Assembly: GCA_965112155.1 (NCBI GenBank)
Contig: OZ218099.1
Origin: Podarcis liolepis
Taxonomy: Eukaryota
DNA: 64,000 bases
Strand: one strand, 5' to 3'
Shown here: positions 1 to 64,000 of the stretch, piece after piece
Layout of the letters: every line of letters begins with the position of its first letter
How positions within the stretch are numbered: position 1 is the stretch's first letter
Position numbers and translations under genes: made by a program
The notes under the pieces: model-generated
The model's database searches: none
What the model was told of the DNA's origin: nothing
Seen by the model: the letters and a program-made list of their open reading frames with translations, nothing else

Positions 1-760
1 TGAAGGAAAATAACTTCTGAATAGGTTACAAAAGGCTTTATGGTTGTGATTCATATAACAATCCTTGGCCATGCATAATTTTGCAATACTCTAGGTGTGC
101 TTTTGCTAGTAAAATTGAAGCCCTTGGTGGGGTAGTTTTTACTTCATTAGAGAATGCAAGCCCTTTCAATTCTTTGAAACTAAAACAGGAACTGTGTGAT
201 GACTTAGGACAGATGGGAACAAGGGTTTCTGTCTGATTTTTCTATTTTATTCTGTGAACTGTCCCAACCTATCATGTCTTTTGTAAAAAGGAAAATGAAT
301 ATAATGTTTGAGGCAGGATGTTTCCATCTTTAAGAGGTAATGTGATAATCTAGTGGAAAAGCAAGCACAAGGCTGCACAAATACCCGTTATTGATACACA
401 TATAGATTATTGATGCACAAACACATTGCTGAAAGGAGTTGTGGAGAGTTTCAACAGAGCTTGAAAAAACATCTTCCAGTGTGGAAATAGGACAGAATAT
501 TGATTCTAGGTTTGTGTGTTCATGTTTTAATCTTGCATACCTAACGGTTGTTGTATTGACACACCTTCCATTAGCACAGCCTTCATTAGCCCTCCAGCTG
601 TTTTGGACTGAAACTCCCATCCAGCTGCGACTGTGTCTGAAGGGTTTTAGTAGCACATTAAGCACCACAACAGACGGCTGTTGCATGTTTTGTTTGACTA
701 TGAAGAGAGTGCTCAGCAAAACCTGCCACCTATGAATTTATTAGTTTGAAGCTGTTGTAG

Positions 761-13467
<12,707 letters not shown>

Positions 13468-14599
13468 GAACTGGTGATTCCAAACACCCCCCCCCCTCTG
13501 GAGTCATTTTTTTGCTCACAGTATAGAAGGGGAGCGCACATACCTGCCTGTGCAGGAGCCAGATGCTTCTCGCTAAGAGATGCCATGGCATTCATTACAC
13601 TCTCCAGCCACCGTCTTCTATGCTGCCTCAATACTAAGGAAACTAAAGGAAGGTCACTATAACATGCAAAGTTTCCCACCTAATGAAAGGTGCTGTGTCC
13701 CTTTCCTGTGGCCTTTTGCAAATTTAAATTGTATGGAAACCATGTGGTGTTCCTGCCTATTATGAATAGAACGTGTGAACCTTTTTCATGCCTAGTTAGT
13801 CTTTCCAAGAAGTTAGAAAGAATGATGTGAAGATGGACATTCTCTTGCAGACTTGAGTAGCCAACTCTGAAAGAGTGCGATCACCAGGAGCCTAGCTGCT
13901 GAAGCAGATCCTCCTGAGTCTGACACAGGCCAAGGAAAGAAAGATGTTCTTCATGCTCCCTTTTTAAGAGTTCGCTATACACTGTAGAAACGCAGAATCG
14001 CAGAGAGAAACCACTTTTTCCCTGATGGCTCCAGGATTTAAAAATGTGTATTTAGTGAAAAACTAGGTTTGTAGTGAAACAGTATTTCATGAAAGTAGAT
14101 ATTTTTAGAATTTGAAATACCACAACTGTTCCTGGGTTACAAGGAAAGGCACATTGTGTTTAGTCTTCCTTTCAGTAAAACCTTTCAAGAAATGATTCTT
14201 AGAAATAAATCCAAAATAGCACAATTGGCCAGAGGAGAGCTAAAAGAAATTGACTTCCAACACCAGTTTCCACAAATGCAAGGGGGGGAAAGAACTTTTA
14301 TGTTTTGGAGATGTTGTACATCTCTCCCTAAACTGGCAAACCAGGTAATAGTTCACCAGTTGTCAGTTCTAGATTGGGACTTATACTTCCCAGAGCTAAT
14401 TTTCAATATCAGCTTTGTCCAGAAATATTTTCAGTAAAATGTTCCTGCTTGATAGAGTTGTATTCAGAATTGTCACCATTGAACTGATGGATTCCATTGT
14501 TTGACTGTACATTGGGACTATATCTACCTTCTATCCAGCTGTACTGTAGTGCCACCTGCAGGCCTGTTAATATGTTCACGGTTATTTCATTTTTTAAAA

Positions 14600-14605
14600 A
14601 ATAAA
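14600..14605 (+). terminator. Probable KDM3B polyadenylation signal (3'UTR about 1.15 kb)
   Basis: AATAAA preceded by TGTA motifs and T-rich sequence; other AATAAA hexamers also occur (e.g. 16091, 16422). Confidence 0.55.
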
Positions 14606-15524
14606 AGTCATTTACTGTAGAATCTTCTTTAAACCTACACTGAATCTGTGCAAGAGGAATTGTGGGTGGGGCTAAAGAAGTGTCTTTGCTTCTGAGCTCC
14701 CACTCCTCTCCCATAACTCCTGAGAGCTGCATTCATGCATATTTTTCAGAGGCAACTTCCAAGGTTTGCTGCACCATTTCCCTTCAGTACCTAGTAATAA
14801 TGATCTTTTTTTCAGGAGGCAGCAAAACTGCAACATGGTTTCAGCAGTGAACCAGTCAAGCAATCCCATGTGTATTTTATTTCTCTTATATGTATGATGT
14901 GGTCAAACGTGACCCATGAAACACTCTGGCATAACACAGACTCCACTCCCCAATTCAGAATAGGCTAAACCCTGTAAGAGTTACTATGGGAGAGCAAAAA
15001 TGTCATAGTTGTAGTCACTTAGAAGAAACCAAGATGTAGCAAACATTGTGTTTTTCCACTTATCTATACCACTCAAACTGGGATAAAGTCTCTGTGTGTG
15101 CTTACTCTCAGCTATTTATCTGAATTACAAAGCCCCTTCAAAATGCCTTCAGTTTTCCCTTCACCCACCTGCAAAGTGTTCCTCATCCATTTACAGCTAT
15201 ACCGTAATTTCGTTGGCAATCTCATTTGAAATCTGCCTCATGCAACCAACGTTGGATACCCAGGTTTGGGCAGCTGGAGCATACTTGGGCTCCCATACTT
15301 TTGGAGCTGCGTTGGTGCAAGGCCAGAATCAGTGCCATGACATGCAGCTCTGGTCACATCTCTCCACATTTGTTGGGTGACCGAGGGGTAAAATAGCCAC
15401 CCCCAGAGATCTATTCCCTCTCTGCATGCATACTCCCCAACAATTCTAGTTCATCAGCACTGACCATAGGACAGCAGCTGAAATTTCTCAATATATATTC
15501 CAGACTGTCAACATGGTCTCATCA

Positions 15525-15715
15525 TTAGAACATAAGAGGCCTGCTGAATCAGACCAAAGGCCTGTCTTGCCCTACATTCTGTGGCTAGCCTGGCCTATGG
15601 GAAGCCCACAAGCAGGGCATGAGCAAAACCACACACTCCGGCTCATGATCCCCAGCAGCTGGTATTCATGTCTGTGATAGCTGAAGTTAATACCGCCATC
15701 ATAACTAGCAATTGG
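15525..15715 (-). mobile_element. Old CR1 LINE 3' end
   Basis: agaacataagaggcctgctgaatcagaccaaagg... is the reverse complement of a CR1 3'UTR and tail; similar to the copy at 28085. Confidence 0.6.
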
Positions 15716-16615
15716 TTTGTCTCATTTGCCCAACATTACTGTACTGGTTATGGTGGGTGACATTAATAGTACTTCCTTTTCTGTATGCTCCAGTAATTCT
15801 CTCAGAGCAAGGGAATCTTCTTAAGCAGGAGTTGATGCCTTCCAAACTACACATTTTATCATGGCTGCCAAGCATCTAAGCCTCAGGACAAAAAATGCTA
15901 GTGGAAATCAGCAACGATTTGAATTGCAAACCCATATTTTATTTGTAGTGGTTTCAAGCTGTCCTGGATTTTAGCTTCTCTCATCTGCGCTCCAGTGACT
16001 AAGCATTAAAAATATTGCTATGTTGCACTGTATTTCATAGGATTTTTAATGGGAAATCTCAGCTACTGCTTAGATTCTGAACATTTAGGAAATAAACTTG
16101 AGTGTGTATAGTATTTGTATCCTAAGTCATGCAATTGCTACTACTAAAAACATAGCAGCAATACTAGAGGAGCATGTAACATGCCCTCTCCAAGTTGTAG
16201 AAGAAGCCAAAGCAATAAAATTAAGATCCCTGACCTCCTTAGCACTATGTTGAATTCCACCTGTTTGGGTGATAGTCAACCAAATTTTGCTGAGTAGACC
16301 TATTAAAATTAATGAATGTTGTTTTATAGTGTGTCTGAACCTTTTGCTGGAGTTGTAATATTTATTTATGAATATGTGTTTAGCCTTAACGTTATGCCCC
16401 AAGACGTTCACATGCAAAAGGAATAAAGATTGATTAACTTGAATATATGTGGCAAAATATATGGATGCGGCTTAAGAAAGCAGGTACAAATACAAGCTGG
16501 TTGCAAACTGTACAACACAAACATACCTTGGTCTAAAGAGCAAAGAAAGATCCCTATCAAAAGCTCAAAGAGAAATTAAGTGTGACATTTGTCACAGTAC
16601 CCACACTAAAGCAAA

Positions 16616-16645
16616 GGGAGGGAGGGAGGGAGGGAGGGAGGGAGG
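16616..16645. repeat. (GGGA)n microsatellite
   Basis: Direct observation. Confidence 0.9.
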
Positions 16646-18239
16646 AAGAATGGTGTCCTGAAGCAAAGCATAGTGTCATGCTGGTCCTTGAGAGAGTAGT
16701 GTGAAAAGGGGTCCATGAAAGCAAACCAGCCACTGAACATCTGGAGTTTTTTTATTATTCTGAGCCAACACTAGGCTATGGAGAGTCTTTGGGATTACTG
16801 ATTTGTCATAACACCTATATTCCATTGTTACATTATTTCCTATTAAGTTCCTGTCTGTTCCTCATTTTGTTTATTTGGTACTGAAATGATGTCCCCTTAC
16901 TGAGAAATTACTAAACTAGTTATATTTGTTTCCAGAGTCTTAAGGTTTTCTTAATGTTGTGAAACCCATTCTTTTTACAGGAGATGTTAAAGTTTACTGG
17001 TAACACCAGATTACTGTGCTGAACTTTATGTAAAGTATTAGGAGCCCAGGAACATATTTCTGGGACATATTTGAGACAGTAACTGGACCAGGGTCAAGGA
17101 AGTTCATTTAGGGGTATATTTTATATCAAGTTTATGCCAACTATTCCAACGCCATGATCTAAAAAGTTCAGACTGGCACACACCATTACAACATAACTTA
17201 GTCATGTTCATTAATTCAGTGGGTCTACTCTGAGTAAAACTTAGTTGAATAGCACCCTTTGTCCTCTTTCATTGTTCTTCCTAGATGTGCTGGCCAGCAA
17301 TTACAATTTTTTTGCTGAATAATCCATTCAGGAGGCATTAAGCAGGCCAGCCATGGGTAACTGTTAATCATTTCATCATGGGAGCACATCAAAATACTGT
17401 GGCTTTCAGTTCTCCTTTCACATCCTCATTCTTGTGCAGTGAAATGTTTTAGCCAGCCAACTGGCTGTTGAAATGCTTTGAAGGTTTCAGTGAACTCTCT
17501 TTCCCTTTTTGGCCTTTTGATAGGCACTTTCCAGCTCTTCCTTTCCTTCTTTCTTATGGCTTATTCAGCTACTGGGGAGCCAGTTAAAAGTAGTAAAGGT
17601 TTCAGTATCATTTTTTAGTACATGGCAAAACAGAGTAATAGACTAACTAAGATATATCTGACACAACCTTACATCTGAGGTTGTGGTAGAACATTTGAAA
17701 AGCGCAGACTCCAGTGCGCCTTTTCCTTTTTTACGCTTTCACCACTTATCCATTAAATATATATGCTAAAAACATTTTAAGAAGAATGGCAAGGCCACTG
17801 AGAATGCATGTACATTTTAACTTTACTTTCTTGGATGTCAGAAAATTGTAAAACAAAAGAAAACGAAATAGGGTTATCTTTTAAACTTCTGGTATCTTAT
17901 TCGTTGTAGTGCTTTGTTTATTAAGGGGGTTTAAAAAAGACCCACTAGAACAGTGGGACGTGTCTTAAATACTGGAAACGGAAGAACAAGCCAGTTTAAG
18001 ATAATTTGATTTAATTACATGATCTAACAAACTACAAGAGGTATTCAATCTCAATTCTGATGGAAACGCTGAGGGGATTGGGTGAGAAAGATGGAGTTTT
18101 GCTTGCTTTCTGGAAGGGAGCAGGGATGCAAAAAGACCTTGGGTGCCTTTGGTTTTGGAGAGAGAGCCACCTGATAAGCATGGGGTAGCTGCTGCCTGAG
18201 ACACCGACGAGAGCTGTTGGCAGAGGCCCAGACTGGTGT

Positions 18240-19570
18240 TTCCTCCGCATCCTCAGCCCGGTCCTGAACAAAACCCCAAGGATTTTAGGGATTCCCAATG
18301 GATAACGCGGCAACTCTGTCAAATCGAACAGTACCTGCAAGAGAGCCCCCCGCCCACACCAATATCCATTGTCTACTTCTATGGCGAGGGGGCCTTTCGG
18401 TTATTTCCCGGCCTTCCCCTTTAACGGTTTCGACCAATATAATAAATCCGGAGGCTCTTCTTGCGCACGAATATCTGAAAGACGCAACTGGCTGGCTGAG
18501 GCTTGAGGCTGCCTATTCCAGGGTTGAGTTGCGGCGTCGGAAACAGGCTTGCCCACCTGAACCCCGTTTCCCCGAGAGTAAGCCGTACTGAACTCAACAG
18601 GACTTACTTCTGAGGAGGCGTGGCAAGGACTGCGCTGCGAGCCCTCTAAAGCGCTGGTCCACAGACGAGCGCTATTGCGGGGCTGGCTCTGCCCTCTAGG
18701 GCGGGGAGCGTGTCGCTTGACGCGAGGCCTGGCGGAGGCGCCGGACCTGCTGCTCTGCCACAGAGAGATGACGCGAAGGCCCAGCAGCAGCAGCAGCAGC
18801 AGCAACCGCCGCACTGACGCCGAACCCACCGCCACGCGCGCGCTGCTCTTTTTCCCTCCGACAGGCGCCGCTGGCTCCTCCCCTTTAAGGAGCCGGGGCG
18901 GGGCCGCGCTTGCTGCAGGAACCTGCCCTTTAACAGCGCTCTCTCCTTTCCTCGCTGGTGCCGCTGCCTAAAGCCAGCTCGCCAGTCCTCGCCGGCCCCC
19001 GGAGGAGCCTCGGCCTCGCCATGGTGTCCTGGATCATCTCCCGGCTGGTGGTGTAAGCGCGCGGCGGCGGCGGGAGGAGGGGGACGACGGCGACGGGGAG
19101 GCCCTCCTCGCCCGTTGCTAGGCAACGGGAAGAAGATGGGGACGGGGGTCGTCTGGACGGGCGGCTCTCCCGAATCCCACCCCGCCCGGTGGTGCCCGCT
19201 GCGCCCAGCCCTTTTCTCGGCTCCTCCGCTCCTCTGCCTCTCGGGGGCTCCTGAGGCGGACGCCCACCCCCCCCCGCCCCTGCTGCCACCCCGCCCAGCT
19301 TAGCCCTGACCCTGACAGGTGACAAGAGCGAGCCCAGGGGCGTCGCCTGGACACCGCGGTCCTCCCCCCCCCCGCTTATTAAGCTGCTGTCCGTTTAACG
19401 GCCTCTGGGCGCCACCACCTGAGGGCTGCAGGTAGGGCGCCCAGCGCCTCTGACGCTCTGCCAGCCTTGCAGCCGCTGCGCTAGGCCTTGCTCTGCGCTG
19501 GCAGCGGAAGGGGGAAAGAGGGTGGATGGGCGGGCTAGCAGGGACCGGGGCTTCTCCGGCCTGGAGCCGA
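18240..19570 (+). promoter_or_regulatory. CpG island and promoter of REEP2
   Basis: GC- and CpG-rich block spanning exon 1; CCAAT boxes near 18359 and 18434, GC boxes (ggggcgggg near 18895), TGACG half-CREs, (CAG)n at 18782-18802; strong Kozak ctcgccATGG. Confidence 0.85.
19021..19052 (+). CDS. REEP2: REEP2 exon 1 coding part
   Basis: ATG at 19021; GT/gtaagc donor; 32 nt. Confidence 0.93.
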
Positions 19571-22500
19571 CTCTAAGCTGATTGAATAATCTCATGAGGT
19601 TTTTCTTCTTCCTTTCTCTTTTCTGTTTAAATAATAATAACAACCTCTTGTTCCAGGCTGGTTTTCGGCACCTTGTACCCAGCATACTCCTCTTACAAAG
19701 CTGTGAAGACGAAAAATGTGAAGGAATATGTAAGTGTGAGGCAATTAACCATAAGCTTGGTTTAACATCAACCCTTACTGTAGTTTGTCTCCTAGTGGTG
19801 TGAAGATACTAGCGACATAGCTTGTTCAAGCAGGAAATTGGAATTGTACTGCAAAACGATGCTACAGTCCATGTCACCCATGTTACACAACACTGAATAG
19901 TTCATCTGACCATTTTCTGCCTTATTTGAGTAAATAATGGTGGAATAGAGCTGAAATACCTATTCTGCTCAGTTTCGGTTTTAAAATTACATTATAGACC
20001 CATTTAAGCACCAAGTGACAGAAACTTCAAATGTGAAAATTCCTGAGGTGTCTTCACAATTGACTTTTTTTTAGCACCTACAAATCCATGATGTCACTTC
20101 ACCACAGCTCCAACTAATTTGCATTACCTCTTTGCTTTTTTCTGCAGTAAAGGTTACAGCTATTGCAGCCCACTTGCCTAGTCTGTAGCATGTGCTTCAT
20201 AAATGGCAAAATCCACTTTCTGCATGGCTTTTAGTCAATTTAAACCAGATGGTTGCACATTTTTGAACATTAAAAACTATGCTTCTATCACTTGCGTGTT
20301 TGCACAAAGTGTGAAAAGTGTCGTTTTCGTGTCATTTGTGAAAATGCAAGTGTTTCTTTTTGTTGCCACTTTCTATTTGCTGCAGTTTCCCTGACATTGC
20401 TATCTAGAATACTGTGGCATTTTCAAGAGTAATACTAAGAATTCTTCTTAGTATGGGATGTGCTTCTTCTGAAAGTTATTGTAAAATTGAAAGCAGCAAA
20501 GAGGCATTTTTAATCCAGAATGGATTATTTGTTTTTAAAATGTAGGCCCATCCTTTTAAAATGTGGGACCAAAGACCATCCTTACCCATTACTTGTGAAA
20601 ATCCTGGCATAATTAATTTAGGATACAGTGCAGCTCAAGCAAAAGGATGTACGTATGTATAGTTGCTAAATGGGCAGGATATACCGTATATAGTTGAAAA
20701 GAATTCGAGAGGGAGTTAATTTAGTCCAAGGGGCAATGCTGCTTCATTTACTTATTTACCACATTTTGTTGCTCTGTGATTCAATTATGAAATGAATAAA
20801 ATTTCTTTTTTAACTTCTATGACTTTATCACAAAAGTTCAGTTGTGGGGAAATTAACATATTGACTGCATTTGAAAATGCATACTAGGAATGCTTCTGAA
20901 GCAGTTTAAGTAAGAAAACCCCTCTTTGGTTTGTGTTCCAGGTTTGCAGAATATTTGAGTTAGATGGCTTTTTAAAGCATTAGACAAATTCCTGAAGGAA
21001 AATGAATCAGTGGCTATTAGCAAATGTACAGTGGTGGGGACCAAGCAGTCTTCAGCCCCCCAGTTTTTCAAGAAGGGGGCTGGGCTCCCTCCAAATCCAG
21101 TAGCCTGCTCTGCTGCATCTACCCCACCTATGTCGTGAAACCCTGCTGATGTCATGCGGGGATGAGGAGGCTGAGCGGGGAGCCTGGTGGCCCCACTCTG
21201 CCGCCTCCTCCCTGACCAACCTTGTGCAGGGAGAAGGAGGCCAACCACGTTCCCCATTCCCCGCCCGGCACACAAGCGACGGCATCACAGCAGGCGGGAC
21301 ACGTCACATGCCATGTAACATGATGCCTCACGAGATGCACCTCCGCCATGTGGGGGGCAAGTGAGTGTCCTTGGCTGTTAGCCATGATAACTAAATGTAA
21401 CATTCATGTGTGTGAATATCAGTTGCTTGGAATCAAATGACATGGAAGGACTATTACCTTCATGTGCTGTTTGTTGGCTTTCCAGTAGCACCTGGCAGAA
21501 CATTGTTAGAAATGGGGTACTAGACTAGAATGGAGACTGTCGGATCCAGCAACTTATGTTTGCTCCACCACTTTGGCAAAAAAGGGAGGTTTAACATAAG
21601 CTTTCTGTTTCAGAGATCCATGGTGAGATTCTTCAGCAGAGATCTCACTATTGATTGTTTTAATGTAGCAGATATTACAGAATCCCATAGTGAGCATAAC
21701 AAATAGGCTTTGTAACCTTTCTCTACTTCTTACAGCCCCTTGCCTGCCTGCCTCCAAGGAGTGTGCCGTGCGAACGCCGGCCAAACAGTCATTCAGCAAG
21801 AGGGCCCAGGACATGGCAGCAAGGCTAGCCTGGGCTCTGGGGCCCAGAAACCCCAGCAGGGCTTTTATTAGTCAGGGAGGGCAAAAGTTGAACATACATG
21901 TAGTAGGTCTCACTCCTCCAAGAACTCTTCCCACATCTATGGATTGCAGATGTATCCAAAATAACGAGGTGTGAAATGTACATCTGGCTCTGCCCTAACT
22001 GTGATACCCAATTTGGAATGGATGTGAGTAGTTTTTTTCTGTGAAGTGTTCAGTGAACGGGTCATAGTGAAGTAGTTGAGTGGTCCTCCCCCACCTTTAA
22101 GGCCAAACATTGATCACTAGAAGAGTTTCATTGGACAACTGAGTAGATTCAATGGTGGCAGAAAAGTCAGACTTATTTGCTGCCATCACCACCAGGGTGA
22201 TGAAAGTGAGCTCTAGCCTGTGTGATCACATTTGTCATGAGTCTCCCGCTATTGTCATTCCAGTTGTTGCCCATGTTGTTTCATTGCCTTAAGTTTCCCA
22301 GACCCATTAGGGAGAAAATTTGGCTCTCTGCTGCGTTCCATGATTCATGCACAGTGATGACCTGCAAATACAAGTTCAGGGATTCGAACAGCCTTGGTCC
22401 CAAATAAATAATTTTTGTTGTAACTATTATTATAAGTTGGCAGCCCTTCCCCAACCGCTACTAAATCCCAGTCTCCCTTGCTCACCCCTGTTCAAGGTTG

Positions 22501-25500
22501 CATGGTCAGTTATTGAGGGGCTACACGGAGAGCAAAGAATCTTGACCATTGTCCTGCATGAGTTGTATGTACCCTAAAATACCTCATCACTTCTGTGTAG
22601 CTGTGCACTGAAAGGCAAATTTGTTAACAGCAAGCAAGCTGTTTTTTTACTTTGTCTGCCATTACTGATCATTTTGTTGAGGAACCCCTGATAATATGAG
22701 GAATGCTGAGGAACACAATTTGAAGGAAAGTACTTTAAAATAGCAGCTATACTTGGATTTGATGTCTCTGGCATTAGTTGGTATTAGCTGAAAATACATG
22801 TTAGTGTCAGTGGGAAAAGGCTGTTTGGATATCCTCAAGCTTTAGTAAGAATAATGCAAGAGCATCAAAAAATATTTTTCAAAAGATTAGTAATAGGGAT
22901 GCCAAATGTCTGGGCTTTCCTGGACACATCTGAGAATTGCTCAGAAAAATGGCATCCAGGCATATTTTTGCTGAATCGGCAAAATTCAGCAAAATTCAGG
23001 GAAAACCTGGACGTATGGTAAATTTGGGCTGTTTTTATTTTTTTTAATGTTCCTAAAAAAGGCTCAAAAACTCCGTCTGGATTTTCACTTTGGGGAATAT
23101 GGCATGGGCAACCCTAATTAATCAAGGGTAGACGGTATGAAATCTAAAAAGAAATATTGTTCACAACCATAATACAGAGTGAAGTGGCTAAAAATGGACA
23201 CTTTCAAATTTCATCGTAGTATAGACCTGCGAGTCACCCAGGTATTTGGAAGGAATTGCAAGTTCAAAGTTACTGTTTAAGAACAAGCTGCTTTTCAGGA
23301 GCCAATTTCAGTGGCAATATTTTTTTACATAATGCCTTGTAGTTAAGGAACAGCAGGGGGAGCTAGCTTCTCTTTCTAGCGTGGAACAGGCTCGTTAAAT
23401 TGTTCAGACAAAGATGAGGGCATAATCTTGGCTGCCAAAATATTCGTACTAGTATTAAACGTTACTGTAGCAAAATTGACATGCTGTGATAAAGGTCAAC
23501 TCCTCCTTTTTGGTGTGGGGATACATTGCATTGTTTATACTATTATCCTGGTAATCTGCTTTGATATTGGTAGTCCATCTTATAATTAGGTTGTTCTGGT
23601 CACCCCCAACTTTTTTTTGCTGAGAATTGTTGATTTGTGGGTAGCAACATTATTTACTCATGAAATGTATCTCTCAGTTTCCTGTGCTGTCTCTCATCCT
23701 GGAAATGGTTAAGACTTCCTAGTGAAGATCAGCGCAACCAAAGCAGGAGAACAAGGGATAGGAAAATCAGACATGAAAGACTGCCCCAGGTCACACATTG
23801 TGGTAAACTATAGTTAATAATTTACCATGAACATGCCAAGCAGGACTATTTTGCTCCTGCTGGCACACGTTTGGAGGAAACAAACCATTATATTTAGATG
23901 AGTGTTTAATCATGGTTTGTTCTATTCTATTAAACCATGATCAGTAAGCCATGAATAAACCTTAGTTACAAACTGTGGCTTGTTGGAGTTAAACAAAGCA
24001 CAATGTATGGTTCAGACACAATGGAAAGCTAGGAGCTGTTGTTTGTTTGTTTCTTGCTTGCATGAGTCAAGAAGAGTGAAGTAGGAGTAATACAATTCTG
24101 CATGATAAGCCATCACCATGATGTGCAAACAAGGTCTCTATTCTCAAGCACCAGTTGTAAATAGGATGTGCAAGGTTTTAATTCCTTTGTGAAGTTAGCA
24201 CAATCTGGTAAAGAGGGATGGTTGTTCAGAATCTGTTACAACTGCCCAGGTTCCTTGATGGTGTCAGTGCAGATGTTAGAGGAGAAATGTGCATTACACT
24301 GTGAACAGGACTGTTGTACTATGTATATCTTAGATCTGCACAAATTGTTCACAAAAGTGCAAAAGTTCCAGGTCATTTGAATTGACAAAAAGGCTGTACA
24401 CATGGCCAAGTAATGATAAGACGTAAGTGTGGTGAAAAGCTATAGGTGTCTGAAAATTATTGGCAGGCGAACCTTAAAGCAGAATTTCTGTTTTTGGAAC
24501 TTTCCTTGATGTCTCTGCTACTAGACACTGTTGAAGAGAGAGACCAACTGTTTGAAACCCAGAATTGCTGACATTTGGACATGGGTATAATTATAATGAA
24601 CTGCTTCAAAATTACAAGATTTGGCATCAGTCAGGAATTTGTTTTAAGTAGGTTGCAGCTTTCAAATGATATGTAATGGTGCTGGCTGTCTTGCAGGTCA
24701 AATGGATGATGTATTGGATTGTGTTTGCTTTCTTCACCACAGCAGAGACACTCACAGACATCATTCTCTCTTGGTAAGTACCCTGCCACACTTAGGAAGT
24801 AAGCGGGGGGACTACTGGATACTTCAATTCTTTTTCAGTTATCCATCTAGAATTGGTTGCTGTGAGGCAATTTGGTAAGGTATTCAGCTTCCCTGTAGTT
24901 ATCCTGTACTTGAGAAAAACAAACATGGTGTTGTTCAGGTTTATTATTTGAATGTTCTGTAGTAAACCATATACACAATGAGTGAAAGTTGTGGTTGTGT
25001 TGTTGGCAAAAATGTGTAGTTGTTCTGTTTGTCCTCCCAACCTAGAAAAAAAAGATATAGGGTCTTCTAGAGCAGGGGTCGGCAACCTAAGGCCCATGGG
25101 CTGGTAGCAGCCCACGAGGCTTGTCTAACCAGCCCATGGCGACCCCTACCGCCCTCCACCTTACCAGCGTGGTGCGGCGCAGGGACCGACTTCTGGGTTG
25201 ATGGCGCATGCGCACGGGTGCTCCTCTGGCCTGGATGTGCACCGGAAATAGCGTGTGCGCACTCGTGTGGGATGAAGAAGCCCCTGTGTGCATGCACACA
25301 CACTATTTCCGGTGCACTTCCGTGTCGGGAGAGCACCGGAAATAGCGTGTGTGTGCACAGGCAACTCCTCTGACCCGGAAGAGCGTGCGTGCGCACATGC
25401 TCCCGCCCATCCTCCGATTAAGGTTGCCAACCTCTGTTCTAGAGAGCAAAAAGTGAATGAAGAATGGGATTCTAGTTTTACGAATCTGATTTGTGGAGTG

Positions 25501-28500
25501 TGAGGGAGAGAAGCTGAAACCTAATGGAAACTATAGGGATAGTTGTAGAGTAATCTTTGAATATTGTGATTCTAGTTCTGATTAAATGTTAGGTTCTGAC
25601 ACTATTGCATGTCTTGTGCTTTGCTAACAAATTTCCAAAGATTTGTTCTCAACAATGTAAATCCCTGTTAGGCAAACATTGAGCTGTATTGTGCTGACTT
25701 ACTTGTCCTGACTAGAACTGAGGACAGAGATGATGTCCTAATCCTGCAGTGTCTGTGTTCAAAACTCCTAGCTGCCACTTTGTCCAGAAGTCTAAAATGA
25801 AGGGGGTAATTCCTGGGTTGAAAACATCAGTCATTCCCAGGCAGAGGGCCAGTCCTGATGGAACATCCCAATGTTACTCTCTTCCCAATGACTCTCTTCA
25901 CAAATACTTGAGTAGTGCAACTGCTAGGACATAACTCTGTTTGCAGGGTTGAGGATAACTTTGGATATAGACTTATCAAGGCTATGGCAAAAACTTAAAA
26001 AGAGACTTTAAGAAAATACATCCCGTAAAGGGTATCTGTGGCCTGTTCAATAGCTGGCCTTGTCATGTTGATTCTGTTCCATCTGTAGCTTCTCTCTTCT
26101 TCCTTCTGCTTATCTCATCTTTGCTTCTCTCTGGACTGTCAGTCTTTGTTCATCTCTAACCTGAGCTTGATTCTAGCTTTTCCATTTCTCTCAGGTTTCC
26201 CTTTTATTTCGAGCTGAAAATCGCATTTGTGATCTGGCTGCTCTCTCCTTACACCAAGGGCTCCAGCGTGCTCTACAGGAAGTTTGTTCACCCAACGCTC
26301 TCCAATAAGGAGAAGGTACTTCCTTCAGATTGCCCTACATATAAATCCTGGAAGTTTAGTGGCATGAGATCATGATAGATTGCAGAAAAGATACTGGTAT
26401 TAGCTCTGTCTGTGCTTGATATTAATCCTGTTTATGCCTGCTCGTAATAGATGTGTGGCAACTGCTGCTTTTACAGAGCAATAGTGAATTCCTAGTTTGT
26501 AACCTGATGAGAATTTGTTAGCTCTAACCTGAATAAAGTAGCTTTATTCATGGCTCCTAACTGTGAGCCAAAGGGCCATGCATGGAGAGTTTGAGGGACT
26601 CTTTGGAACAACATTTATTGCAGGGCAGGGGACTATAACCAGAAGAGAAACTACAAACTTTTTCTGTGTGTGCAGAACTGCAGTCCATTCATGCATGAGA
26701 CAATATGGATTCTGGCTAATGTTTTCAGCATTTGCTGCTGTATTAATTGATCCTTTATTAATTTTTGGGACCTTTACTCTTCGTAGTCTACACTGTGATT
26801 AGTGGTAGATGCATAATTACTCTCCTTAATCTCATGTAGTTCTAGCACAGGGCAAAGTATAGACATTGTCATTCATTTAGTTTGAGCCTGCAGATAAGGG
26901 GTGACAGTCTCAATCCACTTGTAAGTGCCTTATGCATTTTTACCTTAGGACAGAATTTTTTTTAGTAATATTTCAGCCTTCTGGGAGTAGCATTCACTGG
27001 AATATTGAGTTTTCTTCCTTTCAAACACTATATGTTAGTGCTGGGCAACACTTTTGATGTATTATAGTATTTTAATATTCTTTTGGAAGCCGCCCAGAGT
27101 GGCTGGGGAAGCCCAGCCAGATGGGCGGGGTATAAATAATAAATTAGTATTAGTATTATTATAATTATTATTACTATTATTATTATTACTTTGGGAAACT
27201 CAGAGCACTTGCTATACGATCCATTCTGCTGTGCTATCTAATATGTAATGTTTTCCTGGATTTCTGGATTTTATAGTTGGCTTCATGATGTTGGTGCAAG
27301 AAGGGGTTAGGATTTCAGGCAGAAGTGTCTTGAGATTCTGAAAAATTATGGATACGTGGTCATAATGCTAAAAAAGAAGAATGTACTGCACAAGGAAACA
27401 AGTTCCATGTACGGCTTTAAATCACATGAACTATATTTAATCCTTTTTCTGCTAATCCCTCAGTGTTGCAAAAGAGAGCTAGGCAGTCCCTAGGAATTAG
27501 CAGGCCAAAGGCTGGCTGGCTCTGTCTGAGGACTGCTTCTTACCATACTTTTTATAACGATATTAGTATATCTGCCTTGTGTCAGTTATGATAGCACATG
27601 TATGTTTAAATGATGACTGTTATTCACAAAATAAACAGGTCTGATAATTGTGAAATGAGGAAGCTAATTCTCACTGTATTTGATAGGGATCCCATGGATC
27701 CATGTAAGGCAAAGGTATGCTAACACAGACATTCTCCCAGTCTGCATTTCTTGAGAAGCACTGTACACCTCTATGTTTTGGGGGAGGGGGCACAAAGCAC
27801 TGTATTCAATCACAATGTCTCTATGCATACATTTAGTTAAGCTTCCTCTAGCACTGACTGACTTCTCAGACTGGTGCTGCTTTTTCATGCTGCTTCACAT
27901 TCCTTCTTGAAATTCAGACTTCTGTATTTCTAAAGAGATCCAGAGCATGAGCATAGCAGGATTTCAAAGTTTTATATTTTCAACTAAATGTTAAATCTGT
28001 TCCAAGCATGGGACTGACTAGGACAGTCAGTATCACACATTGGAAAATGTGGCTATGGTGAATTTCCCACTAAATAACACTACGCATAAGGACATTTGAA
28101 GAGCCTGCTGGATCAGGCCAATGGGCCATCTAGTCTAACATCCTGTTCTCATAGTGACTAACAAGATGTCTGTGGGAAACTGAAGCAGGGGCTGAAGAAA
28201 AGAGCACTCGCCTCTTGGAGTTTCCAGCAACTTTACTGCCTCTTAACTGTGGAGGCAGAACATAGCCATCATGGCTAGTAGACATTGTTAACTTTATCCT
28301 CCATAAATTTAAAATCCACTCAACTTGGTGGCCATCACTGCCTGCAGTGGGAGTGAGTAACATGGTTTCACTAGGCACTGTGTGAATTAGTACTTTCTTT
28401 TATCTGTCCTGAATCTTCCAACATTCAGCTTCACTGGATATGAGTTCTAGTGTTATGAAAGAGGGGAAAAAATTTTCTCTAGCCACTTTCTCTATGGCAT

Positions 28501-31500
28501 GCATAACTTTAAATTTCTAACGTGTCACCTCTTTCTTGCCTTTTCTCGAAACTAAAAAGTTCCAAAAGCTGCAACCTTTGTTTCTCTTTCCCCTTGATCA
28601 TCCACCTGCTGGAGTCAACAATGACTTTTGCACTCGGCTTGCTAGGTCATCATAGTTGTGATACAGAATGCAAAATCAAGAAAGGATTCAGTTGCTGAGT
28701 ATAGAATACCACAAGTGGATATTTTTGTCATGTGTGTCTGAAGTGTGGAAGGTCTTCTTGTAGAAGAGATTTAAGAAAATTGATCCCAGGAAGTAGCTTT
28801 TTTTCTGTGGCAAAGTTTTGGTATATGTGTAATTTGTTTTCTCCTTGATGCTGCTAATGTTGAGGAAGACTGAAATTGGCACAACGCTGAATTTGGCACA
28901 ACGAAACACAATACAACAATTACATGAGCCTTGATGTTCATTTCTCATTTAAGAACCAAGGGTACATGCTTCCCATTTTTCTCCTGGGGATCTGATTTCA
29001 CAATAGCAGGACACAGGGTTTTTTTTTGCTGTGAAGAACCTGTGTCTCTTCTCTTGAGTGGCTAATCATTCAAGTTCTCACTGGATATTAGTATGCTCTT
29101 GTGCTCTAAAAAAAAGGAGTATGAGCCAAGTGGTCATGGTATATTGTATTGGCCTGAATATAAGCCACACTTTCCCCCCAAATTCCAACAGTGAAAAGTT
29201 AAAGTGAGGCTTATTTTCGTGACCTCAAGCTGCCAGCAAAGCGGTGCAGCTCCCCCCAGGAAGCGGCCCGGGTATTGTCTCTCTGCCCCCCCCCCCAATT
29301 TTAAAGGGGCGGCTTATATTCGGGCCAATACAGTATCTGTATTCTGATAAATAGGAGAGGTCACACTCTCAATACTTCTAACAAACTGATGAGGGTCTTG
29401 ATTCCACCCAGTCTTGGAAGAGATCCCCCCACTGTTGTTAAAACTAAGAATAATAGTCCTGAAATTTCTCTTATAGTTAATTGGTTAATCTTTCATAAAA
29501 TTTGGCTATTTTAGAATCAGACTAGACATGACAAGTGCAGCTATTTTTGCTTATTGACCTGCTAGCTATGTTTATGCCTACAGGTGAACGGTGAGTTCCA
29601 AAGTCCATACAATTCAATTGTTTCTGTAGATAGAGTGATTTGATAGCAGCCACCTTTAACAATAACTAGCCCATGCATTTAGAGTCTATCAGGGCTACAT
29701 TCTCTCCAGGTTGGATAGACAAAACATTCTCTCCATTTCAATAGACTAAAATGCAAATCAATCAGTGACAAAATCTTCACCAGACTCATAATACAGATGA
29801 GTTTAGCCCGGCCTCTGATGTATGTAAGTCATTGAACCAGTGGTGTAAGAATTTCTTCCTGTGTGTTTTTTGGAATGGCAGTGGAGGAAAAATTTCCATT
29901 TTATAAGGTGATTAATATCAGTGAATGAATGTCAACATAGCATTAGACAGACTTAGAAGTTTCCAAGTTTTTAGTTTTGTTTACAAAATGCATATAAAAT
30001 AAACATGCTAAATTAGATAAATTTTCTGTATGTCCTAGAAAATTTCCAATGCAAACAAGGTTTTCTATTGCTAACTACCAAAATTGCATAGGAAATTTTC
30101 CAAAAAGCTTTCCAGAAAAAAATCCAGAAATGTCCTATTTAACATTTACTGGAAGTCAACATGTTGACATTGATCTTGACATTGAAGTTAACATTTACTG
30201 TTATGTCATGATACTTTAAAACTGGCCTTTAGAATTATGCTTCATTGCTGCCAGAACTAGTTTGTGAAATTCCTCTCTTCTGTTCCATAAAGACAAGTTA
30301 CTGCTTGATCTTAGTCTTACTTAAAGATATATTCTTCCATGTGAATAATTGTTTAAGCATGTTTTTCTTCCCCTCTTACTTGGGTTGCCTGTGTTAAGAT
30401 GTGATGGGTACTTCTAAGTACATGATTCTCAAAATGAGAGGTGTTGGTTTTTCTGTTACCTTGTCCTGCTGAACTATTTTTGTACTCTGTAATCTAGTGT
30501 ATTGTTAATTAGTGCGGCTGCATTTGTTCTGTTGTGTGTATAGGCATTGATGATCCATAGGTGATTCTTTTTCTCATTCCACCATGCAAGCTGTCGATGG
30601 ATAGTTTATAACCTCTGGAAAGATTTACTTAGTCATTAGAGAAAGTTTGAAAGGTTTTATAATTAACAAAATTAAAACATTATGATGACTTTGAGAACTT
30701 CTGTTCTGTTTGGTTGTTCAAACCCTATGCACTTGGACCTTCTTGCCTTATACCTAGTTGGACTATAAGTCCATCTAGCCAAGAATTGTGTACACTGACT
30801 AGCAGCCTTCACCAGGGGTTCAGACAGGCAACATTCCCAGCCCTTCCTGGAGGTACTGAGAATTAAATCCTAAGCAATTCAGTATTCAAAGCAGATGCTC
30901 TACTACTGAGCTTCAGCCCTTCCCCAAAAAACTTCCTCTTAAAAGCTTTTGTGTGAGTATGTATCATTCTTGAGGGTTATAGCTATGCAAATCATTTTTT
31001 AATGTGGCCTTCCCCACCAATTAAATCCTAGGAAATCGATGAGTATATCAGCCAGGCCCGTGACAAGAGTTATGAAACTATGATGCGAGTTGGCAAGCGA
31101 GGATTAAATTTGGCAGCCAATGCAGCAGTTACTGCAGCTGCAAAGGTAACTCCTTATATACCTATGTGCCATATCAACCCTGTTCCCTTCTGTTGGACTT
31201 TTGGTGTCATAACTCTATCCCACTTCCCCACCTCCATGCTGTCTGCTAAGCTGTTCTTTCAAGTTAGACATGAGACAAACTCATCTGCAGCTTGCCATCT
31301 GATTGGATTTTATTCTGACCCTGATCTGATTTTAGGATGTATTTTAACTGATTGCTTGATTTTATGTTAATGTGCTATACATTTGATGTTAGCCACTCTG
31401 AGCCCGGTTTTGGCTGGGGAGGGGGGGTATAAATAATTTTGTTGTTGTTGTTGTTGTTGTTCTTACCAGACCCAAGCTGTGTCCCCCTCATCTAACTGCT

Positions 31501-34500
31501 GTCGTGTGTTCTTTTCCATTGGAAGCTGTTTTAGCATGTCCTCTGATGTGTTCTGAATGGTTCAACTCATGTGAATAGTTACAACTAGAAATTGTGTCTT
31601 AAAGGGCCAAGGAGTTTTGTCTGAAAAACTACGGAGTTTCAGCATGCAGGACTTGACTTTGATTCGGGATGATGACACTGTGCATTTACGGAGCCCTGAG
31701 CCACGCATGCGTACTTCTGCTACTGGTCATCTTGAAACTGTTGATGATTCAGGTTAACAGCAATCCATTCATATTATTTAATGAGGGCAGATGTCTAAGA
31801 GTTGTGGGCTTGGGGCAAATATTGAAGCGTCTAACTTCAGTGGTAGTTAGCTGTGTTTATGTTTTGAACTTGGAGTTCATGCACACCTATTTTTCATGCA
31901 GTACTCACAATTGCAATGGACATGCTGCTTAAAGAAAGAATTCACATTTTCCCAGCAGCAAGATATTATAGCTTGGGCCACGCTACTCATGACAGCAGCA
32001 GGCCCATATTTTTAAATGTGGGTATTTTCCAGTAATATATAAAGCAAGGCGTGGAAGCATAAAAGGAGGTTTCTGTGTTCACATACACAAAACAACTTCT
32101 TTTATCTTTATCTTCTATACCTCTCTGTAATTTTCATTCAACCAGTGATCCTAGCTAGAAGATAGACTGGGGGAGGGGAGAGGATGTGCGCAAAGGAAGG
32201 GTTTGATCTCCTCTTCACCTGGGCACCCCTTCTTCACTTTACACTGCACACCACCAATCCACACTGGTCTGGATTGGGGGAGGAACCAAACTCCTGTTAC
32301 TTTTGTTAAAAGGGGGGTGGGGAGGTGAATCCCAATAAAGTGATTCAAAGAGTCATTTAAAGACGCTGAGTCTTTTGTCACCTTGACAGTTTGATTCTCC
32401 ACAACTTTCCATAGACACCTGAAGGCTCCCCTTTTGGGGAAGTTTTTAATGTCTGATGTTTCACTGTGTTCTGTTATATTCTGTTGGAAGCTGCCCACAG
32501 TGGCTGGGTCAACCCAGTCAGATGGGTGGGGCACGTGTGTGTGTGTGTGTAATAAATTATTAGTCGCCTTAGTACAGTGGTGCCCCGCAAGACGAATGCC
32601 TCGCAAGACAGAAAACCTGCTAGACGAAAGGGTTTTTCGTTTTTGAGCTGCTTCGCAAGACGATTTTCCCTATGGGCTTGCTTTGCAAGACGAAAACGTC
32701 TTGCGAGTGTTCCGATTTTTTTTCGCTCCCCCCCCCTTTTCTATGCCGCTAAGCCGCTAATAGCCTTTTAGCCGCTAATCCGCTAAGCCTTTAATAGCTG
32801 CTAAACCGCTAATAGCGCTAATCCGCTAAGCCGCTAATAGGGTTGCTTCGCAAGACGAAAAAACCGCTAGACGAAGAGACTCGCAGAACGGATTAATTTC
32901 GTCTTGCGAGGCACCACTGTATTAGTATTATTTATTTTCTCCTTTCCTTCAATAACCTTGGTATCAGAGATGGCATTTTCGTTTTCTGCTCCTCCTCCAT
33001 ATTAAAAAATAAGGGGCATCTCTGTTTTTGGTTTTCTCCTCAGGTGCATCCTGTTATTCCTCATCGGAAGAGATGACTCTGTCTCAAAGACATAATGGGG
33101 CCCAGTCTGATGCCAGAACAGACCCATCAGATGACGATACAGGAGACAAAGTTCCCAAACGGACCCAGAGCCTTAAAGCTCCTAAGAAAGTGACAAAGAC
33201 TGAGGTGAGCTGGATGTAATTGTTTGGAAAGCTTGCAGCTGGATCCTGCCCCATGTACAACTTGTGTGCTTCAGCTTGGCACATAATCCCTTTTAATAGC
33301 TGCCCCTCCCTTGCAAGTGTGCTTTGCTTGCCTGCCAGATATCTTTCACTAGATTTTGAAGTATTGGACAGGATTCAACTAATGGGTCCCATCAGCAGAA
33401 GCCTGCACAAGAACTTGTACAAAAGGGCTTTCTCCCCTGCATCTCCCAAAATTGGCTCGGAGGGGATCAGGAGAACACCCAGAACTGCTCACGAGAAGGA
33501 AAGAGGGATCATTCTGTTTGGCAGGCTGAAATGTTTGCAGTAACAGAACAATCAGAAGAGTGTGATGTTGAATTCCTCCTGTTGTTTCACATTCCTATTC
33601 TGTCAATAATTTAAATGCCTCTTTAGTAAGAATTTAAGGCATTACTAAGGGCTGAAAGTAGATGTGATGGCAGTAGCAACTTGTTTGTTCATTTGCACCA
33701 TTGCTATGCCAAGCAGAGAGTGGATAGTGTCTCATTTTTAAATGAGAATGTGCATGACCAGCTGAATACTTCTTCATTCATTTGCTTACCTTCCCATGCT
33801 CTATTGTCCCCACTCCCCTCTTGCAGTACTGGAAGTTGGCTGAGCTTTGAGAAAGGGCTTGGGGTGTTGGAACATGGGAAGGAAAGACAGAGGAGGGGAG
33901 ATTCAATTTCCTTCTCTTATGTACTCCCTTTTGATGTTAAAGTTGGACTCCCCTGCTTCATTTGTGAATGCATAGGCACATGAATGAATAAACATGAATG
34001 TGCTACTGCCACATCTTATTTGGCACTCAGGATGCATCCAGTTTTATGAGTTTTTGCATGATCTGCTGCTGACATTAGGGACACAGCCTGCAGACATTCC
34101 ATCAGCTGTTTTTGTTTGGGCTCCACTTCTTGATTTTTCCAGTGCCGAAATATATTATATAGTGTGGTTTTATGTTGCAAACAACTGGCTCAAATAAGAT
34201 TTTCTGTGTGCGCAGTTTGTGCACATGTCCACGCATCCAGCTTTTAATCTTAGATTTTTCGTAGGAATTCCACTGTATCAGGTCCACGCCACACCTTGAA
34301 GAAATGTTTCCATGCTGTGGTTTTCTGGCCTCTCCCTTCAATAATTGCTCCCTTGTCCTTCAGTAACCTTTTCTGCTCTGGGTATATACACAACTATATG
34401 GGGATATCAATTTTCATTTTGTTTGTAAAAATCAAAATTAAATTACTATTTTTAGGGGGAAAGGCCCAACCAAAAATGCACTAATGAGCTTCCATATATA

Positions 34501-35383
34501 TTTCACATTAAGAGGGAATTTGGATTAAATGTCAAAAAGCATAGGCTGGCATTTTGATGATGACAGTCTCCTGTGGACTGTGCAAAAATACTTGTGTGCA
34601 CGGACAGCACCAGTTTCACAATAAACCTTTATCTGGAAGCACCCCTTGTTAAAGAGCTAAAAAGTTTCACATATTTGACATTAATTGAAATTTGGTGGTG
34701 GTCTTGCTGGCCACATGCAGCACATCAGGTCATTTAGTGTAGAGTGCTTTAGCTGTCCTGGCCCCCAGCTAGATTACAGCTGATGGTATATCATTGGGTG
34801 GCAGGAATTGGCTGTGGCTGGCTTCCTTCATGAAGTTTTGGGTTGTATCTGAATCAAAGGTTTCCTACACATCTGGACACTCCTTCAAGAGTAGCTGAAA
34901 TTATACTGGTTACTCAGTTTGATTGCTCAGGTTCTGTTTCTGGAAATAATTTTGAAGGAGCTGGTAAAGAGCCAGGAAATGGCTGTGTAGGAGAATAACC
35001 TATTTTCTTTGAGTGCCCTCTGCTGACTGCTTTATAGGTTTGTTTTATTTTTTTTGTCATTTTCTGTTAGTGCTGCTGTACCAGAAGTATTTCTTATTCT
35101 GAGGTTACTAATTGAATTGATTCATTAATAGAATTACAGAAGTAAGAGGGCTTAAAATTGGATAGCAATCAGTTCCTTTTGTTCTGGAAGCAGGAGTTCA
35201 GTGAATGATCTGAGGTCTCAGCAAAAATTTCATCAAAGTTCTTTCTTTTTTAAAACTCCTTGTCCTGCAACTAGTTTCATGTTATTTCTCTCCTCTCTTG
35301 CTTTCCAGCCCCCACAAAAGACTGTCAAAGCCCGTCCCAAGAAGAAAGTTACAGGTTCCAGTGCTGCTGGCGAGTCAGCCTAA
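19021..35383 (+). CDS. REEP2: Receptor expression-enhancing protein 2 (DP1/Yop1 ER-shaping family), complete 8-exon CDS, 266 aa
   Basis: join(19021..19052,19657..19729,24697..24773,26195..26315,31032..31145,31605..31752,33044..33204,35309..35383) = 801 nt. Peptides [84 protein letters not shown]...GESA*. KDM3B-REEP2 synteny agrees. Confidence 0.96.
19657..19729 (+). CDS. REEP2: REEP2 exon 2
   Basis: ttccag acceptor, TAT/gtaagt donor; 73 nt. Confidence 0.94.
22894..23116. mobile_element. hAT-type MITE (TIRs similar to the 12650 element)
   Basis: TIRs tagggatgcca / ggcaacccta; degenerate 8-bp TSD ATTAGTAA / ATTAATCA. Confidence 0.6.
24697..24773 (+). CDS. REEP2: REEP2 exon 3
   Basis: [25 protein letters not shown]; 77 nt, GT-AG. 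Confidence 0.94.
25073..25436. mobile_element. hAT-Charlie-type MITE (364 bp) in REEP2 intron 3
   Basis: TIRs CAGGGGTCGGCAACCT / AGGTTGCCAACCTCTG; perfect 8-bp TSD TTCTAGAG (NTCTAGAN target). Confidence 0.9.
26195..26315 (+). CDS. REEP2: REEP2 exon 4
   Basis: [22 protein letters not shown]...KEK; 121 nt. Confidence 0.94.
27080..27190 (+). mobile_element. LINE (L2-like) 3' end with (ATT)n tail; similar ends near 31385-31461, 32485-32565 and 46763-46880
   Basis: ggaagccgcccagagtggctgggg...agatgggcggggtataaataataaa followed by an (ATT)-rich tail. Confidence 0.6.
28085..28595 (-). mobile_element. CR1 LINE 3' fragment
   Basis: cataag...gcctgctggatcaggccaatgggccatctagtc, followed by the reverse complement of the CR1 ORF2 C-terminus (tactttcttttatctgtcctgaatct). 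Confidence 0.75.
29144..29333. mobile_element. Tc1/mariner-superfamily (Tc2-like) MITE
   Basis: About 25-bp TIRs ttgtattggcctgaatataagccac / gcggcttatattcgggccaatacag flanked by TA. Confidence 0.8.
30755..30925 (-). mobile_element. Short tRNA-derived squamate SINE (Squam3-like)
   Basis: Minus strand begins gggctgaagctcagtagtagagcatctgcttt (A-box), body ...gtcagtgtacacaattcttggctagatggac. Confidence 0.65.
31032..31145 (+). CDS. REEP2: REEP2 exon 5
   Basis: [38 protein letters not shown]; 114 nt. Confidence 0.94.
31605..31752 (+). CDS. REEP2: REEP2 exon 6
   Basis: [24 protein letters not shown]...; weak aaag acceptor; 148 nt. Confidence 0.88.
32575..32919. mobile_element. Tigger/pogo-like Tc1/mariner MITE (345 bp)
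   Basis: 22-bp TIRs CAGTGGTGCCCCGCAAGACGAA / TTCGTCTTGCGAGGCACCACTG; TA TSD; internal GCAAGACGA and GCCGCTAA repeats. Confidence 0.9.
33044..33204 (+). CDS. REEP2: REEP2 exon 7
   Basis: ...[17 protein letters not shown]...KTE; GAG/gtgagc donor; 161 nt. Confidence 0.88.
35309..35383 (+). CDS. REEP2: REEP2 exon 8 coding part
   Basis: [24 protein letters not shown]; long pyrimidine tract acceptor. Confidence 0.9.
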   Translation, partial: PPQKTVKARPKKKVTGSSAAGESA

Positions 35384-36704
35384 GGACACCCCAGCCTGTC
35401 TGTCCTAGGGCTCTTCAGACACTTTGATGAGCACTCTCCAAGGAAAGGGAGCTGAGATCATGTACATAACAGCTACTGCTTTGTAGAGCTCATTCCAAGG
35501 CAAGAGGGTGACTGAAATTTGGCACACAGATTAGAGGATGGCCATCCTCAGGAATTATTTACACTTCATCTCTGTGATGGAGAGAATGCTAATCTGTCTG
35601 TACATAGCCTGTGGTTTTGGGATTCCCTCTCTGTGTGTAACCCTAATAGGGAAACTCTTTGCTGGAACAACTCTTCAATTAGGGTTAGAGCCATCTTTGA
35701 CAGAGAGGCTGGAAGAAAAAAAAAATCAAGACGGGTGCCACTGAAATTCTAATTGGAGGTGGGGAGCTCCCCAATAATATTTCAGCATTTCACTGGTTGT
35801 CATGCTGTAGCTGCTGTGGGGAATTGTTAGGAAGTGCCTGGAGCAAAGTGACTGGTACTGAGGGAAAGTGTTATCTAAACTCATTTGGGCAGAAGCAAGA
35901 GACAAAAGTGTAGGTTTGCTTGGTGCTTTGCTACATGGGCAACTGCTTGCCTGTGGGATTGGGTAAAGTGGTATTTTTTGCAGGGAGTCTGTAGATGTTT
36001 GGGAGAGGGGTGGAAGGTGAGAATGCAAGTGGCTGGCTTCTTTACCACTATCTGGTGCCTATTTCTAAGCAGCCTCTTTTGCATGGTTGAAAGCTGGTTT
36101 TAACTCTGCTCATGGTAGATGTTGCGATGGTAGAACTATTTGCATGGTTTTTTTCAAGTAGAATAAGGCTGGGAGGAAGGTGACGAAGCTAAGAGGACCA
36201 CGGTTGGAGCAGGGGGTGTGAGGGTGCCTCGGCACACATCAGTCTCTCCAAAGAGTTGAAATCCTGAATTGCCACTGTCTAAGAACCAAACACTTTGGCC
36301 CCCTGCTTCAGAGTTGCCTTTATATTTTACAGGTCAGTCTGTTTTCTGTAAGAATTGTTTGGAAAAGGCATGTGTATGGAAGAAGCTGGAGGAAATATGG
36401 ATGGTACCTTAAGTTTCTGCTGTGTTCTTTATTATGCTTTATTTGCACTGGGAATATAAGGTTGGAGCTCGATCAGTTTAGCCTGATAAGTAGGCAAAAA
36501 GTAGCAACCCTTTTTGGAGCTTTTCTGGCATTTTGTAATGAGGTAAATAAGTGATGGGACATTCCTAAATGATTCCATGGGTGGATAAGGGATAACGTTA
36601 CTTGGCTCTCAGGAACTACTCATTTCTGCCACTACTGACTTCCATCATTCCCTCTTAACTCTGGTTACATTTTGGAGGCAATATTATTTAGTGTTTGAGG
36701 CTAT

Positions 36705-36842
36705 CATAGAATTGTAGCATTGGAAGGGACCCTGAGGATCATCTAGCTCAACTCCTTGCAGTGCAGGAATATGCAGCTGTCCCATACAAAGATCAAACCT
36801 GCAACCTTGGCATTATTAGCACCACGCTCTAACCATCTAGCA
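36705..36842 (-). mobile_element. tRNA(Ile)-headed SINE with CR1-derived tail, in the probable REEP2 3'UTR
   Basis: Minus strand reads tggttagagcgtggtgctaataatgccaaggttgcaggtttgatc (tRNA-Ile AAT-like), then ...ttccaatgctacaattctatg. Confidence 0.75.
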
Positions 36843-39824
36843 TTCTCTGAAAAACTGAATTCAGTTTTGTATCAAATCAAATGGATAAATAAATAATGAT
36901 AAACATTTCTGTTCCAGACAGTTTAACATATACAGATATGACTGTCCTGATCTAGGACTATAGTGCAGGGATACTGAGACACATAGTATATAGATAAACC
37001 CTGCTGTTCTCTAACCTAGCCCTTTAATAAATTATCCAACTTCTGAATATGTGCCAAAGCCACTAGTCTTTTAAATAGTGGAGCAAATATATGAGATCTA
37101 ACAGTGCTGGAAACAAATTTCAGTTACCTTCATCTACTATAGGTTAATGGCAAATCAGGCTGATGTTGGGTATGCAACATGCCCACGCAGCTGCTTCACT
37201 ATGCAGTTTAAATCCTTTTCACTACAGGCTGACATGTACTGCTTCCTAAATAAGTTTTTTTAAGAAGCTAACCTCCATTGAGTTCTGTGAGACTGCTTCC
37301 TAATCAGTGTATTTTAGGATTGCACCTTTAGGCACATTTTTTAATTTGTATATTTTCAGAGCAGAGAAGGCTTATCATTAAGATTCCATAGTTGAAGAGA
37401 CTCCTTTTATCCTCTTCCAAATCAGTTACAAACCTGCACTCGTGTGCTGTACTTCTCTTCTGGACACCTGATAGTTCAGCCTATGCAAGTTCAAAGAAAA
37501 TGAATCACAACATTTTTGCCATTCTTTTTGGCAGCAGCTATTTAATGCCAAAAAATTGGCAAGCTATAATTACAAATTACATTTTGTAATTTGTCAAGGA
37601 TGCAGACCCTAAATCTCAGATTAGGTTTTTACTATTTGGAAGGTACTTTGGTTTGCTGAGTGTGAGAATGTAGAAACATACTGTACTTTTTACACAGCTG
37701 ATCCCTCTCTCCTAGTACCATGCAATTAATCTTCAGTAGTTTTGTTTGAATCAAGTAGGGGTTTACATGTGAAATGGCTGCACTTCCTTATGCTTGGAAT
37801 ATGTATGGCTGGGGAAAGTGCATTTGAATGCTGGGCTGGCTGTAAATGAGACATTTGTATTGCTGTAGTATATGAAAGGGAAAGCCTTTCTGTTTCACAG
37901 AGAAAGCAGCACTACTATTATCAACTTGTTTGCTTTTATCAACTTGTGTTTCAGCAGCACACTGTGGTTGTTGCTTGTAGATACTGCCTTGTGTTTTTTA
38001 CAGCACATACATCAAACTCTTTCCAGCATCCTTTGTATGAGGCAGTACTTTTGCATAGAAGTTGATAAACTGGGATCAGGGTTAGCACTTCTCCTAGAAG
38101 TGTGCACAGTTTTTCAGCAGTTCTTCCAGTGAAGTATAAGGATGGGATGATGCTGAATAACTTGAGCCCATTCCCAGAGATGCTTAAGTCCTGAGGCAGT
38201 TTCTACCTTTTCATATTAGCCTGGTTTGCTTCTCAGTCCCCATCTCAACATCCTGTTGGATCAGTTTTAATTGTAGTCCAATTGGGTGTTTTACTTTTAT
38301 TATACTTATTAAAGTATTTCTAAACCACTGGCTCATAAGAAAATATCAGGATGGTGTGCAATGTATAAGTATTCAAACAATCTAAAATACAGAACAATTG
38401 ACCTACACTGAATCAGATTAATCCTCTGAAAACAATTGTCATAAAAGAAACGTTTTCAGCAGGCAACAAAATATCTAAGTTGTTAGGCATCTGGTTTTTG
38501 TTGGTTTGCTTTTGTGTAACACCATGTGGTCTTTTCATATTTGTGTCCCTTAATTATTTTAAATTTCCTATCAGTTTTATGTTTAAGAACATCATTATCC
38601 TGCAGCTGGGCTTCATATTCAGCTTGATGATCAAATATATATGGGAACCTGCCAGAGGCCCAATAAACTTATTTTTGATGCATACTTCAGGCTGCAAAAA
38701 TGGAGTCAGAGGTTAGATAGCTGGCAGGCCCTCGTATATGGCTGGTGGGCTGCATTTGGTCTGGTGGCCTATGCTGCACACACCTGTCAGGGGACATAAT
38801 ATTCCACATCTTACCCTTTTCGGTTGTTCTTCATAGGGTAGTTTCTAAGATCTTGATCCATTTATTTACTGTTCTGTCATATATGGGAGGAAACAGAGTG
38901 ACTCAAGATACGGTACTTCACATGACTGCTTTTTCCCCTAGTCCCTTTTTCTACACCATGTATTATTTTATACACCTCCGTAATATCTCCCCACCTTTTC
39001 TCCCTTTTTTTGAAACAAAAGTTCCAAATGCTGTAATATTTTCTCATATGGCAGTTTCTCTAGCCCCTTGATCATTTTAGTTGCCCTTTCCTGCACCTTT
39101 TTCAACTCCTATGCTACAGTCCCAACAAAAATACCCCCCACTCAGCTGCTGTTTGGCATGGGAGGAAAGCTTCCGTTGGCAGCAGTGAGAACTCCCCTCA
39201 TATGCCAAATAGCTGTCCCGTCCCCATCCCCCCCCCCGTGAGGGCAGGTATCGGAACTGCAGTGTGGAAGGAAAGGGTTAAACCTCCTCCCCATGCACCT
39301 GATCCTGACCAGTGGTTGCTATTTACAATCTTTGGAGCAGGAGATATGCAGGATGTTAAACCATGTGATTAACATCATGTGTAGCTGGCCCTTGGGTAGC
39401 CTGTTTAACAATTCATGGGGGGAGGGGATGATAGAGCTCCTTGAATGGAGATTTTCCTCTCTATTGGCTGCTCTTATTCTTAAGAGACTTTATCACAATA
39501 AGGCCATGATCCTATGTACACTTGCTTGGGACCACTAAACATCATAAGACTTATCTCTATGTAAACATTATAGGGTTGTGCAATTAATGGCTCTGTGATG
39601 AAAGAGTCTGATATTGAGACTATCATAGGACAGAACAAACACCATATAAATAACATGGTAATCTGAATTCTTTTCTTTTTTTTAACCTCTCTTTACCTCT
39701 TACGTGTTAGGTGGTCCACGATGGAAGAATTCAAAACTTGTTTTTAGTCAGGTGCAAAATGGAATTGCCACTTAATCAGTTTTGCGTTTTTTTTCTACAA
39801 TCAAGCATTGTATACATCTTAGGA

Positions 39825-39838
39825 AATAAATAAATAAA
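39825..39838 (+). terminator. Candidate distal REEP2 poly(A) signal (overlapping AATAAA hexamers)
   Basis: aaataaataaataaa with upstream TGTA and T-rich sequence and downstream GT-rich sequence; proximal alternatives near 36888 and 37026. Confidence 0.4.
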
Positions 39839-41022
39839 CTTCATTGAGGTACAGAGAACCTTGGATTTAGAGTGTGGTAAGAATGTGCTCCTATTTTTGC
39901 ATCCTTCCCACAGTCTGGCTCTGCTGTTGTGTTTTGGGTTTGTAAGATTAGAAGAGTAATAGCAAGAGAACCCATGTAGCTAGCAGAAGGCTCTAATACT
40001 GCTGTTCTTCAGAGGCAGAATATAGCTGGAAGAGACTTTTATCATGAAATCTGGGCTCTTCCCCATTCTAGGCAACAGTGTCTTTCAACATTGTGTAGCG
40101 GTGAAATGTTTCTTGTTTCTCCAGGAATTGGGGGGGGGGGGGCTTTTGTTTTTCTTTTCTTGTGTTGTCATGTTGGACATGGTATTTAGAACCTCTTCGG
40201 GATATTATCCTTGCACCAGAACAACAGCTGGTCTTATCCAATGGCCTTCTCTTCAACCAACTTCTGTTGAAGTGCCAACTCCTATTGGTTGAACCCTTCT
40301 CTCTCAAATGTAAGCAAATACAAGCCTTGAAGTTTCACAGAGCCTTTCCATTGGGAGCAGCTTGCTTACTGACAAGTCACTCCTCTGCCACTGTTGTTAC
40401 GTAGATCCAGTTCTCCAGCAGCAGCAGTCTGTGTTTGCCTCCTTTCATCAGGATTCTTTTAATCTAAGATAGCCTTAGTACTTGCATTCTCTGATTTCTG
40501 CTGTGTAAAGGGGACAGTGCTGCTGTCATTCTTTTGCAGACATTCACAGTGACTGATTTGAATTTGCATGGCAGGTCTGGAGGAGAGCCAAGAAACGGAG
40601 ACTCATTAGGTTGAATGCCAGCCATTTCCCTTGTTTGTTGAACAGGCAGCAGTAGACGTGACAAGGATAGGATGCTATACCAGTGTATTCCCTTCTGCCT
40701 GCTAGAGGAACAGCGGTCAGTCAGTAAGAAGTGGACAACAAGATTGGGTAAAGCAAACTTATTTAAAGGTCTTAATCCTGCTGCCCAGTCAGTCAGATCC
40801 TTGCCATCATAGTTCAGTTACAGCTGTCATTGGCAGCTCCAGTACCTCTTCGGCCACTGTGTCAAGTCTTCAGTGAGTATACTGGCTGAGGGTAAGCAAT
40901 AGCTTTTCAGAGAACAGGAGGCAGCATTTTGGAGTGACCATTGCCTATATGTCATACCCTCTTCTTCTGATCTCTGGTCAAACTAGTTTTGCAGACTTTG
41001 TAGCATTTCAAGCAGTCTAGGG

Positions 41023-41558
41023 CAGTGTTTCCCAACCGGTGTTCCGCGGCACACTACTGTGCCGTGAGACATCGGCTGGTGTGCCGTGGGAGGGAGGCGG
41101 GCGAGAGGCGGCGGCGGCGAGGATCCGGCGGGGGTGGGGGGAGCGGGGGCCGTCGCGCGCAACCGAACTCACTTGGCGCGCTGCCGGCTTGTCCTCCTTC
41201 AACCCGGGTCGGGCCAGGCCTGCTCACGTCCCCGGATCCCCTAGCAGCAGCCGCACGCTCTCCAAAAGCGCAACGCTGCGCGCAACCGCTCGGCCAGCTG
41301 GTGCTCTGCGACTCCGCCCTTTCCCCTCCCAGCGCCGGAGGGTTCGCGCGACCGCAGCTGTTCCCTTTCGCAGCGCGCGGGAAACAATTCCAGGCCGATT
41401 GCCTTGTGCCGAAAAGCACCGCCTCTCCTTCCAGCTCAGGCCCGGGCCGCCGGCTCCCCGAATGACGTCACGGGGGCGGGGCTTTAATGGTGGTGTGCCG
41501 CGAGATTTTTTTCCGGTAAACAGGTGTGCCGTTGCCCAAAAACGTTTGGGAAACACTG
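41023..41558. mobile_element. hAT-Charlie-type non-autonomous transposon (536 bp) with a CpG-rich interior
   Basis: TIRs CAGTGTTTCCCAA / TTGGGAAACACTG; perfect 8-bp TSD GTCTAGGG (41015-41022 and 41559-41566); subterminal TGTGCCG repeats. Confidence 0.92.
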
Positions 41559-44500
41559 GTCTAGGGGAAGTTGAAGCAACCTCGTAGCAGAAGAAACACT
41601 AAATATGCCCATTTTAATGTGATCTCTGTAGAAACAATGTTCATTATAAGGAAATGACACTCTTTCAGAGCCTCTTCTACCATTAGGCTAAGTGGGTATA
41701 CTTCATCAGAAAGCAGATTTTGGGTGGCCTGAATTTGCAACTAATTTTTACTTCTAATTTATTATTGTATTTTGACTGCCAAGTAGAGGTGATTGTAGGA
41801 TTTTGTGTCTCTGGTGAAAAAAATAACTTTGTCAGCCTTGGGTACTGCACACTTTGTTTGGGTTGGAGGGTATCTGCTGTTCCACCTCAGGCAGCAAAAT
41901 AGCTTGTGCTGAGAGAAAAAAATATTTTGTTCTTATAAAAAATAAATGTCCCCTTGGGAGTGAAATGGGCTAGAGCAGAAGATCGGGTCTAGTCAGCTTT
42001 ACTCCTGCTTGGGCTTGTAGGGGACTGTAGGAAGCTGCCTCTGTCAGGAGTTAGACTCCAAATTGAATAAACAACTTTTCCCTTCTCAGCAGGGCTACCT
42101 TCCTCCCCACATGTTGTTTTGTGCTGTTGTCAAGCTGCCAGTGTTAGTAGCATTAAAAAAGGGGGCGGGGACTGCTTGCATTGCTCCAGAGAAAGAATAA
42201 TCCGTACACAGCAGCTATCTATACACTGGTGGAAGGATGAAGAGTATCTTGACTTATGAACAAGGCAGGACAGGACAGGGTGCTGTTAAGCAAATGACTA
42301 GAGGAGGTCCTCCCACAGGATTTATGTGACTAAACTGAGAAAAGGAAAGGGGATTTCCAAGGAGATGGGATAATAGCCAGTTATTCTCAGGATCTGGTGA
42401 GACTCCAAGGATGAGTCAGCTACATGAACTAATAGAAACATATCGGTAGGCAGTCTGAGTGAAGCCATTTCCTTGTCTTATTGAGAGAGATGAGCCCAGC
42501 TGCTCACCCTCAACCTTATCATGTGTTGCAGTTTAATGGGAAATGAAAAGCTCCTCCACCATATTCTGTCTACCAAGGTATTTCTTACGTATACTGACTA
42601 TGCTAAGACTGCCTGTTGAGATCAGATAGATGTTCAGGAAACAATTCATCCTGGATGCTGCACCATTCTTTGTACCCACCTTACTGGCAGCTGCTGTTTT
42701 CAGACTTGGATTGTCACCTGCATCTTTCATCTTGTAGTGAGCTCTTCACGGTACCGCTCTGTCTGGCACAAATTATTTTACTAGCCCTGGAAAGATTGCC
42801 CCGTGATCTCTTGCTTCCCTAGGAGTCCATGTTCTGTCTCACTGGAATTTATTCAGAAACATGCATCTCCCCACCACCACCTCATGAATAGAGGATGTTC
42901 ACAGTCAGGGGCACCTCTTAAGAAGGAAGCTATGTACCTCAGCACCCCCCCAAAAAAAACCTATTTCCTGCTGCCTTGCAGAAAAATCATTGATCTCCTA
43001 TGGAGAGAACACACAGTTCTCTTTTATCGCTGGATATGAAGATGCTGTATTACAGGAAAAAACTTAGCCCTGCTCTGTGGGAAACCACCCTCTTATCCCT
43101 GTTCTCTTTTAAGTGGCAATCTTGTTACCTGGTTGAGCCATAGCATATTGTAGCCATTGTGCAAATGCTCTGGAATCTGTGCTTACACTTCAGGCACCTG
43201 CATCAGACTCTGGAAGTCTGGGTGTCTTGTTACGTATCAGTGTAAGTATGCCAGAGCCTCTGTATACATGCATTCATCAGTATTACTTTGTGAACCCTTA
43301 GTAGTATTTTATCTGGGTTTTTCAGGCTCTTGGTGACTGGCAAAGGCTCCTGCTAGATGACCTTGTATAATTTTACTCTACCAGAACAAATTGTTGTTAT
43401 TCCTACTTGAGCCCTTTATAAAGTTGTGATCTAGTAAGAAGAGGTATCTAACATATATTTGGGAACAGTTTGCATGGTTATTTGAGTGTTTTTACACTTT
43501 ATGTACTAACTGAAATCATATCACATGAAAGGTTGAGGAGAGCAACACCAATTGCATTAAAGGTTTGTTTGAAGGCCACGGAATGTACTTCAATCAATCA
43601 ATTGGCCTCCAGCACAGCTTCTGCACCATTTCTCACTAGGTAGATCATGACTATATTCTGTGTCTCTTCCTGTTTTTTCACCCCAAGCAGGCCTTGAATT
43701 CTCTTCATTAGAATATTTGTCACTTCAGGACAATGGTGGTTGAATTTCCTCCTTCCTCAAAAGAGTATCGTAGCTGCAGAGAGGTTGCAGCCTGGGACCC
43801 AAGTATTGGGACCAGTGGGACCAAATGCAGTAAGATTCCAGAGGAGAAAAAGTTTACAGCAGCCACCTGAGACTGTGAAATTGACCTTTCCTGGAAATTC
43901 TCTGGCCTGGAAGAATGAACTTTGATGTTAGACCTTTGAGAATTACAGATATTTGAACAAGTGTTTGTAGCAAAGTCCAGTATCAAAGCTGCTACTGTTT
44001 TATTTGCAATGACAAACTGGAATCAGAAATAATATGGAATGTAGACAAATATATATTGGCCTCTTGTCTCTTTAATTTTTTAAGTACAGTAAACACGAAT
44101 CTTTCCCCGTTCTTGGAAGGGCTGTTCATAACTTGCTTCCTTCCACCAATTATTGTATTGTATTGTGTTGTGATTTCAGAATTTGGGCTCTTTCTTTCAG
44201 GAAGCTACTTCCACACTGGAAATATGCCAAAGACAAGTTGTTCAAAATGAGTAATCAACATTGATTTATGAATGTTTTTGCCCTTTTACACAGAAAATAG
44301 GGATATGTGAGGAGACCATCTTTCCCTGCCACTATTTTCTATTTTCTATGAACAAAATTGTTCATGGGGCTTTCATAAAGATTCCAAGCAAGAGCTCTCT
44401 TTTCATGACACTTTTCAAATTCTATAAATCATGTACTAATAAAAAAAATCCAAAGCTTTACATATAGTATGAATTTTATAACTTGTGAGCATTGCCATTG

Positions 44501-45149
44501 ACTATTTTTATGTCTGTTGATTCAACAGAAAGGCAAGAGGCAATATGTCCCAAGTTTGTTCTTCCCATAGTCCAGTGTTGGCTAACCTTTCTTTGGCTGA
44601 GGGCCACATTGAGGATTGACCAAGCTTCAAAAGGCTCCATGCCAGCAGTGGGTGTGGCCAAAGTACTTTAACTTTCTTATGGACATGCACTTGCACACAT
44701 GTAGTGCACATAGAAAGCACTCATGCACACAATATATTCCAAAAGTGTTTCATATGTTGCATATTGCTTTTTACAAATATACACCCCCATTTACAAGTCT
44801 TAAGCTTCACCTCTTAGTCTAGCATCTGAATGTTGCTGTTTCTGCAGCTGCTACAGGCAAAAGATCTGCAGCACCCTAGTGTATGACTGCCATCATTTTC
44901 TCTTGTATAGCAACCCTGAGTTGGGGCCCAGTCAAAGTGCTTTTCCATGCTAGGCTAGTGCCTGGAACGAAAACAGTCAAGAAATATCCTGACAAGATGT
45001 TCTAGCTGTTCAAATACTTTTGACTATTGAACTTGATTGTTATTCTATTGTACATCACTTCTAAGCCATTTCCTTAGCATGCAAAAATGGTCATAAGGTC
45101 TACTCACAACAGTTCCCAAACATTTTCCCAAAATGCCTAAAGTGGAATT

Positions 45150-45825
45150 TTCGTAGTGAGTAAGATTGTCTTCCATAAACACGGTTTTAACAGTGAGTCC
45201 GTAAGTGACTGTGGAGGCCAATTCTGGATCCACACGTCCTTCCACAGCGGGGACATAGGTTTCTGGGCGGGAGTTGATCACGGTGTGAATTTGCCAAGCG
45301 TGCCTTCCTCTTAGCACATTTCTCCCTTGCGTCCTGAGTTCGAGTGTCTTCAAAGCCCATGACACCTTTGGTAAAGGCTGTTCTCCAACTGGAGTGCTTG
45401 CAGGCCAGTGTTTCCCAGCTGTCAGTGTTTATACTACATTTTAAAAGATTTGCCTTGAGACAGTCTTTAAACCTGTATTGTTGACCACCAGCATTACGCT
45501 TTCCATTTTTAAGTTTGGAATAGAGTAGTTGCTTTGGAAGACAATCATCAGGCATCCGCACAACATGACCAGTCCAACAAAGTTGATGTTGAAGAATCAT
45601 TGCTTCAACACTGGTGATCTTTGCTTCTTTCAGTCCACTGGCATTAGTTCGCCTGTCTTCCCAAGTGAAGTGTGAAATTTTTCAGAGACACCGTTGATGG
45701 AATCTTTCGAGGAAGTGGTCCATGTTTCACAAGTTTACAGCAAGGTTGGTAGTACAATGGCTTTGTAAACAAGCATTTTCAAACACTCTGAACTTCAATC
45801 GGGAGAAAGCTGCACTTGCAGCTTA
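45150..45825 (-). mobile_element. RTE-clade LINE 3' fragment (ORF C-terminus with C2H2 finger)
   Basis: WTGHVVRMPDDCLPKQLLYS...CPRCGRTCGSRIGLHSHLRTH, typical of the RTE-clade ORF end. Confidence 0.85.
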
Positions 45826-46819
45826 GGGTGACTAACACTGCCCTAATACCAAATACAGGAATATGGGATTAGAAAATGATCATTACAAGTCAGTCCATCT
45901 CTGATGCTTAAGGTAAAACCTCTGCCTATCCCAGGAATCTTTGTGCTTTGCTTAAGGCTTGGGACTGATCAGGGTTACAAGCCTGAGAGTTACTCACAAG
46001 TGGGGAAAGCAGCCATTGCTTATTTATTCCAGAATTCTAGGTGTGTAACCTGGAACCTGTCTGCAATCCCTGTCTTGGAACTGAGTCTACAAACTAACCC
46101 CATAACTACAACATCAGTCTAATTTTGGTACTTCTGTTCCCCTGCGCTGCCCCCTGCATTGTGCAACACCTTGCCTGTTGAAGAGCGCTGGAGAACTTGA
46201 AAACTTGCTACACCTTTGTGACACTTGGCCCCAACTTGCCCAACTAAGATAAAATTTGTCATCTGTGAGATAAGCAATTGTTTCCTGGCAACAGATTGCA
46301 GAGTTTTTATTAGCATAGAAGAAAATACAGTAACAGCTTGTAGAACTAGCTTTAAAGGTTTGGAGAACCAGTTCTAAAACACGAGAGCTAGTGTTTTGAA
46401 GGAGTCCTTTGTTTACCCTTAGGTTTAACTCTGTCACCAATAAAATATAATAACGGCACTTAAGATAGTATGAGTTTTAGTCAATTGCTGTATTAAATCT
46501 GAAGAAATGTACAGGAGAAAATAGTTGTAAAGAACATGTACTGGTTTTTAGATTCTGCATAAATGTGTTGCAGCAGACATCGTCGCAGAAGATTGCTAAA
46601 TTGTTATATAAGGCAAGGTTACTTACTTTTCAGGACCAGAACAAGAGGCTATCTATTGATCAACTGCATAGAAAAATGAGCTTTTTTTTAAGCTTGCAAC
46701 CAAAAACAGCATAAAAAGTAATGACATGGAATATAAAAAAATACATAATGTCCATAATTTTGTTGTAAATCGCTTTGGGTTACCTTGGACAGGATAAAAC
46801 GATGAACAAATTTAATAAA

Positions 46820-46820
<1 letters not shown>

Positions 46821-46880
<60 letters not shown>
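46821..46880. repeat. (ATT)n microsatellite (retroposon tail)
   Basis: Direct observation. Confidence 0.9.
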
Positions 46881-46881
<1 letters not shown>

Positions 46882-47230
46882 CTCCACTTCAGTATTGGAT
46901 AGAAGTGAGAACAGCCCTCCTTCCCAGAGAACTCAACAGGCCAGAACCATTTCTACAAGTACTTAAATTTAAATAATTATTTTAAACAGCTGACTGATTT
47001 AAGCAGGGACATATTGTAGTCTGCCAAATCTTTTTAATCACATAACTAAGTAATTGACTAAACATTGCAGCTCTGATAATAGTTGCTGAGTGCCTATAAG
47101 AATTAGGTGATGTATAGAAACTTGTTTTTAAAAAGACCAAGCTCCACACATTGGCAAGACTTTTATTAGGACTGACAAGAAACGTTGCAAAATGTGCGCA
47201 TCCGTAAAGTTCTCCAGAATGTTTCGTCAG

Positions 47231-47835
47231 TGTTATAAGAAAAAAACTGCTCTTTTCCCCTTATGGGGTATCCAAGCGCCCATATAGAGTCCTCTTTTTA
47301 GGTTCTCTATCGGGAGGAGAAAATAACAGAGGCCAACCAGAGAATATTGAGAAGCAAGGCAGCTAGTAAGCTTGATCTTTATTAAAGCTGCTGCAACATG
47401 GTACTTCACAACCACATGCAGGAGAGAGGAGGGACCCCGAACAATGGCGTGCAAGCCCTTATATAGACGTTTTAAATTGCCCACCTTCAAACTCCAGACC
47501 ACCCCCAGAAACATCATACACACATCACAGAAGAGGCGGTCTAAAACAGAATCCTGAGTGTGTTGTTTATCTCCTGTCCGGCAAGTTATCCGATTGCATT
47601 ATCTGGGTTTTGGCCATTCTTTTGTTATTATAACTACTTAATTCCTGAATCTAGGTCACAGGTCACAGGCTCACCCTGTTCATATCTTGAATGTGCTCTT
47701 AAGGCAGGATTTGTGAGGAAAGAGACATTGGGGAGGTTTCCCACTTTGACCTTGCATAGAAATATTTGAGGTCCATTTGTTCAGGACTTTTTTTGTGGGG
47801 TTTCAGACATGTGGTTTATATATACAGTTATGAAC

Positions 47836-47895
<60 letters not shown>

Positions 47896-47913
47896 ACATT
47901 AAAATTCTTATAA
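47231..47913 (-). mobile_element. Solo LTR, family shared with 54164-54867; contains a (TA)n expansion at 47839-47892
   Basis: 5-bp TSD GTCAG (47226-47230 and 47914-47918); aligns in reverse to the 54.2-54.9 kb copy; minus-strand TATA and AATAAA; 5'-terminal TG is missing. Confidence 0.85.
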
Positions 47914-50900
47914 GTCAGGCTGGATGTTACATGAAGCAAAAGTTTGTGAGGCAGATAAGGGGGCACCCCCCCAAAGTCCCAAAATTGGGCTAACTGTTGA
48001 AGTCTTGAAGCCTGAAGATGGAGACCGCAGGCTGGCGGAATTACGGTAGTCCCTGCTAGGTGCTTGCAGGTATCAGGTTTCACCCAATGGCTAATCTCCA
48101 TTTTGGAAAAACCATAAGGCCTGCCTTTTATTTTTCCCAATTTGAACCATAAAATGGTGATTTTCTTGAGTACCCCTAAACATTTTTTAGGAAAAAAAGC
48201 ACTAAGTATTTCTATTGTTTTACTTGGTATTGTGGGGTGGGGCGGGGGGGGAGCTGCGCCTCTGCCCTCCCCCTTTAGCTACGCCCATGGCCTGTGTGCT
48301 ATTTTGTGACATTTTGGTAGTCCTAATAAAAGTATTACCCAAAGGTAGATTCTGGCTTTTTTTTTTTTTACCAACATGGTTGTCTTGGGATTTGTGTTGA
48401 TTTGTTTTGTTTCTGATGAACTTGACAAAGGACAGAACGTTCTACAATTTTAGGCAGCATTCTAAAACAAGAGAATCCTGCCTAGAATTGTACAGTGTTC
48501 TGTCCTTTGTTACGTATTTTCCCATGGATGTCTGAACACTGAGCTGAAACCACACTGAGCAAAGCCTGAGTAGGGCAATAATTTGAAGCAAAATAAGAGA
48601 GATGCTGCCTCTTCTGAAATTCAGTTAATCCCCAGGGACTGGAAATTGGACAGCTCTAAATTAGAATATATGATTACTCTTTATGCTGACATTGAGGAAT
48701 TAAGGTTTAAATACTGTTTATTATACCTTAATCACCTGCCTGTTGTGATTTGACTGTTATCATTCACCTAAAATTAAAGCAGGAAAACTCGGGATTGTTA
48801 TCTTTTGTCCACCAGAGGGAGTAAGTATCACACCTGCTGAAACTTTGCTCAAGTGCCCAACAGCCTGGAAGTAGATGAGAGTGATTTGAATAATGATGCC
48901 GGCTGAGAGTCTGAAATAGCTTTTATGTAAAGACTGTATCTTTATGTGTAAAATTACGGGTTTGAAAGTCATGGAGGGACTGTAGAATGAAGTTAGTTTT
49001 CGCCTTTGGCTACAAAAAGCCTTTCCAGCTTTATTGGTGCTGTTAATGAAAGGCTCACCAGTTAAGCATACTTAAAGTGTTTTTCATTCCCATTATTCCA
49101 CATGTTTCATTCCAGCAATATCCAATCAGCCTCTTGGATGCCGTCTCTACAGGGAAGGGCATCCTGCAAGGACTTGTTTGTCTTGTAACCTACTTGTAAA
49201 TGCCGCTTACACTTGTAACTGTGCTGACATTGTGTGTGCCCCCGCCCCCCCGGCCCCTGCCCAATGTGATTCCCTGGGACAGGGTGGGAGGGCAATGCTG
49301 TTAACTGTATCCATCTCCTATGGGAAAGGAACCAATTGTGAAATTCTAAAAATATAGAAAATATCTAATGGTTTCCAGGGTAATAGGTGACCATGGTAAC
49401 TAAATGCTAGCTTTGTGATCTGATGGAGGACAGTTAAAAAAAGAAAGGAAAAGGCATAGCCAATTAACTGTGCAGAAATGTTTCTGGGGGAAATATTTTT
49501 GCATTAACCCTGCAGGTGCCAGGGAGGTAGCATTTATGACATGCTCAGGTTGAAATATTGTGATGCGGTGGCTTTAAATTGGCGTCTCGGTGTGTGTGAT
49601 GGCAGGCTGTTTGCTATGACGTTGGCTGGAGAGATTTCTGCTCTTGGATCATAGCACCCATTTAAAGCTCGCTGTTGCCTCTCAACCTTTTGTTGATGCT
49701 GTATACACTATACAGACACACCTTTCCAAGCAAAATTCAGAATTTTCTTATTGCATTGGAGAGCAATAGAGAGGAACATAAATTCTCTTAACAAGATCAC
49801 TGTATTGTCGCTGCATTCCTTTCTGACCTAGATATTTATTGAGAACAAGCAAAAGAAAATTCCAAACCACAATTAGGAGATGCAGTTTGCTATAATTTCC
49901 TGCACCACTAGAGATACGTGCTTGCATAAATGACACTCTGCTTCTCTGAACACTTCTGAGCAGGGAAGCAAAGATCAGGCTTTTTTGAATAGGAATTTTA
50001 AATAAGAATGTTTACTCTCTTGACCCACTTCTCATAAAGCTGCTGTAAAACATGCTGATAAACTACCCCATGAATCTGAAACCAAATGATTTCAGATTTG
50101 TGGAGTAGTTTATCAGTTTACAACCGTCCTCTAGCATCTTTGATGTGATGCACCTTAGGGCTGCTTCTGATGTTAGTTTTCTCTTTCTTATACTGAAAAG
50201 CAGTGTGTGGGGTCAGATAGAAAATGGTCATAGATGCCCATCTTCAGACAGAATGGGAATGCTGAGATAATGATCTCAGGGGCAATTCTAAGTGACAGCA
50301 ATGCAAAAGAGGTGCCGGAACTCAGTACCGGTGAGTTCCGACTGGGGAAAATAAGCCTTGCGTGGCGAGTTCCCGCCCCCCACTAGGATAAATAAAGACA
50401 CGAGACACCATAATTTAAGGTTAAATGGGCGAATTAGGCCACAACTTTATTGAATTCAGGAATGAGAGGCATTGGCTTAGGCATTGGTCCTATCGACTAT
50501 CCGGCTCCAGCCCATTTGCTGGAGACACGGGGAAGGGTTAACACTATATCGGGGGGGGGGAGTCTCCTGCTGAGGCACGTCGACTAGGAGCTCCCCCTGG
50601 TCACCGCTCGGGGGGCGTGCCTTTGGCCCTCACCTCCATAGGCTTCGGACAGGGCCACGCCCCCCGGAGTCCTTTAACGGACCACCCTTCTGACATTGTT
50701 TAAAACCACAGTTTTCCTCCCAGTTCCCTCCATCCTTTAGTCAGACTTCTGCCATTGTTTTAAACCACTGCTTTCCCCCTCTCAGTGGTGCAACCTTCCT
50801 TCACGTTTGCTCCTTTTACCCCGCCGTGACTTCATGCAAATCCAGGACTGTGATGCAGCACGACAAATCCTCCAATAGAGGCTGTGTGATGACATTCTTA

Positions 50901-52410
50901 CATTTTTATTAGATAAAAAGAGATAAAATAATAAATACTATGTGTTTTGCATGAGATGTTAGATTACTAGACCCCTTAGCTATAAGAAACACACCTGTCC
51001 ATTTAAATATCTGAAATACAGACAGGTATAGTCAGATTTGGCTAAATGCTGTAGTTGTTATATGTAAATATTAGAGATTCACTAGTGTTCACTAATTTAA
51101 ATGGGGGGGGGTTGGAAAATCCAGTCCACATTTCCAGAGTTCTTCTATAGGTCTGAAGAGGAATTCCTATATCCTTCATTAAACATGAATATTCTGTGTA
51201 CAGGAACAAAAAGGAACACAGAAGTAGAGGACATATTTTAAACTGCTTCCTTTCAGTGTCCATAATGGGGGGGGGGGTGTCTTTGCCATAGCCAGCCAAA
51301 GAGGAAGCAAATAGATTTGTGTTTTGTGTGTTGCGTAAGATGGCGTGCTGGGCTGCCACACTGCGAGTCAATGGATGGAAGTTACTTAAAGGCATCTTGG
51401 GCACTTTCTCTTGATTGAGCTGGAATTCCTTGGCTTTGAAATTCAGTCTAGGGTGCTCTCTATGAGCTTGGCTTTCCCCTAGAAGCTTGTATAGAAGTGG
51501 AGACCCTTTCCCAACCTGCTCTTCTCTGTCACTGACTGTTGCCTCATGTCCTTTCTGTTGGATGTGCCAGCTTCTCCCCTCCACAGATGTTCTCACTGTA
51601 AGGAAGCAGATGTGCAGATGTAAAAAACAGAATTCACAGCAATCGCTCCCAGCTGAGAGAGGCAACCTGCTTAAGGGAGCAAGCCAATGCTTTGGTGCAT
51701 TTCCTCCTGGCAAGTGTGTTAAGTGGGTGCATTTTTAATGCATTGCATTCATGGGTGTGTACATTTGGTTCTGCGCATAGCACAGATGCACACAGCCCCA
51801 ACCCAAAAGCATATCCTTTTTTTATGCACACATTTACTGGCATACTATAATGGAATATCTTTGGACATTCAACATCCAGGGACAAAACTGTCATGACTCT
51901 GTATTGAGCAAGATTAGAAAACTGTAAAAAAAAACAACAACAAACCCCCACCCCCATTTGCTGTTGGACTCCAACTCCCATCAGTCTCAGCGAGGGACAG
52001 GGGAAAAATTTGGTTCTGCTTACATTTTGAAGCCAATTTTATCAGATTTGCACTTTCCAGAACAATATGAGAACCAAAACACAGCCATCCTTCAAAATTA
52101 GCACTTATCCAAATTCTGCCATGCACTTCTCCAACCAAGCAATGTTTATAAAAATGCATATACTAGGAGGAAATGCATCTTAAAATATATTTGTGAAAAT
52201 AGAATACAAAAATGCTTTATATTAAGTTGCTTTCAAAAATGTGAAAATTGCAGGTACAGATGCGTGTGTGTTTTTAGGAGAGATTCGCACTAAAATACTG
52301 AAACATTTTCACAAGGACTTAAAAAAACAAACCCACAAATATGGAGAACTGAATTTAAGATTAGAAAAATGAGATGCTGAGAGAACTGAAAATGACAGAT
52401 CCTTCCATAC

Positions 52411-52665
52411 TTGGAGAACAGCCTTTACCAAAGGTGTCATGGGCTTTGAAGACACTCGAACACAGGACGCAAGGGAGAAACATGCTAAGAGGAAGGCACA
52501 CTTGGCAAATCCACACCGTGATCAACTCCTGCCCGGAAACCAATGTCCCCACTGTGGAAGGACGTGTGGATCCAGAATTGGCCTCCACAGTCACTTATGG
52601 ACTCACTGTTAAAACCATGTTTATGGAAGACAATCTTACTCGGCTACAAGAGATCGCCAAAGAAG
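52411..52665 (+). mobile_element. RTE-clade LINE 3' fragment (same family as 45150-45825)
   Basis: Near-identical reverse complement of 45150-45392, including the zinc-finger-coding part and 3'UTR. Confidence 0.85.
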
Positions 52666-53140
52666 GCAGAGGCATACTTAGGGGTTGGCGAAACCAGCCC
52701 CCACCGCATGTTTTGTGCCAGAAAATCAAGATGAATGCTCAATAAACAGGTTGTCAGAAGTTGGGAGTCCTTTCCTTATGGTAAATGGTTTGACCAGATA
52801 ATACATGGCCCTTTCTACTTAAAAGGTTCTACTTATGCTTTATCAGAACATTACAACATCTCTTAACATCTGCATTCAAAGAACATTTGCATGACTGTGG
52901 GTGAGTGAATGAGCACATTATACAAGCAATTCTGAGTTACTGAATTTGTTACAGGCCTGTTGAGTGCTTCTGTGGAGAAAATTACTCCTGTTCCTAATAC
53001 ACTTATCATTTATTGCAAATGTCTGGGGCAAGATGTTGGTATTTTCTACTACATTTATTCTTTATTTGACAGATTTGGTATCATATGTGGTATAGATGCA
53101 TCTGATTTTTACCTTCCCTATTCACATTCTGAAAATTGCT

Positions 53141-53387
53141 CCTCCTAAGCCAACCTAGCAGTTCGAAAGCACGTCAAAGTACAAGTAGATAAATAGGTAC
53201 CGCTCCGGCGGGAAGGTAAACAGCATTTCCGCGTGCTGCTCTGGTTCGCCAGAAGTGGCTTAGTCCTGCTGGCCACATGACCCAGAAGCTGTATGCCGGC
53301 TCCCTCAGCCAATAAAGCGAGATGAGCGCCGCAACCCCAGAGTTGGCCATGACTGGACCTAATGGTCAGGGGTCCCTTTACCTTTAC
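53141..53387 (+). mobile_element. Sauria SINE (5'-truncated)
   Basis: gccaacctagcagttcgaaagcac...agataaataggtacc...gagatgagcgccgcaaccccagag...ggggtccctttacctttac with the (ACCTTT)n tail. Confidence 0.85.
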
Positions 53388-54163
53388 GCTTATCAGAGAA
53401 GCACAGAACATGAATGAAGGAGTGTAAATTGAGTGAGGTGAGCCCACTGTGTAAGTGCACTCACAGCATTTTGAGCATGTGAACAACCTGCTCCCTAAAA
53501 TCAAGCTAAGAGTAAAGCTTGTTATTATGGGTCTCAGCAGAGGCTGGATTTGCACAATGCTGCTTAGCTGGTCCCTTGTGTCAGTCATGAGACCTTTTCC
53601 TTAACTTCTTGGCACATGCGTGTTTTTCACATTATCCATTCCACAGCCAAGTGGCAGCCCACATTCTGCCCCCCTCCATTTAATTTTGATTTTGCCAATA
53701 GTGTGTTAAGGAGAGAAGGGAATACAACATAAAATCATGTTACCCAGCTGTGGATGTACTGAAGTGTATTGTGTGGGCCTTTCCCTTCCCCCCTGTGTGT
53801 GGTGATGTTTTCCTGGGTGTCGTCTATCACCACACCTTCTACTTCCATATGGGAGATACTCCTTGATGGATTATAGGTGGGTCTAGTCATGACACATGCA
53901 TTTTTTTTAAAATAACCCATTCTTTTGTACAAGTCTGGCATGTCAGAAAATTTGTTTCTCAGATTATTATTTTTAATTAAATTGGCTGCCCACCCACGTA
54001 AATAATGCTTCTAAAAAACATATCAAATGTCATCTATTTATTTATTAAAGGAATTTGTACACCGGCTTTGCTGGTGTCCTAAATAGGTGCTTAGTCTGTC
54101 TACTGGGTAATCCAACACTGGGGAGATGGCATGTATCATCAGCTGTTTATCACCCTCAGGTAC

Positions 54164-54867
54164 TGTTATCAGAATTTTAAGGTCATATATTTTTTTTAAA
54201 ATGTTCATAACTGTATATATAAACCACATGTCTGAAACCCCATAGACAAGGTCCTGAACAAATTGACCTCAAATATTTCTCTGCAAGGTCAAAGCCAGAA
54301 ACGTCCCCGTTGTCTCTTTCCTCACAAATCCTGTCCTCACAAATCCTGCCTTAAGGGCACATTCAAGATACGAACAGGGTGAGCCTGTGACCTGTGACCT
54401 AGATTCAGGAATTAAGTACAGTAGTTATAATAACAAAAGAGTAGCCAAAACCCAGATAATGCAATCAGATAACTTGCCAGACAGGAGATAAACAACGCGC
54501 TCAGATTTCTGTTATAGACCGCCTTTTCTGTGATGTAGGTATGATGTATCTGGGGTGGTGGTCTTGGGCTACTACACCCCTTCTTTGATGTCTGTATGAT
54601 GTTTCTGGGGGTGGTCTGGAGTTTGAGGATGGGCAATTCCAAAAGTCTATATAAGAGCGGGCACACCTTTGTTCTGGGTCCTCCTCCTGCGTGTGGGGGA
54701 GCATCCTGTTGCAACAGTTAATAAAGATCAGGCTTACTAGCTGCTTTGCTTCACAATATTCTCTGGTTGGTCTCTGTTATTTTTTCCTACTGATAGAGAA
54801 GCTACAAAAGGACTCTATATCTTGGGTACCCCATGAGGGGAAAGGAGCAGTTTTATCACTTATAACA
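54164..54867 (+). mobile_element. Solo LTR (704 bp)
   Basis: TGTTAT...ATAACA termini; 5-bp TSD GGTAC (54159-54163 and 54868-54872); TATA box (ctatataag near 54647) and AATAAA near 54720. Confidence 0.9.
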
Positions 54868-56740
54868 GGTACCTTGACTGTAAATCTTTCTGCTGAGGGA
54901 AGAGAAGGCAGCATCTCAGCTTAAGAGAAAAGCTCTTCCTGTAGATTCATTTTGGATCAGTTGGGAAGCCACTACCAGCCCCCCAAAACAAGCTGGCCAA
55001 TTTTCAAAACATTAACTTCCCCTCTGTTAGCCATAGAAAGCTGTTTAGCAGGCAAGCTAAGTAACTGCAATATTTATAGATTCAATTTCCACATCAATTT
55101 CCCTGATAGGCAAATGCAGGCACAACGTCACTCCTATTAGGAATGCAGGCGGCAAACAGACTGTTGCTATGGCGATTTTTGCCATCACAGCAAAGGCAGC
55201 CCGTGTGCACTGCTTGTGTATGAAGCTTTCTGGCAAAGCAGCTAGTCTTAATTAATCTGAAAAGGCGACACATTTAATAAATGGCAGGAGCAGTGATGGT
55301 GTTGGGAGGGAAGTATACTGAGTCAAGCAAACTTCTCTTTTGAAAAGGAATTGACCTTGCTTGGAGCCCAGAATTTCTAGGAATGGACAGGCCTTGGACA
55401 AACTCTGTGTACCAAATGTTGAAAACAGTTACATATCCGAGCTTGCCAAGGGGAATCTGTGAGTGGCTCTTTACAAGATAGAGTAATTGAAATGTGTTTC
55501 TTCATTCTTTATTTATTCATTCACAGTACTTCTATGCCACCATACCAATGAGGTTCTCTGAGTGGCAAACTTAATTTTAAACATTCAGTATAAAACAGTA
55601 AAAAAATAATCCAGTTCCAGTCAATATCTTTGTGTGGGGCTAGCTGCACCGTGAGAGAGAAAGGAGGCATGCAAACCAACCAAATCAACCTTTTCTTCTT
55701 ATGGCCACCAAATGGATATCTCCCTGGCCAGGGGACCAACTCCTGGGGGCTGAGCCCTTTTGGGGCTCAATATTTTTGCGGGGCAGGAGCCCCAATGTTC
55801 AAAAGGGGCAGAGAAGTCCAAACATGGAGCTGAGCGCAGCACAACTTCTCCTTCTCTTCCTCTTCCTGCCATGGTAAGAAAGGAGCAGGTAAGCAGCTCC
55901 TGGCCGTGGCAGCAGGAGGAGGAAGAGCAGCCGACCATTGAAGCCATGCTGCCCCCCTGATTGGCTCCTCCCAATGTCCTGATATCACATGCATGACATT
56001 GTCCCGCCCCTTCTCCCTCAGAAGTTGCCGCCTCTGTCTCTGGCATGCACCCACACCCACTCCTAAGGGATGTTTCCAGCTTTCTAGATAACTGTTCCAG
56101 CTCTTCTAGCTGTTAGATTCACCAGTTCCAGCTTTTCCAGCTAACTGCTCTCTTTTACATCCTGACTTATGTATCATATTTTCACTCCCCTTCCCACTCA
56201 TTAGCCAATCGGTAGAGTCCTGGATAAGTTTATATTTCTCCTCAATTGCCATATTCCGAGGATGACTCTTTGACCTTCCAATGCAAAACTTCCTCCAGTG
56301 AGCATTTCTGACTGTGGTACAAAATAGAACTTACCGTATGTGCATTTTTAACCTTCCTGTGAACATTTGACCCTCCTGCACATTATATCATCCTGTGCTG
56401 AATAACCTTTAAAGCAAAGTCAACAATTTCATAAGAACCAAGCAGAATGCAAAACAGTGGAACAATTTCATTCCTGAACACCATATTTTGGACTAGCTGG
56501 AATTTCTGAAGCACTTTCAAATACATATACAGTGTATTGCCTTCATCAAAATGGGGTACTTGAACAAGGATTATGGTAGCCAAGTTATCTCTGTCTGGGT
56601 AGAGTCACAGTTGGTTTGTAAGCCAAAGCTGACAAAAAGTCATCTGTGTCTCCAGTGACAACACTGGGTCAATTAGTACTATTCTCTATTTCACAGTGAT
56701 GTCCAATGAGCCTCACCAACTTGGGAGAAATCCAAAAACA

Positions 56741-57040
56741 TGTCAGTGTTTGTAAAAAGCAAAAAAAAGAAGGAAAGGGTTCTGACCTCCCTTTATCTTC
56801 TCAGTCTCCTTGTCGGCACAAAAAGAGTCCACGGGAATATCCTTGCAGAGTTTTATTAAAAGTCTTTGTGCAAAACACAACTGAATAACTATACACACCA
56901 GCACCAACCAACCCAAACACCAGCCACACCAACAAACTAACATCTCTCACTTATATATATACAGATTGATGCAGACCGCTGAGTCATGCTGACCCAGCTT
57001 TATTCGCATTAAAGAAACAGCGGCCATTTTAGCCGTGACA
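56741..57040 (-). repeat. Copia 3' LTR
   Basis: 300 bp, identical by eye to 61471-61770; minus-strand AATAAA at 56852-56857. Confidence 0.96.
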
Positions 57041-57055
57041 CCCCTTCTGTTTCTT
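57041..57055 (-). other. Polypurine tract of the copia element
   Basis: Minus-strand AAGAAACAGAAGGGG abutting the 3' LTR. Confidence 0.85.
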
Positions 57056-57094
57056 AAATGCGAAAAACCCCAACAGAAACAATACATACATACA

Positions 57095-60000
57095 TTATAT
57101 ACATAAACCCAGTTTTGTCATCAATTCATTATGGCATGTTGCTGGCAAAGGCTTGGTAAACAAATCAGCAATATTATCTTGTGACTGACAATACTCCAGT
57201 TTGATTACCCCATTCTGTACACAATCTCTCACATTCGCATGACGGATAGCAATATGTTTTGATGCGGATTTCATTATTTCCGAGCCCGCTAATGCAATGC
57301 ACGATTGGCTAGCTTCATACACTTGGATAGGCAAATCTACTTTACAATCTAGATCTTTTAGTATCTGTATAAACCATATGATTTCATTGCATGCTAGCGA
57401 CAGGCTCCCATATTCTGCCTCACAGGATGAGGTCGCAACAAATCCTTGTTTCTTTGACCTCCATGCAATTATGGAATTAGCAAACATCATAACCATTCCA
57501 CTTGTAGATTTTCTAGTAGCTACACAGCTTCCCCAGTCCGCATCAACAAATACTTCTAGTTTTTCATCTTGTGTACTAGATATCTTTAAACATACATTTA
57601 ATGTCCCCTTTAGATATCTGATAAGCCTTTTCAAAGCACACCAATCGGCAGTACTGGGTTTAGATACATGTTGGCTCAGAACATTTGTAGCACATGCAAT
57701 GTCTGGCCTTGACCACTGGCTTAAATACAACAGTGATCCTATTTTTTGAGTGATACAACTCAGGCTGATCAAATTCATCATCACACACTGTCTTTGGGAA
57801 ATCTGGTGTCATGGGAGTCTGAACTGGCTTGCAGTTTTCCATGCCAAACTGCTCTATTAAATGAAGAATTTTCTCTTTCTGGCTCAATAGGAAGCTTCCA
57901 TCTGCTTCCTGCCTTACTTCTACTCCCAAGTAATTGCTTACAGGCCCCAAGGCTTTAAGCTTAAACCTCTTTTCCAGTTGACTTGTGAGCTTCTGGATCT
58001 CATCTGTGGAACTCCCTCCTACAAGCAAATCATCAACAAAGACTAAGAGCATTAGATATTTGTTGCCTGTCCCCTTGGTGTACAAGCATGGATCAGCCAC
58101 ACTCCTTTTAAAACCAAGTTTTACAAGGGCTTCATTTAAACACTGGTTCCAACACCTTCCACTTTGTTTGAGACCGTAAACAGCCTTTCTCAAACGCCAG
58201 ACTGCACCATTCTCCTCTTCAACCCCAGGGGGTTGTCTCATTAACACTTCATGGTCTAAATTTGCATGCAGATATGCAGCATCAACATCAAAATGGTGCA
58301 CTGCTAGTTGTCTTACAGCAGCAATGGAAAGCATTAAACGAAAAGTTTCACTCTTTACCGTGGGAGAAAACACTTCATCATAACTCTCCCCTTTAATTTG
58401 AGTGAACCCTCTGGCTACTAATCTGGCTCGAAAACGTGGTTCCCCAGATGCAAGGGTTTTCCTTTTGTAAACCCACTTGCATGACACCACTCTGCCACCA
58501 GGTGGCGGCATTATGACCTCAAACACTTTGTTACGTTTAAAAGAGTCCATTTCTTCTTTCATAGCTTGTTCCCACAAAGCACGTTCCCCAGGGGGTAAGT
58601 CTAAGACTTCATTATAACTTTGTGGTTCCACACAACTCACATTGCATACTCTCACTCCTCCTAGGGTCAAACGCTGAGGAGGTACACCCTTGTTTGAACG
58701 CTGGGAGCGCCTAGGCACAACTACTTCTTCTTCCCCCCTTATCTCTGGCTCTTCTTCCTCTTCCTCTAGAGAAGTATTATCTATTGCCACATCTTTTGGG
58801 GAAATCTGTGCCTCCTCCTCATTCTGCTCCTGTGTTGCCAATGGCTGAGAAGAAGCCTCTTCTCTTACTTGCAGGGGCAGTAGGCAATCAGGGTTGGCAT
58901 GGATCGCAGTCCATCTGTCCTGGTCAGCGAAGTCTGCGCTTCGTGACAGAACCACGCGTCCTGGGCGTAAATTGAAACGCCACCCTTTGCCATAGGACTG
59001 GTATCCCACAAACCGCAGTTTCTGCGCTCTAGCGCCCCCTTTCTGGCGCTGAGCTTTGGGAATGTTTACATGTGCCCAAGAACCCCAATTATGGAGCATT
59101 GTCCACTCTGGTTCTTTCCCAAACAATACACGATATGGAATATCTTTTATAGAGCTAGACCAGGTTCTATTAATCAAAAAGTTCGCGGTCAGAAAAGCCT
59201 CGCCCCACAGCCTATGGTTGTGGCCCAATCCTGCATCCACTAGCAGGCAGTCCTTTACTGACTGTATTACAGCCCCACGTCTTTCACACAGACCATTTTC
59301 AGCAGGGCTATAAGGGTTAGTCAAACGGTGAGTGATCCCCTTACGTCGCAACCATGCCCCAAATTGTTTGTTCAGAAATTCTCCGCCCCTATCTGTTTGC
59401 AGCTGCACAACAGGCCGAGCGAAGAGCTTTTCAGCTTGGGCAACCCATTCTCTGAATGTGGGGAAACACTCAGATTTCTGCTTTAACAAAAACAGCCAAC
59501 TAAAACGTGATTTGTCATCTATTACCAGAAAAGCATATCTGGCGCCCCCTTCAGTCTTCTGTGGAAAAGGGCCTATCACGTCACAATGGACAAGTTCTAA
59601 AACCTCTTTAGATACTCTGTCGCTTTTAGAAGCCACAGGCTTCCTCTTAGATTTGGCCATTTTACATACATTGCAGTCTAGGAAACAGTTACAGCTATTT
59701 ACTTTTAGGTTCTTGCATACCTTTTGCATTTCTGAAAGCACACGGAAATTGGCGTGACCCAGTTTTCTGTGCAGTTGATGTACACACCCCTTATGAACTG
59801 GCAAATTATCCTGAACCACCTGGGCTGCTTTAACAGGCTTGTCCTGCATTACATATAACCCATTTTCCAACTTTGCATGGCCACATACCTGAGTTCCATT
59901 CTTTATCAGACAGCCATCCTGCGTGAACTTAACACTATACCCTGCATTAATCAAACAGCTTACAGACAGTAAACAATAGTCCAAACTGCTGACAAACAGA

Positions 60001-61064
60001 GTCTCTGGTAGAGTAGTGTTCAAGCACTGCAGGAAACATGTTCCCTGGCCATCAATCTTGCTTCTACGACCATCAGCAAGATAAATTGAGTCTTTTCCAT
60101 CAGCTGGCTTCTCCAGGGTCTTAAAGTCCTCCCGACTATTGCAGATAATCCTGCTGCTGCCAGAGTCCAGCAACCATGTTCCTCGAGGTATCTTTCTCTC
60201 CTCCCAAGAAAATGCAGACACAAACTGAGCAGAACGCGTGTTCTTCTTCCCTGAAGAGAACCCCTTCTGCTTACGTTTCTGCGTTGATTGCTGTCTCTGC
60301 TCCACGTCGTCTCCTGGAAGTCCTGCCCTGCATTGACGTTGGAGATGCCCGGGTTGGTTGCATCTATAGCATCTCCTCACCGCCATGGCCAAGTCCAAAC
60401 CTTGGTGTTGCTCCATTGGCAGATTCTGCTGCTGGCCCCCTCGGCTGTAACTCCTCCGCTCTTGGAGTTCAGCCTGTCTATCTGACCTTCTTTCTGCTTC
60501 TTCGGTCAATCTGCCAACCACATACTCAAGGGTCAGATCTCGGGGACGCATACTCTCCATGCTGTTAATCACAGGCAACCAGCTTTCAGGCAAACTTGAA
60601 AGGATAATGTATGTTTGGTCAGTCTCATCATAATGCTTACCTCTCTGCTGTAGTTGAAGAAACAGAGATTTCAGCGTTTGAAGATGAGTTGCCAAACTCT
60701 CACCTTCTTTCATAACAGTCCTGAACAGCCTTCTGGTCAGAGAAATGATAGTTCCAGCAGTTTCTCTGACATGCATTGCCCTTAATAAATTCCAGCACTC
60801 AAACGCTGTGCTGGCATTTGCTATATGCAATAACTGAGAGTTGCTCAAACACAGCATAATTTGGGCACGGGCCCTTTCATCTAGCCGTTTTTTCTCAGCA
60901 GTGTCCCGTCTCAAAACCTCAGTTTCAACACAGTCCCGTAGTCCATCTCTCCTTAACAACTGCTGCATTTTAATTGACCAACTCAGCCAGTTGCTTTCTG
61001 AGAGAAGTTCAAAAGGGATGCCTCCCCCAATATTTACAACTTGGGAAGACTGGAAATCTGCCAT
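57095..61064 (-). CDS. Copia gag-pol polyprotein (about 1322 aa if the single +1 frameshift at 57742-57747 is removed)
   Basis: First ATG at 61064 in strong Kozak context (gagATGG). Motifs: gag NWLSWSIKM, CCHC knuckle CYRCNQPGHLQRQC, protease LLDSGSS, integrase HRKLGH...CNVC and D(HCDVIGP)-D(TDRGGEF)-E(NGLCER), GKGW, RT ARLVARGFTQ / YGLKQS / FVDD, RNase H DADWG / EAEY / ADLFTK. Split between ORF-track entries 57660..61214 and 57095..57784. Confidence 0.92.
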
Positions 61065-61456
61065 CTCTGCTGGTGCTTGCTGAGCCCCTTCTGTGGGGTC
61101 TCCAGCAATCTCTCCTGACTCTCTCTTTAGAGTCCAACTGGATGGTCCTGGCTGGCACTCACCGGCTTCTAGCTGCTGCCTCTGTTGACCCTCAGGTCCC
61201 GCCTGGCTCTGCAACTGGTGTAGCCGCTCTGTGAGTCGCCTACTGTGGTCCTCTAGCAGTTCAAACTGTTCCAGTAGCCGATGCTGAGTGCTTTCCTGAT
61301 CCTCAGATCCTAGCCGCTCCAGCGTCGCTGCAGACAGTTACAGCTTGCCACCAACTGCTCCAACGCACAGCCACTGTCTCCGTACACCACCAGGACTCAC
61401 CAGCTCCTTGCTGAAATGCTGTTAGTCGTTTTGCACTCTGCACATGCTCAGAAACA

Positions 61457-61470
61457 CTGGGCCCATAACC
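61457..61470 (-). other. Primer-binding site complementary to the anticodon stem-loop of initiator tRNA-Met
   Basis: Minus-strand GGTTATGGGCCCAG directly after the 5' LTR is the reverse complement of tRNAiMet CTGGGCCCATAACC. Confidence 0.92.
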
Positions 61471-61770
61471 TGTCAGTGTTTGTAAAAAGCAAAAAAAAGA
61501 AGGAAAGGGTTCTGACCTCCCTTTATCTTCTCAGTCTCCTTGTCGGCACAAAAAGAGTCCACGGGAATATCCTTGCAGAGTTTTATTAAAAGTCTTTGTG
61601 CAAAACACAACTGAATAACTATACACACCAGCACCAACCAACCCAAACACCAGCCACACCAACAAACTAACATCTCTCACTTATATATATACAGATTGAT
61701 GCAGACCGCTGAGTCATGCTGACCCAGCTTTATTCGCATTAAAGAAACAGCGGCCATTTTAGCCGTGACA
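61471..61770 (-). repeat. Copia 5' LTR (promoter)
   Basis: Minus-strand TATATAA (61681-61687), ATGACTCAGC (61708-61717), AAAATGGCCG (61751-61760), AATAAA (61582-61587). Confidence 0.96.
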
Positions 61771-62908
61771 AAACACTCCTGCAAATGATCTCAGTGACTG
61801 AGCAGGGATATTTAGGTGGGCAGTAAGGTAGACTGGACCTAAGTTGTTCTAGGCTTTGCAAATCAGTACATAGACCTGGAACCTGGCTCAGTAGTAGATG
61901 GGCATTGGCCTAATATTCATGACATCCTTCCCATGCCATTTTAGTTGTGTGAATTAGTAGTGACTGACACTTCATGGTGTCTCACCTCCTAACAGACTCC
62001 ATTCTGATGGTCCAAGGAACAATGCACAATGGATGTAGTACCAAGGGAGATGTCTCCCCTGAGTATCCTACACAGTGTAGCCAAAGCCATCTCTAAGGAA
62101 GATCTATATCTTTCCGAAAAGATGCCTAAAAAGAAAAAGAGAGAGCAATAATTCCACCAAATACTGAACAAGTGTTGATGCCTTTGTTGATAGGCGATGA
62201 ACTGGTAGTCTTCGGTACAGTGTACTGTACCTTGTTTTCTCATGTGTTCTGCTTTAAGGCACATGAGATGTTCATATAGCCCAAATTATTTTGACTAGTC
62301 TGTAGGAAGTGTTAGATTTGGAAGATTAGTATTGATCTAGTTTGTTCCCCAGCAACACTGCAGTTGCAGCAATTCTATGAATAGGAAAGAAAGCAAAGGT
62401 CATATCGTGTGATTGTTTGACTCTAAATATAAGATCTTACCCTTCATGCCTTTGAGTTCTCATTTTTGTTGCCAATACAATGATACCTTCAAAAGACGAA
62501 TGCACTATGGTGATTTGTAGGTTGATCTGTCACATGAGCTGTTTGTTTCATGCTCTATGTACAGCATTTATACTGCTATCTTGTTGAGCTAGTAAGCAGT
62601 TTCTATTTTGGTCTCCTGGTCTCTTGACATCACCATCTCTTAGCCTTTCGCTTCCTGTGTAACTCTCTCACAATGAGATTATTTTGCTAATCCCCCAGAT
62701 AGCAGCATATTCCCCGCCCTTTATTCCCTAAAACTTTCCAATGTACCTTGAGTGCAGATCCTGAAATCAAGGAGATTCCGGCCAGCCACAGGATCTGCTT
62801 CCCCCCACTCCTTTGCTTTGCCTTTCTGTGCTCCAAATTAGCATATATATTCCATTAATTGAATTCCAAATTGATTTCCATTCTTTTTTAAGCATTACAT
62901 AAAAGAAT

Positions 62909-62993
62909 GTGGAAGACAGGAGTGCCTGGCGTGCTCTGGTCCATGGGGTAACAAAGAGCCAGACACGGCAAAACGACTAAACAACAACAACAA
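62909..62993 (+). mobile_element. Bov-B (RTE) 3'-end retrocopy with (CAA)n tail
   Basis: gtggaagacaggagtgcctggcgtgctctggtccatgggg...gactaaacaacaacaa; TSD ACATAAAAGAAT (62897-62908 and 62994-63005). Confidence 0.85.
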
Positions 62994-63088
62994 ACATAAA
63001 AGAATAAACAGTTTATTCTGAACGCAACACTTTGCTGCATTTATCTTCACTTGCCAGGGCTGGTGTGTGCCCATCGGAGAGATGGACA

Positions 63089-63670
63089 CAATAGGAGTAT
63101 AGCATCTAGATCAAGGGAAGTAATAGTGCCACTGTATTCTGCTCTGGTCAGACCTCACCTGGAGTACTGTGTCCAGTTCTGGGCACCACAGTTCAAGAAG
63201 GACACTGACAAACTGGAATGTGTCCAGAGGATGGCAACCAAAATGGTCAAAGTCCTGGAAACGATGCCTTATGAGGAACGGCTAAGGGAGCTGGGCATGT
63301 TTAGCCTGGAGAAGAGGAGGTTAAGGGGTGATATGATAGCCATGTTCAAATATATAAAAGGATGTCACATAGAGGAGGGAGAAAGGTTGTTTTCTGCTGC
63401 TCCAGAGAAGCGGACACGGAGCAATGGATCCAAACTACAAGAAAGAAGATTCCACCTAAACATTAGGAAGAACTTCCTGACAGTAAGAGCTGTTCGACAG
63501 TGGAATTTGCTGCCAAGGAGTGTGATGGAGTCTCCTTCTTTGGAGGTCTTTAAGCAGAGGCTTGACAACCATATGTCAGGAGTGCTCTGATGGTGTTTCC
63601 TGCTTGGCAGGGGGTTGGACTCGATGGCCCTTGTGGTCTCTTCCAACTCTATGATTCTATGATTCTATGA
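63089..63670 (+). mobile_element. Young CR1 LINE, 5'-truncated (ORF2 C-terminus, 3'UTR and octamer tail)
   Basis: Uninterrupted peptide [28 protein letters not shown]...RLRGDMI...[15 protein letters not shown]; (ATTCTATG)n tail. Confidence 0.93.
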
Positions 63671-64000
63671 GGACCATCTCTGGAATGAATATACCTACCT
63701 CGCAGGGGTTGCAGCAACAATGAGGTTCTCAGAATCTTAGGCAGGAGCTGATACTCTGAATGCAACAGGTGGTAGGTTCTGCTCTAGCGATCAGGTGGTC
63801 AGGCTCTTGGCAGTTAGTCCAATCTAAAGACCTAATACAGTGGCTATTGTTGGCATCTCTAGTTGCTCTGAGATGAAGCTGTAGGCTTGAATCCTGAACA
63901 CTTCACTAGCCTGAAGGCCTCAAGACAAGCCTTTATTCAAGGAAGCCCAAGACATTTTGGCCCTTGAGGCAAACCACAAAATGGTGCCCCACACCAACCT

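Follow-up and report, generated by a model that had tools for sequence, protein, structure and literature searches.

Ty1/copia elements (Pseudoviridae) feature the order LTR-PBS-gag-PR-IN-RT-RH-PPT-LTR in about 5 kb, no env and a 5-bp TSD, and in the Hemivirus type the primer-binding site (PBS) matches an internal part of initiator tRNA-Met. Half-tRNA priming has been described for this kind of element (PMC6317226). Copia was found in 23 of 24 squamates, which hold 66% of the metazoan copies in that survey and are the richest metazoan group for copies with paired LTRs, and it is absent from birds and mammals (Klai et al. 2025, PMC11889832). Podarcis muralis carries 1,004 copia copies in 44 clusters, and all of the 750 classified amniote elements belong to the Mtanga clade, a group defined in Anopheles that terrestrial invertebrates also carry (PMC11889832). 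An ancient horizontal entry into Sarcopterygii was raised by Klai et al. as one untested option (PMC11889832). Corn snake amelanism involves a segregating copia insertion of 5.8 kb in OCA2 that is similar to Anolis Copia-6 and features gag, IN, RT and RNase H domains, a precedent for a young, polymorphic reptile copia (PMC4657000).

The window analyzed here is a 64-kb stretch of DNA that contains a full-length Ty1/copia element of 5,030 bp on the minus strand (56741-61770). The element has the common features of Hemivirus-type Ty1/copia, but differs from typical members in that its reading frame changes between RT and RNase H, one catalytic column of RNase H is altered, and gag is preceded by a 0.4-kb leader with a long open frame. 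With the Mtanga elements of squamates and tuatara (PMC11889832; tuatara genome, PMC7116210) it shares a probable squamate host and an RT that groups with other lizard copia. The corn snake insertion, to which it is likened by description, is intronic and has a phenotype, whereas the window copy is found some 23 kb past the last REEP2 exon that was located and has no known effect. The preliminary description of this locus regarded intact copia elements as scarce in vertebrates and essentially absent from mammals and birds; the latter agrees with PMC11889832, and the former fails for squamates. The best explanation of the locus, at a probability of roughly 0.82, is a recent insertion by a Ty1/copia family that resides in lacertids and most likely belongs to Mtanga, a clade that has undergone an expansion in lizards and snakes.

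Structure of the element

The features of the element are as follows, in the direction of transcription.

61771-61775, no strand: TSD, right copy (AAACA), by sequence comparison
61471-61770, minus strand: 5' LTR, 300 bp, TG...CA, by identity to the 3' LTR
61457-61470, minus strand: PBS of half-tRNA type, 14 nt that are complementary to part of the anticodon arm, inside initiator tRNA-Met
61065-61456, minus strand: GC-rich leader, about 0.4 kb, no Pfam match
57660-61064, minus strand: ORF1, gag-PR-IN-RT from the first in-frame ATG, out of register past RT
60327-60908, minus strand: gag, with Retrotran_gag_2 at 60477-60908 (E 7e-27) and a CCHC zinc knuckle at 60327-60374 (E 2e-4), by Pfam
59937-60176, minus strand: aspartic protease (Pol_BBD), catalytic Asp present and common to 48 of 48 homologues
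58911-59861, minus strand: integrase, HHCC (GAG-pre-integrase), DDE core and SH3-like, key residues 7 of 7 present
57807-58532, minus strand: reverse transcriptase (RVT_2), catalytic Asp 3 of 3, Pfam E 8e-74
57742-57747, minus strand: RT/RNase H frame change (T6 run), by ORF and homologue comparison
57095-57741, minus strand: RNase H region in the second frame, catalytic carboxylates 3 of 4, by position and motifs
57311-57313, minus strand: third RNase H carboxylate position, non-acidic, by homologue alignment
57041-57055, minus strand: PPT, by purine content, adjoining the 3' LTR
56741-57040, minus strand: 3' LTR, the same as the 5' LTR, by sequence comparison
56736-56740, no strand: TSD, left copy (AAACA), by sequence comparison

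The two LTRs are identical at 300 of 300 bases. The TSD does not extend to 6 bp, and a 5-mer match by chance at the local composition has a probability of 0.0011. The PBS directly adjoins the 5' LTR, and the PPT is composed of purines at 14 of 15 positions. Pfam returns, in order, copia gag, a zinc knuckle, a protease-type beta-barrel, GAG-pre-integrase, the integrase core, SH3 and RVT_2, with integrase encoded ahead of RT as in Ty1/copia. The LTRs with their TSD, the domain order, the copia-type RT and gag, the PBS and the PPT are the features of Ty1/copia membership. An env-like ORF, a feature of Sirevirus and endogenous retroviruses, was rejected between pol and the 3' LTR because the last ORF stops only 54 bases before that LTR, which leaves insufficient room. 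The LTRs without differences, the exact TSD, the PBS and PPT, the compact gag-PR-IN-RT-RH layout lacking env and the Ty1/copia identity had all been proposed in the preliminary description, and each holds.

The 5' LTR features a TATA-like run near 61691 and AATAAA at 61734 and 61587, which are putative promoter and poly(A) signals. In the leader, the gag frame stays open over the last 91 codons ahead of its ATG, and two upstream ATGs in that frame are both cut off by stops. BLASTN found no second copy or solo LTR elsewhere in the 64-kb window, and the window yielded no tRNA gene and no Rfam family at gathering score.

The 14 nt of the PBS are found inside, and not at the 3' end of, the tRNA-Met cDNA printed in PMC6508675, and 13 of the 14 are present in the anti-iMet probe of bioRxiv 2024.01.30.575011. 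Judged by these matches, the element would be primed in the Hemivirus manner, by a short internal segment of a half tRNA molecule.

Lesions in pol and RNase H

The pol region is split over two frames, with stop-to-stop ORFs of 1225 and 237 aa. The site of the frame switch, between RT and RNase H, is the T6 run; the internal region contains only three runs of at least six identical bases, of which this is one. Pfam gave no match for the RNase H frame, for the leader frame or for a further two ORFs close by, so the name RNase H rests on position and motifs. The region is 46% identical over 213 aa to the C-terminus of homologue P0270 (E 4e-65), and among PDB sequences the RNase H part had one match, at chance level. 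The catalytic residue of the third carboxylate column is kept in 191 of 195 aligned homologues and is non-acidic in the window copy. The window RNase H departs at several conserved columns (kept in 191/195, 165/194 and 137/192 homologues), and from the codons, two of these departures look like more than one base change each.

Programmed frameshifting at the RT/RNase H junction was rejected as unlikely because the relatives P0270 and P0273 read through it in one frame. The window copy is full-length but, as assembled, not intact, since it combines the frame change with the non-acidic catalytic column. The preliminary description mentions neither lesion; the full length that it gives is upheld, and the intactness that it implies is not supported. 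An autonomous copy carries an uninterrupted gag-pol and all catalytic residues, and the assembled sequence does not. As assembled, it cannot make a working RT-RNase H.

The element could in fact be intact and autonomous if the frame change were a sequencing error and the RNase H variant still worked. Homopolymers are the usual place of long-read errors, the frame change sits in a run of six, and all of the PR, IN and RT catalytic residues are present. However, the altered RNase H residue is due to a substitution that lies in no homopolymer, in the column kept in 191 of 195 homologues, and the single frame of P0270 and P0273 speaks against a programmed shift, which makes intactness very improbable.

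Family members and age of the insertion

The closest named relatives of the element are copies from Podarcis, at 92-94% protein identity. For the two Podarcis lilfordi records, CAI5797299.1 and CAI5778970.1, the identities are 93% over 539 aa and 92% over 624 aa, and Podarcis raffonei XP_053255536.1 is 94% identical over 317 aa; the shared region covers the end of gag, PR and IN. By this similarity they are judged to be older copies of the same family. Additionally, the Logan fragment P0132 is 97% identical and has an internal deletion. ORF1 and ORF2 are absent as exact sequences from the protein collection. A literature search for lacertid or Podarcis copia LTRs, which covered openly available papers, turned up a single paper, on a phrynosomatid genome, and no description of the family.

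The absence of differences over 300 LTR bases bounds the divergence below 0.0099 (95% bound). With a rate of 8e-10 per site per year (PMC8735750), this corresponds to an age of at most about 6 Myr. Over 259 shared columns the window copy has 3 private amino-acid differences, whereas the three Podarcis records, which are truncated predicted proteins, have 12, 9 and 11 in a star-like pattern. The CpG observed/expected ratio is 0.40 in the element versus 0.26-0.28 in the flanks. The insertion is thus young, as had been claimed, but "very recent" overstates a bound of only about 6 Myr.

The copy would be older than it appears if gene conversion had made the LTRs identical or if the assembly had collapsed them. 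A longer time would make it easier to accumulate both lesions and the 3 private changes in 259 columns, and LTR identity over 300 bases is compatible, at the 95% bound, with about 22 changes in the internal region. The private changes, however, are three to four times fewer than in the Podarcis copies, CpG is less depleted than in the flanks and the TSD is exact; such hidden age is accordingly given little credence.

The few private changes in gag-PR-IN also stand in contrast to an RNase H that departs at several conserved columns. This contrast points, tentatively, to an RNase H change fixed family-wide rather than private damage, in a lineage still mobile in lacertids whose own RNase H would be inactive or rewired and which would borrow the activity from the host or a helper family. 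No sibling sequence covering RNase H was found, and this reading is considered unlikely, though less so than the other alternatives weighed here.

RT phylogeny and horizontal transfer

RT trees of 41 rows and, as a quick tree, 293 rows were built. The three Podarcis family members were left out because they end before or at the start of RT. In the 41-row tree the window copy and a further two Podarcis-linked families belong to a starred clade of 11 rows (98/94); Rhineura is the sister of this clade (82/96), and no named invertebrate lies inside it. In the squamate-containing clade, 7 of 12 rows are unnamed records that cluster with no named protein. The 293-row tree places the window copy and Podarcis-linked rows in a clade with support of 98 and Rhineura outside it. 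Beyond its own family the nearest RT found, P0275, is only 59% identical. The ESM Atlas returned generic copia clusters, mostly from plants, fungi and oomycetes, and nothing on host range.

The element is probably a member of the Mtanga clade, since all 750 amniote elements are Mtanga and its RT groups with lizard copia. The likeness to the set of Klai et al. is drawn from this grouping with lizards, in a tree that contained no Mtanga reference sequence, and the window copy may or may not be among the 44 P. muralis clusters.

An invertebrate origin by horizontal transfer was considered plausible in the preliminary description. Mtanga was defined in Anopheles and is present in terrestrial invertebrates, Klai et al. 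raise the option of an ancient entry, invertebrate sampling in databases is incomplete, and a wider 31-row clade (87/93) that holds the lizard rows also takes in named Cordylochernes and Trichuris RTs. On the other side, no named invertebrate RT exceeds 42% identity among the matches whose names were seen, which include few named rows. AU tests rejected both a tree that unites the element with the Cordylochernes set (p 4.9e-6) and one that unites it with four named insect rows (p 0.002); these groups were picked after the tree was seen, and the Trichuris row lies outside the tests. Decayed copies occur in two Podarcis species, whose clades split about 16.7-9.8 Mya with much introgression (PMC8114931). 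A paper on horizontal transfer in vertebrates (PMC7070016) makes no mention of copia, squamates, lepidosaurs or reptiles. With Podarcis copies at 92-94%, a recent transfer is unsupported, and recent arrival from an invertebrate is most improbable.

Movement between squamates is slightly less remote, yet still improbable. In that case the host would be a non-lacertid, or the family would be patchy among lizards; were the host a distant squamate, an identity of 92-94% to the Podarcis copies would exceed what vertical descent allows. Against this, a SINE at 53148-53385 resembles what we take to be the lacertid form of Sauria SINE/Squam1, and the only named family members are from Podarcis. The Podarcis matches and the likeness of this SINE are the grounds for taking the host to be a lacertid.

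Origin and significance

In the preferred reading, a young insertion of a lacertid-resident family, a parent copy would have been transcribed from its 5' LTR and translated as a single gag-pol polyprotein. Its RNA would have been packaged and reverse transcribed, with an initiator tRNA-Met 5' half as the primer at the PBS and with priming at the PPT as well, and integration would have followed a 5-bp staggered cut; these steps are drawn from knowledge of the family (ICTV profile, PMC8515867; PMC6317226). An intact sibling may have copied this element in trans, the damage may have come after insertion, or the frame change may be a homopolymer error. Decayed copies in two species show that the family has resided in wall lizards for some time, in keeping with vertical inheritance and repeated bursts.

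Because copia of this kind is common in lizards and snakes, the element is unremarkable as a find and gives no evidence of a jump from invertebrates; lizard and snake genomes contain hundreds to thousands of copies with paired LTRs, so this locus does not open the question of such a transfer. Its importance is modest: the copia expansion of squamates had been described before, and the element adds a clean and datable case of it. A family-wide RNase H change in a lineage that is mobile would raise its importance, as would dS values that showed transfer from one lizard lineage to another. If the insertion is segregating, it could serve as a presence/absence marker among wall-lizard populations.

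Structure of the element

The element belongs to Ty1/copia and works like a Hemivirus-type copia element. Its features are:

56741-61770, minus strand: Ty1/copia element
56741-57040 and 61471-61770, minus strand: LTR pair, starting with TG and ending with CA
61457-61470, minus strand: PBS, 14 bases

The preliminary description of two 300-bp LTRs without differences and an exact AAACA TSD is confirmed, as the LTRs are identical at 300/300 bases and AAACA is found at both element ends. The duplication is 5 bp only, with no extension to 6 bp, and at the local composition a 5-mer would match by chance with a probability of 0.0011. The PBS and PPT reported earlier are also present. The PBS is identical to an internal stretch of a tRNA-Met cDNA given in PMC6508675, and 13 of its 14 bases are present in the anti-iMet probe of bioRxiv 2024.01.30.575011. 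Because its match is internal in tRNA-Met, the PBS is of the half-tRNA type, and such priming has been described in Hemivirus and in certain plant lineages (PMC8515867; PMC6317226). The PPT has 14/15 purines. Pfam matches follow the copia order of gag, zinc knuckle, protease barrel, GAG-pre-integrase, integrase core, SH3 and RVT_2. The gap between the last stop and the 3' LTR is only 54 bases, and env is therefore absent, in agreement with the layout first proposed.

The leader (61065-61470, minus strand) features 91 codons ahead of the gag ATG that lack stops in the gag frame and are coiled-coil-like; this openness was equalled in 531 of 20,000 shuffles. Two upstream ATGs, one within the PBS, share the gag frame and are cut off by two stops. 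The leader frame has no Pfam match and no counterpart in the relatives compared, and is possibly a decayed N-terminal extension.

Lesions in pol

As assembled, the full-length element is not intact: it has a frame change and a non-acidic position in RNase H, neither of which had been reported. Pol is spread over two minus-strand frames, ORF1 (gag-PR-IN-RT) and ORF2 (with the RNase H region). Similarity to P0270, a related single-frame protein, stops at ORF1 residue 1197 (P0270 1104) and restarts at ORF2 residue 23 (P0270 1106), which maps the frame change to a stretch of six T at 57742-57747; the internal region has three runs of at least 6 bases, of which this is one. A second relative, P0273, is likewise single-frame across the RT/RNase H junction point. 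The catalytic residues of PR, IN and RT all agree with homologues. RNase H keeps three carboxylates, and its third carboxylate position (57311-57313) is non-acidic, where the catalytic residue is kept in 191/195 aligned homologues (from 212 RNase H matches). A homopolymer error may account for the frame change, and less easily for the RNase H substitution. The boldest reading, in which the copia family is mobile and its catalytic change in RNase H is fixed, is improbable. As assembled, the element does not qualify as autonomous. Several departures at conserved columns cluster in the C-terminal half of RNase H (57236-57313, minus strand), a stretch for which no close sibling was found.

Alongside the anatomy, lesions and relatives, which are directly observed, we infer standard copia replication with half-tRNA priming and integration via a 5-bp stagger; the window copy would have been either mobilised in trans or damaged after insertion.

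Age and genomic surroundings

The claim of a recent insertion holds in that the copy is young, since 0 differences in 300 LTR bases give a 95% upper bound on LTR divergence of 0.0099; the family may still be active and the insertion polymorphic, as first suggested. Further signs of youth are a CpG observed/expected ratio of 0.40 in the element versus 0.26-0.28 in the flanks, and 3 private differences in the window copy versus 12, 9 and 11 in three relatives, over 259 common columns.

Motif matches locate plus-strand exons at 19021 to ~33200 and ~2386-4423, which we take to be REEP2 (19021-33205) and KDM3B-like (2386-4423), respectively. A search of the window for an EGR1-like motif came up empty, so the element, which lies ~23 kb past the final REEP2 exon recognised, is probably between genes. 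A GC-rich island lies at ~18-20 kb. At 32570-32920 there is a MITE-like element whose ends are inverted and whose interior contains a GC-rich tandem array. A partial minus-strand SINE (53148-53385) presumably resembles the lacertid form of Sauria SINE/Squam1. Squam1 is described as squamate-specific (PMC10058329). Together with the Podarcis matches, these features suggest a lacertid host. An inverted pair of a ~0.65-kb repeat of no assigned type (47231-47853 and 54185-54867) is 78% identical. A second inverted pair, 45158-45388 and 52411-52641, is 95% identical over 231 bases and features a LINE 3' end, presumably of RTE type, with a C2H2-like motif. The plus-strand open frame of 196 codons at 63000-63590 has no Pfam match, and we assume that it resembles the 3' part of a CR1 LINE.

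Relatives and RT phylogeny

The search for RT in full-length proteins gave 487 matches of 2,597 candidates; among the best 120 examined, the closest RT is a P. lilfordi polyprotein (50%). Among the best 150 of 103,691 in the representative search, the Logan fragment P0132 is 96-97% identical to the window copy, with an internal deletion at its C-terminus. A short-RT search gave 44 matches of 243 candidates. The gag search gave a single match of 4,264 candidates, P0316, whose cluster groups a pair of P. lilfordi proteins with one from P. raffonei. Their identities to the window copy are 93% (539 residues), 92% (624 residues) and 94% (317 residues), and they differ by ~10% among themselves. The major clades of Podarcis diverged ~16.7-9.8 Mya, and introgression among them was extensive (PMC8114931). 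The family is thus multi-copy with a history in wall lizards. The Rhineura floridana protein P0169, which RefSeq calls ATG10 isoform X1, includes gag, RT and RNase H regions of copia; its annotation has probably been fused with that of a copia copy.

From 313 RT BLAST matches, those covering at least 200 residues and two short close ones gave 293 rows including the window. FastTree places the window copy in a 12-row clade with Podarcis-linked rows (support 98), and Rhineura enters only one level out, in a 77-row clade. IQ-TREE, run on a 41-row subset picked after the FastTree result was seen and with a bootstrap that had not fully settled, places it in a clade of 11 rows, starred (98/94), to which Rhineura is sister (82/96). 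These 12 rows are two named squamates, two that share 90% clusters with named proteins of P. lilfordi, the window, and seven without a named host; the three Podarcis proteins of the P0316 cluster lack RT and are therefore outside the trees. Named Cordylochernes and Trichuris rows fall within a wider 31-row clade (87/93). Transfer from an invertebrate, proposed as plausible, is disfavoured by the AU test, which rejects grouping the family with the Cordylochernes set (p 4.9e-6) or four insect rows (p 0.002); the groups were defined after the tree was seen and did not cover the Trichuris row.

Copia in squamates

Klai et al. (2025) counted paired-LTR copia elements with LTRharvest in 263 genomes (PMC11889832). 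In this survey, copia is present in 23/24 squamates, which hold 66% of 49,920 copies (1,004 in P. muralis, 304 in Zootoca), and birds, mammals, turtles and crocodilians are reported without copia. The supposed scarcity in vertebrates therefore does not apply to squamates, whereas the absence from birds and mammals stands. The survey assigns 750/750 classified amniote elements to Mtanga and mentions horizontal entry in ancient times as an alternative that it leaves untested. Mtanga-like copia is called especially abundant in tuatara (PMC7116210), and Xenopus has 8 such copies (PMC4131045). Amelanism of corn snakes has been linked to a copia insertion of 5.8 kb that segregates (PMC4657000); PMC7773854 and PMC3212995 provide general background only. 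The papers searched gave no account of this particular family. The element likely belongs to Mtanga, and it is a real, young, defective copy from the already known squamate copia expansion.

Follow-up and report, generated by a model that had tools for sequence, protein, structure and literature searches.

Which tRNA primes a retrotransposon whose primer-binding site (PBS) lacks the usual TGG? This question was raised by a Ty1/copia LTR retrotransposon located on the minus strand at 56741-61770 of a stretch of Podarcis liolepis DNA (the window, i.e., the whole 64,000 nucleotides analyzed; Table 1). The element shows the features of Ty1/copia (Pseudoviridae) elements, namely TG...CA LTRs, a PBS, a polypurine tract, a target-site duplication, and gag, protease and integrase ahead of reverse transcriptase (RT). 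The domains of the 1225-aa frame are arranged in the Copia order (Copia gag, zinc knuckle, protease, integrase, SH3-like, RT of the RVT_2 type), the Pfam matches following one another as PF14223, PF22936, PF00665 and PF07727. The pol frame of this copy is broken near the 3' end of the 1225-aa frame, between RT and RNase H. The RNase H region of the 237-aa frame, for which no Pfam match was obtained, was assigned from its position, its motifs and its resemblance to the corresponding part of other Copia elements. Of the 120 RT relatives that were listed, a Copia protein of a lacertid lizard had the highest identity (54%).

Table 1. Features of the retrotransposon in the window
Feature	Position	Strand
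5' target-site duplication (minus-strand reading TGTTT)	61771..61775	-
5' LTR, 300 nt, TG...CA, identical to the 3' LTR	61471..61770	-
PBS abutting the LTR, complementary without mismatch to nt 26-39 (anticodon arm) of host tRNAiMet	61457..61470	-
TGT 3' of the PBS, possible G-U wobble partners, not significant	61454..61456	-
Stop-to-stop frame, 1225 aa, Copia gag to RT	57660..61337	-
237-aa second frame with the end of pol (RNase H region)	57095..57808	-
Polypurine tract adjoining the 3' LTR	57041..57055	-
3' LTR, 300 nt	56741..57040	-
Target-site duplication, 3' side	56736..56740	-

The absence of any difference between the two LTRs loosely bounds the age of the insertion at less than 1.7-5 million years when rates between 3e-9 and 1e-9 per site per year are assumed. 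RNA reads of two bulk runs covered the internal region of the element at a depth of about 1-9 per bin. The first mate was found mostly on the plus strand, which corresponds to element sense provided that the libraries are stranded in the usual way; these reads were mostly less than 99% alike to the window copy and hence derive largely from other copies. None of the listed holders was recorded as RNA, which speaks neither for nor against expression. Elsewhere in the window (45158-54808 and 62900-63700), inverted pairs of interspersed repeats were observed 6-7 kb apart, together with a LINE-like 3' end near 63050-63690, which we take to be of the CR1 type, and a G+C-rich stretch near 41000-41600 that may be a promoter island. 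A tRNA gene was not found in the window.

The 14-nt PBS, GGTTATGGGCCCAG, follows the CA of the 5' LTR without spacer. The window contains no second match with one mismatch or fewer (0.02 expected), and the chance of an exact 14-mer to any tRNA register at this fixed position is about 2e-7. The initial annotation had read it as a site that starts right after the LTR CA, lacks TGG and complements an internal segment of tRNAiMet, and had suggested an alignment to the tRNAiMet genes of the host. This alignment confirmed the reading: a tRNAiMet motif is matched by 12 host loci, 11 of which are called as tRNA-Met(cat) by ARAGORN, and the complementarity is exact over nt 26-39 counted from the tRNA 5' end, equivalent to 27-40 in standard numbering. 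The predicted duplex energy of the PBS was -27.8 kcal/mol with the tRNA 5' half as compared to -5.2 kcal/mol with the 3' 18 nt. The further suggestion that pairing extends through the following UGU by G-U wobbles was not borne out. These bases face G25, U24 and G23 as formal wobbles and the 17-mer adds one predicted pair, but the three bases performed no better than their own shuffles (p 0.33). Comparison with shuffles gave p 0.06 and 0.07 at 10 and 20 nt and about 0.025 at 30-40 nt, uncorrected over the five lengths compared, and the extension is not common to most other families with the 14-mer.

Half-tRNA priming has been known since 1986, and the motif may well head many animal Copia entries in repeat databases. 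In Hemivirus, cDNA starts at the 3'-OH of nucleotide 40 of a half tRNA (PMC1181622, in part), and priming of this type is used by Drosophila copia and 1731, yeast Ty5 and Volvox Osser (PMC1181622, in part; PMC8515867); a revision of the classification on phylogenetic criteria is expected by the ICTV. The window element carries a PBS of the Hemivirus type, complementary to the anticodon stem-loop of tRNAiMet and ending at standard nt 40. Like copia, 1731, Ty5 and Osser, it thus combines Ty1/copia organization with an implied primer 3' end at standard nt 40; unlike these, it resides in a vertebrate host and is known here from genomic copies with captured primer, not from biochemistry. The mechanism class is therefore already known (Hemivirus type: copia, Ty5), and the element adds a vertebrate case. 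As judged from its sequence, this young Ty1/copia element with a PBS to the initiator tRNA anticodon arm is likely to prime from a 39-nt tRNAiMet 5' half, as Drosophila copia does.

Conservation of the site was analyzed genome-wide. The 14-mer gave 983 exact matches and the reversed control none. The first 45 matches listed were considered and 9-kb stretches, which all lie on contig C1, were taken for 40 of them; the five left out were members of two families already sampled. Copia domain matches were present in 34 of the 40 stretches, and 30 contained LTR pairs of at least 200 nt, 27 of them at least 99% identical. By LTR end, the stretches fell into 12 groups, seven with Copia domains; these seven families have the 14-mer in common and differ in the bases that follow it. 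The initial annotation had treated the site as special. Apparently it is not, because the half-tRNA PBS is the standard site of most Copia families sampled in this genome. The gap between the LTR CA and the 14-mer varied by family from 0 to about 5 nt (L043-L082), which implies different processing of DNA ends before integration.

Copies of the window family were picked by the leader downstream of the PBS; this gave 112 candidates, of which 40 were scored and the best 30, including the window copy, were used. The PBS was identical and flush with CA in 29 of these 30 copies, the 30th having one mismatch, and a TGG-type site was found in none of the 30. Genome-wide, the LTR end of the family followed by the PBS occurred at 102 places with up to one mismatch (92 exact), and the same LTR end followed by TGGTA had no match. 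Hence, the conventional site that had been named as contrary evidence did not turn up among copies of this family, and the proposal of Hemivirus-type priming gained support from the conservation of the PBS as well as from the capture copies described below. Eight exact copies of the family were observed clustered within 0.33 Mb (G000:C4:104.0-104.3 Mb).

The 14-mer might also be a relic, with priming achieved otherwise and the captures produced when plus-strand ends switched template to a free whole tRNA. Internal tRNA insertions such as the one at L258, described below, would fit this explanation. However, the 14-mer is exact across families whose RTs are about 40-54% identical and whose flanks have diverged, its place is next to the LTR end, and the elements lack any other PBS; we therefore regard a relic as the least credible of the explanations considered.

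In plants, a PBS to half-molecule tRNA-Met is found in the lineages Osser, Bryco and part of Gymco-II, together about 2% of elements (PMC6317226, in part). As in these lineages, the half tRNA-Met PBS is a lineage trait in the lizard; unlike in plants, it is usual in the RT-bearing Copia families sampled here. Copia elements are abundant and young in squamates, and a survey of Lepidosauria reports Mtanga only (PMC11889832, in part); Mtanga-clade Copia elements are also found in amphibians (frogs) (PMC4131045, in part). Since only Mtanga is reported in Lepidosauria, the window element probably belongs, by host range, to the Mtanga clade. The available text of PMC11889832 contains nothing on Mtanga primers, with 0 occurrences of the word 'primer'. 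The GalEa clade was rejected as a candidate, the GalEa PBS (PMC3587641) not agreeing with the PBS of the window family. The literature searched, to which Repbase, GyDB and subscription papers did not belong, contained no description of this PBS in vertebrate Copia and none of primer capture there, as judged by titles, abstract openings or text passages. The available sections of PMC5941688, PMC12786077 and bioRxiv 2024.01.30.575011 hold nothing on this PBS, and one supplement of the tuatara paper, as far as available, gave no match for it.

Sites with longer complementarity to tRNAiMet were searched with the start fixed at nt 39, and tRNA genes as well as a sister family (family B, see below) were excluded by the preceding base. 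Because of this fixed start, the search carries no information on the uniformity of the primer 3' end. It revealed 18 places, two of which are degenerate tRNA genes in a cluster and 16 of which lie outside tRNA clusters. The complementarity reached nt 1-3 at six of these 16 extended sites (0-2 mismatches), ended at nt 7-9 at five and at nt 11-17 at the other five. Eight of the 16 are located behind the LTR end of a second Copia family. Upstream DNA ties nine to families in which Copia domains were demonstrated; a further one is marked by an LTR pair plus an integrase match, two share one LTR-like end, and the remaining four are without such ties. Degenerate tRNAiMet copies were observed at L235, L236, L036 and L129; a tRNA cluster holds two of them, the 5' end of another is altered, and one resembles a processed copy with CCA. 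Locus L234 (G000:C2:37242661) has a 31-nt capture behind which PBS and LTR are repeated in inverted orientation; this is a fold-back product.

The only capture of the window's own family among the 16 sites is L216/L238 (G000:C3:113763572), with an RT identity of 99%, an LTR pair identity of 99.7% and its own target duplication. Behind its LTR CA, 39 of 39 nt are complementary to tRNA nt 39 to 1, and a 5-nt microhomology in gag marks the point, about 680 nt farther downstream, from which the element sequence continues. The last five of the 39 nt can be assigned to either partner, so that 34 to 39 nt are tRNA-derived. The polarity of the captured DNA implies that nothing but the tRNA can have been its template, during plus-strand synthesis. 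Most simply, we infer, it was copied from the primer while this was still joined to the minus strand; the captures look like fossils of the primer being copied.

Human tRNAiMet contains m1G9, m2G10 and m2G26, with G9 almost fully m1G (PMC7293042, in part). Stalling at modified G9/G10 would account for the end points at nt 7-11 if the lizard tRNA is modified as assumed from human; six captures pass G9, which is thus no firm stop. We propose that the freed anticodon arm of a tRNAiMet 5' half ending at nt 39 would pair with the 14-nt site and that the 3' end of this half would prime minus-strand DNA flush with the LTR end. In a normal round, plus-strand copying would end after about 14 nt, or the excess would be removed. 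In a rare round, plus-strand synthesis would run on along the attached primer and the product would be fixed. Such run-on copying would often stall near methylated G9/G10, or reach the tRNA 5' end, and the strand would then jump into the element at a short homology and thereby delete the leader.

Ty1 strictly inherits its PBS from the RNA and not from the primer, whereas retroviruses (HIV, MLV) copy the tRNA primer (PMC7472051, in part). As in HIV and MLV, tRNA sequence seems to be copied into plus-strand DNA here; this differs from Ty1, at least in faulty copies, and it differs from retroviruses in that the tRNA 5' half is copied and not the 3' 18 nt.

The TGG-type tRNAiMet site occurred 110 times in the genome, and contig G000:C20 held 52 of the first 100 listed matches. 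A gag match was found near seven of 20 such sites examined. Nine long TGG-type loci proved to be LTR elements with gag and integrase-like matches, and none of the nine had an RT match. RT-less Copia-like elements of about 4 kb with gag/protease/integrase-like matches and a TGG-type PBS were observed at L224, L225, L226, L229, L250-L257 and L260 (e.g., G000:C1:59396211). Eleven long CCA-end matches to tRNAiMet were identified: eight stop at nt 40, one at nt 39 and two at nt 42 and 44. In the eight, complementarity covers precisely nt 75-40, which corresponds to the 3' half that a cut at 39/40 would leave over; the long matches in RT-less TGG-type elements share one flank and hence count as about one founding event. 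The matches ending at nt 42 and nt 44 lie in copies of half-PBS families. A 34-nt CCA-end tRNAiMet complement, not nt 39, is present at the LTR end of a half-PBS family copy (L259, G000:C20:13123261), and a 32-nt one was found inside a family B copy (L258, G000:C20:10189551). Both loci hold CCA-end sequence, which indicates that tRNA 3' ends are present where reverse transcription occurs. These captures, two events only, favor recruitment of the whole tRNA and a local cut over the import of free halves. Hence, we consider it more probable than not that the element recruits uncut tRNA and that cleavage at nt 39/40 takes place inside the particle or close to it. In Ty5, the tRNA cut has been attributed to host RNase P in a review (PMC5371799, in part).

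Alternatively, in line with the initial annotation, the primer could be a 5' half from a pre-existing germ-line pool of host tRNA fragments, which would set the transposition rate. The copia primer has been counted among tRNA halves in a review (PMC10275265, in part), and a free pool would fit every capture starting at nt 39. The near-identical LTR pairs of many copies show that the elements were active in the germ line or the early embryo during the past few million years; such heritable insertions imply that the primer existed in germ-line or early-embryo cells, and its origin in a host fragment pool does not follow. The CCA-end sequences in two half-PBS family copies, internal in L258 and at the LTR in L259, speak against free halves. 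Stress tRNA halves, furthermore, arise by cleavage in the loop; they do not reach 39 nt in length and have a cyclic-phosphate end that RT cannot extend without repair. A free pool as the source thus appears improbable to us.

The tRNA might also be uncut before priming, so that DNA would start as a branch from the 2'-OH of nt 39, or the cut would follow annealing. Plus-strand copying through the branch junction would leave identical captures, and it is evident from the CCA-end captures that parts of the tRNA 3' side were in these complexes too. We nevertheless judge this order of events very unlikely, because all 11 CCA-end captures extend at most one base into the 5' half, and copia and Ty5 are described with a cleaved tRNA and a 3'-OH start (PMC1181622, PMC10275265 and PMC5371799, each in part).

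A longer site is present in family B (L049, L055, L059 and 108 more), for which 111 matches at up to two mismatches, 74 of them exact, were obtained. Its fixed PBS of 30 nt is directed to tRNAiMet nt 39-10 and ends just before G9, a difference from the Hemivirus examples. One more complementary base (nt 40) follows the CA, giving 31 nt in all; the family B primer may end at nt 40, or the extra base may be a spacer. Family B is heavily recombined. A minor tRNAiMet isodecoder is represented by three of the 12 tRNA loci, and the matching PBS variant is found in nine family B copies; it makes up eight of the 11 single mismatches that are not CpG transitions (26 single mismatches listed). The nine variant copies do not form one clade (AU p 0.029 and 0.007; 37 of 39 rows, L157 and L170 dropped). 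In the control, other variant sites were clustered at only two of 29 (75 of 79 copies; L157, L170, L206 and L211 dropped as divergent). The tree argument for primer inheritance was therefore removed, the control sites being equally unclustered. A variant at a frequency of at least 8% is carried by 39 of 1657 non-CpG columns of family B, which corresponds to a coincidence of about 2%. The isodecoder-matching PBS variant is a hint of primer inheritance, and selection could also explain it.

A wider scheme can tentatively be put forward, although we hold it to be rather doubtful: squamate Copia particles might split tRNAiMet at nt 39/40, with the 5' half priming RT-bearing families and the 3' half priming RT-less Copia-like passengers, and the primer might be copied and inherited in each round, unlike in Ty1. 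If this were true, PBS variants would record the tRNA isodecoders and modifications used by the reptile germ line.

The capture copies add sequence evidence for the extent of the primer and a testable comparative signal; with about 1000 half-tRNA sites and captures in a vertebrate genome, a cheap comparative test becomes available in any squamate assembly. Furthermore, 3' tRNA fragments silence mammalian LTR elements at the PBS (PMC7472051, in part), and elements with a half-tRNA PBS would escape them.
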